Under the pieces are notes generated by a model. The model did not search any database and was not told where the DNA came from. It worked only from the letters and a program-made list of their open reading frames with translations. The translations under genes and the position numbers were made by a program. A DNA stretch of 63,337 bases, counting the filler, from Candidatus Woesearchaeota archaeon (GTDB taxonomy: Archaea > Nanobdellota > Nanobdellia > Woesearchaeales > GCA-2685855), in the NCBI GenBank assembly GCA_002685855.1. It is 6 parts of 6 records of this genome, joined end to end, with 100 filler letters (N's around TTAATTAATTAA, not from the genome) between each part and the next. Parts side by side here need not be neighbours in the genome. Positions count along the whole stretch, not along the records: positions 44,241 to 54,999 come from NYYS01000030.1; 5 more parts are not named here. One strand, written 5' to 3'. Below, one piece after another: positions 1 to 63,337 of this stretch. Positions within the stretch are counted from its first letter, which is position 1, and every line of letters begins with the position of its first letter.

Positions 1-300
1 CACATCCCAAACACCTCTAACAAGCTCTCAGAAGCTTCTAAACACATCCCAAACACCTCTAACAAGCTCTCAGAAGCTTCTAAACACATCTAACATCCTT
101 CAAACAACACTCAAGAATGTTTCCAAACACTGCTAAACACCCCCAATAACTCTTAAGAAACCTCAAACACCTCCAACAAGCCTCAAAAGCCTCAAATACA
201 CACCAAACAACCCCCTAAGAAGCTTCCAAACACAACTAAACACCTCCAAAAAGCCTCAAATACTTCCCTTAACTCTTAAAACCCTTGAATACCCTCTTTG
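1..300. repeat. 42-bp tandem repeat (two perfect copies at 1-84 plus a partial copy to 90), followed by degenerate CAAACACCTC-like C/A-rich repeats
   Basis: cacatcccaaacacctctaacaagctctcagaagcttctaaa occurs at 1-42 and 43-84; related aaacacctc/aaacac units recur to about 260. Confidence 0.85.
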
Positions 301-420
301 AATCTCTCTTCTAACATCAGAAAAAGAACCTTGTTTCCACACCCTGCCCACTTCCACTTGAAGCAAGGGGGTTGGAGGCACTATTTAAACCTTTTCATCA
401 CTAAAAAATAACAACAAAAT

Positions 421-435
421 AGAAAGCTTTAAATA
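421..435 (+). promoter_or_regulatory. Archaeal BRE/TATA promoter of trmB
   Basis: AGAAAGC followed by TTTAAATA (428-435); AGGAGGG RBS-like sequence just before ATG 481. Confidence 0.6.
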
Positions 436-480
436 GAAAATCGCATTCCTCCTTTTATTCACTTTTAGGAGGGATTCACT

Positions 481-1266
481 ATGATCGTACAGGAAGATTT
501 TTTGAAAAAAATTAGAGAATTTGGATTAAATAGTTATGAAGCAAAGTTATGGACAGCCTTACTCAGCAGAGGCATTTCTACTGCAGGCGAGCTGTCTGAT
601 ATCGCTAATGTTCCTCGTTCTCGTTCCTATGATGTCTTTGAATCCCTTGAAAAGAAAGGCTTTATCATGGTGAAAGTGGGAAAACCCATAAAATATATTG
701 CTGTGCCTCCTGAAGAAGTTCTTGAGCGCGTCAAAAAGCGTATTGCAGCTGAAGCAGAAGAGAAAGAGCGTACTATGGATAATCTCAAAGACAGCTCAGT
801 TCTCCAAGAGCTTACCACGCTCCATGAGCAAGGCATTGAAAAAGTCGACCCATTCGACCTTACCGGCTCAATCAAGGGGAGAACAAATCTCCACAATCAC
901 CTTGATTCTAAAATTAAATCAGCAAAAGAGTCTGTGTTGCTTGTAACAACCGCAGACGGCATTAAAAGAAAAGCATCATCCTTAAAGCGTGCCCTGAAGA
1001 AAGCAAAAGAGAACGGCGTTTCTATAAAGATCGTGGCTTCCGGAATTGAAGAGTCAGCCAAAGAGGTCCAGGATCTCAAGAAGTTTGCTCAGGTTAAGCT
1101 TGTTCCGAACCTCGATGCCCGTTTCTGCCTCGTAGACAACGACGACCTTACCTTTATGCTTGCATCCGACCAGGATGTACATCCAAGCTATGATACTGCA
1201 GTCTGGGTAAAGACAGGATACTTTTCCAAAGCTCTCGAAGACATGTTCTCGAAAGCCTGGAAATAA
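481..1266 (+). CDS. trmB: TrmB-family transcriptional regulator
   Basis: N-terminal wHTH (FGLNSYEAKLWTALL...ANVPRSRSYDVFESLEKKGFI...GKPIKY) plus C-terminal TrmB effector domain. Confidence 0.9.
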   Translation: MIVQEDFLKKIREFGLNSYEAKLWTALLSRGISTAGELSDIANVPRSRSYDVFESLEKKGFIMVKVGKPIKYIAVPPEEVLERVKKRIAAEAEEKERTMDNLKDSSVLQELTTLHEQGIEKVDPFDLTGSIKGRTNLHNHLDSKIKSAKESVLLVTTADGIKRKASSLKRALKKAKENGVSIKIVASGIEESAKEVQDLKKFAQVKLVPNLDARFCLVDNDDLTFMLASDQDVHPSYDTAVWVKTGYFSKALEDMFSKAWK

Positions 1267-1307
1267 CTACCTTTTTATCTTTCAACAGATTCCTTAGGAA
1301 AAGAAAA

Positions 1308-1889
1308 ATGCCAAGAAAAAAGGGCCCCCAACAATCACCCTCGCGAAAGCAATGGGTTGATGCAATAAGCCTTTATAAAGATCTTTCCACTTCCAGAACA
1401 AACAAATCAGCAACACACACATTCTTTGAAAAGTATACAGAGAGACTTCAACGAGACTTAAGACCTCACTGTCTTATTGCTGACTTGGGCTGCAATAGTT
1501 ACCTTTTTCATCCCAACACAGGAAGTATTGAAAGTTACCTTCCTTCAGATATTTCATATAAACCCTTTTCAACCCCCTGGACAGCAGTCCATCAACGCCC
1601 TCATTTTTTAGTATATCTTAACCCCTCAACCGAGGGAACATATAGAGACCTCACAGCCAACACCATCGCAGCAGACCTCGTCACATGCTGCATGGAACTT
1701 CTGGATGCCAACAACACTGATAGACTATCGGGCGGCTTAGAGCAAATTCAACGGGAAATCATACAAGACTGTGGTGAGTTACGAACAGGAAATATTATTC
1801 GACCTTCACCAAATGATTTTTTTTCTGTATACCAACAATTTGAAGAACAATTATCTGAACAGATTCGTTCAGATCCAACACGCACATAA
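1308..1889 (+). CDS. Hypothetical protein
   Basis: 193-aa ORF filling the gap between genes; no recognisable motif. Confidence 0.55.
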   Translation: MPRKKGPQQSPSRKQWVDAISLYKDLSTSRTNKSATHTFFEKYTERLQRDLRPHCLIADLGCNSYLFHPNTGSIESYLPSDISYKPFSTPWTAVHQRPHFLVYLNPSTEGTYRDLTANTIAADLVTCCMELLDANNTDRLSGGLEQIQREIIQDCGELRTGNIIRPSPNDFFSVYQQFEEQLSEQIRSDPTRT

Positions 1890-2101
1890 AAAAAGAGGCA
1901 GAAAGTAATATCTCTTATTTTTTTATAGCAACCTGTTTCAACCCTTTTTAATAACAGACCATCTCTCTACCCCTCCTTTAACATAAAAAACCCTTTTTCT
2001 TACTCCCAACAACCACGCACCTTCTCCCTTAACAAACATAACATCATCTCATTTATAAACCCCAAGGAAATATTTAACTACTCTCCCCCATTTCCGCCCC
2101 C

Positions 2102-2770
2102 ATGGCCCTATTCACCACAGAAAAAATTCTTTATTTCCCGGGTTGTCTCACCCAGATACGCTTCCCCAGCATCGTCAGCAACTACAAATCCATCCTATCC
2201 GACCTCGGCATAGAATATATCACAACAAACAAGCTCAAATGCTGTGGAAGCCCCTGCAAAGCAGCCGGCCTCCCCGACGACTTCGAACTCCTTAAACAGT
2301 ACAACCTCTCCATCCTTAAAGAACTCAACATCACCAAAATCATCTCCAACGATCCCCGCTGTGTACTCGCATTCAAAGACCACCCTTTTAAAGCAGAACA
2401 CATTACCCAGACACTCGCCAGACTCAACCACAAACTCCCCGAACTCAACCAGGGAGAAGCAAACTATCACGATTCCTGCATCATGGTACGTTCATTAAAA
2501 CTCGAAAAAGAGCCCCGCGCAGTTCTCAAAGCATCCGGCTTCCAGCTCAGCGAAATGAAAACATCCCACCAATCAGCTAACTGCTGCGGCGCAGGCGGAC
2601 TCCTCAAAGCCAACAGCCCTCTCGTCGCAAAAAAGGTATGTATGAACCGACTAGCCGAAGCCACTAAAAAAAAAGTGATCGTCGCAGACCCCCTCTGTTA
2701 TATCCATCTGAAAGAGCACAACAAAAAACTCAACATCCTTGAACTCAGCGAGGTCCTGGTAGAAGTATGA
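2102..2770 (+). CDS. CCG-domain Fe-S protein (GlcF/HdrB-like)
   Basis: YFPGC...KCCG and YHDSC...NCCGAGG: two CCG domains. Confidence 0.85.
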   Translation: MALFTTEKILYFPGCLTQIRFPSIVSNYKSILSDLGIEYITTNKLKCCGSPCKAAGLPDDFELLKQYNLSILKELNITKIISNDPRCVLAFKDHPFKAEHITQTLARLNHKLPELNQGEANYHDSCIMVRSLKLEKEPRAVLKASGFQLSEMKTSHQSANCCGAGGLLKANSPLVAKKVCMNRLAEATKKKVIVADPLCYIHLKEHNKKLNILELSEVLVEV

Positions 2771-3945
2771 CCCTCAAAGACCATCTTATAGAATTCGTAG
2801 GAGAAGCCAACCTTTCAGAAGCAGAAGTAGACTGCGAAGCCTACAGCATCGACGCATCAACCCTCAGCGCCTACCCTCTCATCGTAGTCTGGCCTCCAAA
2901 CGACCCTGAAAAGATATCCTATCTTGTAAAATATGCCAACCGCATCAACACACCCATAACCCTTCGCGGTAAAGGAAAAGGCATCACTGGCGGAGCAATA
3001 GGTGAAGGAATCATCCTCGACCTCTCTCGCCACACTAAAATATCACGACTCTCTGTCAAAGACTCCTGGGTAGAAGCCAGAGCAGGAACAACCATCCAGG
3101 AACTCAACACCGTTCTTCGCGAACAAAGCCTCTTCTTCCCCTGTATTCCCCTCCCCAGCACCCACACCCTCGGCGGACTCATCAGCCTCAACCCCATCTA
3201 CTATGGACAATCCTACTTCGGCCCTCTCAAAAACTACCTCCTTGAAGCAGAAGGCGTAGAAGGAACCGGCCAGCACCCAGATCTCGATCCAGAAGCCATT
3301 CTCGGCACAGAAGGAACAACAGCAATCATCCTTTCCCTCAAACTCAAAACAACCGAGTTAGTCGTCCAACGCTCCCTCTCACTATCAGAATTCGACGAAC
3401 TCCCTGTCGCCTTAAACGCAATATCCGACATCAAAAAAAGAAAAGACCTCATCGGAATAACTCTCACTGCAGGAGCAGCCTCTGACATCGTAGGAAGCCA
3501 GAAAAGCTATGCTGTCCTCGCAGAATTCGCCTCAGATCACGGCGAAATCCAGGACCTCTCAACCTTTGCAGTTGCAGAATCCCGCTTCAAAAACATCATA
3601 AGCTTGTTATCAGAACGCTCCTACCTCTTTGTCGAAGACGCAAAACTAGAACTTGAAAAACTCTTCGACCTCGAACAATGGTGCTTCAAAAAATCCCTCC
3701 CTTTGGTATGCTGGCCAGACCTCGGCGTAGCCTTTGTAAAATTTACAAGAGAACAGGAAAAACTAAGAGACCAGTTCAGGATCCTCATCAAAAAACTCAA
3801 TGGAGAACTGGGGTGCTGTTTTGGACACGGAAGACTTAAAAAGAAATTCGTATCAGGATACAAATCCAATCGCGTCTTCAGATTAAAAGAACGCATGGAC
3901 TACAATAACATACTAGGAAGAGGTGTGATAATTGACTACAAATAA
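2767..3945 (+). CDS. FAD-binding oxidoreductase (GlcD/D-lactate dehydrogenase-like), divergent
   Basis: YSIDAS, RGKGKGITGGA, TLGGLIS and GTEGTTAII motifs of the FAD_binding_4 family; overlaps the upstream gene by 4 nt. Confidence 0.8.
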   Translation: MTLKDHLIEFVGEANLSEAEVDCEAYSIDASTLSAYPLIVVWPPNDPEKISYLVKYANRINTPITLRGKGKGITGGAIGEGIILDLSRHTKISRLSVKDSWVEARAGTTIQELNTVLREQSLFFPCIPLPSTHTLGGLISLNPIYYGQSYFGPLKNYLLEAEGVEGTGQHPDLDPEAILGTEGTTAIILSLKLKTTELVVQRSLSLSEFDELPVALNAISDIKKRKDLIGITLTAGAASDIVGSQKSYAVLAEFASDHGEIQDLSTFAVAESRFKNIISLLSERSYLFVEDAKLELEKLFDLEQWCFKKSLPLVCWPDLGVAFVKFTREQEKLRDQFRILIKKLNGELGCCFGHGRLKKKFVSGYKSNRVFRLKERMDYNNILGRGVIIDYK

Positions 3946-4279
3946 CATGCAAAAAACAATAAAAGAGTGCAATCTCTGCAGCGCCTGCAACGACGTCTGC
4001 CCGGTCACAACCGCATTAAAAAGAGAAACAAGCTCACCTCGCCACAAAGCAAAACTCATCCAGGAAGGAAAACTTGCATTAATCTTCTACCAATGCAGCC
4101 TCTGCAAAGCCTGCTCAGACGCCTGCCCCTCAAAGGTCCCCCTCGACGCCATCATCCAGCAAGAGCGGGAAAAGATCATCAAAAAAGGAGTCGTTCCCAA
4201 CGCAGTTGCCGAAATGAGGGAAAACATCAGAAAAACAGGATTTCCCTTGAGGAAAGAAGGGTTGGTCTTAGTCGCATAA
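3932..4279 (+). CDS. 4Fe-4S dicluster protein (start TTG 3932 or ATG 3947)
   Basis: Two CxxCxxCxxxCP motifs (CNLCSACNDVCP, CSLCKACSDACP) and SPR motif, like the GlcF/HdrC N-terminus. Confidence 0.85.
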   Translation: MTTNNMQKTIKECNLCSACNDVCPVTTALKRETSSPRHKAKLIQEGKLALIFYQCSLCKACSDACPSKVPLDAIIQQEREKIIKKGVVPNAVAEMRENIRKTGFPLRKEGLVLVA

Positions 4280-4320
4280 CCCCTTCAAAAACAACTTTTC
4301 TATAGCACTCTGTTCAATCT

Positions 4321-4383
4321 CACAATTCTTCCAATCCTCCCGAAAACCTTTCGGAAAAACCAGCAACACCTTCTTTAAACAAC
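4321..4383 (+). repeat. Copy 1 of a ~62-bp duplicated promoter region
   Basis: cacaattcttccaatcct..cgaaaacctttcggaaaaac...caccttctttaa.caac, near-identical to 5049-5110. Confidence 0.9.
4341..4353. promoter_or_regulatory. Palindromic box CGAAA-N3-TTTCG, copy 1
   Basis: CGAAAACCTTTCG; ends 47 nt before ATG 4400. Confidence 0.6.
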
Positions 4384-4461
4384 CCTCTCTCTTACAGTCA
4401 TGAAAACAACAAAATATATAAATAAGTATACTTTTACCTCTACTGTGCGGGGCCAAGGAGA

Positions 4462-4713
4462 ATGAACCTTGGAAAGATCAACATCCGCCCAACCATTCAT
4501 TTACTAAAACACCACAACGATCTCCCTTGGGACCTAGTAGTATCAACAATACTATCTCCCACAAAAACCCACCCAAACAAACGAAAAGGAAAAGACCGTT
4601 TCACATATATCAAATACACCAAAGAAAGAATCATCGAAGTCCACACAAAAGAAGACCCTGTCAATCAAACGATCTGGGCAATCAACGCATTTCAAACAAA
4701 ACGAACAAAATGA
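4462..4713 (+). CDS. Putative RelE/BrnT/DUF4258-like RNase toxin
   Basis: 83-aa basic protein ending in WAINAF; translationally coupled (ATGA overlap) to an antitoxin-like gene. Confidence 0.55.
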   Translation: MNLGKINIRPTIHLLKHHNDLPWDLVVSTILSPTKTHPNKRKGKDRFTYIKYTKERIIEVHTKEDPVNQTIWAINAFQTKRTK

Positions 4714-5024
4714 CACAAAAAAAATGTCCCCAGTGCAAAAAGCAGATGGAGAAGGTAATCTTCAACCTAGGATACAATGTTGAAGTACCCTCACTTCATT
4801 GCAGCTCCTGCTCCTTCAACATCACAGAAGAGAAAAAACTAAAAAAATCAATGAACCTCTTAAGAAATCAATTAAAAAAAGAGGTAAAAATAATCCAGGT
4901 TGGAGAAGGCCTCGGAATCAGACTACCTAACGAGATCATAAAAGGATACAATATTAAAAGAGGAGAACAGATAACAATACAGCCAGAAACTGATTGCCTT
5001 CGACTCCAGATCAACCCCCGATAG
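4710..5024 (+). CDS. Antitoxin-like protein: MqsA/YgiT-type Zn finger plus AbrB/MazE domain
   Basis: CPQC...CSSC Zn ribbon, then KIIQVGEGLGIRLPNEIIKGYNIKRGEQI (AbrB signature); likely start ATG 4710. Confidence 0.75.
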   Translation: MTQKKCPQCKKQMEKVIFNLGYNVEVPSLHCSSCSFNITEEKKLKKSMNLLRNQLKKEVKIIQVGEGLGIRLPNEIIKGYNIKRGEQITIQPETDCLRLQINPR

Positions 5025-5048
5025 CCAGCTCTCTTACACTCACCACCC

Positions 5049-5110
5049 CACAATTCTTCCAATCCTTTCGAAAACCTTTCGGAAAAACTGCCAGCACCTT
5101 CTTTAACAAC
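5049..5110 (+). repeat. Copy 2 of the duplicated promoter region (radC promoter)
   Basis: Matches 4321-4383 with about 7 differences. Confidence 0.9.
5069..5081. promoter_or_regulatory. Palindromic box CGAAA-N3-TTTCG, copy 2
   Basis: CGAAAACCTTTCG; ends 47 nt before radC ATG 5128. Confidence 0.6.
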
Positions 5111-5127
5111 CAACACATCCTTCACCC

Positions 5128-5823
5128 ATGCACCTTAAACAGATTCTCAGAGAAAACAGACCCAGAGAACGCCTGCAATTCGAAGGACCATCAGCATTAT
5201 CAGACGCAGAGCTCCTCGCAGTAATACTTAACACAGGCACAAAAAAAGAAAACGTCATCGACCTCTCCCAAAAACTCCTCGCAGACCACAACCTCGAAGG
5301 ACTCTCAACCGCATCACTCACCGAACTCCAGAAAAGAAACGGAATCGGCTTTGTAAAGGCCTGTAAACTCCTCGCAACATTCGAACTCGGAAGAAGAACC
5401 AAACACCGTGCCACAAGATCAATCCAGATCCAATCACCCAAAGACGTTTACCACTATGCAGCCCCCCTCATCCAACACCTCGATAAAGAGCAATTCGTCC
5501 TGCTCCTCCTCGACTCTAAAAACAAAGTCAAAAAACACCTCACCATATCCATCGGAATACTGGATGCATCCCTCATCCACCCAAGAGAAGTATTCAAGCC
5601 CGCAATAAAAGAATCTAGCAGAGCCATCATCCTCGTCCACAACCACCCCTCAGGAGACCCCACAGCATCTGCAGAAGACAAAAACATCACCCAAGCACTC
5701 ATCGAAACAGGAAGACTCATAGGCATCCCTGTCCTCGACCACATCATCATCGGAAAAGACCGTTATTACAGCTATAGAGAAGACAAAATACAGAAGAGAC
5801 AACCACCACAAAAACACGTTTAG
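5128..5823 (+). CDS. radC: RadC family (JAB domain) protein
   Basis: RPRERL, LSDAELLA, GIG..KA, IHPREVF, VHNHPSGDPTAS.ED, LDHIIIG. Confidence 0.95.
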   Translation: MHLKQILRENRPRERLQFEGPSALSDAELLAVILNTGTKKENVIDLSQKLLADHNLEGLSTASLTELQKRNGIGFVKACKLLATFELGRRTKHRATRSIQIQSPKDVYHYAAPLIQHLDKEQFVLLLLDSKNKVKKHLTISIGILDASLIHPREVFKPAIKESSRAIILVHNHPSGDPTASAEDKNITQALIETGRLIGIPVLDHIIIGKDRYYSYREDKIQKRQPPQKHV

Positions 5824-5826
5824 TTA

Positions 5827-6066
5827 TTACTTGCTGTCTTTTTTATACGCTTCCTTCATTCTCCTTCGATAAGGACATCTCAGAATAAAACAAAAAGAAA
5901 GATGATGCAGCATTCTCCAACCCGCCCGACGAAAGTGACAGGGTTCATCAGTTATAGGTTTTGTAAACATAATCTTGTGAGGAAAACAATGAGGCGGACA
6001 GAACAGTTTCTCTCCCTTCCTGTCAACAACATCAACCTTATCAGCGATATCTAAAAACCAGGCCAT
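5827..6066 (-). CDS. Small Cys/His-rich hypothetical protein
   Basis: MAWFLDIA...CPPHCFPH...CHF...HH..C...CPY; TTTATAA box about 25 nt upstream of ATG 6066. Confidence 0.5.
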   Translation of the reverse strand: MAWFLDIADKVDVVDRKGEKLFCPPHCFPHKIMFTKPITDEPCHFRRAGWRMLHHLSFCFILRCPYRRRMKEAYKKDSK

Positions 6067-6079
6067 ATCAACTATATAG

Positions 6080-6334
6080 TTAACCCCTCTTATAAATCCT
6101 TTCCTTATCCTTATACACAACACGAACATCGTTGTCGATCTTCACATAAAAGATATGGTCTCCCCGCGTAAGACCTCTTACTTTATTAACATGGGCTTCA
6201 ACAACCCCATCTAAAGGAAGCTCAAGCTCCCCATTTGAAAACCGAATCAATACTTTAGATCTTTCCTGCTCTACAAGAACTATTTCATCTACATTAATAT
6301 CCAGACCAGGCAACGAAGGAAAAGAGAGATACAT
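6080..6334 (-). CDS. Hypothetical protein
   Basis: 84-aa ORF preceded by AGGGGAGG RBS. Confidence 0.55.
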   Translation of the reverse strand: MYLSFPSLPGLDINVDEIVLVEQERSKVLIRFSNGELELPLDGVVEAHVNKVRGLTRGDHIFYVKIDNDVRVVYKDKERIYKRG

Positions 6335-6427
6335 CCTCCCCTACAAATTCTTTCCTATTTATACCTTCAGGTTATCCCACCCAGGAGGATACACAACATT
6401 TATAACTCCCTTTCTCCACCAACACCA

Positions 6428-6997
6428 ATGAAACTCATCCTCACACGCCACGGAGAAACAGAAGAGAACAAAAACAAAATCCTCCAGGGACACAGACACG
6501 GAACCCTCTCCTCCCTGGGAAAAAAACAAGCAGAAAAACTCGCCCTTCGCCTTAAAACAGAAAAGATCGACCAGATCTACACAAGCGATCTCGGAAGAGC
6601 ACTCAACACCGCAAAAGCAATAGCACAACACCATCCTGAGGTCTCCTTTCACATCACAAAAAAGCTTCGCGAACGTGACATGGGAGAATATGAGGGAAAA
6701 CCCTGGGACAAAGTCAACTGGAACAATCCCCCCAAAAACCTCGAACCAGACACAAACCTCAGAAAACGAGCCAAAGCATTCATCGACTCCATCTACAAAA
6801 AACATCCCAACAAAACCGTTCTTGCAGTAGCACACGCAGGCATAAACCTCGCCATCACAACAGCCATCCTCCACAAACCCGCAAAAGAGATCAACAAGCT
6901 TGGACACCAAGCTAACACCGCAGTCAACATCTACGAATTAAAAGAAGACAAAAACCACAAGATCATTTTATTTAATTGTGATAAACATTTAGAATGA
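6428..6997 (+). CDS. Histidine phosphatase family (phosphoglycerate mutase-like)
   Basis: LTRHGET, YTSDLGRA..TA, LRERDMG, VAHAG. Confidence 0.9.
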   Translation: MKLILTRHGETEENKNKILQGHRHGTLSSLGKKQAEKLALRLKTEKIDQIYTSDLGRALNTAKAIAQHHPEVSFHITKKLRERDMGEYEGKPWDKVNWNNPPKNLEPDTNLRKRAKAFIDSIYKKHPNKTVLAVAHAGINLAITTAILHKPAKEINKLGHQANTAVNIYELKEDKNHKIILFNCDKHLE

Positions 6998-7021
6998 ACA
7001 AAATCACATTTTAGAACATAT

Positions 7022-7237
7022 CTAAGGTTGGGGAAGATCAACAACAAGCTCGTGCGGATGCATATTCCTTTTGACAACATTAAAAAAAGCATACCCTTTG
7101 ATCTTTCCTGTTTTTTCATCTCGGCGGGTAAATATGTCATCCCCTCTGTCTTCATAATACGAAGGCGTCGCCTTTCCAAAGCGCACTTCAAGGAGATCTG
7201 TTTCAGGATCCCAATGGATATGGAGTTTGTTTTTCAT
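7022..7237 (-). CDS. DUF2283-like antitoxin-type protein
   Basis: IHWDPETDLLEVRF...DIFTRRDEKTGKIKG pattern of DUF2283. Confidence 0.7.
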   Translation of the reverse strand: MKNKLHIHWDPETDLLEVRFGKATPSYYEDRGDDIFTRRDEKTGKIKGYAFFNVVKRNMHPHELVVDLPQP

Positions 7238-7521
7238 CTTATTTTTCTCAAATAGTATGCAGTGATAATAAACCCTTCTCCGTTTAAATACTTTACTCCA
7301 ACCATAAGATATCTTTTAAACCTTTTAATATAAAGATAGTAATATTGAACGGATTCTGGTTGGTATCTACTTGGACTAATCTTATCTGGACAGACCAGAG
7401 CACGTTCGATCAAGTCGGAATTTGTGATGTTTGGGTGTTCTTCTACAATATGTTTCCACCGCTCTTTTGTAAGACGAATGTTTCGACCGGTTTTATCTCT
7501 GATTTCAAAAAGAACAGACAT
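7234..7521 (-). CDS. RelE/DUF4258-like putative toxin
   Basis: IRLTKERWKHI.EEHP...YYY...YLMVGVKYLNGEGFIITAY; 4-nt overlap with the DUF2283-like gene. Confidence 0.7.
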   Translation of the reverse strand: MSVLFEIRDKTGRNIRLTKERWKHIVEEHPNITNSDLIERALVCPDKISPSRYQPESVQYYYLYIKRFKRYLMVGVKYLNGEGFIITAYYLRKIR

Positions 7522-7567
7522 CTATAAACAATCTTTAGTCCCTTATTATGTCTGTCTTTCAGATTCT

Positions 7568-7580
7568 CGAAAAAATTTCG
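7568..7580. promoter_or_regulatory. Palindromic box CGAAA-N3-TTTCG, copy 3
   Basis: CGAAAAAATTTCG; proximal end is 47 nt from the minus-strand ATG at 7521. Confidence 0.55.
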
Positions 7581-7678
7581 AAAGAACAAGAATTTTTCCA
7601 AGTTTAATCTAAATCAACCACATCTCTCTAAGAAACCCTTCTCGAAACGTTTAAATTCTCTCCAACTATTCTGTTGGT

Positions 7679-8110
7679 ATGATTCGCTGGATGCTCCTTC
7701 TCACACTTCTTCTTTCCACTACGGCGTTCGCTCAACCCCCCACTTATAACAAAGCCTGCACCCAGAAGATCGAATGGGCCTGCGACTACATCACCACGTG
7801 CGGATACACTGGCTGCATCTCCACAAGCTGCAAAAAATCATTAAACCCAGAGAAGATCAAACACAAAACCCTTCCCAAACCCGCTGTTCCCTGCTCAGAA
7901 TACAACGACTGGATTACCCAAACACCAGATCACACCCCCTGCAAGCCACCTTTCATTGATTGCATAAGATCCACAACCAACAAGAAAGGATTCTACGACC
8001 TCGCCTGTGATTCTTCCGGATACACCATCCCCTTCTCAATCTTTAATCAAAAAGAAAAATTTCTATACTTTATCGAAGATAAAGTTAGGAACGATTTAGT
8101 GACTATATAG
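7679..8110 (+). CDS. Secreted Cys-rich hypothetical protein
   Basis: Signal peptide MIRWMLLLTLLLSTTAFA; nine Cys in the mature part. Confidence 0.65.
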   Translation: MIRWMLLLTLLLSTTAFAQPPTYNKACTQKIEWACDYITTCGYTGCISTSCKKSLNPEKIKHKTLPKPAVPCSEYNDWITQTPDHTPCKPPFIDCIRSTTNKKGFYDLACDSSGYTIPFSIFNQKEKFLYFIEDKVRNDLVTI

Positions 8111-8175
8111 AAAATAAATCACTGGACAAACCCACGCAAACCATTTAAACAAAAACAACTTTCCTTTCCAAAACA

Positions 8176-9040
8176 ATGTGGGGTATCACAATGAAAAAAA
8201 TTCTACTGTTCGTATTAGTCCTAATTCTACCAATCCAAGCCACCGCCTACCTCTATGATGACTTCTCAGATGGTTATCTCGATCCAGAGTTGTGGGAGGA
8301 AGTTGTTGCGGATAACTCAACCAACCATATTGAGTATCATTTTGAAAACCAAGAAGAAAACGCATATCACACAGAGAAAATTTCAATCCTTGAAGCAATC
8401 GGTGTAGAAGGTCATGGAAGAACATTAAACAAATTATGGGGTTATGGTCAAAACGGAAAATGGGGATGGAAAATACAAACAAACACCCAATTTAAACTAA
8501 AAAAAATCATTAAAAGTGAAGCAGGAGATCCTTCATTTGCATATATTTATTCTGCAGATAGAACCCAACTCGCGAAAACAGCATTTAATGGAAGAGAAGC
8601 ATTATTTGACTATCAATTAGAAGCAGACACAGTATATTACATCGTAGCTGATCGATTAGGCGGTTCTTATACACGTTCATATGTTGACACCGATGTGAAC
8701 TTTCCTTACGTAAGTCCGTCCTTTAATATAATTAAAACCGCAGAAATCAATACAGGGGATGAACGAACAGACCAAATAATAAACATAGAAAGTTTAGAAA
8801 TCGATTCACCAACAATGTACAATAGAAAAGGAACCCGCCTCTCCCTAACACAACCCCTCCAACCAGGTGACAAGTTAGAATATGAATTTGCACTTAATTC
8901 TGCCGATGGCGACCACCAATCTCATCTCGTCTTCAACAACTTAACCCTTTTCAGAAGAATGCATGAGATAGACAACTTTACCTGTGGCGGATTCGCCGGT
9001 TGTGGTTTCTTTGGTGAATGGAATGGAGCAAACCTTTGGG
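8176..9040 (+). CDS. Secreted/surface protein, truncated at the contig end (start possibly 8191)
   Basis: Signal peptide MKKILLFVLVLILPIQATA followed by YDDFSDG; frame stays open to the linker. Confidence 0.7.
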
Positions 9041-9140
9041 NNNNNNNNNNNNNNNNNNNNNNNNNNNNNNNNNNNNNNNNNNNNTTAATTAATTAANNNN
9101 NNNNNNNNNNNNNNNNNNNNNNNNNNNNNNNNNNNNNNNN
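9041..9140. other. Artificial contig linker
   Basis: 44 N + TTAATTAATTAA (stops in all six frames) + 44 N. Confidence 0.98.
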
Positions 9141-12072
9141 AAGACGCGATGGTTAAAATAATATTGTTTTTTAGAAGAGACAGTTTTTTCAGTGAAGAGT
9201 TTGTAAAGAGAACCCGCATTTTTGATATTTCAAGAAGAAAAGAGGACTCAGGCGGGAGGGGGCCAAAGCGATCCCGAAGCCCCTTTTCAATAGCACGTAT
9301 TTTTTCTATTGAGTCTGCCATTGCGAGGGACTGATAATAATAAAGCCGGTCCTCAACAAGAGACACATAGCTTTCGGGCAACCCTGAATCAAAATCTGAA
9401 CTGATAATTGGTATAGATACGTTCTTTGTGTTTCCCCGCTCTTCGTCCAGGGCGTCCTTTAATATTTTATTATACATATGAAAACCAACGCTGGCAACGG
9501 CGCCACTTTGTTTCGTTCCAAAGAGATCACCGGCTCCCCGTATGTCCATGTCTTTTAGTGCTATTTTGTAGCCAGAGCCAAGGCGCGTGTTTTGCTCAAG
9601 GGTTTTTAGTCTCTGAAAGGAGGCCCCCTCTAGCCTCGTGCCACTAGGGATTAATAAGTAACAAAAGGCCTGGCGCCCACCCCTGCCAACCCTCCCCCGA
9701 AGCTGATAGAGCTGAGAGAGACCAAGTCGGTGGGCGTTGTTTATTATAATAGTGTTTGCATTTGAAATATCCAAGCCCGAACCAACAATGGTGGTACAAC
9801 ACAGAACCCCAATTTCGTTTTTAAAAAAACCAAGCATAACAGACTCAAGCGTCTTGCTTTTTGTTTTACCGTGAGCAACCTGGGTGCTAAGATGGGGAAA
9901 CCTTTTTTTTATTTTTTTTGCTAAGAAAGGAAGGGACTCAATATTGTTATTAACAAAATAAACCTGACCATCCCGGCTGGCCTCTCTCTTAATTATATTA
10001 AATATTTTTTCCCAGTCGAAATAATGTAAGAACGTTTTAATTGGCCTTCTAGACCGCGGGGGTGTGTTAATATTGCTAATGTTTTTTAGCCCAACAAGAG
10101 ACTGTTTTAATGTTCTAGGAATTGGGGTTGCTGTGAGAGTTAAAATGTCAACAGTGGGCCTCAACGACTTAATCTTTTCTTTATGCTTTACACCAAAACG
10201 GTGCTCCTCGTCTATAACAATGAGCCCCAAGGTTTCTGTGTAAACGTCATCCGATATTAGCCTGTGGGTGCCAACAAGAACATCAACCTTACCCCCGGCA
10301 AGGGCACCAATAATTTTTGTTTGCTCTCTTTTTGTTCGAAATCGAGACAAAAGTTCTACAACAACACCAAGGGGAGAAAGGCGCCGCCCAAAACTGATAT
10401 AGTGTTGGTTTGCCAAAACGGTTGTTGGGGCCATGACAAAAACCACACGACCACTTTCAACCGCCCTTATTGCCGCACGGAGAGCTATCTCAGTTTTTCC
10501 ATACCCAACGTCTCCACAAACCATTCTGTCCATTGGGAGGTCTTTTTCCATGTCGGAGTCAATATCGCACAAGGCGGCCCCCTGTCCGACTGTTTCTTGA
10601 AAAGGAAAAGAACCACAGACGGCCCGATAAAAATCCCCTTTCTTTTGGTAAACAAAACCCCTAGGGCTCTGTCTTAACGCATGTGTTTTAAGAAGGTCTT
10701 TAGCAATAGAGCGAGCATGCTTTTTTATTTTATCTTTTTTCCTTTTCCACGACCCAGCCCCCAACGACGAAAGCCTTACAGAGCCCTTCTTGATTCCAAC
10801 AAGCCGATGTAGCCTGTTAAAGCTGTGGGCAGGAACGAAAACAGAACCACCATCTGCATATTTAATTTTAATACAATCACTACCACCCGCTTTTCCTATT
10901 CCGCGATAAACGCCAATTCCAAACTCCTCGTGCACGATGTTTTCTCCCCACACGAGGTCTGAAATGTCGATAATTTCGTTTTGTTGTTCTACTGGATCTC
11001 CGTAAACAGCCCAGCGAGACCTGACGCCCCCAGAAGAACCCGAAAGACCCCCATACCCAAAAACGACCATGCCAGCGCGAGCCAAAACAAAGCCCTTTTC
11101 TAGGGCTGCTTCAATTTTTTTCGCGGTGTAACCGGAAGGCAAAAAGGGGGAGGTTTTTGAACCAGAGTTGCGCTCAGAAAATAAAAAAAAACAAACAGAA
11201 GACTTTTCTTTAATGACCCTTTTTATAGACTTTGTGGACACCCCTTCAGACTCTAAGGGTAGGGCAGAAGAGCCCGGGCCGCCAAGACATACCCGATACC
11301 CACCGTTGGTACTGCGCTCAACACTATATACATTAAATGAGTCATTAAAAGAAACAAAAGAGAAAAGGGTTTCCTCTTTCTTTTTGTTTTTTATAAGCCG
11401 AGGAAGTAAAATAATTTTACTTAAGGCCCTAACCGTTCTCTGTGACTGAGGATTAAACAACCGAATAGAGTCTATTATATCACTAAAAAACTCTATTCGA
11501 ACAGGGTTTCTTGAATGAACAAGGTAAGCATCTAAAATCCCCCCCCTAATAGCATAATCTAAGGGGCTTTCAACACGATCTGTTTTTTTGTATCCCCAAT
11601 GATCTAAAAATTGAACAAGAGCGCCCATCTTTAATGTTTGTTTTAGGCAAACAGGGAGCTCCTTGTCGTTCGTATTAACACGAAGGGGGCGTGCTCGCTG
11701 TAGGGCAGAAACAGTTGTAAACACCCTTCCACCTCGATCCTTAGAAAACAAAACAGACATGGCCTCTTCGGCGTAGCGCTGGCTCTCTGAAACAAACCCG
11801 GGAACACGATCTTTTTTAGGTTCCAGGCCCGGCAAAAGAAAAGAGGAGCCAGGACAGAGCCCATAGGATGTTGTATATAGTCGGCGTGAGGTTTTTTCGT
11901 CTGGGGAGATTATAACAAAAACACCAACAGAGTTTGAATAGGAAAGTATTGTTATTGCGGCGGCCTCCAAAGAAAGAGAGCCCGCATCTTTTGTTTTTGT
12001 TGTTAGGGTTGTTTTTTTATATAATCTTAAAAAGTCGTCTATTGAACAAAAGACTGTTTCACGTGAAACCAT
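9141..12072 (-). CDS. mfd: Transcription-repair coupling factor (bacterial), 3'-truncated
   Basis: UvrB-homology RGGILD, CarD-like VHEEFGIG, GDVGYGKTE, DEEHRFGV, TATPIPRT, QLRGRVGR, DMDIRGAG. Confidence 0.95.
12055..12070. promoter_or_regulatory. parS: parS site (ParB binding) overlapping the mfd start
   Basis: TGTTTCACGTGAAACC, 15/16 match to the consensus TGTTTCACGTGAAACA; encodes the N-terminal MVSRET. Confidence 0.85.
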
Positions 12073-12075
12073 AGA

Positions 12076-13956
12076 CTATTTATACAGAAAGACAGATAAA
12101 ACCGCAATGTCAGATGGGTTAACACCAGAAACTCTCATTGCCTGGCCAAGGGTTTCCGGCCTGATTGTTGACAGTTTTTCTTTTGCTTCTGAAGAAAGGC
12201 CAACAACCCCCTTGTAATCAAAATCACTGGGAATCTTTTTTTTGTTTATTGAAGACAGTTTTTTTATTTGTTCCTTCTGGCGCTTTATATACCCATCATA
12301 CTTGATTATCGTTTCTGCCTCAAGAACTGCCTCCTCAATTAGAGGGAGAAAAAGATCAGAGCCTTTTAGTGCGACATTTAAAACAGTGTCCTTAAAGTCT
12401 TTTATAGATATGCCGGGCCTTTTTAAAATAACCTTTATTGGTTTTTTTTGTTTAACCAGAGGCTCTCCTTTTTTTCGTAAAACACGGTTTAGGGCCTTCG
12501 GGCCCAGGGAGATCCGGGTAGAGTCGACCACGGCACGAGTAAGGTCTGTTTTTTTTTGAAGAAGAGAAAGCTCTGTTTTTGTTAAAAGGTTGTGTTTGTC
12601 AGAATGTTTAATGAGTCGTCTTTCCGCATTAGAATATCGAAGAAGCAAGCGGTATTCTGCTCTGGAGGTGAACATTCGATAGGGCTCAAGCGTGTCCTTT
12701 GTTGTAAGGTCGTCAAGCATTACCCCAAGATAAGAGTCCTCCCTAGACAGAAGAAGAGGCCTTTTGTTCAAAACAAACATAGCGGAATTTATGCCTGCGA
12801 CAAGCCCCTGGCCGGCGGCCTCCTCGTATCCAGAGGTTCCATTTATTTGTCCTGCTAAAAACAACCCAGAGAGGGCCTTAGACTCAAGAGTTCTTTTAAG
12901 TTGAGATGGCGGAAAAAAATCATATTCGATTGCATAACCGGGCCGCAAAAGCTCAAGGTTTTTGAGGGCAGGAACCTCCCTTAGGGCCTTTATTTGTGTG
13001 GACATCGGAAGGCTTGTAGAAAAACCATTTAAATAAACCTGATTTGAATTGTGCCACTCCGGCTCAAGATAAAGATAGTGTTCGTCTCTCTTTGGAAAAC
13101 GATATATTTTATCCTCAATTGAGGGACAGTATCTGGGGCCACGCCCCACAATATCCCCGGTGAACATAGGGGAAAGGTGCATGTTTTTGTTTATTGTTTT
13201 ATGGGAGGCCGCGTTTGTTTTTGTTATATAACAGGGCAAGTTTGGGGAAGTAAAAACAGAAGTAAAATAAGAAAAAGGAGAAGGATCTTTGTCACCAAGG
13301 GAAACCGAACACTTAGAAAAGTCTATTGAAGACGTTTTTATGCGTGGAGGGGTTCCTGTTTTTAGTCTTGACGATGAGAAGCCAAGAGAGTGCAAAGACT
13401 CAGTAATACCGTGACTGTGTTTTTCCCCCATCCTTCCGGCTCTTGTTTTTTGCTCTCCAACATGTATGAGTCCATTTAGGAAGGTCCCGCAGGTTATAAT
13501 AAGTGCACGGCAAAACAGTTTTTCTCCTGACAACAAAACAACCCCGGAGACACCCCCTCCGGATGTGTTTATTTTTACAACCTCCCCCCGTAAAACAGAT
13601 AAACCTTCAGACAAAGAAACCCTGCGCAACACTTCTTGCTCATATTTTCTCTTGTCAATCTGGGCCCTTGGTGACCACACCGCCCTTCCCTTGGACCTGT
13701 TCAGCATTTTATATTGAAGAGCAGAGATGTCAGACACTCTTCCCATAACCCCACCAAGAACATCTATTTCTCGAACAAGCTGGCCCTTTGCAAGGCCACC
13801 AATGGAGGGATTGCAAGACATTCTACCAACCGCCCTTGGGTTGATAGTTACAAGAGAAACAGAAAGGCCTAGCTTTACACAAACTAAAGAGGCCTCTGCT
13901 CCAGCGTGCCCCCCGCCTACCACAATAACATCAAAAAACGGAGATGAGGGTTTCAC
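12076..13956 (-). CDS. mnmG: tRNA uridine-34 modification enzyme MnmG/GidA (bacterial)
   Basis: VVGGGHAGAEA, MSCNPSIGGLAKG, RLKTGTPPR, GPRYCPSIEDK, GQINGTSGYEEAA, RMFTSRAEYRL. Confidence 0.98.
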   Translation of the reverse strand: MKPSSPFFDVIVVGGGHAGAEASLVCVKLGLSVSLVTINPRAVGRMSCNPSIGGLAKGQLVREIDVLGGVMGRVSDISALQYKMLNRSKGRAVWSPRAQIDKRKYEQEVLRRVSLSEGLSVLRGEVVKINTSGGGVSGVVLLSGEKLFCRALIITCGTFLNGLIHVGEQKTRAGRMGEKHSHGITESLHSLGFSSSRLKTGTPPRIKTSSIDFSKCSVSLGDKDPSPFSYFTSVFTSPNLPCYITKTNAASHKTINKNMHLSPMFTGDIVGRGPRYCPSIEDKIYRFPKRDEHYLYLEPEWHNSNQVYLNGFSTSLPMSTQIKALREVPALKNLELLRPGYAIEYDFFPPSQLKRTLESKALSGLFLAGQINGTSGYEEAAGQGLVAGINSAMFVLNKRPLLLSREDSYLGVMLDDLTTKDTLEPYRMFTSRAEYRLLLRYSNAERRLIKHSDKHNLLTKTELSLLQKKTDLTRAVVDSTRISLGPKALNRVLRKKGEPLVKQKKPIKVILKRPGISIKDFKDTVLNVALKGSDLFLPLIEEAVLEAETIIKYDGYIKRQKEQIKKLSSINKKKIPSDFDYKGVVGLSSEAKEKLSTIRPETLGQAMRVSGVNPSDIAVLSVFLYK

Positions 13957-13964
13957 GTGAAACT
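13949..13964. promoter_or_regulatory. parS: parS site at the mnmE/mnmG junction
   Basis: GGTTTCACGTGAAACT with perfect 14-bp core GTTTCACGTGAAAC; overlaps the mnmE stop and the mnmG GTG start. Confidence 0.8.
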
Positions 13965-15288
13965 ATTTTCCTACACAAAAAGAACTAAAAACACTGTCAA
14001 GAATTTCATCAGTAGATGTTTTTCCAAGCACAACATCTATTTGTTCCAGCGCATCACGAAGTTCAAGAGATACAAGCTCGAGCTGGGGGTTACCCTTAAA
14101 AGAAAGCAGGCGCATTGATTTTTGAACGCAACGGTCTGTTTTTTTCAGAATAGCGCTTTGTCTGCCCGTAGCGACAGGGACAAGAGGGCTAAGGGAAGAA
14201 AAAAGCCCCATGTGTTTTTGAAGGGCCTTTAATAGGGCCGGAATACCAAAAGAGGTTTTAGCTGAGATAATACATGCGCCAGGAAACCTGTTTTTGAAAT
14301 CATAAATTTTTTTCTTACTACAGAGATCGGCCTTGGTTATTACGTGAACAGTGGGGCCGCTAGAAACATTGAGGTGTTTTTTCTTAATAGGTTCGTCTGC
14401 CGGTGTAAGCGTAAGCACGCAGTCTGATCTGTTTATTTCTTTTTTTGTTCGAATCACCCCCTCTTTTTCAATTTTATTTTTTGACACACGAAGGCCTGCC
14501 GTGTCTATAAGGGTAACAGGGGTTCCTCCTATTGATATAGAGGCCCGAACAGTGTCTCTGGTTGTTCCTGCCTCAGGGCCGGTAATAGCCCTGTCAATTC
14601 CAGACATACAATTAAGGAGCGTTGATTTTCCTACGTTTGGCGCACCGCAAATCACAACGTTTGCCCCCTCGTTTAACATTCGAACCGAGCTGTGGCCCTC
14701 TAGGGCGCTCTTTATGGTTGTTTGGATGTTTTTAAGGGCCGACAGGGAACCAGAAACAAGGTCGGGCTGTAGGTCTTCTTCGCTTATGTCTAGTTCAAAC
14801 TCAATCCTTACCAAAAGGCCCTTTATTTCTTTTTTTATGGCTTTCATTTTTTTTGACAACTCACCATGAAGTATTTTAAAATTTAAAGATACACCCTCCT
14901 CAGTTTTAGCGTGAATTAAAGAGGCAACGGCCTCTGCCTGAATTAGGTCAATTTTTCCATTAAGAAAGGCTCTTTTGGTGAACTCTCCAGGGTCGGCCGG
15001 ACGAGCCCCAGTTACACAGCACAAAGAAACAACCCGACTAATAACCGAAGGGTTTCCGTGGCAAGAAATTTCTATAACATTTTCACCGGTATAGGAGTGG
15101 GGTTTTTTAAAAAAAGTTATAATGCCCTCTTCAAAGGGAATACCATCACCGTCAAAAAGCTTAACAAGAGTAACTGCTTGATGTTTGAACGGGTCTTTTT
15201 TTTTGTCGGTTAAGGATATTTTTCTAATTATATTTTTAGAGTCTGGCCCACTTATTCTAACCACAGATATCCCGCCGAAACCGTGCGG
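13963..15288 (-). CDS. mnmE: tRNA modification GTPase MnmE/TrmE (bacterial), 5'-truncated
   Basis: GGISVVRISG, SYTGENVIEISCHG, GEFTKRAFLNGK, GAPNVGKS, GTTRD, DTAG, C-terminal FCVGK. Confidence 0.97.
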   Translation of the reverse strand, partial: PHGFGGISVVRISGPDSKNIIRKISLTDKKKDPFKHQAVTLVKLFDGDGIPFEEGIITFFKKPHSYTGENVIEISCHGNPSVISRVVSLCCVTGARPADPGEFTKRAFLNGKIDLIQAEAVASLIHAKTEEGVSLNFKILHGELSKKMKAIKKEIKGLLVRIEFELDISEEDLQPDLVSGSLSALKNIQTTIKSALEGHSSVRMLNEGANVVICGAPNVGKSTLLNCMSGIDRAITGPEAGTTRDTVRASISIGGTPVTLIDTAGLRVSKNKIEKEGVIRTKKEINRSDCVLTLTPADEPIKKKHLNVSSGPTVHVITKADLCSKKKIYDFKNRFPGACIISAKTSFGIPALLKALQKHMGLFSSLSPLVPVATGRQSAILKKTDRCVQKSMRLLSFKGNPQLELVSLELRDALEQIDVVLGKTSTDEILDSVFSSFCVGK

Positions 15289-15289
15289 G

Positions 15290-15389
15290 NNNNNNNNNNN
15301 NNNNNNNNNNNNNNNNNNNNNNNNNNNNNNNNNTTAATTAATTAANNNNNNNNNNNNNNNNNNNNNNNNNNNNNNNNNNNNNNNNNNNN
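15290..15389. other. Artificial contig linker
   Basis: 44 N + TTAATTAATTAA + 44 N. Confidence 0.98.
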
Positions 15390-15390
15390 A

Positions 15391-16677
15391 ACAACAGACC
15401 TTGTCTTTAAGAACAGAGGAGACACCAGCTACGACCTCGAGTTTACCAACATTGAAGGGACTGAGTACAGCTTCCCCCTCATAACAAACAGAGGTGGAAC
15501 CTACAAGTTTGGAGACAACACCAAAGACACACACCTTATTGAGGGTTTCAACATTACACGAAACGACTACTTTGTTGTATCAGATGATACTGACGACACA
15601 GCCGTTACCAAAGTGTTGAAGTATGACAGTATTGATACAGCCTCAAAAAAGGTAACCTTCACAGATCTTGGTGACAGCAGCAAACCAACAGGAACCTACA
15701 CAACTGCGGTTGCAGATGGTGGAAGTTCTGCGGCAACCGTCAACATCGGAGGAACAACCTACAACTTTAACATCTTCAGGCAAGGGTCAACATACAACCT
15801 GAAATTTGACCTGAACGGTGGTGGATCAGTAGGTACAGATGATAGACCGGTTATCGTGACCAAGGGAGGAGGAATTCTCTACCTCATGGGTACAGCCAAC
15901 CAGACACAGCTCGGTGGAAGTAGCCTAAACGTGACTCAGGCTAATAATACAAATAACTTGGGCTTTGCACAAGGAAATGTAAGTGGAAATGTCGGTTTCG
16001 GTTTTAGAACAATGTCTAAAAACATTGATGACTCCACTGTAGGCGATCTCTATGTCAACTGGACTGTGACGAACAGAACAAACAATGAAGTCGGATTAAA
16101 CACGCCGAACGGAACAAACATGTCTGCTTTGATCAACCATGATGGCAATGATGAGTTGAACTCTGCACAGGACAGGTATGGAACGTTGATTGTTTACACA
16201 AACCCTTCATCCAGTGACCAGTCGGAAAAGATAGAAATAACCTATCCAACACAGCAGCTGGAAGCACAGGTCTTTGCAGTTGGTGAATCCTACACCACAA
16301 CAACAACAGAAGTAGGAAATGCATTTGTTGTTAACGAAATTGCAGTAGGAGCAGCCGTACTAGATGTAGACGCACCCGCCGTAGGAAGTAAGCCATTAAT
16401 CGTTGTTGGTGGACCAAGCATCAACACCGTAGCAGCTGAACTTATGGGTAACCCGACACAGGAAGAAGTTCTCGAACTCTTCTCAGCCGGAAAAGCAGTT
16501 ATCAAGCTATACGAGACAGACAATGCACTGCTCGTAGCAGGATATGAAGCTTTGGAAACCCAGGGAGCAGCACGTGTGCTTGCAAACTATGATGAGTATG
16601 AGCTTACCGGATCAGAGGTTGAAGTCGTTGTACCCAGCCTTACAGATCTCAGCGTAACCGCAGTCTCATCAGAGTAA
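15391..16677 (+). CDS. S-layer protein, C-terminal part (5'-truncated)
   Basis: Frame open from the contig start; C-terminal AVLD...LIVVGGPSINTVAAELMG...LLVAGYEA.ET..AA.VL typical of archaeal S-layer proteins; many N-x-S/T sequons. Confidence 0.85.
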   Translation, partial: TTDLVFKNRGDTSYDLEFTNIEGTEYSFPLITNRGGTYKFGDNTKDTHLIEGFNITRNDYFVVSDDTDDTAVTKVLKYDSIDTASKKVTFTDLGDSSKPTGTYTTAVADGGSSAATVNIGGTTYNFNIFRQGSTYNLKFDLNGGGSVGTDDRPVIVTKGGGILYLMGTANQTQLGGSSLNVTQANNTNNLGFAQGNVSGNVGFGFRTMSKNIDDSTVGDLYVNWTVTNRTNNEVGLNTPNGTNMSALINHDGNDELNSAQDRYGTLIVYTNPSSSDQSEKIEITYPTQQLEAQVFAVGESYTTTTTEVGNAFVVNEIAVGAAVLDVDAPAVGSKPLIVVGGPSINTVAAELMGNPTQEEVLELFSAGKAVIKLYETDNALLVAGYEALETQGAARVLANYDEYELTGSEVEVVVPSLTDLSVTAVSSE

Positions 16678-16697
16678 ACCTGCTGAGTAAACAAAAC

Positions 16698-16730
16698 CTT
16701 TTTTATTTTTTTTCTCTTTTCTTTTTTTAT
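16698..16730 (+). terminator. Oligo-T archaeal terminator after the S-layer gene
   Basis: tttttttattttttttctcttttctttttttat-type T tract about 20 nt after the stop. Confidence 0.6.
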
Positions 16731-16806
16731 TAAACAACCTCCAGAGAGTATTCTATCAAAAACTTTTTAAATGAATTTTTCTAAAAAAAGAAAAAAGAGG
16801 CCATCA

Positions 16807-18756
16807 ATGAAAAAATTCCTACTCCCTGTTTTATTCATACTTCTTATTCTGCCCTCTTTATCTGCAGAAGAAACCCCTTTCTATGATGAATGGGTGCACT
16901 CCTCAGAAAGCTTTACAATAGGCGAGGATGTATATTATGTCTATTATTTTCCTGAAATGAGTAGCATAACCCTCAAGGTTAACGAAAAAAGCTATGTAAT
17001 ACGTCAAGAAAACTGTGAAAAAGATCTTTACAATAATTACTGTTATATGGCGAATGTAACAGATCCTAATGATGAAACTTATGGTCAATATGTCAAGTTT
17101 GAAAAAGGACGACGCTACGCAGGTTTAAACCTCCAATTCTTCAAAATAGAACCCGACCTGACAATCGAACGAGACTTCGAGCTTACCACTTTCGAACCAA
17201 CACAAGAATCGAAAGTAACTGTCATCCTTACAAACGAAGGGAATGCCATCGCGCGAAACATTGTCTATGAAGACCATTTCCCCAAAGGAAACTTCTCTAT
17301 TGTTACCACAAACGTCCAAAAACTAAAAAATGGAATCCGCTGGGAAGGACGCATAGCACCAGGAGCAATAAAAACATTCACATACACTATTCGAGCAGAT
17401 GAATACACCTCCTACTCATCTACACCTTTACTAAACTACACCTATGAAGAACTCGACATAGAAACAGAAGGATCATCAACCACTCTTGACGTTCCCCAAC
17501 CCTACCTCATAACAACCACGATAACCCCCACAAATCCTGCCATCAACGAACTCATAGAATATGAAATCGAGATAGAAAACAAGGATGAAGATGATGATCT
17601 AGACTACGACCTTCTTCTCACCTTCCCATCTGCAGCAGTACGCACAACAGTCCCAAAAGGATTTACACGTGACAAAAACACCTACAGAAAAACAGGTACC
17701 CTGGAAGAGGAAGAAAAAACAAGCTACCTCTTCAAACTCAAAACACCTGCTGTAGGAAGCTATGTGATCAAAGCAGCTACAATTATCAACGTAGACAACA
17801 AAGTCCTTGAAGACTATGAAAACACCTCCTACACCGTTGGAAACTCATTAATCACCCCCATAATCATACTCCCCGACGTAGATATCCGATCAGGAAGAAA
17901 CTACTATCTCAGCCTCAGCCTAAAAAATGAAGACACATCCACAACCTATTACAAACTAAAAGGAACCATGACCTCTGACGCCTTTGACACAATCAGCATA
18001 TCAGAACCAGATCTCGCTCCTGGAAAAATCGTCTTAATCTATGAAGATGATCTCATCGCACTCGACGTAGACGAACGAACAAGTTATGAAATTGAAGTAA
18101 ATGGAACCTATGAAACCAAATATAGTGACGCCTTTGAATTTTATGGACAATCCAGCATAAGCTTTGAACCGGTAGAAGACACCTTCTCAATAACAAGAAC
18201 ACTCGATAAGGATATTGCACAACCAGGAGAAAACCTCACCATATCAGTTTCAGTAACAAACTTAAAAGATGACCAAGCTGAAATAGAAGTCATCGATTCC
18301 TATCCCGACAGACTTCCACTTCTCGGCGGAAACACACACGTCATTGAAGTCCTTGAATCAGACGAAAGCTTCGAAGCATACAGCTACAAACTCAAAATTC
18401 CCGAAGACTATGACCAAGAAGCCTTTGTAATCCAAACAGTACTTCACTACAAAGAAAAAAGCTATGTGCAACGACTCGACTCTAACATCACTGTCAACAT
18501 TACTCTGCCAGAAACAGAAGAAACCAACCAAACAGAAACCCTCCTTGACCTCTTTGAAGAAGAGCCTGAAGAAGAACAAGAAGAAAACCTTACAGAGACA
18601 CCACAAGAAGAGGAAAATATAACCGAAACACCTCCTAACATCGAAGAAGAACCTCAAACAGAAGAACAGCCCGAAGAAGAAACACCAGAACCCAAAGGAT
18701 TCATAGGAAAACTAACACATGAGATAAAAGGATTCTTCTCCTTCCTCTTTGGCTAA
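16807..18756 (+). CDS. Secreted protein with repeated Ig-like (DUF11/BatD-like) domains and an acidic tail
   Basis: Signal peptide MKKFLLPVLFILLILPSLSA; repeats such as VTVILTNEG and PGENLTISVSVTN; E/P/T-rich tail; C-terminal KGFFSFLFG. Confidence 0.75.
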   Translation: MKKFLLPVLFILLILPSLSAEETPFYDEWVHSSESFTIGEDVYYVYYFPEMSSITLKVNEKSYVIRQENCEKDLYNNYCYMANVTDPNDETYGQYVKFEKGRRYAGLNLQFFKIEPDLTIERDFELTTFEPTQESKVTVILTNEGNAIARNIVYEDHFPKGNFSIVTTNVQKLKNGIRWEGRIAPGAIKTFTYTIRADEYTSYSSTPLLNYTYEELDIETEGSSTTLDVPQPYLITTTITPTNPAINELIEYEIEIENKDEDDDLDYDLLLTFPSAAVRTTVPKGFTRDKNTYRKTGTLEEEEKTSYLFKLKTPAVGSYVIKAATIINVDNKVLEDYENTSYTVGNSLITPIIILPDVDIRSGRNYYLSLSLKNEDTSTTYYKLKGTMTSDAFDTISISEPDLAPGKIVLIYEDDLIALDVDERTSYEIEVNGTYETKYSDAFEFYGQSSISFEPVEDTFSITRTLDKDIAQPGENLTISVSVTNLKDDQAEIEVIDSYPDRLPLLGGNTHVIEVLESDESFEAYSYKLKIPEDYDQEAFVIQTVLHYKEKSYVQRLDSNITVNITLPETEETNQTETLLDLFEEEPEEEQEENLTETPQEEENITETPPNIEEEPQTEEQPEEETPEPKGFIGKLTHEIKGFFSFLFG

Positions 18757-19955
18757 ACAACCCCCAAAAAGATATTGTGTTTATCCCGAACAATTCTCAC
18801 CTTTATCATACCAGAACTTTTACTACTCCCTCTCACTGTAATACAACGATCCTTAGCAACTGCAATCACCTCACCACTATACCTTCCCTGTGCAACAATT
18901 TCACACTCAACAAGATCGTTCTTCCGAAACGGCTTTTCAGGAGAAAGATCATTCACAATCTCAAAACTCAGATCAGCCTTACGCAACAACACCCCTGTCT
19001 TCTTCTCAACAACCGCAAGCATCCTATCAAACTCCTCGAAACTTCTTTCCTTAACAGGATTTCTTCCTCGCTTATAATTCAGAAAATTCTGCACACCAAT
19101 AGAAGGAAAACGCCTATTCTTCAATCCTTTAGCCAACCGAACAAGAGTTTCAACCTGATCATCATTAAAACCCGGAATAATCGTAGGAGCAATCACAATA
19201 TCAATCTTATCCTTTGCATATGCAACCATCTTCAACACATGATCTAAAGGATATACCTTTCCAGAAATCTTATCGGCCAACACCTTATCCATCGCATTCA
19301 ACGAAAGATTAATCTTATCCAATCCCGCATCAACCAACCCATCAATCAACTTCTTGGAAAGCAGCACCCCGTTGGTGTTAACAGACACACTATCAACATT
19401 GGTCAGCGACTTCACATCACGAACAAGATCAACAATCCTGCTATACAACAAGGGTTCACCCTGAGGATTAATATAGATATGAACAGGATGTTCCTTTACC
19501 CCAACAACCTTCTCAACACCCTCCACCAAATACTCCTCTTCAACTAAAAAATCAACCACCTTCTTATTATCCCCCTCACTCACACTACAATACACACAAC
19601 TAAGATTACACCCTGTCAACGGCTTTACCTCAATAAGATTCGTCCCCCTATCCACAATCCCAAACTCATTCACACCCAACAAGGGAATCCCTGAATTCCT
19701 ATGAACATAGATGGCCTTTTTACCACTAATCAAACTCTTTAATTCAACAAACGCACGATCCAACAAAAGAACCAGCCTGCGCTCAGCCCGCTTTTCAGGA
19801 CAATCAAACTCAATCCCCTCTTCTACCACCTTAAAAGAAGCAATACGCTCAAGATCCTCCCTCCTCAACCGTGCCAAAAAAAACTGATAGAGTCGAACCT
19901 CAACACCATCATCCACCTCTCTAAAACGCAAATCCTGAAACTTCACAAGAGCCAT
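18753..19955 (-). CDS. Archaeal radical SAM protein with C-terminal TRAM-like domain (COG2100-like)
   Basis: FGIVDRGTNLIEVKPLTGCNLSCVYCSV (CxxxCxxC), QGEPLLY, NTNG, RDKHNIF. Confidence 0.85.
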   Translation of the reverse strand: MALVKFQDLRFREVDDGVEVRLYQFFLARLRREDLERIASFKVVEEGIEFDCPEKRAERRLVLLLDRAFVELKSLISGKKAIYVHRNSGIPLLGVNEFGIVDRGTNLIEVKPLTGCNLSCVYCSVSEGDNKKVVDFLVEEEYLVEGVEKVVGVKEHPVHIYINPQGEPLLYSRIVDLVRDVKSLTNVDSVSVNTNGVLLSKKLIDGLVDAGLDKINLSLNAMDKVLADKISGKVYPLDHVLKMVAYAKDKIDIVIAPTIIPGFNDDQVETLVRLAKGLKNRRFPSIGVQNFLNYKRGRNPVKERSFEEFDRMLAVVEKKTGVLLRKADLSFEIVNDLSPEKPFRKNDLVECEIVAQGRYSGEVIAVAKDRCITVRGSSKSSGMIKVRIVRDKHNIFLGVV

Positions 19956-20039
19956 ACTTACGAAAATACCCCTTTTCTTTTAAATATGATCCTTTGCAAG
20001 AGGAAACAGATTTAAAAACAACCCATCTTTCCCCCTACC

Positions 20040-20903
20040 ATGGCCGAATTCATGATAACCTATGAAACCCTCTTTGACCTTCTTCGCAAAGAACGAAACA
20101 GTGCTGAACTCCAATCCCTCGACCCCTCCTTCACTCCATCCCTACACTACTATCTAGAACAAAAACAGGCCATCCTCAACCAGCCAAACACAGGTGAACT
20201 CTACCAGATCACAGAACAAGAAAAAACACGAGCACAACTCAAAAACATCCAGAAAATCCTCAAAGACCTCTACGACCAAAGAGAAAAAAAGATCCTTGCC
20301 CTCGCTCTCAACGCAGCCAGAACAAAAACAGAACTCATACATTCTGCCGCCTTCCAAGAATATGAAAAAACACTCTACGACAACCTCATCGCCCTCCTCA
20401 AAGAATCACGACTAACAAATCTCTCTTTCGCCCAACCCCCTTTCCAACCCAACCACACACCTCAAACAGCCTCTCCCCCCACTCCTATCCAAACTCACCC
20501 TCCCCAGCCAGATCAACCCTCTGACTCTAAGCCGGTTCAAACCACCTCTGCTCCTTCATCCGACCCTCCACAAAGCACTAGTACACCCTCTCAAAGCTCT
20601 CAAACAAGCATCCAAACCCTTCCCCCCTCCCAAACCACCTCAGAACCCCGTAAAAGCCCCTCTTCCACCCTATCACAGACAACCCAGCCTTCCATCCCCT
20701 CTCCTAAACAGCCCTCAAACCCGCCACAGAGACCCCAAAAACCCTCTTCAGACCAAACAGAGATAAAATTCCTCTATCCTGTCCCCCGCTTTCTCGGCAC
20801 CAATCTCGAAACATTCGGACCCTTTAAAAAAGAAGATACCGCCACCCTCCCCAGCCAGATCGCCCAAATCCTCATTAAAAAAGGACACGCAACACCCCTC
20901 TGA
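20040..20903 (+). CDS. gins15: GINS15 (Gins51) replication complex subunit with a long P/S/Q/T linker
   Basis: A domain (ITYETLFDLLRKER...LYDQREKKILALA), B domain (VPRFLG.NLETFGPF..ED.ATLP..IA.ILI.KG.A); conserved position before rpl44e. Confidence 0.85.
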   Translation: MAEFMITYETLFDLLRKERNSAELQSLDPSFTPSLHYYLEQKQAILNQPNTGELYQITEQEKTRAQLKNIQKILKDLYDQREKKILALALNAARTKTELIHSAAFQEYEKTLYDNLIALLKESRLTNLSFAQPPFQPNHTPQTASPPTPIQTHPPQPDQPSDSKPVQTTSAPSSDPPQSTSTPSQSSQTSIQTLPPSQTTSEPRKSPSSTLSQTTQPSIPSPKQPSNPPQRPQKPSSDQTEIKFLYPVPRFLGTNLETFGPFKKEDTATLPSQIAQILIKKGHATPL

Positions 20904-20953
20904 ACCCCCCTTACAGAAGAAAGCTTTTTAAAGCAACTCCTATTTCTTGAACC

Positions 20954-21265
20954 ATGAAAAAGCCGAAAATCCTCAAAAGGCACTGTCCTTACTGCAAAAA
21001 ACACACAGAACAAAAGGTTGCCCAAAACAAATCAAAAGGCAGAAACGCAACCCATCCCCTCAGTGTAGGATCCAAAAAAAGAGTCAGAGCACGCGGAGAA
21101 CGAAGAGGAACAGGAAACCTCGGAAGATACTCCAAACCCCCCAAACCAAAACGAACAGGGAAAAAACTCAGCAAAAAAACCGACTTCAGATACAATTGCT
21201 CAGTCTGCAAAAAAACAAAAGCCCAAAGCTCAGGAATCAGAGCAAAAAAGGTTGAACTTATCTAG
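20954..21265 (+). CDS. rpl44e: 50S ribosomal protein L44e (eL42)
   Basis: RHCPYCKKHTEQKV...KKTDFRYNCSVCKK...GIRAKKVEL. Confidence 0.95.
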   Translation: MKKPKILKRHCPYCKKHTEQKVAQNKSKGRNATHPLSVGSKKRVRARGERRGTGNLGRYSKPPKPKRTGKKLSKKTDFRYNCSVCKKTKAQSSGIRAKKVELI

Positions 21266-21274
21266 GTGTAAACA

Positions 21275-21454
21275 ATGATCAAAGAACCCACATCAAAATT
21301 CATCAAAATCAGATGTCCAAAGTGTAAAAATGAACAAATCACCTTTGGAAAATCAGCCTCCTCAGTAAAATGCCTTGTATGTGAACGACCCCTAGCCGAC
21401 CCAACAGGAGGAAAGCTAAAAATCAAAGCAAGGATACTAGGAGTTCTTGACTAA
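21275..21454 (+). CDS. rps27e: 30S ribosomal protein S27e (below the ORF-track size cutoff)
   Basis: Translated by hand: MIKEPTSKFIKIRCPKCKNEQITFGKSASSVKCLVCERPLADPTGGKLKIKARILGVLD. Confidence 0.95.
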   Translation: MIKEPTSKFIKIRCPKCKNEQITFGKSASSVKCLVCERPLADPTGGKLKIKARILGVLD

Positions 21455-21456
21455 AA

Positions 21457-22236
21457 ATGTTCTTTAAAAAAACAGGATACCCTGAAGAGGACGAATTAGT
21501 CCTCTGTACAATAACCAAAATACAATTCCATTCTGTCTTTGCACGCCTTGAAGAGTATGGAAAATCAGGAATGATTCACATCGCAGAAGTAAGCCCGGGA
21601 AGAATCAGAAACATCCGCGACTATGTCAAAGAAGGAAAACAAGTTGTCTGCAAAGTTCTCCGCATCAACACAGAAAAAGGATATATCGATCTCTCACTCA
21701 GACGCGTCACAGAGATGGCAAAAAGATCCAAGATGGATTCCATCAAACAAGAACAAAAAGCAGAAAAAATCATCGAAAGCTATGCAGAGCAAAACAAACT
21801 CGACAAATACAAACTCTACAAACAATTAGCAGATACCCTACTCAAAGAATATGAATACATCCACCTCTGCTTTGAAGATGTAGTAGAACACGACCTCTCT
21901 CTTGAATCAATCGGAATCCCCAAAGACCTTGCCCAGCCACTCACAAAACTCGTAAAAGAAAAGATAAAACCTAAACAAGTAGAAATAAAAGCAGAAATCT
22001 TTATACAAAGCTGGGAAGAAAACGGTCTCAGCCAGATAAAAGAAACACTAGCTAATTCTGTCAAAGGACAAACAGCCGCAGCTATATCCTATCTCGGAGG
22101 AGGAAAATACAAACTCATACTCATCGGAAAAGAGTACAAAGAAGTCGAAAAAAACCTCAAAGAGATCACAAAAAAAATAGAAAAAGCAGCAGAAAAAAAA
22201 GAGGAACTCACAGTCTCAATAGATCGTGTAGACTAA
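21457..22236 (+). CDS. eif2a: Translation initiation factor 2 alpha subunit (aIF2alpha)
   Basis: S1 domain YPEEDELVLCTI...GMIHIAEVSPGRIRNIRDYVKEG...KGYIDLSLRRV; conserved gene order. Confidence 0.95.
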   Translation: MFFKKTGYPEEDELVLCTITKIQFHSVFARLEEYGKSGMIHIAEVSPGRIRNIRDYVKEGKQVVCKVLRINTEKGYIDLSLRRVTEMAKRSKMDSIKQEQKAEKIIESYAEQNKLDKYKLYKQLADTLLKEYEYIHLCFEDVVEHDLSLESIGIPKDLAQPLTKLVKEKIKPKQVEIKAEIFIQSWEENGLSQIKETLANSVKGQTAAAISYLGGGKYKLILIGKEYKEVEKNLKEITKKIEKAAEKKEELTVSIDRVD

Positions 22237-22238
22237 CC

Positions 22239-22403
22239 ATGAATAAACTCCTTAAATGCACCGCCTGCTCTGAATACACGCTCCATTCACCCTGCAGCTG
22301 CGGAAACCCCGCACGATCACCCCGACCTGTAAAATTCAGCATCGAAGACAAATACGGGAATTACCGACGAAAAGCAAAAGGAAACCAACATGTGGAAGAT
22401 TGA
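22239..22403 (+). CDS. nop10: H/ACA RNP protein Nop10 (below the ORF-track size cutoff)
   Basis: Translated by hand: MNKLLKCTACSEYTLHSPCSCGNPARSPRPVKFSIEDKYGNYRRKAK... Confidence 0.9.
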   Translation: MNKLLKCTACSEYTLHSPCSCGNPARSPRPVKFSIEDKYGNYRRKAKGNQHVED

Positions 22404-23163
22404 AAAAACAAAATCAGTAAAACTCAGCAACCCTATACTCATAGAAGGAATGCCTGGAATCGGAAACGTCGGAAAACTCGTTGTAGATTTCCTCATCGAA
22501 GAGCTCAAAGCAGAAAAAATATACGATCTATTTTCCTACGACCTCCCAAACAGCGTCTTTGTCAACGAAAAAAACCTTATCGAACTTCCCAAAATCGAAA
22601 TCTTTGCCTGCAAACAGGGAAAACAAGAGATCCTCTTCCTCACAGGAGACGTCCAGCCACTCTCAGAAGAAAGCAGCTACATCTTCACACAAACCATCAT
22701 AGACCTCATCAGAGAAGAAAACTGCAAACAGATCATCGCTCTAGGAGGAATAGGACTCAGCACCATCCCCCAAAAACCAAAAGTCTACATCACAGGAAAC
22801 AACAACAAATTCATAAGCGAATTCAAAAAACTAAACGTCGAAACCCAGGTCTACGGAGTCGTAGGACCAATCATTGGAGTAAGCGGACTCCTCCTCGGCC
22901 TCTCCAAAAAACAAAAAATCCAGGCAATATCCCTCCTCGCAGAAACATTCGGACACCCCATGTACCTCGGACTCCGTGGAGCACGAGAAATCCTCAAAAT
23001 CATCATAAAAAAATACAATTTCAAAATCAACCTCAAAGAACTCGACAAAGAGATAGCAGAAATAGAATCAGAAACCAAATCAGCAGACGAATTCTTTGCC
23101 AGCCCAAAACACAAAGCCATCCAAAAACAGAAAAAATACAAAGAGATGTCTTATATAGGATAA
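22390..23163 (+). CDS. PAC2-family proteasome assembly chaperone
   Basis: PILIEGMPGIGNVGKL, LTGDVQP, IALGG, GPIIGVSGLLLG, C-terminal YIG; conserved position after nop10. Confidence 0.9.
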   Translation: MWKIEKTKSVKLSNPILIEGMPGIGNVGKLVVDFLIEELKAEKIYDLFSYDLPNSVFVNEKNLIELPKIEIFACKQGKQEILFLTGDVQPLSEESSYIFTQTIIDLIREENCKQIIALGGIGLSTIPQKPKVYITGNNNKFISEFKKLNVETQVYGVVGPIIGVSGLLLGLSKKQKIQAISLLAETFGHPMYLGLRGAREILKIIIKKYNFKINLKELDKEIAEIESETKSADEFFASPKHKAIQKQKKYKEMSYIG

Positions 23164-23225
23164 CAAAGTCTCTATCCTCTAATAGTCACAATACATTTAA
23201 ATACAAATTCTCTTAAAAAACATCC

Positions 23226-23681
23226 ATGGGATGGGGAAAAATACGAGGAAGAAAGAGAGCACAATACGCCATGGAATACCTCCTTGTCATAGGATTTGCT
23301 CTATTAATGATCACCCCGCTCATCATCGTCTTCTACACCCAAAGCAGCAACTACAACGCAGACGTCACCAACAACCAGATAAACAAGGTTGCAGACGAAA
23401 TAATCAAAGCAGCAGACACCGTCTTCTACCTCGGAAAACCCTCCCAGATTACCCTCACACTCTACCTCCCTCAGGATATAGAAAACATCGAAGTTCAAGG
23501 AAACAGAACAATGGTATGGACCTACCTCCAAGGCACAACCCAACAGCAAATCTACAAAACAGCAGTAGGAAACATCACATCACATGTCGTTCCACGTGGA
23601 GGAATCCACCACATCAAAGTTCGGGCAGGAATCAACGAAACACATCAAAATCCCCTTATATGGATAGAAGACATCGAATAA
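23226..23681 (+). CDS. Type IV pilin-like protein (class III signal peptide)
   Basis: RKRA/QYAMEYLLVIG plus hydrophobic helix. Confidence 0.85.
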   Translation: MGWGKIRGRKRAQYAMEYLLVIGFALLMITPLIIVFYTQSSNYNADVTNNQINKVADEIIKAADTVFYLGKPSQITLTLYLPQDIENIEVQGNRTMVWTYLQGTTQQQIYKTAVGNITSHVVPRGGIHHIKVRAGINETHQNPLIWIEDIE

Positions 23682-23684
23682 AAA

Positions 23685-24077
23685 ATGAAAGCCCAAGTCG
23701 CTATCGAATTCATGTGGTTTATCGGAATCGGACTCATAGTCCTCATCACCTTCCTCCTCCTCCTCTCAGACCACTACCAAGATGAACTTGATGACAACAA
23801 ACTCGAATCATTCAACGATCTGGCCATCGTACTCCAAGACGAACTTCTCCTTGCTGCACAAGTTCATGACGGCTACGAAAGAAGCTTTGAAATCCCAGAA
23901 AAAATAGAAAACATCCCCATAGAGATTATAACATTCAACGAACTAAACACAACCGTCATCAACTTCGAATCTCAAAATATCAGCTTTAGAATCCCACCCA
24001 ACACCCAAGGACAATTCCTGACAGGAACAAAAAACACCATCACAAACAAAGACAACAGCATCACCCTAAACCCATAA
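23685..24077 (+). CDS. Type IV pilin-like protein
   Basis: MKA/QVAIEFMWFIG. Confidence 0.85.
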   Translation: MKAQVAIEFMWFIGIGLIVLITFLLLLSDHYQDELDDNKLESFNDLAIVLQDELLLAAQVHDGYERSFEIPEKIENIPIEIITFNELNTTVINFESQNISFRIPPNTQGQFLTGTKNTITNKDNSITLNP

Positions 24078-24079
24078 CC

Positions 24080-25240
24080 ATGAAAAAACGAAAAGCACAA
24101 TCCACATCCGCAGACTTCCTCTTCGGCTTTCTCCTCTTCACCCTAGCAGTAACACTCGGCATAAAATTCATCGTCAACCTCCAACCCAACCAAACCTATG
24201 AAAGAGTCTACGAACAAACCCAAACAATCTCAGAAAACCTTATCTCAGAAGGCTATCCCTCAGACTGGCCAGGAACACCCCCTCTCCGACTCGGACTCAC
24301 AACAAACGGATCCATCAACGAAAAAAAATGGAACCAGACAGGAAACATGCCCTACCGAGAACAACAAAAAACCCTCACAACAACCCACGACTACCTCGCC
24401 TACCTCACAAAACAAGAAGGAAACATCTTCCCCCTCATCAGAAACATAACAATCGGCTATCCCGGCATTAACACATCCAACAACACCCACGAACTAAAAA
24501 TACTCTTACTCATACCCGCTGGATGCTTTTCAGCACCACACGGTGCTTTAGAAAATGAAATAAAAGCTAACTCCCTCAACATCATGGTCGAATGTAAAAA
24601 CACCAACAACCCTGATGCCCTCGACAACATCCAAGAATACGATTTTGTAATCGGAGAAGAAATGCAACTTCGTACATTTCCCACAGATCAAACAGAACTC
24701 TTTGATACATACATCAGAACAGGAGGCATAGCATTCATCGGAGGAAAAACCCTCCAAGTCCTCGGCCTCCTTCCCCTCGACTATCTCGGTATTACTCTTG
24801 AACCAAGAATCTCCTCAAGTACAATCCACATCCTCCACCAAGACACCTTCCTCAACTTCACATTAGGAGAAACCTACTACTTCGACGACCCCTTTCCCAT
24901 ATCAGAAAAACCCTCAAACCCCAATGTCTCAAACTATGTTGAAATCGCAAACTACACAACAACAGAAGAGGTTTCAGCAATCGCCCGATGGGACTACTTT
25001 AATGGAACAGTCTACTTTTTCGGAGACATGGATGCGCCTTTTACTTATCCTGAATACATCGGCCCCTCCATTGAAGAAGCCATGAGCCAATACCTCTCTG
25101 AAAACGTCGTCGACTACCAAATAGATTCCCAACAACTCAATGCAGACGCACTCGTAAGCATGAATCGAATCATAACACGAAAAACACCCTACGAAAAAGA
25201 GATCATCCGCCTTGTCGTATGGACATGGAAAGAACGATGA
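24080..25240 (+). CDS. Pilin-like protein with a large extracellular domain
   Basis: KRKA/QSTSADFLFG; SEGYPSDW motif. Confidence 0.8.
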   Translation: MKKRKAQSTSADFLFGFLLFTLAVTLGIKFIVNLQPNQTYERVYEQTQTISENLISEGYPSDWPGTPPLRLGLTTNGSINEKKWNQTGNMPYREQQKTLTTTHDYLAYLTKQEGNIFPLIRNITIGYPGINTSNNTHELKILLLIPAGCFSAPHGALENEIKANSLNIMVECKNTNNPDALDNIQEYDFVIGEEMQLRTFPTDQTELFDTYIRTGGIAFIGGKTLQVLGLLPLDYLGITLEPRISSSTIHILHQDTFLNFTLGETYYFDDPFPISEKPSNPNVSNYVEIANYTTTEEVSAIARWDYFNGTVYFFGDMDAPFTYPEYIGPSIEEAMSQYLSENVVDYQIDSQQLNADALVSMNRIITRKTPYEKEIIRLVVWTWKER

Positions 25241-28200
25241 AAAAAAAGAATAAACAAAAAGGCATACTCTTCACAACAGACGCACTACTCGCAGGAGTAC
25301 TTCTCATAGGAGGACTAGCACTCCTCAACCTCCTCCTAATACACTCCCCACCAACAAGAAACATCACCATAATCACAGAAGACATCCTAAACACCCTCTC
25401 TTCAATAAAGATGGGAGATATCAACGACCCAGCCATCCAATACCAATTCGAACTCGGTAACCTCACAGACGAAAACAAATCAGCTCTTGTACAAATAGGT
25501 GAATACTGGGCACTCAACAACCCACAAAACGCAACCTATCTCGCTGAACTTCTCACAAAAGAAGTAGTACCGCCCGGATACGGACTAAACTTCTCTGTTC
25601 AGGAAACAAACGTCTCAACCCCAAAAACAGAAATAATCTATTCCCGCCCCCCAGAAAACGAAAAAACAATAGACACCCTCCTCTTTAACAGACGAATGGT
25701 CACAGGAATAAAAGAATCAGAATACCTCACAGGAAACAGTGCAACAGCACTCCTCAGCAGAATCACAAACAGAACAGAACGTTTCTACAAATACTTCGGA
25801 GGATTCATAGGACAAGGAAATATCACAATTAGAATCACAGACATACCAAAAAAAGCCACAATCATCGGAGGCATCCTTGAAGTAGATGCACTCAGCGACT
25901 TCAACATGACAATCAACGATATCGACTGCAATAAAACATTCAACGTCACCAATATAACCTATCACTCAGACCTCTTCAACATCTCCAACTGCACATTCCT
26001 ACTAAACACATCAATAGAAAACAACCTCAGCATACACTTTCTTGAAGGAATAAACAACTCATTCGTCGGAGGAGGCTATCTACGATTTGACTACTTCATA
26101 GACACCCTCGCAAAAAACCTCTCTACAGGAAGAGACAAAATCTGGTTTGACGGAATAAGAGGATTCATAAACCTTTATGATGGTCTCTACGTTCCCGGCG
26201 ATATCCAAAGCATGGGCATCTACCTTCACTACCGTGCAGACCTCATCGAAATCAATAACACTCTCTTCCTCAGCATCGGAGGAGGAAACCTCACCCTTGA
26301 CCAGTTCAAAGCAATAGACTACACAATGTATGAATATGAACAAGAAGAAGACCCTGAATTTAAAGGAATCCTCTGGGTCGATAACATAACAACAGATGAA
26401 ACAAGCTTCTACCTTAACGACTCCTTTATCCAGAAACATCTCAACTATACAGACATCAGCAACAAAACATCCCCTCTACGATTCGGATTTGTAAATCTCG
26501 ACTTCGAACTCTACACCTCAAACGTAGACGCTGTACTCATTACAGATAGAACACGAAGCATGCAACAATGCGACGTACCTGCAAATTGTAGCCACCCCAC
26601 TCTCTCAATCTGCAAAGAAGACCCACCCGGAACCTGCTATGCACAACGAGACAATGTAGCCCAACTCGCAGACAACGCATTCGTAGACGTTTTCCTCAAC
26701 TTCTCAAAAAATGAACTCTCACTTGTAGGAACAGGAAAACGCGCAGAACCCGTCTGTGACTGGGTAGATTTCACATCCAACAACCTCACCCTAAAAGAAC
26801 GAATCCATTCCTACGCAATCAACACCGGCGGATGGTGTGGCTACACCTGCATCAGTTGTGGTGTACGCGCATCCAAAGATCTCCTTGTTGAAAAAAAAGA
26901 CCTCTACAAAACAAACAGAAAAAAATTCACAGACTCAGATAACGTAGAATTCAAAGGAGGAACAATCAAAACAGACAAAGAGATCAACCTTGACATCAAC
27001 ACAAGCAGAGTTGTCAAAGCACGACTAACACTCCTCACAAATGTAACCCCTGAAAACCCAATATACTTCCAGGTCGAAAATGAAACAGGCGTAAACGTAT
27101 CCGAAGGCTACCACGACTGCGTCTACCTCAACGGAAAAGAGCTCGGCTACCTCTGCGATTCAAACGAAGTTGGCTTTGCCTCAGCACATATGTGCGAATA
27201 CCCAATCAACCCAGCCTGGATAGAAAACACCACCAACAATATTACAATAACAGCAGGCACACAGGACGGCTGCATCGATCTCATAAATTCCGACCACGAC
27301 TGGTGGATCCTCGACGAAACAGAATTCACAATATGGGAAGAACCCAAAGAACCCGCGAACACAACCTATGAAATTGATACACGAGAACTCCAAATAAAAA
27401 ACCAACGTCTCTACCCCATAATTTCAGACCACGACCTTCTTCCCCCCGCAGACTTCGACACACCTTTTGTAATACCTGCAAACACCTTCGGCCACCTCCA
27501 GACAAACGACAGCTGGGACTGGAACAAAGACGAATACGGCCTAAGCTCAAGCACCTGCATCCGCTTCAACACAGACCCCAACAACGACAACAACCCGGCA
27601 GATTCAAGAGTGGGTCTCCTCGGTCCTCTTGACTATAACAACAAAAACCTCAACATAGTAACAGGAGAATGGAAAAACCTTCTCAACGGACTCTTTGCAC
27701 AAGACTGCACAGACTCAACAGGAAACGTAACCGGAGCCTTTGGAGTAGAATTCAACATCGACGATGAAATGTACAACATCATTAAATCAAACGGCACAGC
27801 AACCATAAACCTCAACATAACCATGGGTGATGACGGAACCAACCCAAAAGGACCCTTCTGGGTCAAAGGGTCGATCACAAACACAACAGGAGACGAACAT
27901 TTCCTCGGAAAAAACATGAGTAAACTCTACGAAGAAGACAACACACTCGACATCATCTATCTCCGAGAAGACTGGTTTGAAGACGGAATCCTCTCCATAG
28001 CTCAGGAAACCTACTGGCAAGAGATCTCCCACATTATCACCGGACCCGGAACCTACTACCTAAAACTCGGAGTTATCCTCAAATCCTGGGGAACAGAAAA
28101 ATATCTCATCACCCAATTTGACGACATAGAGATCACCCTCGCCAACAACTCCCACACCTTCACCCTCAACCCCCTATACAACCCTGAACGAGCAAAAAGC

Positions 28201-29673
28201 TCCATGCTCACACTAGACATAACAGACGACCTCGACCCCTCCTACTACAACTGTATCTTTGTAAACGACATCTACATCGGCAGAATCGACTACCAACACT
28301 TCTTCAAAGACAGTGCAACAAGCTGGAGAGAAACCGCATTCGAAGTCCCTCTCTACAGCCTCAACACAGATAACAACATCGTCCGAGTTGTATCTGGAAG
28401 CCAGATAAACCAGGCACCCCGTTACGCCTACCTCGACTCCTCACAATCAGGCTGCCTCAGAGTAAACAGCAACAAAGACATCAACCCCTACACAATACGT
28501 AATGCTAATCTTTCAATCATCCATGGAACAAAAACAGAAGAATACCCAAAAGACCAAACAATGGTAGTAATGAGTGATGGAGAAGCAAACGTAAAAATAG
28601 GAGATGGAAGAAACAATCGCCCTGTAGTACAATCCTGGCTCGAAACAATCGACGAATCCTGCAATGCAAAACAACAATTCGATATCGGCATCTATGCAGT
28701 AAGCTTTGGGGAACCAACAGAAGGAGGACTCAGAACACTTAACCGATCTGCATGCTGCGACAGCTGTGATAACTTCTTCTTCAGCGACAACACCGACGAG
28801 CTCCTCGAAATCTACAACGAAATAGCAAACAGCATCATCAACTCCTCGATCCAATCCCAACTCGTACGCTTCCTTGGATCAGCATTTACCTCATCAGACC
28901 TCTTCTCAGACAGCTACATCGAAATCAACTACACACCCAGTATCAGAAACCCTGAATTTGGCGAAGTAAGCGTGGACCTCTCCATCGAAAACATCACCAC
29001 CTGCAACGAACACATAAACATTCCCTCCCAGATCAGAATCGGAGAACTCTTTGGCCTCACCTATTCAGGAGATCTCTGGAACAGCCTCCTCCATGTAAAC
29101 AACTCAATAGACCATACAACAATCTACAACCTCACAACCTTTGCAGAAAACTTTACCTTCCAGGGAGACCCCTTTGCAGTCGGAACCCAAGGAAATATCT
29201 TCAACCCAGACCTTATAGGAAACGAATTCACCTACCAAACAATCATCTCAGACAAACCCCAATACGAAGTAGACAAATGCAGCAAGAACAACAGCATCGT
29301 ATACTCAGGATATGTACAACTCGGAGCAGAATTCTCAGATATACTCCCTAAAGCAGAAGGATGCAACTGGACAGTCGAATACGACCAAGAACACTGCCTT
29401 AACTTCTGCAGCTACCCCTTTTACAACATCACCGTACCCTCAGACTACTATGGAAGCAAACACTGCAGATACACCTTTGTAAACGTCTCTTACGACCTGG
29501 AAGACGCCTACGACCACGCCACCTACAAACTCCTCAGAAAGATCGACTTTGACACAGACAACAGAACCTACTTCCACCTTGGAGATTCAGATTTAGAAAT
29601 TATCTCAACACTCGTAGACCAAATCCCCTATCTTTGGGGACCCCTTCTCCTACAGGTAAGCGTATGGCAATAA
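25237..29673 (+). CDS. Giant pilin-like adhesin (about 1478 aa) with a vWA domain
   Basis: KQKG/ILFTTDALLA class III-type signal; vWA motifs VLITDRTRSM, YTCISCG, VVMSDG; C-terminal PYLWGP; ATG 25237 overlaps the upstream stop. Confidence 0.8.
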   Translation: MKKKNKQKGILFTTDALLAGVLLIGGLALLNLLLIHSPPTRNITIITEDILNTLSSIKMGDINDPAIQYQFELGNLTDENKSALVQIGEYWALNNPQNATYLAELLTKEVVPPGYGLNFSVQETNVSTPKTEIIYSRPPENEKTIDTLLFNRRMVTGIKESEYLTGNSATALLSRITNRTERFYKYFGGFIGQGNITIRITDIPKKATIIGGILEVDALSDFNMTINDIDCNKTFNVTNITYHSDLFNISNCTFLLNTSIENNLSIHFLEGINNSFVGGGYLRFDYFIDTLAKNLSTGRDKIWFDGIRGFINLYDGLYVPGDIQSMGIYLHYRADLIEINNTLFLSIGGGNLTLDQFKAIDYTMYEYEQEEDPEFKGILWVDNITTDETSFYLNDSFIQKHLNYTDISNKTSPLRFGFVNLDFELYTSNVDAVLITDRTRSMQQCDVPANCSHPTLSICKEDPPGTCYAQRDNVAQLADNAFVDVFLNFSKNELSLVGTGKRAEPVCDWVDFTSNNLTLKERIHSYAINTGGWCGYTCISCGVRASKDLLVEKKDLYKTNRKKFTDSDNVEFKGGTIKTDKEINLDINTSRVVKARLTLLTNVTPENPIYFQVENETGVNVSEGYHDCVYLNGKELGYLCDSNEVGFASAHMCEYPINPAWIENTTNNITITAGTQDGCIDLINSDHDWWILDETEFTIWEEPKEPANTTYEIDTRELQIKNQRLYPIISDHDLLPPADFDTPFVIPANTFGHLQTNDSWDWNKDEYGLSSSTCIRFNTDPNNDNNPADSRVGLLGPLDYNNKNLNIVTGEWKNLLNGLFAQDCTDSTGNVTGAFGVEFNIDDEMYNIIKSNGTATINLNITMGDDGTNPKGPFWVKGSITNTTGDEHFLGKNMSKLYEEDNTLDIIYLREDWFEDGILSIAQETYWQEISHIITGPGTYYLKLGVILKSWGTEKYLITQFDDIEITLANNSHTFTLNPLYNPERAKSSMLTLDITDDLDPSYYNCIFVNDIYIGRIDYQHFFKDSATSWRETAFEVPLYSLNTDNNIVRVVSGSQINQAPRYAYLDSSQSGCLRVNSNKDINPYTIRNANLSIIHGTKTEEYPKDQTMVVMSDGEANVKIGDGRNNRPVVQSWLETIDESCNAKQQFDIGIYAVSFGEPTEGGLRTLNRSACCDSCDNFFFSDNTDELLEIYNEIANSIINSSIQSQLVRFLGSAFTSSDLFSDSYIEINYTPSIRNPEFGEVSVDLSIENITTCNEHINIPSQIRIGELFGLTYSGDLWNSLLHVNNSIDHTTIYNLTTFAENFTFQGDPFAVGTQGNIFNPDLIGNEFTYQTIISDKPQYEVDKCSKNNSIVYSGYVQLGAEFSDILPKAEGCNWTVEYDQEHCLNFCSYPFYNITVPSDYYGSKHCRYTFVNVSYDLEDAYDHATYKLLRKIDFDTDNRTYFHLGDSDLEIISTLVDQIPYLWGPLLLQVSVWQ

Positions 29674-30653
29674 AAAAGCGAAAAAAACAGAGAAAAGCAC
29701 AGATCTACTTCCTCAGCTCACTCATGTTTCTAACCTTTCTAACCATTGTTCTCCTCTTCACAACCCGAATAACTGAACGAGACAAACACGAACTCATAAA
29801 AACACGCGTACTCGCATTAGACAACTTCCTAACAGACTTTGAACGAGACGCAGAACGCGCAATAAACATAGCAGGATTCAGAGCACTCATCGCAATGGAA
29901 CAATTCGTATCCACAAACGGAAGCTACTACGAAGATGCAGAAGTCATATTCATAGACGTATTCTATACTGGCACAATCAACAACACCCTCCAACCCGTCA
30001 TGAACCAATCAAGCTTCCTCAACTACCTCCAACGTGTAAACCAACTAGCGAACAATCTAAATATCGACATAAATGCAGTAGTAGAAGAAGTCAAGATACG
30101 ACACACAACACCTTGGGATATCAACGTAGAAGTATTCCTTGATGTTAACATCACTGACAGCTCAGGAATAGCAAACTTTTCATTCAAAAAAAGCTATAAC
30201 TCCACATTCTCTATCATCAGCCTCAAAGACCCCATGTACACAGTCAATACCTCAGGAAAAGTGATCAATACCATCGAACGAACTGAATTCACCATCCTGG
30301 TAAAAGAAAACAATACCAAGAACTTATCCGAACACCACACAGAATCCTGGTACCTGAATACCTCACGCGCCCCATCCTACATCGACCGCTTTGAACCTGG
30401 TTTCCAACCCTCACCAAACGGAATCGAAAGCCTCGTCTACCTCCCAACACTCTCAGCACAATCATTAGACGTCAACCTCACCACAAGCATCGTTGACTGG
30501 CAATACTTCGGAAAACGATGGAACGAAAATATGACTGTCTGCAATGTCAAAGGAATGCCCGAACACTTCCGCATCGACAACACCACAGAAGCCATAGACC
30601 TCTACCAACTCACCAACCTCGAAGCCAACTACACCCTCTGTGAAATAAATTAA
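29664..30653 (+). CDS. Pilin-like protein
   Basis: QRKA/QIYFLSSLMF; APSYIDRF and GIESLV motifs; many N-glycosylation sequons. Confidence 0.75.
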   Translation: MAIKKRKKQRKAQIYFLSSLMFLTFLTIVLLFTTRITERDKHELIKTRVLALDNFLTDFERDAERAINIAGFRALIAMEQFVSTNGSYYEDAEVIFIDVFYTGTINNTLQPVMNQSSFLNYLQRVNQLANNLNIDINAVVEEVKIRHTTPWDINVEVFLDVNITDSSGIANFSFKKSYNSTFSIISLKDPMYTVNTSGKVINTIERTEFTILVKENNTKNLSEHHTESWYLNTSRAPSYIDRFEPGFQPSPNGIESLVYLPTLSAQSLDVNLTTSIVDWQYFGKRWNENMTVCNVKGMPEHFRIDNTTEAIDLYQLTNLEANYTLCEIN

Positions 30654-30708
30654 ACCCCACAATACCAAACACCACAAACCCCTCTCCCGAAAAATAAACT
30701 ATCCCACC

Positions 30709-31071
30709 ATGATCTTCAACACCACAAACAACACCTGTCTAAGCAAAGAAGAAAAACACCTCTCAACTATTTTACAGAAAGCCATAGGCACCATGCTCCA
30801 AAAACCAACAAAGCCACTAATTTTCCACTTCAAAAAACCCCAAAACATAAGCCTCCATATGTTCCTTGTCTTCCACCCCCTCGACCTCATATTTCTCAAC
30901 CAGGAAAACAAGATCATAGAAATCAAAGAAAACTTCAAACCATTTACACTCTACACATCCCAGAAAAAAGCAATAACACTCATCGAATGCCCACACAACA
31001 CAATAAAAAAAACCAGAACCCAGAAAGGAGACAAACTTTATATAGGAGAAACCTCTAAAAAAAAGAGATAA
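30709..31071 (+). CDS. DUF192 family protein
   Basis: KAIGTM...LIFHF...SLHMFLVFHPLDLIFLN...IE. Confidence 0.8.
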   Translation: MIFNTTNNTCLSKEEKHLSTILQKAIGTMLQKPTKPLIFHFKKPQNISLHMFLVFHPLDLIFLNQENKIIEIKENFKPFTLYTSQKKAITLIECPHNTIKKTRTQKGDKLYIGETSKKKR

Positions 31072-31116
31072 TAGATCAAAAAAAACACAAAAAAATAACA
31101 AAACACAAATTCCAAA

Positions 31117-31992
31117 ATGAAACAAACATCCGCCTTCCTATCCATCATAGGAATCGTCCTCCTCGTAGCCATAATCTCTCTCTCCCTATCAAATTCCTTT
31201 CAAAACATAAAAAACATCGGTGGTCAGGCAGTCTATACAAGAACAGATGTGGTTGACGCCCTCTTCACAGAAGTCATAAAAGAAAGAATAGCATTCATCA
31301 ACCAAGACGACGACAAAAACATCCACGCAGACCTCTACCTCCCATCCGACACAACACCAAAAGCAGGAATCATATTCACCCGCGGTGGAGGAAGCGGCAA
31401 AATCCAGGCAGACAAATGGGAACAATACATGAGACGACTGGCACACGTCAACTACGCAGTTCTCTTCCCAATAGATTCCCGCATAAACAACAATCACTAC
31501 AAAGACAAAGGAGCTGCCGACATCTTCTACGCAGCCACCTACCTCAAACAGACCTATAACCTAGACAAAATCGCCTGCATCGGAACCAGCCAGGGACACA
31601 TCTCAACCCTCGCAGCAGTAGAAGACTACAGCATCTGTGACGCATATGTCAACATCGCAGGAGCCCTCCCCCACAAACAGGAAGACCCCTACCTCCTCCG
31701 CCCCAACCAAATTGCCCAAATCGAATCACCAAGCCTCTTTATTGTTGGCGATGAAGATCCACAAAAAGAAAACTTCCAACTCCTCATCATAGACCAGATG
31801 GACCAATACGCTCCAGACATTGCCAAACACCAGGAGATCTACCAAGGCCCTCACGGCTTTATGACACTCGAAGGACAAGACTACACACAAGAGGAATTCA
31901 ACCAAGCCGACAAAGCACAAAAAGACATCATCGCCTTCCTCAAATGGCAGCTCGAAGAAGCCAAAAAACCCGATTACTACACCCCCAACTAG
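31117..31992 (+). CDS. Membrane-anchored alpha/beta hydrolase (dienelactone hydrolase-like)
   Basis: N-terminal TM helix; GTSQG nucleophile elbow, GDED, YQGPHGF. Confidence 0.75.
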   Translation: MKQTSAFLSIIGIVLLVAIISLSLSNSFQNIKNIGGQAVYTRTDVVDALFTEVIKERIAFINQDDDKNIHADLYLPSDTTPKAGIIFTRGGGSGKIQADKWEQYMRRLAHVNYAVLFPIDSRINNNHYKDKGAADIFYAATYLKQTYNLDKIACIGTSQGHISTLAAVEDYSICDAYVNIAGALPHKQEDPYLLRPNQIAQIESPSLFIVGDEDPQKENFQLLIIDQMDQYAPDIAKHQEIYQGPHGFMTLEGQDYTQEEFNQADKAQKDIIAFLKWQLEEAKKPDYYTPN

Positions 31993-32007
31993 TTCTCCCT
32001 TAAAAAC

Positions 32008-32129
32008 GGCTCTGCCCTGAATAACCCCTGAGGGTATACTGGCGCCCATCGAGGTGCATATTTTCACCTGGTGAAAATATTCTCGCACCGTGCCCCAGTA
32101 TACCGTTGTACTCTATTCAGGACAGAGCC
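32008..32129. mobile_element. 122-bp MITE with 16-bp TIRs and a 9-bp target-site duplication
   Basis: TIRs GGCTCTGCCCTGAATA (32008-32023) and TATTCAGGACAGAGCC (32114-32129), one mismatch; CTTAAAAAC on both flanks (31999-32007, 32130-32138). Confidence 0.85.
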
Positions 32130-32195
32130 CTTAAAAACCAAAAGCTTTTAATACTAGCAACACGAATTCTGGTCTATAAAAAAGGGGTGTAAAGG

Positions 32196-33791
32196 GTGAA
32201 AAAAGGGAAACCACCAAAAAAAGTAGTGGATGATCCAGCTAAGAGCCTAAAAAACCCTTCTCAACATCTCGAAGACCTCAAAAAAACACCCATCCGCCTC
32301 GAACCCAAATCAGAGGAACGAAAACTTCTCGAAACCTACAACTACACCTCCAAAGAGATCCCTGTCACTGTAGAAATTATCAAGAAAAAAGGAGAATTCG
32401 TAAAAACCTACGAAGTCAGCATCAGCTCAGTCTCAAAAACCACAGAGTTCATCCTCGAAAAGATCAGACAAGAACTCATCAAAAGAGTAAACCTCGGCAT
32501 GGTCGAACTCACTGACACAAAAAAAGAAAACGTAGTAGAAGAACGCTTCTCAGAAACCATATCCGTCCTCATCGAAAAATACTTTCCCGACCTCGACGAA
32601 GAAACAAAGAAGTTCCTCACATCCTACCTCGTCTCAAAAAGCCTTGGCCTGGGAAATATTGAACTGCTCATGGCAGACGCAAAACTCGAAGAGATCGTTG
32701 TCAATGAAGCATCAGAACCCGTCTGGATCTACCATAGAGACCACGGATGGGTCAAAACCAACATCTTTGTTCTTGATGAAGACCAAACAAAACACTACGC
32801 AGCCATGATCGGAAGAAGAGTCGGAAGACAGATATCAGTATTAGAACCTCTCCTGGACGCACACCTCCCTGGAGGAGACCGTGTCAACGCCACCCTCATC
32901 CCCATCTCAACACGAGGAAACACCATCACCCTCAGAAAATTCTCAAGAGACCCCTGGACCATCACCCGCTTCCTCAAAGCAGGAACAATGACGCCCTCTG
33001 TAGCCAGCCTCCTGTGGATGGCAATGCAGTTCGAACTCAGCATGATCATCGCAGGCGGCACTGCCTCAGGAAAAACCTCAACCCTCAACTGCCTGGCAAA
33101 CTTCTTCCCCCCCAACCAAAGAATCCTCAGCATAGAAGACACACGCGAAATCCAACTCCCAAGATTCCTCCACTGGGTCCCCCTAAACACCCGTTTGCCA
33201 AACACAGAAGGCGTAGGAGAAGTAAGCATGGAACACCTCCTCATCAACAGCCTCAGAATGCGACCCGACAGAATCATCGTAGGAGAAGTCAGACGAAAAC
33301 GAGAAGCAGAAACCCTCTTTGAAGCAATCCACACCGGCCACTCAGTATACGCCACCTTCCACGCCAACAACGCAGAAGAAGCCCTCCAACGCCTTACCAA
33401 TCCCCCCATAGACGTCCCCCCTATCATGATGCCCGCCATCAGCCTCATCCTCGTCCAGTTCAGAAACAGACGCACAGGAAAAAGACGTACCTTCCAGGTA
33501 GCAGAGATCCTCCCAGACGCATCCCCCAACGTCCTCCTCCAATACGACGCCAAAAAAGACAAACTCGTCGAAATAAACAAAAGCAAAAGCCTCATCAAAA
33601 CCCTCAAAATGTACACCGGCTTCACAGACGCAGAGGTTGCAGCAGAACTCAAAGAAAAAGAAGGCATTCTCAACTACATGATTAAAAACAACATCCACGA
33701 AGTCGACGCAGTCGGAAAAGTCGTAGCAGAATACTACACAGATAAAGCCAACCTCTTAAAAAACGTAAAAGCCAACAAACTTTTACAATAA
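32196..33791 (+). CDS. Type IV pilus/type II secretion assembly ATPase (FlaI/TadA-like)
   Basis: GGTASGKTS, SIEDTREI, SLRMRPDRIIVGEVR, TGHSVYATFHA. Confidence 0.95.
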   Translation: MKKGKPPKKVVDDPAKSLKNPSQHLEDLKKTPIRLEPKSEERKLLETYNYTSKEIPVTVEIIKKKGEFVKTYEVSISSVSKTTEFILEKIRQELIKRVNLGMVELTDTKKENVVEERFSETISVLIEKYFPDLDEETKKFLTSYLVSKSLGLGNIELLMADAKLEEIVVNEASEPVWIYHRDHGWVKTNIFVLDEDQTKHYAAMIGRRVGRQISVLEPLLDAHLPGGDRVNATLIPISTRGNTITLRKFSRDPWTITRFLKAGTMTPSVASLLWMAMQFELSMIIAGGTASGKTSTLNCLANFFPPNQRILSIEDTREIQLPRFLHWVPLNTRLPNTEGVGEVSMEHLLINSLRMRPDRIIVGEVRRKREAETLFEAIHTGHSVYATFHANNAEEALQRLTNPPIDVPPIMMPAISLILVQFRNRRTGKRRTFQVAEILPDASPNVLLQYDAKKDKLVEINKSKSLIKTLKMYTGFTDAEVAAELKEKEGILNYMIKNNIHEVDAVGKVVAEYYTDKANLLKNVKANKLLQ

Positions 33792-33795
33792 TACA

Positions 33796-34590
33796 ATGTT
33801 CATCTATCGCCGCATCGCAAGAAAGATCCCTTCTCTAGACTTCAAACTAAAACAAGCCGGACTTCCTGATACCCCTGAAGAATACGTTAAAAAAACATCC
33901 ATGACAGCACTCTTTCTCACACTCGCTCTCTTGGCAATCATCTACCTCTTCATCCCCAAAGCAACCATCATCCTCCTCTTCCCCATCCTCTTCGGAATAG
34001 CCTTTGTCTACTTCCTCAACTATGTTGACCTCAAAATAAAAAAAGCCGACACCTTCATCAACCAGGAAATAGTCTTTGCCGGCCGCTTTCTCATCATCCA
34101 GCTCGAATCCGGCGTACCCATGTACAAAGCATTCATGCACATTGCAAAAAACTATGAACACGTAGGAAAAGCATTCGGCTCCATTGTAGAAAAAGTCGAC
34201 CTTGGAACAGCAATGGAAGACGCACTCTCAGAAATCATCGACCAAACACCCTCCGAAAACCTTAGACGAATGCTATGGCAAATACTCAACAGCATCAAAA
34301 CAGGATCAGACGTCACCGAATCATTAAACATCGTCATCGAACAAATAATACGAGAACAACAGATAGCCGTAAACCAATACGCCCGCAAATTAAATCCCCT
34401 AGCCATGTTCTACATGATGGTAGCAATCATCGTACCCAGCCTGGGAACAACCATGCTCATCGTAATGAGCACCTTCATCGGATTCAAACTCACCCTACCA
34501 CTCCTATTTACCCTAGCAGGAGTCGTCGGCTTCATCCAGTTCATGTTCCTCTCAATCATCAAATCAGCACGCCCACCCATGGAACTCTAA
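33796..34590 (+). CDS. Pilus membrane platform protein (T2SSF, TadC/FlaJ-like)
   Basis: ESGVP, GTAMEDAL, NSIKTGSDV, KLNPLAMFYM; several TM helices. Confidence 0.9.
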   Translation: MFIYRRIARKIPSLDFKLKQAGLPDTPEEYVKKTSMTALFLTLALLAIIYLFIPKATIILLFPILFGIAFVYFLNYVDLKIKKADTFINQEIVFAGRFLIIQLESGVPMYKAFMHIAKNYEHVGKAFGSIVEKVDLGTAMEDALSEIIDQTPSENLRRMLWQILNSIKTGSDVTESLNIVIEQIIREQQIAVNQYARKLNPLAMFYMMVAIIVPSLGTTMLIVMSTFIGFKLTLPLLFTLAGVVGFIQFMFLSIIKSARPPMEL

Positions 34591-36503
34591 TGACAAAAAA
34601 GAGAAAAAAAGGAAAGAGAACAGCAAAAAAACCCGCCAGAGCACCAAAGAAAACACCCATAAAAAAACCTATTTCGCAAAAAAACAAACCCCACAAACAC
34701 AAACCTGGAGAAACACACATCGAAACAGATTCTGGAGAACTCCACCCAACCCTCTCCCACCACCCCCTAGCTGCCCCCTTCGAAGACCACCCTCCAACAA
34801 CACAAAAAGGCAGCATCAGCCACTACGACACCCACACCGTCCAACACTCAGATAAATCCCACCTCAGCATCTACGACAACCACAAAATAGCCACAGCCCT
34901 CAAAAAAGGACACCTCACCATAAGAAAAACACAACAATCAGACACAACACTTTCAGACAACAAAAACACACCACAACAACCAACAGACACCACGCATCCA
35001 CCAACCACACCATCACAACAATCAGACACAACCCTTCCATCAAAAACCACCCTCAAACCAAAAAACCCTATCAACGTAATCCTCCTCAGCATCTTCACCC
35101 TCGGCATCTACCTCATCTACTGGTACCACTACGCCAACAAAGTATTTGCAACAAAAAACAAACTTAGTCCTGGTAGGCAAACACTTCTTTTCGCCCCCTT
35201 TATCTACGGAGTCCTTTTTCTCGTTTCCAACTTTCCCTTGCTCGGAATCCTTGCACTCCCAGGAATCATAAGCCTCTGGAAATTCACAACCCTTGTAAAA
35301 AAAGCCGACACAGGTAAATACCCCCAACCACAAATCACACAGATAATCATCTGGATCGTCTTCTTCCCCTTTACAGTATTCAAAACACAAAAAATACTCA
35401 ACAAACTCATCGAAGAACATACGCTTTCCGAAAACATATCCAAAGCCAAAACCATCCGAGCAAAAGAAGCAGAACTCTTCCACACTAAGAAAAAAGAAAA
35501 ACCAAAACGAAAAAAAACCCGCCATCTCCTTCGCACCTTTCTAGACAAAGCAGGATATGAACACCTTGAAGAAGCAGGCATAAAAAAATATATCTTCCAA
35601 ACAGGAATCATCCTCTGCGCATTCCTAACATTAGTTATCCTCGCAATATCTGCATTCACAAAACCCGGCGTCATCGGCCCCCTTGTATTAATCCTGGCAA
35701 TCTGGACCGTACTCTTTTCAGCCCTCATCATCATCGGCTACATTGGAATATATCTATTCCTCGATCTAAAACTGTTCAAACGAAAGGTCGAATTAGAAGA
35801 GGTCCTCCCAGATTATCTTCAACTAACCGCAGCAAACATCTCCGCAGGCATGACCATCGATCGAGCCCTATGGTACGCCATCCGTCCACGTTTCGGAATC
35901 CTTGCCAAAGAGATCGAAGAGGTAGCCAAAAAAACAATGGCAGGAGAGGACTTAGGAAAAGCACTCACCGCATTCGCCAACAAGTATGATTCACTCATGC
36001 TCAAACGATCAGTTTCTCTATTAATTGTAGGAGTAGAATCCGGCGGAGAAATCGCATCATTACTTAATAAAATTAGCACAAACATCCGTGAGATACGGTT
36101 ATTGAAAAAAGAGATGGCAGCCAACGTAACAACCTACGTCATCTTCATCGGCTTCGCCACTGTAGCAGCCGCACCCTTTCTCTTCGCCCTCTCCACAACC
36201 CTCCTGGTAGTCATCCAACAAATCATCGGCGGAATCGGAGGCGGCCTCGCCCAAGGTTCAGGAGGCGGAGGCATGCTCAGCTTCCAGATCGACGCCTCAA
36301 CAGTAGACATTGGAACATTCAAAATGTTCTCCATCCTACTATTATCTATAACCTCTACCTTCTCCGCAGCCATCATCTCCACCATCCAGAAAGGCAATGT
36401 CAAATCAGGAATACGCTTCATCCCCATCTTTATCATCACAACCTTCATCCTCTACCTTATTGGGGTAAAGCTGTTGGGATTGCTCTTTGGCGGACTACTC
36501 TAG
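34590..36503 (+). CDS. Second T2SSF platform protein with N-terminal low-complexity and DUF4234-like extension
   Basis: Likely start ATG 34590 overlapping the upstream stop; LEEVLPDYLQL.AANI.AGMTID.AL...FGILAKE...ESGG; N-terminal LLSIFTLGIYLIYWY. Confidence 0.85.
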   Translation: MTKKRKKGKRTAKKPARAPKKTPIKKPISQKNKPHKHKPGETHIETDSGELHPTLSHHPLAAPFEDHPPTTQKGSISHYDTHTVQHSDKSHLSIYDNHKIATALKKGHLTIRKTQQSDTTLSDNKNTPQQPTDTTHPPTTPSQQSDTTLPSKTTLKPKNPINVILLSIFTLGIYLIYWYHYANKVFATKNKLSPGRQTLLFAPFIYGVLFLVSNFPLLGILALPGIISLWKFTTLVKKADTGKYPQPQITQIIIWIVFFPFTVFKTQKILNKLIEEHTLSENISKAKTIRAKEAELFHTKKKEKPKRKKTRHLLRTFLDKAGYEHLEEAGIKKYIFQTGIILCAFLTLVILAISAFTKPGVIGPLVLILAIWTVLFSALIIIGYIGIYLFLDLKLFKRKVELEEVLPDYLQLTAANISAGMTIDRALWYAIRPRFGILAKEIEEVAKKTMAGEDLGKALTAFANKYDSLMLKRSVSLLIVGVESGGEIASLLNKISTNIREIRLLKKEMAANVTTYVIFIGFATVAAAPFLFALSTTLLVVIQQIIGGIGGGLAQGSGGGGMLSFQIDASTVDIGTFKMFSILLLSITSTFSAAIISTIQKGNVKSGIRFIPIFIITTFILYLIGVKLLGLLFGGLL

Positions 36504-36655
36504 AACACAACACCCTAAAAACCCCTTTTAAACCAAACTAATATATCAACCCCCCCATCAGTATACAAAAACCTATATAAACCGAAACATTTAAATACTA
36601 GAAACCCCGAAAACCACCAAATAATCCTTAAAAAGAGTGTGTCGAGGTGAACCAA

Positions 36656-36995
36656 ATGTTTAAAATAAGAAAAGGACAGGCCGCCATGGAATTCCTAATG
36701 ACCTATGGATGGGCCATATTAGTAGTGCTCGCAGCCATAGGAGCCCTAGCCTACTTCGGAGTACTAAGCCCAGATAATATTTTACCAGAGAGATGTACAG
36801 GACCAGCAGGGCTGGACTGTTTAGAGAAGGCAAGTATTGATGCAACAGCAGAAACAGTAGGAGTTGCTTTCAAACAGAATTTAGGAATGGATATTGAAAT
36901 AGATACGACATCCCTTGCATCATTAGGTCTTGCGGCAACAGAAGATTGTAGTGGTACAATGGCTTTCACAAAATTAACAATTACTCCTGTTAGTG
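36656..36995 (+). CDS. Major pilin-type protein, 3'-truncated
   Basis: RKG/QAAMEFLMTYGWAILVVLAAIGALAYFGVLSP; GAGGTGA RBS upstream. Confidence 0.9.
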
Positions 36996-37095
36996 NNNNN
37001 NNNNNNNNNNNNNNNNNNNNNNNNNNNNNNNNNNNNNNNTTAATTAATTAANNNNNNNNNNNNNNNNNNNNNNNNNNNNNNNNNNNNNNNNNNNN
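36996..37095. other. Artificial contig linker
   Basis: 44 N + TTAATTAATTAA + 44 N. Confidence 0.98.
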
Positions 37096-37097
37096 AT

Positions 37098-38153
37098 AAT
37101 TTAAATATTATTAAAAAAGATGTTAGTGAACTCAATTTACTTGAATTATTTAAAGAAAATGAATGGGTTATGGTGCACGGTCTAAAGAATCAAATTCATT
37201 CTTTTAGAAAAAAACTTTCCTTTTTGAAATTGACTAGAACCCAAATAAATAACTATGTGAATAGAGATTCTTTGCCTCTGCCGTATGCCACTTTATTACT
37301 CAAACAAGAGAAAGTTGATAAAAAAAAGCTTTTTATTTCAGCAAAAAGAGATTCTGTGATGCTTCCAGCAGTATTGGAAGTTAATGAGCGCTTTCTTAAA
37401 ATTTTAGGCCTCTATGTGGCCGAAGGATATTCAAGAAAAAAAATGGTTGGAAAGGGATATTATCAAGTCTATATTGCTGCAGAAAAAAAGGAAATCAGAG
37501 AGTTTATCAAAGCATATTTTGAATCTGATTTAGGATTAAAACCGAGCGAAAACAAGAAAGATCGTGTGACCTATTCAAGTAGAATTATTTATGATTTATT
37601 CACAAACCATTTTTCTATGGGATCAAGTGCATATGAAAAAAGAATGCCCCGACCTTTTCTAAATCTACCTAATAAAAAATTAGGATGGTTGTTGTCGGGC
37701 TATTTTGAAGGTGACGGTTCTGTTACAAAAAATGATTTAAGAATCACTTTTGATACGGTTTCTCCAGGTCTAATGAGAGATATTGAGTTTATCTTAGGTC
37801 AGCTAAATGTTTTTGTGAAGTATAAATCATACACAAAAGAACCAGGAGATAAGCTTAAAGAGTTTTATTTTAAAAAATTGAGAAAAGTCCCTCTCTTTAC
37901 GTGTACAAAAGGTACGATTCAAAGTAAATTTATGAAACTTATGTTTGGATTTGTTTCTTTTATTTCACAAGAAAAACAAAATCGTTTTAGAAATCTTGTT
38001 AATAATAAAAAATTTAGGAATCTATTTTTAAAATATGATGAACACTATTTTTTTGATAAGATTATTTCAATTTCGATTCTTTCCCCAGAAGTAACGTATT
38101 GTTTAAACACAGAAAATAATTTTGTGGTGGCAAACGGTCTACTAACTAAACAA
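37098..38153 (+). mobile_element. Intein with LAGLIDADG homing endonuclease in polC (5' part missing)
   Basis: ILGLYVAEG and LSGYFEGDG motifs; block F/G VTYCLNTENNFVVANGLLTKQ followed by extein Cys; visibly more AT-rich than the extein. Confidence 0.9.
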
Positions 38154-38903
38154 TGCGATGGTGATGAGTCTTGCTTCTTTTTACTTATGGATGCTTTTCT
38201 GAATTTTTCCTCTTCCTATCTTCCGAGTAGCAGGGGAAGTACGATGGATGCGCCGTTGGTATTGACCTCTGTGCTGAATGCGGCAGAGGTTGATGATATG
38301 GCCTTTCACGTCGATACTGCATGGGAGTATCCGCTGGAGTTGTATGAGGCAGCGCAAGAGTTTAAAAATCCTTGGGATGTGCAGATTCCTTTGCTTAAGG
38401 ATTATCTGGGGACTCCAAAACAGTATGAGGGAATAGGATATACACATCCGGTTTTTAATATTAATGCGGGTGTGCTGTGTTCTGCCTATAAGCTTTTGCC
38501 GAGTATGCAGGAAAAACTCGGGGGGCAGATGGAGCTTGCAGAAAAGATACGTGCAGTAGATCCTGTTGATGTGGCTCGGTTAGTAATTGAGAAACATTTT
38601 ATACGGGATATTAAGGGTAATCTGAGAAAGTTTTCAATGCAGATTTTTCGTTGTGTTCATTGTAATGAAAAGTTTCGGAGGCCGCCTTTGATTGGGCGGT
38701 GTACAAAGTGTGGGGGAAAGATTATCTTTACGATTTCAGAAGGGAGTATTGTGAAGTATCTTGAGCCGAGTCTGAGTTTAGCACGTAAGTATCATGTTTC
38801 TGATTATTTGCAGCAGAGCATTGAGTTAACGAAACGAAGAATTGAGGTGTTCTTTGGAAAGGATAAAGAGGTTCAGGAAGGACTTGGGAAGTGGTTTGGT
38901 TAG
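37098..38903 (+). CDS. polC: DNA polymerase D large subunit DP2, C-terminal part (5'-truncated, intein-containing)
   Basis: CDGDE catalytic motif, MDAPLVL, HFIRDIKGNLRKFSMQ, C-terminal Zn finger CVHC...CTKC, PIP-like QEGLGKWF. Confidence 0.95.
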   Translation, partial: NLNIIKKDVSELNLLELFKENEWVMVHGLKNQIHSFRKKLSFLKLTRTQINNYVNRDSLPLPYATLLLKQEKVDKKKLFISAKRDSVMLPAVLEVNERFLKILGLYVAEGYSRKKMVGKGYYQVYIAAEKKEIREFIKAYFESDLGLKPSENKKDRVTYSSRIIYDLFTNHFSMGSSAYEKRMPRPFLNLPNKKLGWLLSGYFEGDGSVTKNDLRITFDTVSPGLMRDIEFILGQLNVFVKYKSYTKEPGDKLKEFYFKKLRKVPLFTCTKGTIQSKFMKLMFGFVSFISQEKQNRFRNLVNNKKFRNLFLKYDEHYFFDKIISISILSPEVTYCLNTENNFVVANGLLTKQCDGDESCFFLLMDAFLNFSSSYLPSSRGSTMDAPLVLTSVLNAAEVDDMAFHVDTAWEYPLELYEAAQEFKNPWDVQIPLLKDYLGTPKQYEGIGYTHPVFNINAGVLCSAYKLLPSMQEKLGGQMELAEKIRAVDPVDVARLVIEKHFIRDIKGNLRKFSMQIFRCVHCNEKFRRPPLIGRCTKCGGKIIFTISEGSIVKYLEPSLSLARKYHVSDYLQQSIELTKRRIEVFFGKDKEVQEGLGKWFG

Positions 38904-39508
38904 TTTTTTTTTATTTTTGCGATGTAGGTGCGGGTGTTGATTCTGTGGATGGTTGTTGTGCAGTTGTGTTTTTGAAAGAGGGTTCTTAATGTATCAGGGG
39001 GGTAAAAGCGACTGTTCATTTTTAGAAGATTGTTTTCAAAAAACTTAATCATTTTTCCTTGAAATGACGTTGGATCAAATTCGATCATAAGGAGTGTGCC
39101 TTTTTTCTTGAGAATGCGAAGAATCTCTTTAATCGATTGGTCGATGATCTTTTCGTGATCTTTCTTTTTGTACTTGTTTGTAAGGTGGTGGAAGCTGTCG
39201 ACACAGGTGATGATGTCGAAGCTGTTCTTTTTTAGAGGGTTTTTTTGTAGGGTTGCACGTATTTTTTTTATCTTTTTTGAGGTGATCTTTTTTAACATCT
39301 CTTTTGAAGGATCTAGAACTGTTACGTTGTTGCACTGTTTTAAAAGAATTTCTGCGATGAGTCCGGTTCCGCCACCGATGTCGAGGATTTTGTCTTCTTT
39401 TTTTGGTTTGGCGATGGTTATTATTTTTTTAGCAAAGAGTTTGGGTTTACCTGAGAGTTTCATTAGTGGATGAAATATCCAGGCGATTGAATCGAAGACT
39501 TGTTTCAT
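38900..39508 (-). CDS. Class I SAM-dependent methyltransferase
   Basis: ILDIGGGTG, LDPS.EML, FDII...SFHH, ILKKKG. Confidence 0.9.
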   Translation of the reverse strand: MKQVFDSIAWIFHPLMKLSGKPKLFAKKIITIAKPKKEDKILDIGGGTGLIAEILLKQCNNVTVLDPSKEMLKKITSKKIKKIRATLQKNPLKKNSFDIITCVDSFHHLTNKYKKKDHEKIIDQSIKEILRILKKKGTLLMIEFDPTSFQGKMIKFFENNLLKMNSRFYPPDTLRTLFQKHNCTTTIHRINTRTYIAKIKKN

Positions 39509-40230
39509 TCTTTTACGAGAAGGATTCCGCTGTTGGTTTCGTGCATATGTTCTTCTGAATAGTCCATATGGTCAACAACCAGGTTATAATGAACATTAAA
39601 GTGTCTGAATCCGTTATTAGGAAAATTGTTTACAGGTCTTCGTTCTCTAAATCTTCCGCTGTAAAACTGTTCCCATGATTCGTGACCAAATATCCGTTCA
39701 ACAGGGAATATTTCACTTTTTCGTAAGATGCGTGCATTATCGCATCCTGATTTTTCCGGATCAAAGATGAGTTCAATGGAGTGGGGACTTTCGGTGTTGG
39801 GAGATGCTCTCAGTCCAGAGAGTGCAAAGGGAAGCTGTTTTGGTTTTTGTATTCTTCCTGATTCTTTGAGTTGTGCATAGAGAGAATTTGCATGTGCTCG
39901 ATGAGTTCCCAAGGTTCCATATAGTGCTGCAAAGATTGGGAAGGAAAGATCGTCAATATCAGGGATGGCGTTCTGATGATAGGCTTCAAAGATATCTTGT
40001 GGAAGTGCGGTTCGGAATGGTGCATCAAGGAGATCAAGTTCTGAGTTGAGAGCTGCCTGGTAAAGTATGTTTTCTTTTGGGAGGGGTTTGTCTTCTTCAA
40101 TCTTTTCAAGATCAAGTGTGAGGGGGATTGATCTATACTTTTGATTGATGCGTTCTGCGATCATACTTCCTGTGATCTCTGCACCAAAGAGTTTGCCGGG
40201 ATGAAGGAATTCGAATGCTTTTTCTGTCAT
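39505..40230 (-). CDS. Hypothetical protein (possible CLec-type DGR-target relative)
   Basis: 241-aa ORF coupled to the downstream gene; family assignment is tentative. Confidence 0.6.
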   Translation of the reverse strand: MTEKAFEFLHPGKLFGAEITGSMIAERINQKYRSIPLTLDLEKIEEDKPLPKENILYQAALNSELDLLDAPFRTALPQDIFEAYHQNAIPDIDDLSFPIFAALYGTLGTHRAHANSLYAQLKESGRIQKPKQLPFALSGLRASPNTESPHSIELIFDPEKSGCDNARILRKSEIFPVERIFGHESWEQFYSGRFRERRPVNNFPNNGFRHFNVHYNLVVDHMDYSEEHMHETNSGILLVKE

Positions 40231-40262
40231 TTTAGAAGGGAATGCGTTCTTGTTTATATGTC

Positions 40263-40529
40263 TTAGTGAAGAATTTCAAAGGATGAGAAGTTCTGAGGGG
40301 ATTGTTCTCGTTCTTCGCTCTTGGTGATTTGGGTTGGGAAGGCATCTTTCAGGGCATTGATGAATTGGGTGAGTTGCTCTTCTTCTCCTTCTGCCCAGAT
40401 TTCAACGCGGCCGTCCTCTCGGTTTTTAACTGCGCCGTTGATTTCGAATTCGTTGGCAAGCTGTTTTGTTGTGTAGCGGAATCCTACTCCTTGTACATTT
40501 CCTGAGAGAAAGAGGTGAATTGCTTTCAT
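40263..40529 (-). CDS. acyP: Acylphosphatase
   Basis: SGNVQGVGFR, GAVKNREDGRVE, FSSFEI. Confidence 0.95.
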   Translation of the reverse strand: MKAIHLFLSGNVQGVGFRYTTKQLANEFEINGAVKNREDGRVEIWAEGEEEQLTQFINALKDAFPTQITKSEEREQSPQNFSSFEILH

Positions 40530-40939
40530 TATATCTTTGCATAGACACTATGCCTTGCACCGCAGGCCTGGCATCGGATGTAGTAGATGTCCCCTTCTTT
40601 GAAGAGTTTTGTGTCGGGCTTTTGGCATTCTTTGCAGAAGAGGAAGGTGTCTGCATATTGCCGGATCTTGTCGTTAATACGTTTTGCAGGAACTTTGCTC
40701 CCAAAGATTACGACCTTTTGTTTGAGTTCTCCGGGTGTTGCAAGTTCTTTTAATATGAATTTGAGAAGGTGCCGTGGTTTTCTTCTGAGGTGGGTGGCGA
40801 TCTGATGAAAGTTGGATACGATCGTCTTGTTTCCCTCTACATGGCCTCTGACGTTGGGTATTTCAAAGCGTTCTGTGGTCTCCTTTACTTCTGGGAGTTC
40901 TGTCTTGGCTTTGTCGAGTAGGGCTTCATAGTCTTGCAT
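40529..40939 (-). CDS. eif2b: Translation initiation factor 2 beta subunit (aIF2beta)
   Basis: YEALLDKA...ERFEIP...EGNKT..SNF...KELAT.G...CKECQKPDT...CQACGA. Confidence 0.95.
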   Translation of the reverse strand: MQDYEALLDKAKTELPEVKETTERFEIPNVRGHVEGNKTIVSNFHQIATHLRRKPRHLLKFILKELATPGELKQKVVIFGSKVPAKRINDKIRQYADTFLFCKECQKPDTKLFKEGDIYYIRCQACGARHSVYAKI

Positions 40940-41094
40940 GGCTGGGGAAAATGCTTTTGGTTTAAAAAGGTGATTGCGGTTGGTTTATTGGTTTGTTTTT
41001 TTCTATATTGTAATTAATTTTTTTTAAGACCTGTTTGTGGGTGTGTTAGGTAAATCACGAGGCGCGGCCTCGCCTGACATAGCAGTAATTCAAA

Positions 41095-41424
41095 TCAGAT
41101 CACTCGCTTATGAAGAATTTTAAAGCCTGCCTTGCAGCCTTCATCCATTCTTATTTCACTTCCAACGTGTTCACCGTCTTTGCACATAATGTACTCTGTC
41201 CCTCTGCAGTCAATAGGAATGGAGAAGAGAATGGCTGTAATTGTGTGGGGTTTAGTAACGTGATTACAGGAGATTTCTTTTGTGTATAATTCGTCGGTTT
41301 TGGGATTCTCACAGAAGCAGCCCAGCAGGGTCATCGCGCTGAATTTTAATAAAAAGATGTTCCAGAAAACATTAATAATGATCAAAACAATTAGTATTGT
41401 TAGTATGAGTTTTGTTTTTGACAT
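41095..41424 (-). CDS. Hypothetical membrane-anchored protein
   Basis: N-terminal hydrophobic helix; six Cys. Confidence 0.55.
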   Translation of the reverse strand: MSKTKLILTILIVLIIINVFWNIFLLKFSAMTLLGCFCENPKTDELYTKEISCNHVTKPHTITAILFSIPIDCRGTEYIMCKDGEHVGSEIRMDEGCKAGFKILHKRVI

Positions 41425-41611
41425 CTTTTATAATTCTATTAATGGGTGTTTTTATAGTTTACGAAAATCTCTGTTTTTGAGAATATTTAAAAAGACAGGT
41501 CTTTATATTAAGCTACTGAGGTGATCCTATGAAATATGTTGGTGGTATTACGGAGTTTGCGTTGGGAGCTGAGGGAGCTCTTCTTGTGTCAAGAGACAGA
41601 GGTGTAATGCT

Positions 41612-41809
41612 GTGGGATTAGTCGTTTGGGCAGAGAAGAAGATAAAGAATTTATCTTTGTGGGATTTTTCGATTCTTAAAACAGCATTTATTCTGTTTGG
41701 AATCATTGTAGGAGCATATATCTCGGACTTTGTTCGGAGCTATGTCTGGCATTTCATTGTGGTGTTTTTAGTGCTCTATGCTGTGTTGTTGTATCGGGTG
41801 CTTAGGTAG
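41612..41809 (+). CDS. Small two-TM membrane protein
   Basis: WAEKKIKNLSLWDFSILK...FGIIVGAY; GAGGTG RBS upstream. Confidence 0.6.
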   Translation: MGLVVWAEKKIKNLSLWDFSILKTAFILFGIIVGAYISDFVRSYVWHFIVVFLVLYAVLLYRVLR

Positions 41810-41868
41810 GTGTTGTCTTGCTTCACTTATGCAATTGTGTTTTGTTATTGCTGATATGATTTAATTGC

Positions 41869-42228
41869 TTATTTTTTTTTATATTTGAATAATTTATTGT
41901 ATCTCTTGTGGTCTACAATGTCTAAAATAAAGCAGATTATCTCTAATTGATCTCCTTTGATTGTGTATAACATTCTCCAATATCCTGTAAGTTCAACTCT
42001 CCACAAGTTTGAAACATTATATGTTTTTGGAATTTTTCTTTTTTCAATGTTGTCGCCATAAAAAGGATTTAATTTTATGAGCTCTTTTTTCTTTAGAATG
42101 GACCGCAGGAGTTGTATCTCTTCAGTGTTTTCTCTTCCTTCTTTTATCTGTTTGCCTACTGCTTGGTTTAAATGTTTGAATTCGCTATCTGCTTCATCTA
42201 AAAGAATAACTCTAACCTTCCTTTTCAT
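41869..42228 (-). CDS. RelE-like putative toxin
   Basis: NPFYGDNI.K..IP...NLWRVELTGYWRMLYTI...ILDIVDH..YNKLF.Y. Confidence 0.7.
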   Translation of the reverse strand: MKRKVRVILLDEADSEFKHLNQAVGKQIKEGRENTEEIQLLRSILKKKELIKLNPFYGDNIEKRKIPKTYNVSNLWRVELTGYWRMLYTIKGDQLEIICFILDIVDHKRYNKLFKYKKK

Positions 42229-42509
42229 ATTTCAGTTCCTTTTTTAATCAATTCGTTTAGTTCTTCTCTTTCAGAAAAAATCCACAGAACTCCTTTAGTT
42301 CCAATAATGATTTTTCCACTTAACTGTAGGTAGTTTAGGATAATAAGGAGTGTTTGGTGCATCACTTTTCGTGGTAAACGTCTTTTTATCTCTGCCACGC
42401 TTATTAATTCTCCTGTCTCTTTTAAGAGTTCTTCTACCATGAGAACGGTGTTTAAATTAGGTGCATGACCTAGTTTTTCTCTCTCCAAAAACTGTCTTGA
42501 TTGAGACAT
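42225..42509 (-). CDS. Winged-HTH partner (putative antitoxin)
   Basis: HAPNLNTVLMVE...LPRKVMHQTL..IL.YL..SGKI; 4-nt overlap with the toxin-like gene; CGAAAGATTTATATA promoter upstream. Confidence 0.65.
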   Translation of the reverse strand: MSQSRQFLEREKLGHAPNLNTVLMVEELLKETGELISVAEIKRRLPRKVMHQTLLIILNYLQLSGKIIIGTKGVLWIFSEREELNELIKKGTEI

Positions 42510-42598
42510 TTTGTGTTGCCAATTAATATAACTTTATATCAAATAAGCATACGAATATATAAATCTTTCGGTTTTTAGATGGGTTTAGATAGCTCCTA

Positions 42599-44140
42599 CT
42601 ATCTGTCCTGAATAGATCTGAAGAGTGCCTTTGCTGCTTCTTCAGGGCCGGTTATCTCTTTCCCTTGTATTCCGAGCTGTGTTCTGAGCTGTCCGATGAA
42701 GAGGTTGTTTTCAAACATTGCATCGAAGAATTTTTTTGCAATGGTTTCATGCAGTTCCTGGTATTGTGGCGGGCCGAAGATGTTTGCAAAGTAGTTGCTG
42801 ACGAGTCCGGTTGTTGTTGTGGTTCCTTTTGACATGACTGCGCCTTTTTTGAAAATTTCAAATGCGACTTCTTTGTCTATGAAGCGTTCAAGATAGGGGT
42901 TTTTGTCATCGATCTTTTCGTAGTTGTTTGCATAGAGAAAGTAGTCAACTGTATACCCTCTAAGCACCTCTTCGATATTTGTGACAGGGAGTACTGCACG
43001 TGCGTTTATTTTTTGCGGGCTCATGATGATCGATCGATCGAGGTTTCCAAATGCAAAACCTGGTTGAAGATCGTCTAACCGGACAAATGCGCCGATCTCT
43101 GTTCCGTAGGCAATGATTTTTCCTTCTTTCATGTCGAGAGAGCCCATATCGTCAAAGATGATGGTCATGTCACGGATGTATTCTTTTCCCAAGATGCGGA
43201 ATGCTTCGAGTGATTCTGATTTTCCTGCTCCTGAATCTCCGAGGATGATGACGTTTGCATTTCCTCCTTGTTTAAGTTCGATTGAGACCATTGCTCCATG
43301 GATGGGCATTCTTCCTTTTTTCATTGCCAGAATGTTGTGGAGGGTGAGGATCATCTTTTTGAGGTAGCCAAAATAGCCGAAGTTGTCTGAGCAGGGAACA
43401 GCGCCGAAGAGTATCTCTTCTTCATCGTAGAATATGGTTGGCGAACACGATGCGTGGAGTCTGTTTTCGGGGAGACCGAATGCATAAACCGCATCAGGTT
43501 GTTTCTTGAGGTCTGCATTGTTTGCGAGTTGGAAAAGGTTGGACAATGCACACCCCAGTCCGATGAATTTATTGTGAAAATAGACATGAATCAGGAAGTC
43601 GCCCACGATTGCAGGATAGCACATCCATTCTCTTTGGTCAAAGATGTATCCTTCTAACGGATTTGATTTGACACGTGTGAATTGTCCTGTTCTCTTATTC
43701 ATGAAGGGATCGATGATTAATGGTGGGTTGAGCAGTACCTGTCGTATGAACGGAACGTTTTTCAGATTGGAATGGTTTTCTGGGCAGGGCCATTCTTTTT
43801 TTACTGCGATGAGTCCAACCTGGAATCCTGCAGATAGCTGTCTGTAAATAGTTGGGTGGTCTCCAGTAAGGTTTTCGCAGACATCCCGATAGGCCTTTCT
43901 TACGAGGTCGTTCATGAGAGAGATGGTGTCGTTGAAGGTTCGGTAGGGGCGTTCATCAAAGTTTGCTCCGTTTTCTGAAAGACAGACAAGATATCGTTCG
44001 TAGTTTCTCCAGTAGTTATAAAATTCCTCGATGAGTTGGTGAAAGAGGTATGTTTTGGTTAGTATCTCTTCAAATTCAGGACGATCTTGGATGATCTCCT
44101 CTTTTGTTTTTTTGTTTAATGCCTGCATGATCTGGAGAAA
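42599..44140 (-). CDS. PEP carboxykinase-like P-loop protein, 5'-truncated
   Basis: FGYLKKMILT, PIHGAM, GDSGAGKSE, IIFDDMG, GTEIGAF, NAR: PEPCK/HPr-kinase superfamily motifs. Confidence 0.75.
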   Translation of the reverse strand, partial: FLQIMQALNKKTKEEIIQDRPEFEEILTKTYLFHQLIEEFYNYWRNYERYLVCLSENGANFDERPYRTFNDTISLMNDLVRKAYRDVCENLTGDHPTIYRQLSAGFQVGLIAVKKEWPCPENHSNLKNVPFIRQVLLNPPLIIDPFMNKRTGQFTRVKSNPLEGYIFDQREWMCYPAIVGDFLIHVYFHNKFIGLGCALSNLFQLANNADLKKQPDAVYAFGLPENRLHASCSPTIFYDEEEILFGAVPCSDNFGYFGYLKKMILTLHNILAMKKGRMPIHGAMVSIELKQGGNANVIILGDSGAGKSESLEAFRILGKEYIRDMTIIFDDMGSLDMKEGKIIAYGTEIGAFVRLDDLQPGFAFGNLDRSIIMSPQKINARAVLPVTNIEEVLRGYTVDYFLYANNYEKIDDKNPYLERFIDKEVAFEIFKKGAVMSKGTTTTTGLVSNYFANIFGPPQYQELHETIAKKFFDAMFENNLFIGQLRTQLGIQGKEITGPEEAAKALFRSIQDR

Positions 44141-44240
44141 NNNNNNNNNNNNNNNNNNNNNNNNNNNNNNNNNNNNNNNNNNNNTTAATTAATTAANNNN
44201 NNNNNNNNNNNNNNNNNNNNNNNNNNNNNNNNNNNNNNNN
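44141..44240. other. Artificial contig linker
   Basis: 44 N + TTAATTAATTAA + 44 N. Confidence 0.98.
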
Positions 44241-44947
44241 TACATTTCTCTATCTGTCAACCCACTCATATCAACAAATGCTCTAACATTATCCTCTAAA
44301 AAACTTTTTCGCAGACCTCCTTCGACATCAGTACCTGATTCATAAACATCATGAAGTGTATAATCCTCAGAATCCGATAAAGGTTTATCTAATGACACAC
44401 TATTAAAAAAAATCCTATTAACAAAACGGACCTTCTCATGCGTAAGATCTACCTCTTCAGCAATATCCTCATCACGTATAATCCCTTCCTCACCACCAAT
44501 CAAATTTCTTCTTGCTCGGATAATTTTGTAATAGTGGTCCCATTGAAAGGAAGGAATTCGAATCATCCTTTCTTCATCCTTTATTCCTTTGTAGATTTTT
44601 TGATAGATCCATGCATGTGAATAGGTCGTGAACCTTCCTTTTTCCGGATCAAACCGTTCTGCACCCACCCTCAAACCCTGATTTCCAAACGCAATAAGAT
44701 CCTGTCTCTCCAAAGAACGTAAGGGCAGAGCATGATACACCTTCATAGCAATAGAAATAGCATATCTCAGGTTATGAATCTGCAAAGCCTCAACAGCCTT
44801 AAGATCGCCCTCCATAACTCGACGTCCTAACCTCGTCTCATCCCTTTTTGTCAGAAGAGGAATTTTTCCAACTTCTTGCATATAGGTACTTAAACTACCC
44901 AAATACTCATCAGATGCACCATTGAGAGAGCCATTACCATCGGACAT
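44241..44947 (-). CDS. Sigma-70 family (RpoD/RpoS-like) RNA polymerase sigma factor homolog, truncated in region 4
   Basis: Region 1.2 LSTYMQEVGKIPLLT..DE..L; 2.1 NLRYAISIA; 2.2 DLIAFGNQGL; 2.3-2.4 RFDPEKGRFTTYSHAWIYQ; 3.0 RMIRIP; 3.2 VSLDKPL; start of 4.1 LTDRE. Confidence 0.9.
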
Positions 44948-44967
44948 TAAGAAAAGAAACCAATTCC

Positions 44968-44975
44968 TATTTAAG
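44968..44975 (-). promoter_or_regulatory. Putative archaeal TATA box of the sigma-like gene
   Basis: CTTAAATA on the minus strand, 21-28 nt upstream of ATG 44947; same spacing as other apparently leaderless genes in this window. Confidence 0.5.
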
Positions 44976-44991
44976 TGTGTTATCCTTAAAA

Positions 44992-45849
44992 TCAAGCAAT
45001 ATTCATCAGCTTTACAAAGGCCTCAAACACCGGCTCCTGTGTTGAAAACCTAAAAAAACGCATTCCCAGGCTCTCACACGCCTCCTGTATCTGACCTGTA
45101 TGATGATCTAGCTCATGCAGATATCGTGACCGAAACCGTGAAGATATAAACGTCTTTATGCTAAAATCAGACTCAGAATCCTTTAAAAACATATTCCCAT
45201 ACAAACTCAGGTGAAGCTCAGATGGATCCAGAATCTGGATAATAACCACATCATTCTTCTTAATCCGATGCAAACTTTCACGAATCTCCTTAATATCAAA
45301 CAAAAAATCAGAAACAATAACAAGAAGACTCTTACTCTTAATCAGCCCCTCATATTGATATAAACAACTTCTCAAATCACTTTGGCCATCTATCTTTAAT
45401 CCGCCCAAATGATTCAAAACAGTAACAAGACGTGCCCGGCTCTTTTGGGGACGGAACACCTGCAAATCATTTGCAAACGTACTAATCTCAAACTTCTCAT
45501 TATTCTTATGCGCAAGATATCCAAGACCCAATCCTAACATCGCCCCATACTCGAACTTCTTTTTAGGAGTTCCAAAATCCATACTCTTACTCCTATCAAT
45601 AATCACCCGTAAAATTAAATTTCTTTCTTCTTCAAACTCTCTAATAAAATATTTATTCGTTCGGGCATAGGCCTTCCAATCAATATGACGAATATCATCT
45701 CCCAGAACATACTCTCTGAAGTCCTTAAACAGAAGACCCTGACCTAAACTCTGACTCTCTCGTGAACCCTGATACTGGCTTAACACTTTCTTCTTCAATA
45801 CCAGATTGAAATGATTCAACTCTTCCAGAAAATCAGTATCTATAGTCAT
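44992..45849 (-). CDS. DUF58 (vWA-like) protein
   Basis: F.DFREYV.GDDIRHIDWKAYART, IDRSKSM, IVSDF. Confidence 0.95.
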   Translation of the reverse strand: MTIDTDFLEELNHFNLVLKKKVLSQYQGSRESQSLGQGLLFKDFREYVLGDDIRHIDWKAYARTNKYFIREFEEERNLILRVIIDRSKSMDFGTPKKKFEYGAMLGLGLGYLAHKNNEKFEISTFANDLQVFRPQKSRARLVTVLNHLGGLKIDGQSDLRSCLYQYEGLIKSKSLLVIVSDFLFDIKEIRESLHRIKKNDVVIIQILDPSELHLSLYGNMFLKDSESDFSIKTFISSRFRSRYLHELDHHTGQIQEACESLGMRFFRFSTQEPVFEAFVKLMNIA

Positions 45850-46916
45850 CCTTTCAAGATCTCCTTAATTACCTCATCCGTTGTTTTACCTTCACGTTCA
45901 GCCTTAAAACTAAGAATGATCCTATGCCTCAAAATAGGAAAAGCCAACTCATCAATATCTGTTTTCGACACATACTTCCTTCCCTCTAACAAGGCCTTTG
46001 CTTTCGCAGCAAGAATCAGATTAATACTCGCACGAGGAGAGGCTCCAAATTCAATTAACTCTTTCTTTGTTCGTGTTTTATGAACAATCTCAACTGCCCT
46101 CTTCTTTATATCATTCGCAATAGGAACCTGCCGCGCCAGCCCTTGCAATAAACGTAGGGATTCCTTAGAGAGCAAGACATTCAGTTTTCCCTTTGTAACA
46201 TGCTTTGTATACTTCTCAACAATTGCCAACTCCTCCTCATAGGTTGGATAATCCAAATTAATTTTCATAAGAAAACGGTCTGTCTGAGCCTCAGGCAAAG
46301 GATAGGTACCCTCCTGATCAATAGGATTCTGAGTCGCCAATATGAAAAAGGGAGTATCAAGCTCAAATGTCTGATTTCCAACTGTTACCTGTTTCTCCTG
46401 CATTGCTTCTAATAAAGCAGATTGTGTTTTTGGAGTTGCTCTATTTATTTCATCGCAGAGAACAAGATTCGCAAACAACGGACCCTTTTGAAAACGAAAT
46501 TGCTTTTTTCCATCAACATCTTCAATAAGATAAGTCCCAGTAATATCAGAAGGCATCAAATCTGGCGTTGACTGTATCCTACTAAATGAAAGATCCATTA
46601 CCTGTGCAATCGTCCGAATCAAGGTTGTTTTTCCTAATCCGGGAAAACTCTCAAGTAAAGCATTCCCATCAGATAAAATACAAATCATCACCTGTTCAAC
46701 TACGGACTGTTGCCCAATAATAACCTTTTCAATCTCTTTATGAATGCTTGAAAATGTAGATTTCAACTTTTCAATATTCTTAACAGCAGCAAGTGTTGCT
46801 CTTGAATCATGTTTTTTTTCAAGATGTCCGGGTACAGAACTACTTTTTGATTGTGTTTTTGTTGTTGAAATCTTCTTCTTCCTCAAATGTATTTTTCGTA
46901 CAGGCATTTGTTCCAC
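45846..46916 (-). CDS. moxR: MoxR-family AAA+ ATPase
   Basis: ESFPGLGKT, RIQSTPDLMPSDITG, DEINRATPKTQSALLEAM, ATQNP.DQEGTYPLPEAQ.DRF. Confidence 0.95.
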   Translation of the reverse strand: MEQMPVRKIHLRKKKISTTKTQSKSSSVPGHLEKKHDSRATLAAVKNIEKLKSTFSSIHKEIEKVIIGQQSVVEQVMICILSDGNALLESFPGLGKTTLIRTIAQVMDLSFSRIQSTPDLMPSDITGTYLIEDVDGKKQFRFQKGPLFANLVLCDEINRATPKTQSALLEAMQEKQVTVGNQTFELDTPFFILATQNPIDQEGTYPLPEAQTDRFLMKINLDYPTYEEELAIVEKYTKHVTKGKLNVLLSKESLRLLQGLARQVPIANDIKKRAVEIVHKTRTKKELIEFGASPRASINLILAAKAKALLEGRKYVSKTDIDELAFPILRHRIILSFKAEREGKTTDEVIKEILKG

Positions 46917-46917
46917 C

Positions 46918-47703
46918 TCATTTTAAACCTAATATCTTTAGATTGTATTCCTTTGCAAGTTGCATCTCTTTTGGTTGTTTTTCATCACTGAAACTTTCAG
47001 ATGCAGCATAGGCATCAACAGGAAAATCATAATTTCTTGCATCTCGATTTGCTTTTTCCTCATTAAAAATTGTTTCTCCACCACCCAACTGTAAGTCCAG
47101 CGTATCTGTTCCTAAAATTGCAACACTTTTTTTCCCATACAGGCCGCTATCATCAGAAAAATCAACATCCTCTATCTCTTTTCCTGCATCAAACCGCTCC
47201 CCGCCAACAAAAATATCAAACCCTCCAAAAGGAAGATCGATTTTCTTTACATCAATAGAATAAGGCGAAGTAATCAGTACAAACGTACTCAAGGTTGCAA
47301 TAATCAATACCTTCCCTATAACACTTTTAAAGTCGAGAAGACTCCCTGTGCTCACAGATTTTATCTTATTAATAAGCTCATCAAATAGTGCAAAGAGAAT
47401 AACATTCTTCTCATTCACATTATCCCTTGCTGTTCTTAAAATCTCCTTGATCTGAACATTATGATCTTCAATTGTCTTAAGTCGAATATGTTTCATATCA
47501 TAAAGTGTTCCCGCAATAAAATAACATAGAGCAGGAACTGCAGCTATAAAAACACTACCCTGAAAAAAAGAAATTATAAAATAGATTCCTATAAAGATTA
47601 TAACAGCATTCAGAAAACTATTAAAAAGAATGATCTTAAAAAGTTCAAACCGCAATTCTCTAAATAATCTTTTTATTTGTTTCATCTTAACAAGCCGATT
47701 CAT
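46918..47703 (-). CDS. Membrane protein of the MoxR cluster (start may be 47685)
   Basis: Three TM helices, EILRTARDN motif, acidic C-terminal tail. Confidence 0.7.
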   Translation of the reverse strand: MNRLVKMKQIKRLFRELRFELFKIILFNSFLNAVIIFIGIYFIISFFQGSVFIAAVPALCYFIAGTLYDMKHIRLKTIEDHNVQIKEILRTARDNVNEKNVILFALFDELINKIKSVSTGSLLDFKSVIGKVLIIATLSTFVLITSPYSIDVKKIDLPFGGFDIFVGGERFDAGKEIEDVDFSDDSGLYGKKSVAILGTDTLDLQLGGGETIFNEEKANRDARNYDFPVDAYAASESFSDEKQPKEMQLAKEYNLKILGLK

Positions 47704-48244
47704 TCCCGTCAGGGGTTCGTTCCAAACAGCTTACTTCACCTTCTAGTAAATCTATAGTGTCATCCCTATCATCAATTTTATCTTCCAATTCATCAATTGT
47801 TTGATTGTATTCTGATATATCCTTATTCAGTTTCTCAATATCAAGCCCTAACCGGGAAACCTTGCTCTTTTCACCTTCATAAAAATTTTCAAACTTATCT
47901 CTATTCTGCTCACATTCAGTAATAAGAGTCTCCTTTGTCTTCAACTCAGTCTCTTTTACATCAAGTTCTGACTCTTTCTCTTCATACAGCTCATCATATT
48001 TCTTCACACTCTCTTCTGACGTATTCAATACCTGTATTGTTTGAACCAACTGACTTCTGAAATTCTGTATCTGCTGTCTACACGAAGAAAGGTTCTCAGA
48101 AGTTGTACTAAAATTCTTGCCAATTTCACGAATATTCTGTTGGTAAAGAACAGTACTAACAACATAGACTGTTAAAATAATCACTATAAGAAAAAGGATA
48201 AAAACATTTAGATGCGTTTGTAAAAAACTTCCTTTTCTTTTCAT
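47687..48244 (-). CDS. Membrane-anchored coiled-coil protein
   Basis: N-terminal TM helix followed by a heptad-rich E/K region. Confidence 0.75.
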   Translation of the reverse strand: MKRKGSFLQTHLNVFILFLIVIILTVYVVSTVLYQQNIREIGKNFSTTSENLSSCRQQIQNFRSQLVQTIQVLNTSEESVKKYDELYEEKESELDVKETELKTKETLITECEQNRDKFENFYEGEKSKVSRLGLDIEKLNKDISEYNQTIDELEDKIDDRDDTIDLLEGEVSCLERTPDGNESAC

Positions 48245-50661
48245 CGTAATAATGCATCCTCCCAAAATCTTCTAAATCCTAGTTCAACTAAAAATATCAT
48301 AAGTCCGACACCAAGCACAATCCATGCATAACTCACACGCTTTATCTTCCTTCTTTTGGAGACACTTTTAACATATTCAACTATTCCTCTGTCATCCTCG
48401 GGTTTAAATACTTTTCCTCCTGTAGAGGAGATAAATTGGTCAAAATCAGGATTTGGACCTGTTCTTGCATATTCAAGCTCATAGTTCACAGAAAAAGGCC
48501 TTCCAAAAAGTTCATCAAATCCTCGTTCTAAAGGTATAAATCCCGCCCGATAAAGATCCTTTTCAATGCGAACAAATTCGAGATCACGAGCCACAGGAAC
48601 TGCGTCAGATCGAACCATAATAAAACTTTCTTCGCCAATCCGGGTATCAGGGATATGGACATAATTTTCCTTTTTCCGTTCAGGATCTCCCACAATCCAG
48701 TTAATTGCTCGAGAAACGAGCCGTGAGTTCTTTGAGTCAAGGAGTTCCCCTAAACTACTTCCTGAAAAAACATTAAATGTTGCTACTCTTCCAAGCCCGT
48801 AGCGCCATACAGAAAGAGCAGGACTTCCAAAATCAGTGCTAATCAACATCTGAGCATTCCTTTTTGGAACAACCATATTATATCCATATAGAACCGCAGA
48901 AGGATCCATATTCTTTGTAATAAAATGATTGCTATCTAAAACCATAAGGTCTAACGCTTCGCCCTCCCCAACCTCTCCTAAATCACCAAATAAAAGTTTA
49001 AATTTATTTGTTTCATCAGCAAGAAAGTAGAACCCTTTTCCTTCTTTCGCAACATCCTCCAGAAAATTTTCATTGATATTCACACGTGTTCTTCCAACAC
49101 CAACACTGTGAACCTTTATGCCAGCATCAGCAATATAATCAATAAGTTCAAGAGTATTCTTCTTATTATTAGAAGCAAACCCATCGCTCATAACAACAAT
49201 ATTACTATCCCCTTCTAAACCTACAAGAAGATCATACGCCCCCTTCAGCCCTTCATCAAGTGTACTCGCACCCTCTTGCGCTTGAATCCTAGAAATTTTA
49301 TCTTTAAGTTCATCTTTATTTGTATAGAGTGGATTCATCTCAGAAACCAGAAAAGGCTTATCTGAAAAGGCAATAACACCAACACGATTACCCAATGCCA
49401 ACTGATCCAGTATATCAATTGTCAATGCCTTTGTAATATCCATCTGACTAACTCTATCCTTCACCTCCTTCACAAATCCCCCTTTATATTCAATACGGCT
49501 GCCTGAAGCACTTCCAGATACATCAATAACCAGAACAATATTCGCATTTCCTCTCGTATTATTAGCAATTCCATACTCTACGGGAAGAAGCGATTCAAAA
49601 AGACTCCCTGTGTATTCTCCCTTGTTAAATGAATGTGAACCCCCTACAACAAGCATACCATTTCCATCCACAAGAAACTCGGTAAGATCTGTTAATCCCT
49701 GAAGTGAACTTGCAGCTATATCATTCACAATAACCGCATAATATTCATCTAACGACCCTGAAGGAAGACTCTTTACAACCTCCAGATCATACAACTCCTC
49801 AAGAATACTTTTCAACGGATCAGTTTTCTCAGAAATAAGAAGGACTTTAGGTTTTTCAACAATATGTACAGTCTTATAAAAAATATTGTTCATAGAAAAA
49901 GCATCATCCCCTTTAACCTCAACCTCTATCTTATGATCACCCTCACTAAATCTCTGACTAAGCTCATTCTCTGAAGACGAACTAGTCTTGTCATAGAGCA
50001 CAGCTCCATCTACACTAACAGAATAAGAAACATCTTTTGTATTAAATGTATTAAAATGAATTGTGTACACATTTTCATAATCACTCACCGTCTTGCTAGG
50101 CCCATAAATTGCCACTCCAACATCCTGCAAAATACCCGTCAAATTAATTGAACTAATTGTAACATTCAACTCAGAAGTCTTCATTAAAACATCTCCATAT
50201 CCAAAACCTCCTGTACTCTGACCATCTGTAACCATCAATAAATTTGTATTAGGCTCCATATAGGATACAATACCATCACCAATCAGACTGTCTGTCCCTC
50301 TTCCAATATATTTTACAGTTACCGGAATCTGTTGGCGAAGATCATGAACAAGTTCTGAAACAAATTCAGTATCAAATACAGTCATGGAACTTGAATTATC
50401 TACCAGGATAGTAACCCTAGGATCACCCGGAGTTTCAACAATTTCATCCCTGAAGGGATAGGCAATAGCAAGAACAATACAAGAAAAAATAATCGCTCGA
50501 CTGATAAAAAGGAGAATCCTAATCTTCCTTCTTTGAATAATCAGCTCCTTACTCAAATATGATGTCCTAAACAATGTAAGAAAACAAAAAGCAGCGAGAA
50601 AAAGAAGCAGTACAGGAATAAAAAAAAGAACCCATCCATGTAAAAGCATAATCTGACTCAT
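48241..50661 (-). CDS. Membrane vWA-domain protein with GATase-like domain
   Basis: LVDNSSSM, VIDVSGS, MSDG, LVVGG..SF, WRYGLGRV; TM helices at both ends. Confidence 0.85.
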   Translation of the reverse strand: MSQIMLLHGWVLFFIPVLLLFLAAFCFLTLFRTSYLSKELIIQRRKIRILLFISRAIIFSCIVLAIAYPFRDEIVETPGDPRVTILVDNSSSMTVFDTEFVSELVHDLRQQIPVTVKYIGRGTDSLIGDGIVSYMEPNTNLLMVTDGQSTGGFGYGDVLMKTSELNVTISSINLTGILQDVGVAIYGPSKTVSDYENVYTIHFNTFNTKDVSYSVSVDGAVLYDKTSSSSENELSQRFSEGDHKIEVEVKGDDAFSMNNIFYKTVHIVEKPKVLLISEKTDPLKSILEELYDLEVVKSLPSGSLDEYYAVIVNDIAASSLQGLTDLTEFLVDGNGMLVVGGSHSFNKGEYTGSLFESLLPVEYGIANNTRGNANIVLVIDVSGSASGSRIEYKGGFVKEVKDRVSQMDITKALTIDILDQLALGNRVGVIAFSDKPFLVSEMNPLYTNKDELKDKISRIQAQEGASTLDEGLKGAYDLLVGLEGDSNIVVMSDGFASNNKKNTLELIDYIADAGIKVHSVGVGRTRVNINENFLEDVAKEGKGFYFLADETNKFKLLFGDLGEVGEGEALDLMVLDSNHFITKNMDPSAVLYGYNMVVPKRNAQMLISTDFGSPALSVWRYGLGRVATFNVFSGSSLGELLDSKNSRLVSRAINWIVGDPERKKENYVHIPDTRIGEESFIMVRSDAVPVARDLEFVRIEKDLYRAGFIPLERGFDELFGRPFSVNYELEYARTGPNPDFDQFISSTGGKVFKPEDDRGIVEYVKSVSKRRKIKRVSYAWIVLGVGLMIFLVELGFRRFWEDALLR

Positions 50662-52478
50662 AGGTCACCTCTAATCTTAAGATAAATAAGTTCAACAATA
50701 AAAACGATAAGCGCCAATAACAAAAACTTATCCGTAACTTCCTTTGGCACTTTTTGCATGATAGAATCTCCTTTTTCAGACCTTTCAGAACTTAACGAAA
50801 CAGCCCTCCCTACATCCGACTCTTCACTACTTAAAAGATTAGCAGCTATTGCCCGTTCAGGAAATTCATAAAAACCCATCTCTTCTAAAGGAATCTGTTG
50901 ACCTATAAGCGCCCCACTCGGACTTTGAACTTCAACACGCTCAGGAAAAACATAGGACACACCAGTCTTAACATTCAACTCATCTGTTGTCTGATACGCA
51001 ACAAGATGTTCAATAATACGCTTCCAGAAAATAGGATAATACAGATTTGTTTTAAAATCAGAATCCTCATCCATAATTCCATACCAGAAAACTTTTCCAC
51101 CTTCCAGATTTCGTTCAAAAATCAAAGGACCACTTTCCGTCCATGCTAACTCAACAAGATCATCTGCGTCTTCCAACACAAAATGCCCAAAAACAGTCCC
51201 AAAGATAATATCCTGAGTCAGCTCTGAATCAACAACAGAAGTAACACTTGAAGCCTCTTCATTCAAAGAGATATAAGAAGTTCCAATAAGACTTTCAATA
51301 TCCATCTCAAACAGAGAAGGTTGCGCTGCAATAATCAACCTCTTTCCTTCCTTCACAAACAGTTCAAGATCCTTTAGCGTTCCAGGCAACACCAATTCAG
51401 GATCTACACCTGCAAGCACAAGAATATCTTCATCAAATTTCCGTGGAACCTTCGGAGGAGTATAATAGGTAAGATTTACTCGAGGAATTAGCGACAATGC
51501 AGTATTTATATACAGAGGAGGATCATTTGTAATAACACCTACATTAAACACCTCACCTTCAAAAGAACTTATATATGCCTTATTATCAATAAGAAAACCA
51601 TCATTCTCCTTGATTGAAAGAACACTCTTCCCCGGCGGAGTTGTAAAAGAGAACAGCTCAGTGCTCTTCCCCTGTATAGTAATACTCTCTTCCTTATCTC
51701 CTATCAAGAGAGTAACACTCTTTTCAATATCGGCATAATTCTTTATCCACGCCTTTGATCCACTATCCTCAACAACAAGATCCACAATACCAACATTCTC
51801 AACAAACCCATTATAGCTCACAAATTCAACAATCGCACCCGACGCAGTAAGAAGGTCTCTGGCACCCTCAAAACTATCAACAGTCGGATCAATAAAATCA
51901 GATAAAACCACAACTTTCGCATTTCCCCTAACAAAATCAGAAGCCATAATAAGAGCATCATTCAAACTCCCCTCTGTATCACGAGGACGAAGACTCAGCA
52001 ACAACTCTTCAGCCTCCGTAGCCTCTACCTCATCACCCATCAACTCAGGGATATCACTCGACACAATAATCGTTGTCCGTACCCCAACCCGTTTTAGAGC
52101 CTCTTCCTTAACTGCTTTAAACCGGGAACCTCCTTCAAAATCAGCCTGCATACTTGCTGTACTATCCAAAATAAGCACAGTTCTTGTAGTCAGCGCCTCC
52201 TTTGATAGATTAATAAATGGTTGAGCAATAGCAAAGGCCAGAATCAAGATCAACAAGAGATGAAAAAAGAAAAGAACATTTCTTATCAGCGTCTGAAGAA
52301 AACTATTCTTATTCGTCATCCCCTGCTCTTTGATAAAAAACATCAATGCAGGCAAAATCCTCTTTTTAGGAGTTGGCCTCATAAGATACAGCAAAAGAAA
52401 GGGAATAAGCGCCAAAAGAGCATATAATCCTGTACTATTTAAGAAAAACTGCCCGATAAGTTCACCTATAGCCACCAT
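50658..52478 (-). CDS. BatA-like N-terminal domain/vWA membrane protein
   Basis: LLLYLMRP.P....PALMF, AIAQP, LDSTASM, LSDF, ANLLS..ES. Confidence 0.85.
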   Translation of the reverse strand: MVAIGELIGQFFLNSTGLYALLALIPFLLLYLMRPTPKKRILPALMFFIKEQGMTNKNSFLQTLIRNVLFFFHLLLILILAFAIAQPFINLSKEALTTRTVLILDSTASMQADFEGGSRFKAVKEEALKRVGVRTTIIVSSDIPELMGDEVEATEAEELLLSLRPRDTEGSLNDALIMASDFVRGNAKVVVLSDFIDPTVDSFEGARDLLTASGAIVEFVSYNGFVENVGIVDLVVEDSGSKAWIKNYADIEKSVTLLIGDKEESITIQGKSTELFSFTTPPGKSVLSIKENDGFLIDNKAYISSFEGEVFNVGVITNDPPLYINTALSLIPRVNLTYYTPPKVPRKFDEDILVLAGVDPELVLPGTLKDLELFVKEGKRLIIAAQPSLFEMDIESLIGTSYISLNEEASSVTSVVDSELTQDIIFGTVFGHFVLEDADDLVELAWTESGPLIFERNLEGGKVFWYGIMDEDSDFKTNLYYPIFWKRIIEHLVAYQTTDELNVKTGVSYVFPERVEVQSPSGALIGQQIPLEEMGFYEFPERAIAANLLSSEESDVGRAVSLSSERSEKGDSIMQKVPKEVTDKFLLLALIVFIVELIYLKIRGDL

Positions 52479-52608
52479 TCATTCCTCACAAACCTTTAAA
52501 TTATGAGAACAACCTATTTAAAAACATTTGTTTTCTACCAGTGTATAGACAGGGTCTAATCTAGGAACATAGTGAGTCTGTATTGACCCAGGGTTATTGA
52601 TAGTTTGC

Positions 52609-53301
52609 TCAGAAATCACTAATTTCCAATACCTGTGCCTCTTTTTTAGAAAGAGATAATCGAACCCGATCTCTATTCTCTAGTAAATAAACCTTCTGAT
52701 CATTATCTGATGTAAGACTCATAGGCCCCCTAACCACCTTCAACTCAACACGATCATCTGACTTTAATGATAAAGGCATCTTCTTTATGGTAGGATTATT
52801 ATACGCAATTCTCCAGTCCCGTTTAAAGGATGATCTAGTAATTGAATGATAATAGCCCGTACTGCCAAAAACACCACTTGCAACAATTCCATCACCAATC
52901 ACAGGGTCCAGTTCCTTTCCATTAAGGAAAAGTTGAAATCGAGCAGCCATGTAAGGATAGGTATTTCTAATAACACAGTCATTCGTAGAAAAAAGTTGTT
53001 TCCGTTTAAACTCAACCAAGATCTTCTTATATCTCTTAATAACAAAATTCTTTTGTTCTAAAGCATCAATCATTTTAGAGAGACCTTCAGAAGAACATTT
53101 AGTACAAATCTCAGAATCCCTGATAAGAATCTTAGGAACCCCTGGATACCTGCGTTCTGCAATCAAAAACGTCCCATCACCTCCAAGAGAGATAACCAGA
53201 CTAGGGTTCTTATCCAACTTCAAATCAAATTTATTAATATCACGAAGAAGCTTCTTCTTCTCATCACTATTCTTTGCAACAATGCCTAATCTAAACCTCA
53301 T
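52609..53301 (-). CDS. NAD kinase family protein
   Basis: SLGGDGTFL, ND motif, GDGIV....GSTGYYHS. Confidence 0.8.
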   Translation of the reverse strand: MRFRLGIVAKNSDEKKKLLRDINKFDLKLDKNPSLVISLGGDGTFLIAERRYPGVPKILIRDSEICTKCSSEGLSKMIDALEQKNFVIKRYKKILVEFKRKQLFSTNDCVIRNTYPYMAARFQLFLNGKELDPVIGDGIVASGVFGSTGYYHSITRSSFKRDWRIAYNNPTIKKMPLSLKSDDRVELKVVRGPMSLTSDNDQKVYLLENRDRVRLSLSKKEAQVLEISDF

Positions 53302-53369
53302 TCAAACCCCTTCTAATGATCATAATCATCTATTCAAACAAGCTATACCCTACTATAAAAACCTTTTCA

Positions 53370-53507
53370 TCAATTCTCGTCAGGCCTCAGTTCATTCCAA
53401 AGATCCAATTCAATCTCACGAATTAATCCCTCTCTCGCCATCAAACCAATACGCTCATTCTCAAATGCTCTCCCCTTATACTCAGCTTCTTCAGTAATAC
53501 CGTTCAT
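53370..53507 (-). CDS. 45-aa acidic small protein (below the ORF-track cutoff)
   Basis: Translated by hand: MNGITEEAEYKGRAFENERIGLMAREGLIREIELDLWNELRPDEN; GGGGGAGGG RBS upstream. Confidence 0.4.
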   Translation of the reverse strand: MNGITEEAEYKGRAFENERIGLMAREGLIREIELDLWNELRPDEN

Positions 53508-53668
53508 TCTAATGCCCTCCCCCCAAACACAGCCTATTGAACTATAATTAAAAGACTATATAATCCTGATCTCTATTCCCTAAAAAACAGCCTTCTAAAT
53601 TCAAAAGTTATTTAAGCATTAAACGTATTCTTTTATACTGTGTGGGGATTGAAAAATAAGGTGAGACC

Positions 53669-54298
53669 ATGAAACACATACTCATAGCCCCTGTTGGAGA
53701 CAATATCGAAGCACTATTTATAGGAATACGAGAATTCAATATTGAAAAAGTCTATCTTCTCTCTCCTCAGGAACGCCTGGACGATGCAGAAAAAGCAGTA
53801 AAAGATCTTGAAAAATTTAAAATACCTTGCCAGATCATTCGCCTTAAAGGAAACCTTCTTGAAGAGATGTTCCGTGTTGTAGGAGAGATAAAAACAGGAG
53901 AGAAAGACAAGAACATCATTGTAAACATAGGCACCGGAGATCGCATATCACAATGCGCTGCCCTCTCTGCCTCATTCGTGAACGGACTCAAAGCATTCGA
54001 TGTAGCAAATAACGAACCCCTTATGCTCCCTGTTCTTCGCTTTGAATACTACAAACTTCTCACAGAAAAAAAGATGCGCCTCCTCAAAATCCTCAACCAG
54101 GAAGACTGCTACAGCAGCCTCGAAGAGCTTGCAAAACGATCCGGAATGAGCCTCCCCCTCATCTCCTACCACGTCAACGGCAACCTCAAAACAGAAGGCC
54201 TCAAAGACCTCGGCCTTGCAGAAACCCACATTCACAAAGGAAAAACCGCCCTTACAATATCCACCATGGGTAAACTTCTTGTCAAAGGGTATGTGTAA
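53669..54298 (+). CDS. CARF-like (DUF6293/Csa3-type) Rossmann domain plus wHTH transcriptional regulator
   Basis: ILIAPVG...EKVYLL...IIVNIGTGDR N-terminal domain; SLEELAKRSGMSLPLISYHV...LKDLGL wHTH. Confidence 0.7.
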   Translation: MKHILIAPVGDNIEALFIGIREFNIEKVYLLSPQERLDDAEKAVKDLEKFKIPCQIIRLKGNLLEEMFRVVGEIKTGEKDKNIIVNIGTGDRISQCAALSASFVNGLKAFDVANNEPLMLPVLRFEYYKLLTEKKMRLLKILNQEDCYSSLEELAKRSGMSLPLISYHVNGNLKTEGLKDLGLAETHIHKGKTALTISTMGKLLVKGYV

Positions 54299-54398
54299 GC
54301 ATTTCCAGTCTGAATTTATCCATTTGAAGGTTCTGATTTTTCGATAAGCTTTTAAATCCTTTAAAATTCCACGACTTTAGTACGAGGATACATTAACC

Positions 54399-54500
54399 GT
54401 GAAAAGAAGCTCTAGACGTTGGAAAAAGAAAGGACAGATGCGTTGGAAATGGCAAAGAAAACGCATGAAAAAGGAAAAACGTAAACGTTCCAAGATCTAG
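54399..54500 (+). CDS. rpl41e: Ribosomal protein L41e (eL41/eS32 family; below the ORF-track cutoff)
   Basis: Translated by hand from GTG: MKRSSRRWKKKGQMRWKWQRKRMKKEKRKRSKI, matching the archaeal L41e pattern WKKKG.MRWKW. Confidence 0.85.
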   Translation: MKRSSRRWKKKGQMRWKWQRKRMKKEKRKRSKI

Positions 54501-54704
54501 ATCAAACAGTAACCTTTTTAAAGAAATCGATGTTTCTCGAATGTGCCGCAAGGCATTATGACCGCCAATGTGGGAACCCTCAAGCAACGCTTCGAGGTTA
54601 TTTCTAACAAATAACTCAAGTTCCAGAAGCTCTGAATAGGAGCATCTGTTGGTAGAAGAACAAGGCAAAACCCAAATTTTTCCTTAAAGTCTAATAATAA
54701 CGCA

Positions 54705-54999
54705 GTACCCGTTGATCCTGCGGGAGATTGCTGCTATTGGGATTCGACTAAGCCATGCAAGTCAAGGGGTTGCTTCGGCAACACCGGCAAACCGCTCAGT
54801 AACACGTCGATAATTTACCCTTAGGTTAGGAATAACTTCTGGAAACTGAAGCTAAAACCTGATATGGAAATTCTACTGGAATGTGTTTTTCTATAAACGC
54901 AAGGCCTAAGGATAAGTTGGCGGTCGATTAGGTTGTTGGTGAGGTAAAGGCTCACCAAGCCTATGATCGATAGGGGCCTTGAGAGAGGTAACCTCGAGA
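54705..54999 (+). rRNA. rrs: 16S rRNA gene, archaeal, 5' fragment (~295 nt)
   Basis: TACCCGTTGATCCTGCGGGA, CTAAGCCATGCAAGTC, GCTCAGTAACACGT, GATTAGGTTGTTGGTGAGGTAA..GCTCACCAAGCC: archaeal-type conserved blocks. Confidence 0.95.
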
Positions 55000-55099
55000 N
55001 NNNNNNNNNNNNNNNNNNNNNNNNNNNNNNNNNNNNNNNNNNNTTAATTAATTAANNNNNNNNNNNNNNNNNNNNNNNNNNNNNNNNNNNNNNNNNNNN
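55000..55099. other. Artificial contig linker
   Basis: 44 N + TTAATTAATTAA + 44 N. Confidence 0.98.
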
Positions 55100-55333
55100 A
55101 AACCCAATTCCCTTCTGGATAGCCCCCTCCTGACCCAAAGGAACAGCAGAATACAACACCTTACAAACCTGTTTACACTCCTTCAACACAGTTTCATCAG
55201 AACACTGCAAAACCAAAACAGGATCAAGCACCCCAGAAACATCCTTCACAACACCTACAAGATGCTCTCGAAGCGAATCATTCCACAACCCAGCATCCTT
55301 CAAATACAACAATAGAACAAGCAGAGCCTTCAC
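55100..55333 (-). CDS. Partial hypothetical protein (possibly a glycosyltransferase N-terminus)
   Basis: Open frame running into the linker; glycan-locus context. Confidence 0.35.
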
Positions 55334-55428
55334 CTTACAACCCCCAACAACAGCATCATACCAATCACCACATCAATAATCAAAACCTACCAACTCCCTC
55401 ACCCCTATCTTCAACACTAAATAAAAAA

Positions 55429-56286
55429 TCACACTTCAATGTTATACTTATCAAACCGCTTCTCAAACCGTCGCGCAATCGGATCCAGCAGCACCTTCAT
55501 AAACGCAGGCAACCGAAAATAAATCCACCGCAACACAACCTTCACATTCAGTTTAATATTCGCCTTTGAAAACCTTGTAAACCGATCATACTCAGACACA
55601 TCAAACTTCCACTGATTAAAACTCACCAACTCCTTTGCTGTTCCCTTCCGTGCAAGCGCCTTTGGCTGAATCTTTGGATATCCAATAGAAACAAACGCAA
55701 TAGGAGTATAATGCCACGGCATCCCAAGAATCCTTCGCATCGTTCTCCTCGTTGGTAAATTATCAGCACACACACTACCCAAACCAAGCGAAGTAGCCGC
55801 AAGCTGCATATTCTGAATACACGCCGAAGCACTTTGATAATGATCCATATACTCAATATTATCCGTACGATTCGAATAACACACAAGAATCAGCAACGGA
55901 ACATTCTTAATATAGTAAGCCGTAACCTCCTTACAGATCCGGTCCTTAATCTCCTGTTTGTCAATAACAAGAAACCGCCACGCCTGACGATTGCAAGCAG
56001 ACGGCGCCCACATCCCTGCCTCAACAATCTTATACAGATACTCCTTCGGCACCGGCTTCTCAAGAAAATACCGCACACTTCTCCGCGTAAAAATCGCCTC
56101 AGAAAGATCAAGCGAAGGAAACCCATACTTGTTAACCTTCCCTGTCTCCGCAACCTCCCCCTCCTTAAAATTACGCACAGCCTTCTTCATAACAAGATCT
56201 TCATCAAGCGGCTTCACACCACTCTCACTACCCGGTAAAGCACATTCCGGCCCTGTACAAACCTTTTTTTCAGCTTCTTCACTCAT
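55429..56286 (-). CDS. Nitroreductase family protein
   Basis: IFTRRSVRYF, WAPSACNRQAW, IQNMQLAATSLGLGS, IGYP. Confidence 0.9.
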   Translation of the reverse strand: MSEEAEKKVCTGPECALPGSESGVKPLDEDLVMKKAVRNFKEGEVAETGKVNKYGFPSLDLSEAIFTRRSVRYFLEKPVPKEYLYKIVEAGMWAPSACNRQAWRFLVIDKQEIKDRICKEVTAYYIKNVPLLILVCYSNRTDNIEYMDHYQSASACIQNMQLAATSLGLGSVCADNLPTRRTMRRILGMPWHYTPIAFVSIGYPKIQPKALARKGTAKELVSFNQWKFDVSEYDRFTRFSKANIKLNVKVVLRWIYFRLPAFMKVLLDPIARRFEKRFDKYNIEV

Positions 56287-58082
56287 TTCCTCTTCTCCAA
56301 TCCTCTGATAACATCAACAATCCGTTCTGTTGCTCCCCCATCAATCCTAAAACAATGCTGTTTTATAAACGTTTCTCTCGCCTTTCTCCTCTCAGCACTA
56401 TCCCGCTCCTGAACAGCCCTTTTAACAGCCCTAGCCAAATCAGAAGCATCATCGATCGCATAGCTGATATGCTTCTGCACAAACGGATTCTTTATCCCGC
56501 CCGCCTCAATAATAATCAACGCCTTTCCAAACATCACCGCCTCAACACCCGTAGTAGAAAAATGCGTAACAACCACATCCGAAACAGGAAGAAGATCAGT
56601 AAACGAAATATCCTGCATCACAAGAATATTCTTTGCATCCTGCTCATCCACCTTCTCCTTATACGCTGATAACGATTCCCGAGGATGCACCTTGATAATC
56701 AATTGATACTCTTCATCCTTCATCGCTGAAACAATCTTTGACATCATCGGCAAGGTTTCATACTGCGTTGTCAACACAACAACAACTGCATCCTTTGCAA
56801 TCCCCAATTGTTCCCGCAAACCATCATCCCGCTCCTTTATCTCAACCGAATCATACCGCGGCTGCCCCGTAGGAACAATCGCATCCTTAGGATACCTTCC
56901 ATCTGATTCCAGCAACGCCTTACCATACGAACCATAACTCGCAGTCAGCGTTGGCAGCGGACGCCACACCTTCCCCTTCCGGTTCAATTCACCATACCCA
57001 GAATAATCATACTTGAAATGATTTGGATAGATCATCCCATGCTGAATAGCAAGAACAGGAATCCCCTTTTTCTCAGCAGCAAGAATCAATGCACGCGCAT
57101 AGATCCCTGTTTCATCCGCCAATATCAACACACTTGGATCATACGCTTCAATAACCTTTCTTGAAAGATGAACATACCTGATAATTTCCGGTAGCAACAC
57201 CTCAACAACCAACCTGATCTTATTCCGAAACTCCTCTCCATACCCAACCCCCTTATACACCAACGACCCCTCAAACTCCTTTGAAGAAAAAACCTCTTTC
57301 AACAACAACCGCGCCTCTCGTGTTTCCTTTCGAATCGCCTGCTCAACTTCCTTACCTGAAAAATGCTCAATCAGATGCGTATGATCATTAATCCTTACCT
57401 TCTTCAACATCTCCCTAGCTGTATACTTGCTAATCGGCTCAAGCTCAACAACGTTCGCCTTCCCCAACGCCTCCAACAATTCGGAATACATCTTGATCTG
57501 CGTTCCCTTATCCCGATGCGTAATATCATAACTATACGTCATAATTAATGGAACATCTGCATACACCTTGTTCCCATATTTTTTATCATTCAGATGACCA
57601 ATCATCCTTCGAAACATACGCTTGCTTTTCAGCACTGCCTTAAATGCAGAAAAAAAATGCCCCTCACGCGGTCGACCCACCTTCTTCACAGAACACCGAA
57701 CATCCTTCTTTTCACAACACTTCCTCAATAAACTATTAAATACAGGATCCTTCACCTGACTCTGAACAAAAGAAGGCTCTTCCTTCTCCAACACCGCAGA
57801 AAAAATATCGATCAGCCGCACAATCTCCTTTATCCCATAACAACTCCTTACAGTATTATAATAGAGATACTGATCCACAAACCACCACAAAGTATACTCC
57901 CCAAACACAAGCTTTTCCCGAAGCCTCTGCTCCTCTGCCCACCTCTGAAAAAAATGCAGACTGTTTGCAAACGGATCATATTCTGCAAGATCCTTTGCCT
58001 GCTTCCCCAACAGCCCCCTTCCTATATACAACACATCCTTCTCAGGCCTAGAACCAACCCGGTCAGTAAAAACGATCTTCAT
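56283..58082 (-). CDS. GT-B surface-polysaccharide transferase (TagB/TagF or sialyltransferase-like)
   Basis: IQHG, TGQPRYD, IKVHPRE, DVVVTHFSTTGVEA, DGGATERI. Confidence 0.75.
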   Translation of the reverse strand: MKIVFTDRVGSRPEKDVLYIGRGLLGKQAKDLAEYDPFANSLHFFQRWAEEQRLREKLVFGEYTLWWFVDQYLYYNTVRSCYGIKEIVRLIDIFSAVLEKEEPSFVQSQVKDPVFNSLLRKCCEKKDVRCSVKKVGRPREGHFFSAFKAVLKSKRMFRRMIGHLNDKKYGNKVYADVPLIMTYSYDITHRDKGTQIKMYSELLEALGKANVVELEPISKYTAREMLKKVRINDHTHLIEHFSGKEVEQAIRKETREARLLLKEVFSSKEFEGSLVYKGVGYGEEFRNKIRLVVEVLLPEIIRYVHLSRKVIEAYDPSVLILADETGIYARALILAAEKKGIPVLAIQHGMIYPNHFKYDYSGYGELNRKGKVWRPLPTLTASYGSYGKALLESDGRYPKDAIVPTGQPRYDSVEIKERDDGLREQLGIAKDAVVVVLTTQYETLPMMSKIVSAMKDEEYQLIIKVHPRESLSAYKEKVDEQDAKNILVMQDISFTDLLPVSDVVVTHFSTTGVEAVMFGKALIIIEAGGIKNPFVQKHISYAIDDASDLARAVKRAVQERDSAERRKARETFIKQHCFRIDGGATERIVDVIRGLEKRK

Positions 58083-58124
58083 ACACTCTGAAGAGCCTTT
58101 TCATTTATATATCCTTTGCCAGAA

Positions 58125-59072
58125 CTAGATCAATCCCTGTCTATCCACAAGATAGTGCATCCTACTACTAAACGTCCGAGCAGCATCCCTTCCCCACCTC
58201 TGAGCCACATGAAGAATAATCGACCCCACGCCGTTCTCAATCAACCCATACCTTTCATCTCCCCCGTTAGGAACTCCTCTAATAAACAAGATGTTCTGTT
58301 CAGGGTTCCCCACACCGTTAAATCGCTTTGTCATCAATGCACGTAGCTCACGAAGTTCATCTCGAACATAGATCAGATGAGCATGCTCCTTCTTTGCCGA
58401 TGCACTCCTCCTCCAAAGACGTTCAACCTCTCGATACCCCACCGGAAGATCAACATGCGTCACAAAACAGCTCAGAAAACTCTCCTCTGTGTCACGACAG
58501 ATCCCTGAAACATGAACATCCATCTGTCCTTCATAGCCCAACTCTTCTGAGATCTCATCATACACATTCCGCATAATAAGATCTCTCGGATCAAGGTCTA
58601 TCGTCGAATAATCAGAATTAAAATCCAGAAACCCTGCAGGAGAAAGATAGGTATTCGGCAGATGCTCTCCCTTCCGGTGCCCAAACACAGAATAGCCATC
58701 TGCTGTTGTTGTCACATGAATCGTGCTCAGCACGTTCAACGTCCTATTCAATCGATGATAGGCCTCTGAAGAAACCGTTCCTTCAAGTCTTCCTACCTTT
58801 GCCTCCCGCATCAGCTCCCTCTTCAGAAAGTACTGCTTAAACCGTGTTCTCCCTGTCTTAACCGTTCCCTTAGGAGTAATCCCTTCAAACGTAGGCAAAA
58901 AGTTGTTCCTAAAACTTGGATTTCTGTCAAACGCCTCAGAAAGCTCCTCTAAGCGCCCTTCAAGCACTTTAGGAATGTCCTTCTTCTTTACCCCTCGTAC
59001 AGCAGGGTTATACGTAAAATCCATATCCTCAATTCGAGTAGGCTCTTCCGGCACATATTCCAGGACGATCAT
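58125..59072 (-). CDS. Nudix-fold-like hypothetical protein
   Basis: TADGYSVFGHR...SPAGF...EISEELG resembles a degenerate Nudix box. Confidence 0.5.
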   Translation of the reverse strand: MIVLEYVPEEPTRIEDMDFTYNPAVRGVKKKDIPKVLEGRLEELSEAFDRNPSFRNNFLPTFEGITPKGTVKTGRTRFKQYFLKRELMREAKVGRLEGTVSSEAYHRLNRTLNVLSTIHVTTTADGYSVFGHRKGEHLPNTYLSPAGFLDFNSDYSTIDLDPRDLIMRNVYDEISEELGYEGQMDVHVSGICRDTEESFLSCFVTHVDLPVGYREVERLWRRSASAKKEHAHLIYVRDELRELRALMTKRFNGVGNPEQNILFIRGVPNGGDERYGLIENGVGSIILHVAQRWGRDAARTFSSRMHYLVDRQGLI

Positions 59073-59180
59073 ATATCACAAGAACCCCTGCCCATTTATA
59101 AATCTTACCGATCTTTACCACTTCAGAGAAGTATCTAACGATATCTTTATAAATATCCCTCAGTCTCCCTAACAAAGAGA

Positions 59181-59858
59181 ATGACACCCCAAACCCCCTC
59201 TAAACCAGACATAAGAGCTTTCATCTTCGACTACGGCAACCTCCTCATGAGCTTCGACTACAACCTCTTTCTAGCAAAAATAGAACCCTTCACACCCCTC
59301 TCCATCGACCAACTTCACAGAAAGATCTACAGCCCCGGCACCCTCAACGAACAGTTCGAACTCGGCCACCTCACCGGAAGAGAGTTCTTTGAAGCAGTAG
59401 AAAAAGAATGCCAACTCAGAAGAATTTCCCAGCCACAGTTCAGAGAAGCCTACTCCCGCATCATGACACCCCTCCCCAGATCCTACGCATTAGTTGAGGA
59501 ACTGGCAGGCCAAGGCTACGCCTTGGGACTTCTCAGCAACACCAGCCCCTGGATCTACGACGACAACATCAGGATCATGCCCATCTTCCCCCAATTCCAG
59601 GCAATCTCTGTCTCCTTCAAAGTCGGCCATAAAAAACCCGCAGAAGAAATATTTCATGACCAGCTCGATCAACTCGGACTACCCCCTGAAGAATACATCT
59701 ATCTTGACGACCTTCAAGACTATGTAGATGCAGCAAACCGTCTCGGCTTCAAAGCCTACGAATTCAATCCTGCTGAGAACCCTGCTGCATATACAGTTCT
59801 AGGAAAAGAATTAAAAAGAGATTTGGGAATTAGGCTTGAAACTCTTGGAACAAAATAA
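59181..59858 (+). CDS. HAD-family phosphatase (YihX-like)
   Basis: FIFDYGNLL, LLSNT, GHKKP, YLDD. Confidence 0.85.
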   Translation: MTPQTPSKPDIRAFIFDYGNLLMSFDYNLFLAKIEPFTPLSIDQLHRKIYSPGTLNEQFELGHLTGREFFEAVEKECQLRRISQPQFREAYSRIMTPLPRSYALVEELAGQGYALGLLSNTSPWIYDDNIRIMPIFPQFQAISVSFKVGHKKPAEEIFHDQLDQLGLPPEEYIYLDDLQDYVDAANRLGFKAYEFNPAENPAAYTVLGKELKRDLGIRLETLGTK

Positions 59859-60824
59859 CTATTCCTTCCCTGCCTTCGCAATAAAATCTGGCCGCTTCCA
59901 CCGCACCCACAACGTCTGCGGAAGATAGAACAGATTCCATCCATACCCATAGATGATTCCCCACACAAAAAAGAACAAAATGCGAAACAAACTAAACGTT
60001 CGTAAATTCTGGTTTCTCTCTTTCCGCTTTGTATTCATCATTCGATACGTTCTCGGATTCAGATAATGCACAACATCAAACACAGGCAACAATAAAATCT
60101 TCCAAAAAGGATAGTTCCCAAGAACAAACTTGTTCTTCGCCTTCATCAAAACAGGCAAACTCGAAATCCGCGAAACAGGACTCACCTTGTGCAGCATCGC
60201 AGTCCGCCCTGTACACACAACACGATACCCTTGCTTCAGCACCTTCCACTCAATATCCTTATCCTCTCCCATATACATATAGTAATCATCAAACCCGCGC
60301 GTCTTCAAAATAGACTCAGTCCGGAATATCGCATTCGCAGTAGCAACACACTCCACATCATGCAGTTTCTTATCATCAAGATCAAAATACACAGGAAAAG
60401 AAGCACCATTATTCTTCAACTCAAGCCCAATCACCTGCTTTCTCCGCTGCGGATGAATCTCTCCCCCAATCACACCAATATCCTTATGCTTCTCAAAAAT
60501 CTCCAGCATATCCTCAAGAATATGCGCATTCAACACCTCAGTATCACTATCCAACACCCACGTATACTCCCCCTTCACATGATACAGCGCCAGATTCCGC
60601 GCCTTCGGAGCACCAAGATTCCTGTCATAACAATAGAGCCGAACATCAGGATACTCCTTCCTGATCATCTCCACACTCCCATCCTTGCTCCCATTATCAA
60701 CAATCACAACCTCAAACTTCCGATAGGAAAGCTTCTTCAGACTATCCAATAATGCCTTCACATCCTCCTTCCGATTCCAGGAAGGAATAATAATAGATAC
60801 CAGACCCTTTTCAAAACTTTTCAT
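59859..60824 (-). CDS. Glycosyltransferase family 2
   Basis: VSIIIPSWN, VDNGSKDGS, NLG...ARN, LDSD, GFD..Y.Y.GED. Confidence 0.92.
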   Translation of the reverse strand: MKSFEKGLVSIIIPSWNRKEDVKALLDSLKKLSYRKFEVVIVDNGSKDGSVEMIRKEYPDVRLYCYDRNLGAPKARNLALYHVKGEYTWVLDSDTEVLNAHILEDMLEIFEKHKDIGVIGGEIHPQRRKQVIGLELKNNGASFPVYFDLDDKKLHDVECVATANAIFRTESILKTRGFDDYYMYMGEDKDIEWKVLKQGYRVVCTGRTAMLHKVSPVSRISSLPVLMKAKNKFVLGNYPFWKILLLPVFDVVHYLNPRTYRMMNTKRKERNQNLRTFSLFRILFFFVWGIIYGYGWNLFYLPQTLWVRWKRPDFIAKAGKE

Positions 60825-60891
60825 ACGAAAATGAACAGAAGATTGTTTAAAAAGCTTTAGATTTTATTCAAATAATCTACATCTTTAACTC

Positions 60892-61701
60892 TTAACCCAT
60901 CAGATTCTCAAAGTTGAACTCATCAACAATCGTCTTTGAATTCACAAAATACCTCATCCTCTTATCCAGGAACTGAAATCCATACAAGAGTTCAATAGCT
61001 CTTCGCAACTTCATCAACTGAAAAATAGTACTATCATAATAAGAAAGTCTCTTCACCTTTTTCAGAAAATACTCTCTCAAAATTGGATGAGAATAGAGAT
61101 CCACATACAGAGTGGCAAGATCATACAAAGGAGTATCTTTTCGTGCCTGTTCAAAATCAGTAACAATGATCTTTCCCTTATGTGTCTTACAATTATTAAA
61201 GGTAAAATCACCCTGTGAAAAATTCTTTTCCAACCGTATCAACTTCTTCTTGTTCAACTCAAACACCTTCCGAATCAATGCATAGTTCCTAATAATCTTC
61301 TTCCTTTGCAGATCGCGTGCTCGCAAATAAACATTCAACAAATAGTTTTCATAATCACGCGGAAGTAGATGCCTCACATGCGCACCCTGCAGATCACGAC
61401 AGAACAAACGAAACAGCCTATCAATATTCTTTTTCGTCTTCTTCATTCGTGTAAACAAACAAAACTCAAGAACCAGAACCCTTTCCTTTTCACTCTTTCC
61501 CACAAACCCCACCATGTCAGAAAACCCTCCTTCAGAATAACAAAGCATCTCGCAACGCATATTCTCAATATCTCCCTTTCTCCTTCCTTTCCTCACCTTA
61601 TACTGCTTCACAAACACCTTTTTCCCTTTATAGAACGCAGTAAAAAGATCATGTTTGCTGAGAACAGCAAACTCCTGGATATTCTCGAGATCTGCAAGCA
61701 C
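60892..61701 (-). CDS. APH/choline-kinase-like phosphotransferase
   Basis: FVKQY, SQGDFTFNN (HGD-like), VTDFE, PLYDLATL. Confidence 0.7.
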   Translation of the reverse strand: MLADLENIQEFAVLSKHDLFTAFYKGKKVFVKQYKVRKGRRKGDIENMRCEMLCYSEGGFSDMVGFVGKSEKERVLVLEFCLFTRMKKTKKNIDRLFRLFCRDLQGAHVRHLLPRDYENYLLNVYLRARDLQRKKIIRNYALIRKVFELNKKKLIRLEKNFSQGDFTFNNCKTHKGKIIVTDFEQARKDTPLYDLATLYVDLYSHPILREYFLKKVKRLSYYDSTIFQLMKLRRAIELLYGFQFLDKRMRYFVNSKTIVDEFNFENLMG

Positions 61702-61798
61702 ATCCTACTTACACTCTTAAGATATAAAAAAGTATTGATTGAGTATTTTATAAATACAAAAACAACAAATTTATTAAGGAAAGAAATGGATAACACCC

Positions 61799-62335
61799 AT
61801 GAAATATCGATCGTTACGCCCAGATCAGATTATTACATTAAGAGATTACCCTTTGTACAATCAGCACATTCTAAGGATATACTTTAGAGTTTTTTCAAAA
61901 AACCAGGGGAAAATACTACCTCCTGTTCCCGTAATACACAAATCCCTCGGAATACCTTTGATAAAAAGCAGAACTCCCTCAGCAAAAAAACATAATCAGC
62001 TCCTATCTACTTTTTTAGAAAAAAATCCTGCTGCAGAATACTTTCTTCTGGATGGAAGCCACAAGACTACGGCTGCGACATTATCTAAAAAAAAGATCTC
62101 TGTTGTCATAATGGAGACGGACAAGGATTTTAAAGTAGCAAAAAAATTAATCAAATCAGGAGAAATTTTTGGCTGGCATTCACCGAAAAATTCCATTGAT
62201 GAGGCCATTAATGAATTAGCTAAACATCACAGAGGTTCGGAACGATTTCTTACGGTTGAAGACAAATCAAAACTCTTAGTTAAGAATAAGGATGTTCCCA
62301 ACTATATTATCTCCTTTTTTAAGAGCAGGAAATAG
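61799..62335 (+). CDS. ParB/Srx-fold-like hypothetical protein
   Basis: LPPVPV...YFLLDGSHKTTAA...ISVVI resembles the ParB/Srx DGxHR motif. Confidence 0.5.
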   Translation: MKYRSLRPDQIITLRDYPLYNQHILRIYFRVFSKNQGKILPPVPVIHKSLGIPLIKSRTPSAKKHNQLLSTFLEKNPAAEYFLLDGSHKTTAATLSKKKISVVIMETDKDFKVAKKLIKSGEIFGWHSPKNSIDEAINELAKHHRGSERFLTVEDKSKLLVKNKDVPNYIISFFKSRK

Positions 62336-62398
62336 GTAGAATGGCTCACACAGCCACAAACCCGTAACCTTTTTATACTGCAATCCATCATCTCATTC

Positions 62399-63337
62399 AT
62401 GACAGACCAATCTGAAGGAAAAGACGATTTCAACCTGAAAACCATAAAACTACCTCTTTTCCTCAAAAAACACTGGCCCCTTATTCTCCTAGCTTTCATC
62501 CTCCTCTTCGGCTTCTACCTCAGAAGCTATCACCTCGACTATCCTGCGGTCGGCTACCATAACTGGAAAGAAACACACTACCTCACAGAAGCAAGAAACT
62601 TTGAACGAAACGGCTTCTTTGACAATGGATTCTTTATCCCCCAAAAATCCTGGAGCGGACTCGGATTCACCCAGGACGGACTTCACGCAGACACCTTTCC
62701 CATAACATCGATCCTTGCAGGAATAATGTTCATCTTCTTCGGATTTGAACTCTGGGCAGCACGCCTCCCCGGACTCCTCCTCAATGCAGGAACAATAATC
62801 TTCATCTACCTTCTTGTAAAACGATTATTCGACAGAGAAGATCTCGCTTTAGTATCTGCATTCCTCTTTGCAATAAATCCCTTATACGTCTTCTTCAGCC
62901 ACAACGTGCAATTAATGAATCCCGCAATCTTCTGCATGATTGCATCTGCCTACTTCTTTGTAGTCTGGTCAGAATCCCTCCAAAGAAAACACCTCTTCTG
63001 GGCAGTATCCTTTCTCACCATTGCAACCCTGGCAAAATACAGCTTCTTTGTCATCGTACTACCTATAGCAGCGATTCTTCCCTGGAAAAAACTCCTCACA
63101 AAACAGTCCTTAATAGAACAATGGAAAAACTATGCAATCAGCATAGCAATCTTTGCACTCGTTCCCCTCTGGGTTCTCTACAACGAACTCGTCCTCTCGA
63201 CTTCAATAAGCAACCAGACCCGAGTAGTCGGCAACCTCGTCTTCCAGAAAGCATGGTGGAATATGTTCAAGATCTACACCATGGACAATCTCACTATTTT
63301 TGGACTCTGGCTTTCCCTTGTAGGGCTCGTATTCCTC
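62399..63337 (+). CDS. GT-C (family 39, ArnT/PMT-like) membrane glycosyltransferase, runs off the window
   Basis: Translated by hand: MTDQSEG...LLFGFYLRSYHLD....GYHNWKETHYL.EARNF; many TM helices; absent from the ORF track because it has no stop in the window. Confidence 0.8.
   Translation, partial: MTDQSEGKDDFNLKTIKLPLFLKKHWPLILLAFILLFGFYLRSYHLDYPAVGYHNWKETHYLTEARNFERNGFFDNGFFIPQKSWSGLGFTQDGLHADTFPITSILAGIMFIFFGFELWAARLPGLLLNAGTIIFIYLLVKRLFDREDLALVSAFLFAINPLYVFFSHNVQLMNPAIFCMIASAYFFVVWSESLQRKHLFWAVSFLTIATLAKYSFFVIVLPIAAILPWKKLLTKQSLIEQWKNYAISIAIFALVPLWVLYNELVLSTSISNQTRVVGNLVFQKAWWNMFKIYTMDNLTIFGLWLSLVGLVFL

What the first reader, a model, noticed from the sequence alone, without database searches (positions are those of the whole stretch)
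44241..44995. Bacterial-type RpoD/RpoS-like sigma factor gene on an archaeal contig
Seen: the ORF has sigma-70 regions 1.2, 2.1-2.4, 3.0, 3.2 and the start of 4.1. It sits on the same unbroken contig (44241-54999) as an archaeal 16S gene, rpl41e and an archaeal-type MoxR/vWA cluster, 44 bp downstream of DUF58 on the same strand. It has the same strand skew as its neighbours and a TATA box (CTTAAATA) at archaeal leaderless spacing, with no Shine-Dalgarno. Established: archaea initiate transcription with TBP/TFB, not sigma factors. By-eye alignment to E. coli sigma70 shows targeted changes: core-binding DLIQEG becomes DLIAFG (Q406/E407 lost), K414 becomes V, Y425 is deleted, W433 becomes A, R436 becomes Y and T440 becomes Y, while Y430, W434 and Q437 are kept; region 1.1 is absent. 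Inference: a domesticated sigma fold that may no longer bind bacterial core RNAP. It could be a DNA-binding regulator, a partner of the archaeal RNAP clamp or, more speculatively, an effector aimed at a bacterial partner.
Basis: partly seen in the sequence, partly recalled or inferred. Interest (0 to 1): 0.88.

Follow-up and report, generated by a model that had tools for sequence, protein, structure and literature searches.

The report
Bacterial-type sigma gene in DPANN archaeon
A tiny symbiont-type archaeon really does carry its own, much-changed copy of a bacterial sigma transcription factor, but such genes are already known to be common in this group of archaea and what they do there is still unknown.

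Summary
On the minus strand, 44947 to 44243, lies a 235-codon open frame with Sigma70 regions 1.2, 2 and 3. It is cut by the contig end. The contig is archaeal. An independently assembled contig bridges the DUF58/sigma junction. The gene has an archaeal TATA box at the genome's usual leaderless spacing. The missing region 4.2, with a stop codon, lies at the end of another contig of the same genome, G000:C13. The gene therefore looks intact, about 300 aa. The genome has archaeal RNAP, TBP and TFB and no bacterial rpoB/rpoC.

It is not new. Sigma70_r2 genes occur in 115 of 301 sampled genomes of the same order. They were published by Castelle et al. 2021 and credited to Rinke et al. by a review. 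This scan has noted them in at least 64 other genomes. This copy has no close relative (at most about 40% identity). Its core-binding and melting residues are altered. Its function is unresolved; I favour a sigma-derived DNA-binding regulator.

The parts
44243..44947 (-). Sigma-70 family CDS, 5' part (235 codons: regions 1.2, 2.1-2.4, 3.0-3.2, start of 4.1), cut by the contig end
   Evidence: AF2 model pLDDT 88.5; Foldseek top hits are sigmaS/SigA chains
44968..44975 (-). Archaeal TATA-box-like element CTTAAATA, starting at -28 from the ATG (leaderless spacing)
   Evidence: Genome-wide positional peak of TTTAWATA-like 8-mers at -30/-29
44948..44991 (-). 44-nt intergenic spacer between the DUF58 stop and the sigma ATG; holds the promoter
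44992..45849 (-). DUF58 gene (upstream neighbour, same strand)
   Evidence: PF01882 134.8 bits
45846..46916 (-). MoxR-type AAA+ ATPase (AAA_3, AAA_lid_2)
44141..44240 (.). Artificial N/stop-linker between contigs C29 and C30; not biological sequence
54761..54998 (+). Archaeal SSU rRNA fragment at the other end of the same contig
   Evidence: RF01959, 184.4 bits

Best explanation
This is a real, probably intact, natively expressed gene for a sigma-70 family protein in a small (about 1 Mb) DPANN-type archaeal genome. An ancestor of the gene came from Bacteria. Such genes are widespread in this archaeal order, where they duplicate and diverge. This copy is an orphan-like, fast-evolved member. It lacks region 1.1. 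It has lost the region-2.2 Gln-Glu pair and one Trp of the melting dyad. It keeps Y430, W434 and Q437, and (on the inferred 3' piece) the canonical region-4.2 recognition helix RERIRQ. No bacterial core polymerase is encoded. I therefore think it most likely works as a sigma-derived, sequence-specific DNA-binding transcription regulator of the archaeon's own genes, and not as a classical initiation factor. Shown: gene, fold, context, promoter, residue changes, absence of bacterial RNAP. Inferred: the join of the two gene pieces, expression, and the regulator role.
For: Family and fold:
- Pfam r1.2, r2 and r3 hits are above cut-off.
- The AF2 model has pLDDT 88.5, and the top 50 Foldseek PDB hits listed are chains of sigma-bearing RNAP complexes or models, the first being sigmaS and SigA.

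Native to the archaeon:
- Neighbours carry archaeal-flavoured families (DUF7502, DUF7406/7/8, HFX_2341_N), and archaeal 16S lies on the same contig.
- An 820-nt Logan contig from run X1 covers 44251-45070 with 0 differences and bridges sigma/DUF58. Depth is even at 4.3-5.7. Two other studies hold identical pieces.
- The TATA box sits at -28, where the genome's own promoters peak.
- GC is like the neighbours'.

Likely intact:
- The only other sigma-like piece in the genome is a 50-aa frame at the very end of contig C13. It has the same orientation logic and covers HMM positions 279-315.
- It passes Pfam Sigma70_r4 (32.2 bits against a 24.1 cut-off), carries RERIRQ, and ends in a stop codon.
- About 17 residues (E. 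coli 557-573) are unassembled between the two pieces.

No cognate polymerase:
- Bacterial rpoC and rpoB models hit only the archaeal Rpo operon on C21, below cut-off. The archaeal A' model scores 1163 bits.
- TBP and TFB are present.

Family context:
- 115 of 301 genomes of the order have Sigma70_r2, including closed or near-closed genomes, next to archaeal core genes.
- Four tandem paralogues in G039 cluster together (SH-aLRT 98), one of them strongly degenerated.

Divergence:
- Only 4 of 1.84 billion cluster representatives reach E<=1e-30, including the protein itself. The best identities are about 34-43%.
- The terminal branch is long, 1.63.
Against: - No expression data: no RNA run holds the stretch.
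- The regulator role is inference from residue patterns only.
- Substitutions at 406/407 and 433 also occur in working bacterial alternative sigmas. E. coli RpoH has H at 433 and FliA has Q, and FliA has A at 407. They therefore do not prove loss of polymerase binding.
- No target DNA motif was found. TTGACA-like hexamers show no positional peak upstream of the TATA boxes. Full -35/-10 pairs are fewer than in shuffles (128 against 217-266).
- The C13-C30 join is not bridged by any sequence I could read.
- The strong conservation of polymerase- and promoter-contact residues in most relatives argues that the family as a whole still does something sigma-like with a partner that was not identified.
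Confidence: 0.4

Rival explanations
1. It is still an RNA-polymerase-binding initiation or melting factor, but for the archaeal enzyme. Domain 2 would dock on the Rpo1N clamp coiled-coil, the homologue of the bacterial beta-prime clamp helices and the site used by TFE. It would help or modulate open-complex formation at AT-rich TATA/-10-like DNA.
For: The clamp coiled-coil is structurally homologous between domains and is the TFE docking site (established knowledge, recalled, not from a call). Most sigma genes of the order keep the region 2.2, 2.3 and 4.2 contact residues (E407 in 39 of 44, W433 in 37 of 44, R584 in 33 of 44), which suggests a conserved polymerase-like partner. G000 is one of 10 of 301 genomes in which TFE (PF02002) was not found.
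Against: This copy has lost Q406, E407 and W433. There is no sigma-for-TFE replacement pattern: TFE was found in 110 of 115 sigma-positive genomes, and 5 of the 10 TFE-negative genomes are sigma-positive against 115 of 301 overall. G000 is 94% complete, so TFE may simply be unassembled. The Rpo1N coiled-coil segment is essentially invariant in 29 genomes of the order whether or not they carry sigma, so there is no sign of co-adaptation.
Confidence: 0.2
2. It is aimed at a bacterial partner. The protein would reach the cytoplasm of a bacterial host or neighbour of this presumed episymbiont and redirect that cell's RNA polymerase, as phage sigma factors do.
For: There is no bacterial core enzyme in this or in 5 other sigma-bearing genomes of the order. 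Yet many relatives keep near-perfect group-1/2 motifs for core binding and for -10 and -35 reading. The inferred 3' piece keeps RERIRQ.
Against: No secretion signal or delivery system was linked to the gene; neighbours are MoxR/DUF58/vWA genes. This particular copy has lost the core-binding Gln-Glu pair. No host is known. Bacterial hosts for this order are speculation.
Confidence: 0.12
3. It is a decaying or neutral leftover of a horizontal transfer with no function.
For: The branch is very long and there is no close relative anywhere. Key functional residues are changed. Distribution in the order is patchy, 115 of 301. The window's gene is incomplete.
Against: 235 codons are open, and the candidate 3' piece is also open and ends in a proper stop. 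The AF2 fold is confident. The gene has a native-type promoter at the genome's own spacing. Identical sequence pieces occur in runs of three studies dated 2014, 2020 and 2023. The genome is streamlined, about 0.95 Mb.
Confidence: 0.2
4. It is an assembly chimera or binning error: the sigma piece belongs to a co-occurring bacterium or phage.
For: The gene sits at a contig end, and the genome is a 66-contig metagenome bin.
Against: An independent contig bridges sigma and DUF58 with 0 mismatches and even depth. The contig carries archaeal 16S and archaeal families. An archaeal TATA box sits at the native spacing. There is no near-identical sigma in 50,697 phage records (all 63 hits below 60%, best 38%) or among 1.84 billion protein cluster representatives. 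Contamination estimate is 0.86%.
Confidence: 0.03

Closest known systems
Sigma-70-class genes of DPANN archaea (fam00359 of Castelle et al. 2021, PMC8204110; archaeal sigma factors credited to Rinke et al. by the review PMC6126073)
   Same: A bacterial-type sigma-70 family gene in a small DPANN genome, co-encoded with archaeal markers, with no anti-sigma factor and no bacterial RNAP. The paper says they are 'particularly prevalent in Woesearchaeota' and that the mechanism is unclear (passage read). My census gives 115 of 301 genomes of this order.
   Different: This copy is one of the most derived: Q406A, E407F, W433A, no relative above about 40% identity. The gene is split over two contigs. 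I did not open the paper's Supplementary Table 3, so I cannot say whether this protein is in fam00359. Rinke et al. was not read; I saw only the review's sentence, and my recollection of its abstract is from memory.
Bacterial group 1/2 sigma factors (RpoD/SigA, RpoS)
   Same: The order of regions 1.2-2-3-4. Best NCBIfam hits are RpoD/RpoS. Best PDB sequence hit is SigA 7l7b_F, E 7.9e-29. Best structural hits are sigmaS and SigA. Identity to E. coli RpoD is 35%.
   Different: Scores are far below the equivalog cut-offs (118 against 572 bits for RpoD; 108 against 379 for RpoS). There is no region 1.1. There is a 4-residue insert between regions 2.1 and 2.2. The Gln-Glu pair and W433 are changed. 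No bacterial core enzyme is present in the genome.
Bacterial group 3 sigma factors (RpoH, FliA)
   Same: Small size, no region 1.1, and a single Trp at the 433/434 dyad (RpoH has H-W, FliA has Q-R). The rpoH_proteo model hits at E 1.2e-18.
   Different: The score is lower than to RpoD/RpoS models. The tree does not place the protein with either E. coli group 3 sigma; it sits in an unresolved polytomy.

Membership tests
Sigma-70 family (Pfam clan: Sigma70_r1_2, r2, r3, r4) | Region 1.2 and region 2 (core-binding and -10 domain) detectable above curated cut-off | tested here: met
   PF00140 38.8 bits (cut-off 22); PF04542 30.4 bits (cut-off 24)
Sigma-70 family | Region 3 | tested here: met
   PF04539 26.6 bits (cut-off 25.3), residues 141-205
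Sigma-70 family | Region 4 (helix-turn-helix that reads -35) | tested here: inconclusive
   Not in the window: the gene is cut at region 4.1. A 50-aa terminal frame on G000:C13 passes PF04545 (32.2 bits, cut-off 24.1) and carries RERIRQ plus a stop. That it is the same gene is inferred, not bridged.
Sigma-70 family | Sigma 2 / sigma 3 all-helical fold | tested here: met
   AF2 pLDDT 88.5, pTM 0.71. Foldseek PDB rank 1 is 5ipl_F sigmaS (E 4.3e-10, TM 0.65); all 50 listed hits are chains of sigma-bearing RNAP complexes or models.
Functional bacterial sigma factor | Region 2.2 core-binding residues (E. coli Q406, E407) | tested here: not met
   A86 and F87 at these positions. 30 of 44 and 39 of 44 sampled relatives keep Q and E. 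The functional importance of these residues is recalled from the literature.
Functional bacterial sigma factor | Aromatic melting residues of region 2.3 (Y430, W433, W434) | tested here: inconclusive
   Y430 and W434 are kept; W433 is Ala. E. coli RpoH and FliA also lack W433.
Functional bacterial sigma factor | A cognate bacterial core RNA polymerase (rpoB, rpoC) in the same genome | tested here: not met
   TIGR02386 and TIGR02013 hit only the archaeal Rpo operon on C21, below cut-off. The genome is 94% complete.
RpoD / RpoS equivalogs (NCBIfam) | Score above the curated equivalog cut-off | tested here: not met
   Best is PRK09210 RpoD, 117.9 against 572 bits; rpoS_proteo 108.3 against 378.7. 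The query is truncated, which lowers scores, but not by this much.
DPANN sigma genes (Castelle et al. 2021) | Sigma-70-class gene on a contig with archaeal, taxonomically informative genes; misbinning excluded | tested here: met
   relatives in the same order
DPANN sigma genes (Castelle et al. 2021) | Listed in the paper's family fam00359 | not tested
   Supplementary Table 3 was not opened.
Functional sigma factor (any) | Promoter-specific initiation with a polymerase in vitro | not testable with these tools
   Needs biochemistry.

The most novel reading that the evidence does not exclude
The sigma proteins of this archaeal order, this one included, dock on the archaeal RNA polymerase clamp coiled-coil (the TFE/Spt5 site) and read DNA with their sigma 2 and sigma 4 domains. 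These archaea would then run a hybrid initiation system in which a bacterial-type specificity factor works on a eukaryote-like polymerase alongside TBP and TFB.
Probability: 0.12. Interest if true: 0.85.

Novelty: new member of a known kind. Interest (0 to 1): 0.3.

Why it matters
Archaea are textbook users of TBP/TFB, not sigma factors. The presence of intact sigma genes in more than a third of the sampled genomes of one archaeal order, without any bacterial polymerase, is a real unsolved puzzle. But it is a published one, and this scan has met it many times. This locus adds three things:
- A very diverged example whose polymerase-contact residues are changed while its DNA-contact residues are largely kept.
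- A clean demonstration of a native archaeal promoter on such a gene.
- The observation that most relatives, unlike this copy, keep the full set of bacterial contact residues.

The last point sharpens the question of what partner they serve.

Tried and rejected
- Complex prediction of Rpo1N residues 1-420 (29-row alignment) with sigma residues 12-140 (71 rows): verdict 'no answer', score 0.00 in both runs, controls not run. This is no evidence either way.
- RNA evidence: no RNA holder is listed for the stretch.
I therefore obtained no organism-labelled bacterial references beyond E. coli, and could not test archaeal monophyly properly.
- Tree of 50 sigma cores (46 from the order, 4 from E. coli): only the quick tree finished, with 28 of 47 inner branches unsupported. 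P0001 sits in a polytomy on a 1.63 branch. It gives no placement and no test of one versus many transfers.
- Conserved partner gene: the large no-Pfam ORFs next to the sigma genes of G039 and G028 are not detectably related, and neighbourhoods differ among 8 loci.
- Sigma replaces TFE: rejected.
- Bacterial-type promoters in G000: no positional TTGACA signal, and -35/-10 pairs are depleted against shuffles. A small regulon cannot be excluded.
- dN/dS: impossible, because no genome of the same family is among the 300 others sampled and the closest homologue is about 36% identical.
- The top hits in the 1.84-billion library (P0005-P0008) score high only because they carry duplicated sigma modules.
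Full report
**What is in the window**

The 63,337-base window is six contigs of one genome bin joined by artificial N/TTAATTAATTAA linkers. The stretch 44241-54999 is one unbroken contig (G000:C30, 10,759 bp, GC 0.38).

The flagged ORF is on the minus strand. The ORF listing starts it at TTG 44995 and carries it through the linker. The biologically sensible start is ATG 44947, and the frame is open to the last base of the contig (44243). That gives 235 residues (P0001).

Family evidence:
- Pfam finds Sigma70_r1_2, r2 and r3, each above its curated cut-off.
- NCBIfam's best models are RpoD and RpoS, but far below the equivalog cut-offs.
- The best solved relatives are SigA and RpoS chains (7l7b_F, E 7.9e-29).
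- An AF2 model on a 73-row alignment is confident (pLDDT 88.5). Its top Foldseek PDB hits are sigmaS and SigA chains, and all 50 listed are chains of sigma-bearing RNAP complexes or models.

I fetched E. coli K-12 rpoD and aligned it: 35% identity over residues 40-234 against 361-555.

Every claim holds. DLIQEGN reads DLIAFGN (Q406A, E407F). K414 is V. Y425 is deleted. W433 is A, R436 is Y and T440 is Y. Y430, W434 and Q437 are kept. R441 is K, and there is a 4-residue insert between regions 2.1 and 2.2. Only 17 residues precede region 1.2, so region 1.1 is absent. The last residues align to E. coli 551-556, the start of region 4.1.

**Is it really archaeal DNA?**

- The same contig carries an archaeal SSU rRNA fragment and genes with archaeal-flavoured Pfam families (DUF7502, DUF7406/7407/7408, HFX_2341_N), together with MoxR, DUF58 and vWA genes.
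- An 820-nt contig assembled independently (Logan) from run X1 covers 44251-45070 without a difference, so it bridges the sigma/DUF58 junction. The neighbouring pieces have similar depth (4.3-5.7). X1 may be the source sample.
- Runs of two other studies (dated 2020 and 2023) hold identical pieces of the sigma 3' end and of DUF58. One 223-nt record runs 134 nt beyond the contig end.
- The promoter claim can be tested on the genome itself. Before the first ATG of 757 ORFs of 150 aa or more, TTTAWATA-like 8-mers (at most 1 mismatch) start at -30 or -29 in 37 and 74 cases, against about 4 per background position. The sigma gene has CTTAAATA starting at -28.
- GC of the gene (0.394) matches its neighbours.
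- No phage record comes close: 63 hits, all below 60%, best 38%. Among 1.84 billion cluster representatives only 4 reach E<=1e-30, one being the protein itself.

Chimera or misbinning is therefore very unlikely.

**The missing 3' end**

A profile built from my sigma alignment, run over all six-frame fragments of the 66 contigs, finds one further piece. It is a 50-residue frame at the very end of contig C13 (G000:C13:6137-6286, minus strand).

- It matches profile positions 279-315 (E 1e-8), while P0001 covers 39-258.
- It passes Pfam Sigma70_r4 (32.2 bits) and contains the canonical recognition helix RERIRQ.
- It ends in a stop codon.
- Orientation and position fit a gene running off C30 into C13, with about 17 codons (E. 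coli 557-573) unassembled.
- The genome has exactly one region-2 match and one region-4 match.

The join is an inference: there is no overlap between the contig ends. If it is right, the gene encodes about 300 residues and shows no pseudogene sign. Downstream on C13 lie an NrtR-type Nudix regulator, a beta-helix protein, NadA and a Na/Ca exchanger.

**The transcription machinery of the genome**

G000 is 953 kb, 94% complete, with 0.86% contamination.

- The bacterial rpoC and rpoB models hit only the archaeal Rpo operon on C21, below cut-off. The archaeal A' model scores 1163 bits there.
- TBP (C39) and TFB (C31) are present.
- TFE (PF02002) was not found.
- Five other sigma-bearing genomes of the order likewise have only the archaeal enzyme.

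**How common is this?**

With P0001 as query, 15 of 40 other genomes of the same order (each from a different family) have a homologue.

With Pfam Sigma70_r2, 115 of 301 genomes of at least 80% completeness match. Of these, 107 are above cut-off; among high-quality genomes the figure is 94 of 241. Genomes carry up to 7 copies. These counts include four genomes the tool marks as unpublished.

Context in 8 loci:
- Sigma genes lie beside archaeal core genes. In G039 these are Rpp14, proteasome alpha, SBDS, Rrp4/41/42 and deoxyhypusine synthase.
- In the closed genome G016 they are archaeal rpS15, Nre and XPD.
- In G018 they are diphthamide synthase and RIO kinase. In G027 it is CDP-archaeol synthase.
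- One contig (G014:C67) carries EF-Ts and is probably a bacterial contaminant; I dropped it from the counts.
- There is no conserved neighbourhood. The large unannotated ORFs next to the G039 and G028 sigmas are unrelated.

**Literature**

Castelle et al. 2021 (PMC8204110; passage read) report sigma-70 genes (fam00359) 'particularly prevalent in Woesearchaeota'. They state that mis-binning was ruled out, that no anti-sigma factors were found, and that the mechanism is unclear. A 2018 review (PMC6126073; passage read) credits Rinke and colleagues with first describing archaeal sigma factors. I did not read Rinke et al. itself.

My searches for further work on archaeal sigma factors found nothing on mechanism. 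This scan's own notes list 73 findings of this kind in at least 64 genomes. So the phenomenon is known.

**How this copy compares with its relatives**

I aligned 44 other sigma ORFs from the order's loci to the profile and read E. coli positions. This sample is biased towards the best Sigma70_r2 matches. Three rows come from unpublished genomes.

| E. coli residue | Kept in relatives (of 44) |
|---|---|
| D403 | 42 |
| Q406 | 30 |
| E407 | 39 |
| Y430 | 41 |
| W433 | 37 |
| W434 | 39 |
| Q437 | 37 |
| R441 | 35 |
| R584 / E585 / R588 / Q589 | 33-35 |

Many copies are motif-for-motif like RpoD. P0001 deviates at 406, 407, 433, 436 and 440. Only the G018 copy shares a Gly-Phe at 406/407.

The loss of core-binding residues is therefore a peculiarity of this fast-evolving copy, not of archaeal sigmas in general. 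It is also not decisive by itself, because E. coli RpoH and FliA lack W433 too.

The quick tree of 50 cores is largely unresolved. P0001 sits on a long branch (1.63). The four tandem G039 copies cluster (SH-aLRT 98), which shows duplication and decay inside an archaeal genome. One copy (G091) is very close to E. coli RpoD, which suggests contamination or a very recent transfer.

**Mechanism**

What is shown:
- the gene, fold and native context;
- the native promoter;
- the absence of a bacterial polymerase;
- the retention of DNA-contact residues, with changes at polymerase-contact and melting residues.

What I infer, at about 0.4, is a sigma-derived sequence-specific DNA-binding regulator of the archaeon's own genes.

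Rivals:
- A factor that still docks on the archaeal clamp coiled-coil, as TFE does (0.2). Against a simple sigma-for-TFE swap: 110 of 115 sigma-positive genomes have TFE, and the coiled-coil is invariant in 29 genomes with or without sigma.
- A protein aimed at a bacterial partner's polymerase (0.12).
- A neutral relic (0.2).
- A chimera (0.03).

Two direct tests gave nothing. A structure-based complex test of sigma domain 2 with Rpo1N 1-420 returned no answer. A search for bacterial-type promoters in G000 found no positional signal and fewer -35/-10 pairs than in shuffles.

**Verdict**

The finding is a new, very diverged member of an already published kind. Its function remains open.

Noticed in passing
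G000:C13:6137-6286 (locus L107), outside the window: A 50-aa terminal frame with a canonical sigma region 4.2 (RERIRQ) and a stop codon. It is the likely missing 3' end of the window's sigma gene, which would place contig C13 directly before C30 with about 51 nt unassembled.
   Followed up: partly
whole genome G000; example 44968-44975: The genome shows a very sharp TATA-box peak starting at -30/-29 before start codons: 166 of 757 ORFs >=150 aa have a TTTAWATA-like 8-mer at -31..-27. Leaderless transcripts therefore seem to be the rule in this organism.
   Followed up: yes
whole genome G000: TFE (PF02002) was not found in G000, whereas 291 of 301 genomes of the order have it. The genome is 94% complete, so it may be unassembled.
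   Followed up: partly
L026 (G039:C3:8000-27999) 8364-13496: Four sigma genes in tandem (287, 297, 371 and 684 aa), from near-canonical RpoD-like to strongly degenerated. They lie between exosome/proteasome genes and three large ORFs without Pfam hits (287, 765, 1062 aa), two of which share an N-terminal motif.
   Followed up: partly
P0006 (2571 aa), P0005, P0007, P0008; L034 (G107:C5, open frame 1763 aa): Giant or tandemly duplicated sigma-module proteins: two or three region-2 modules in one chain, or a sigma core at the end of a very long ORF. Some are in this archaeal order. An earlier scan note (e1-4400866) describes a similar triple fusion.
   Followed up: no
L038 (G091:C21) 1006-3210: This 'archaeal' sigma groups with E. 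coli RpoD on very short branches (0.23 each, SH-aLRT 96). It is either a contaminating proteobacterial contig or a very recent transfer.
   Followed up: no
L033 (G014:C67): An RpoD-like gene with region 1.1 sits on a 6.6-kb contig with elongation factor Ts, a bacterial marker. This is probably a mis-binned bacterial contig in a bin with 6% contamination.
   Followed up: partly
window 54438-54500 (+): A 20-aa Arg/Lys-rich ORF about 260 nt upstream of the 16S fragment.
   Followed up: no
window 42599-44128 (-) and 52609-53301 (-): A 509-aa ORF and a 230-aa ORF with no Pfam match at E<=0.001.
   Followed up: no
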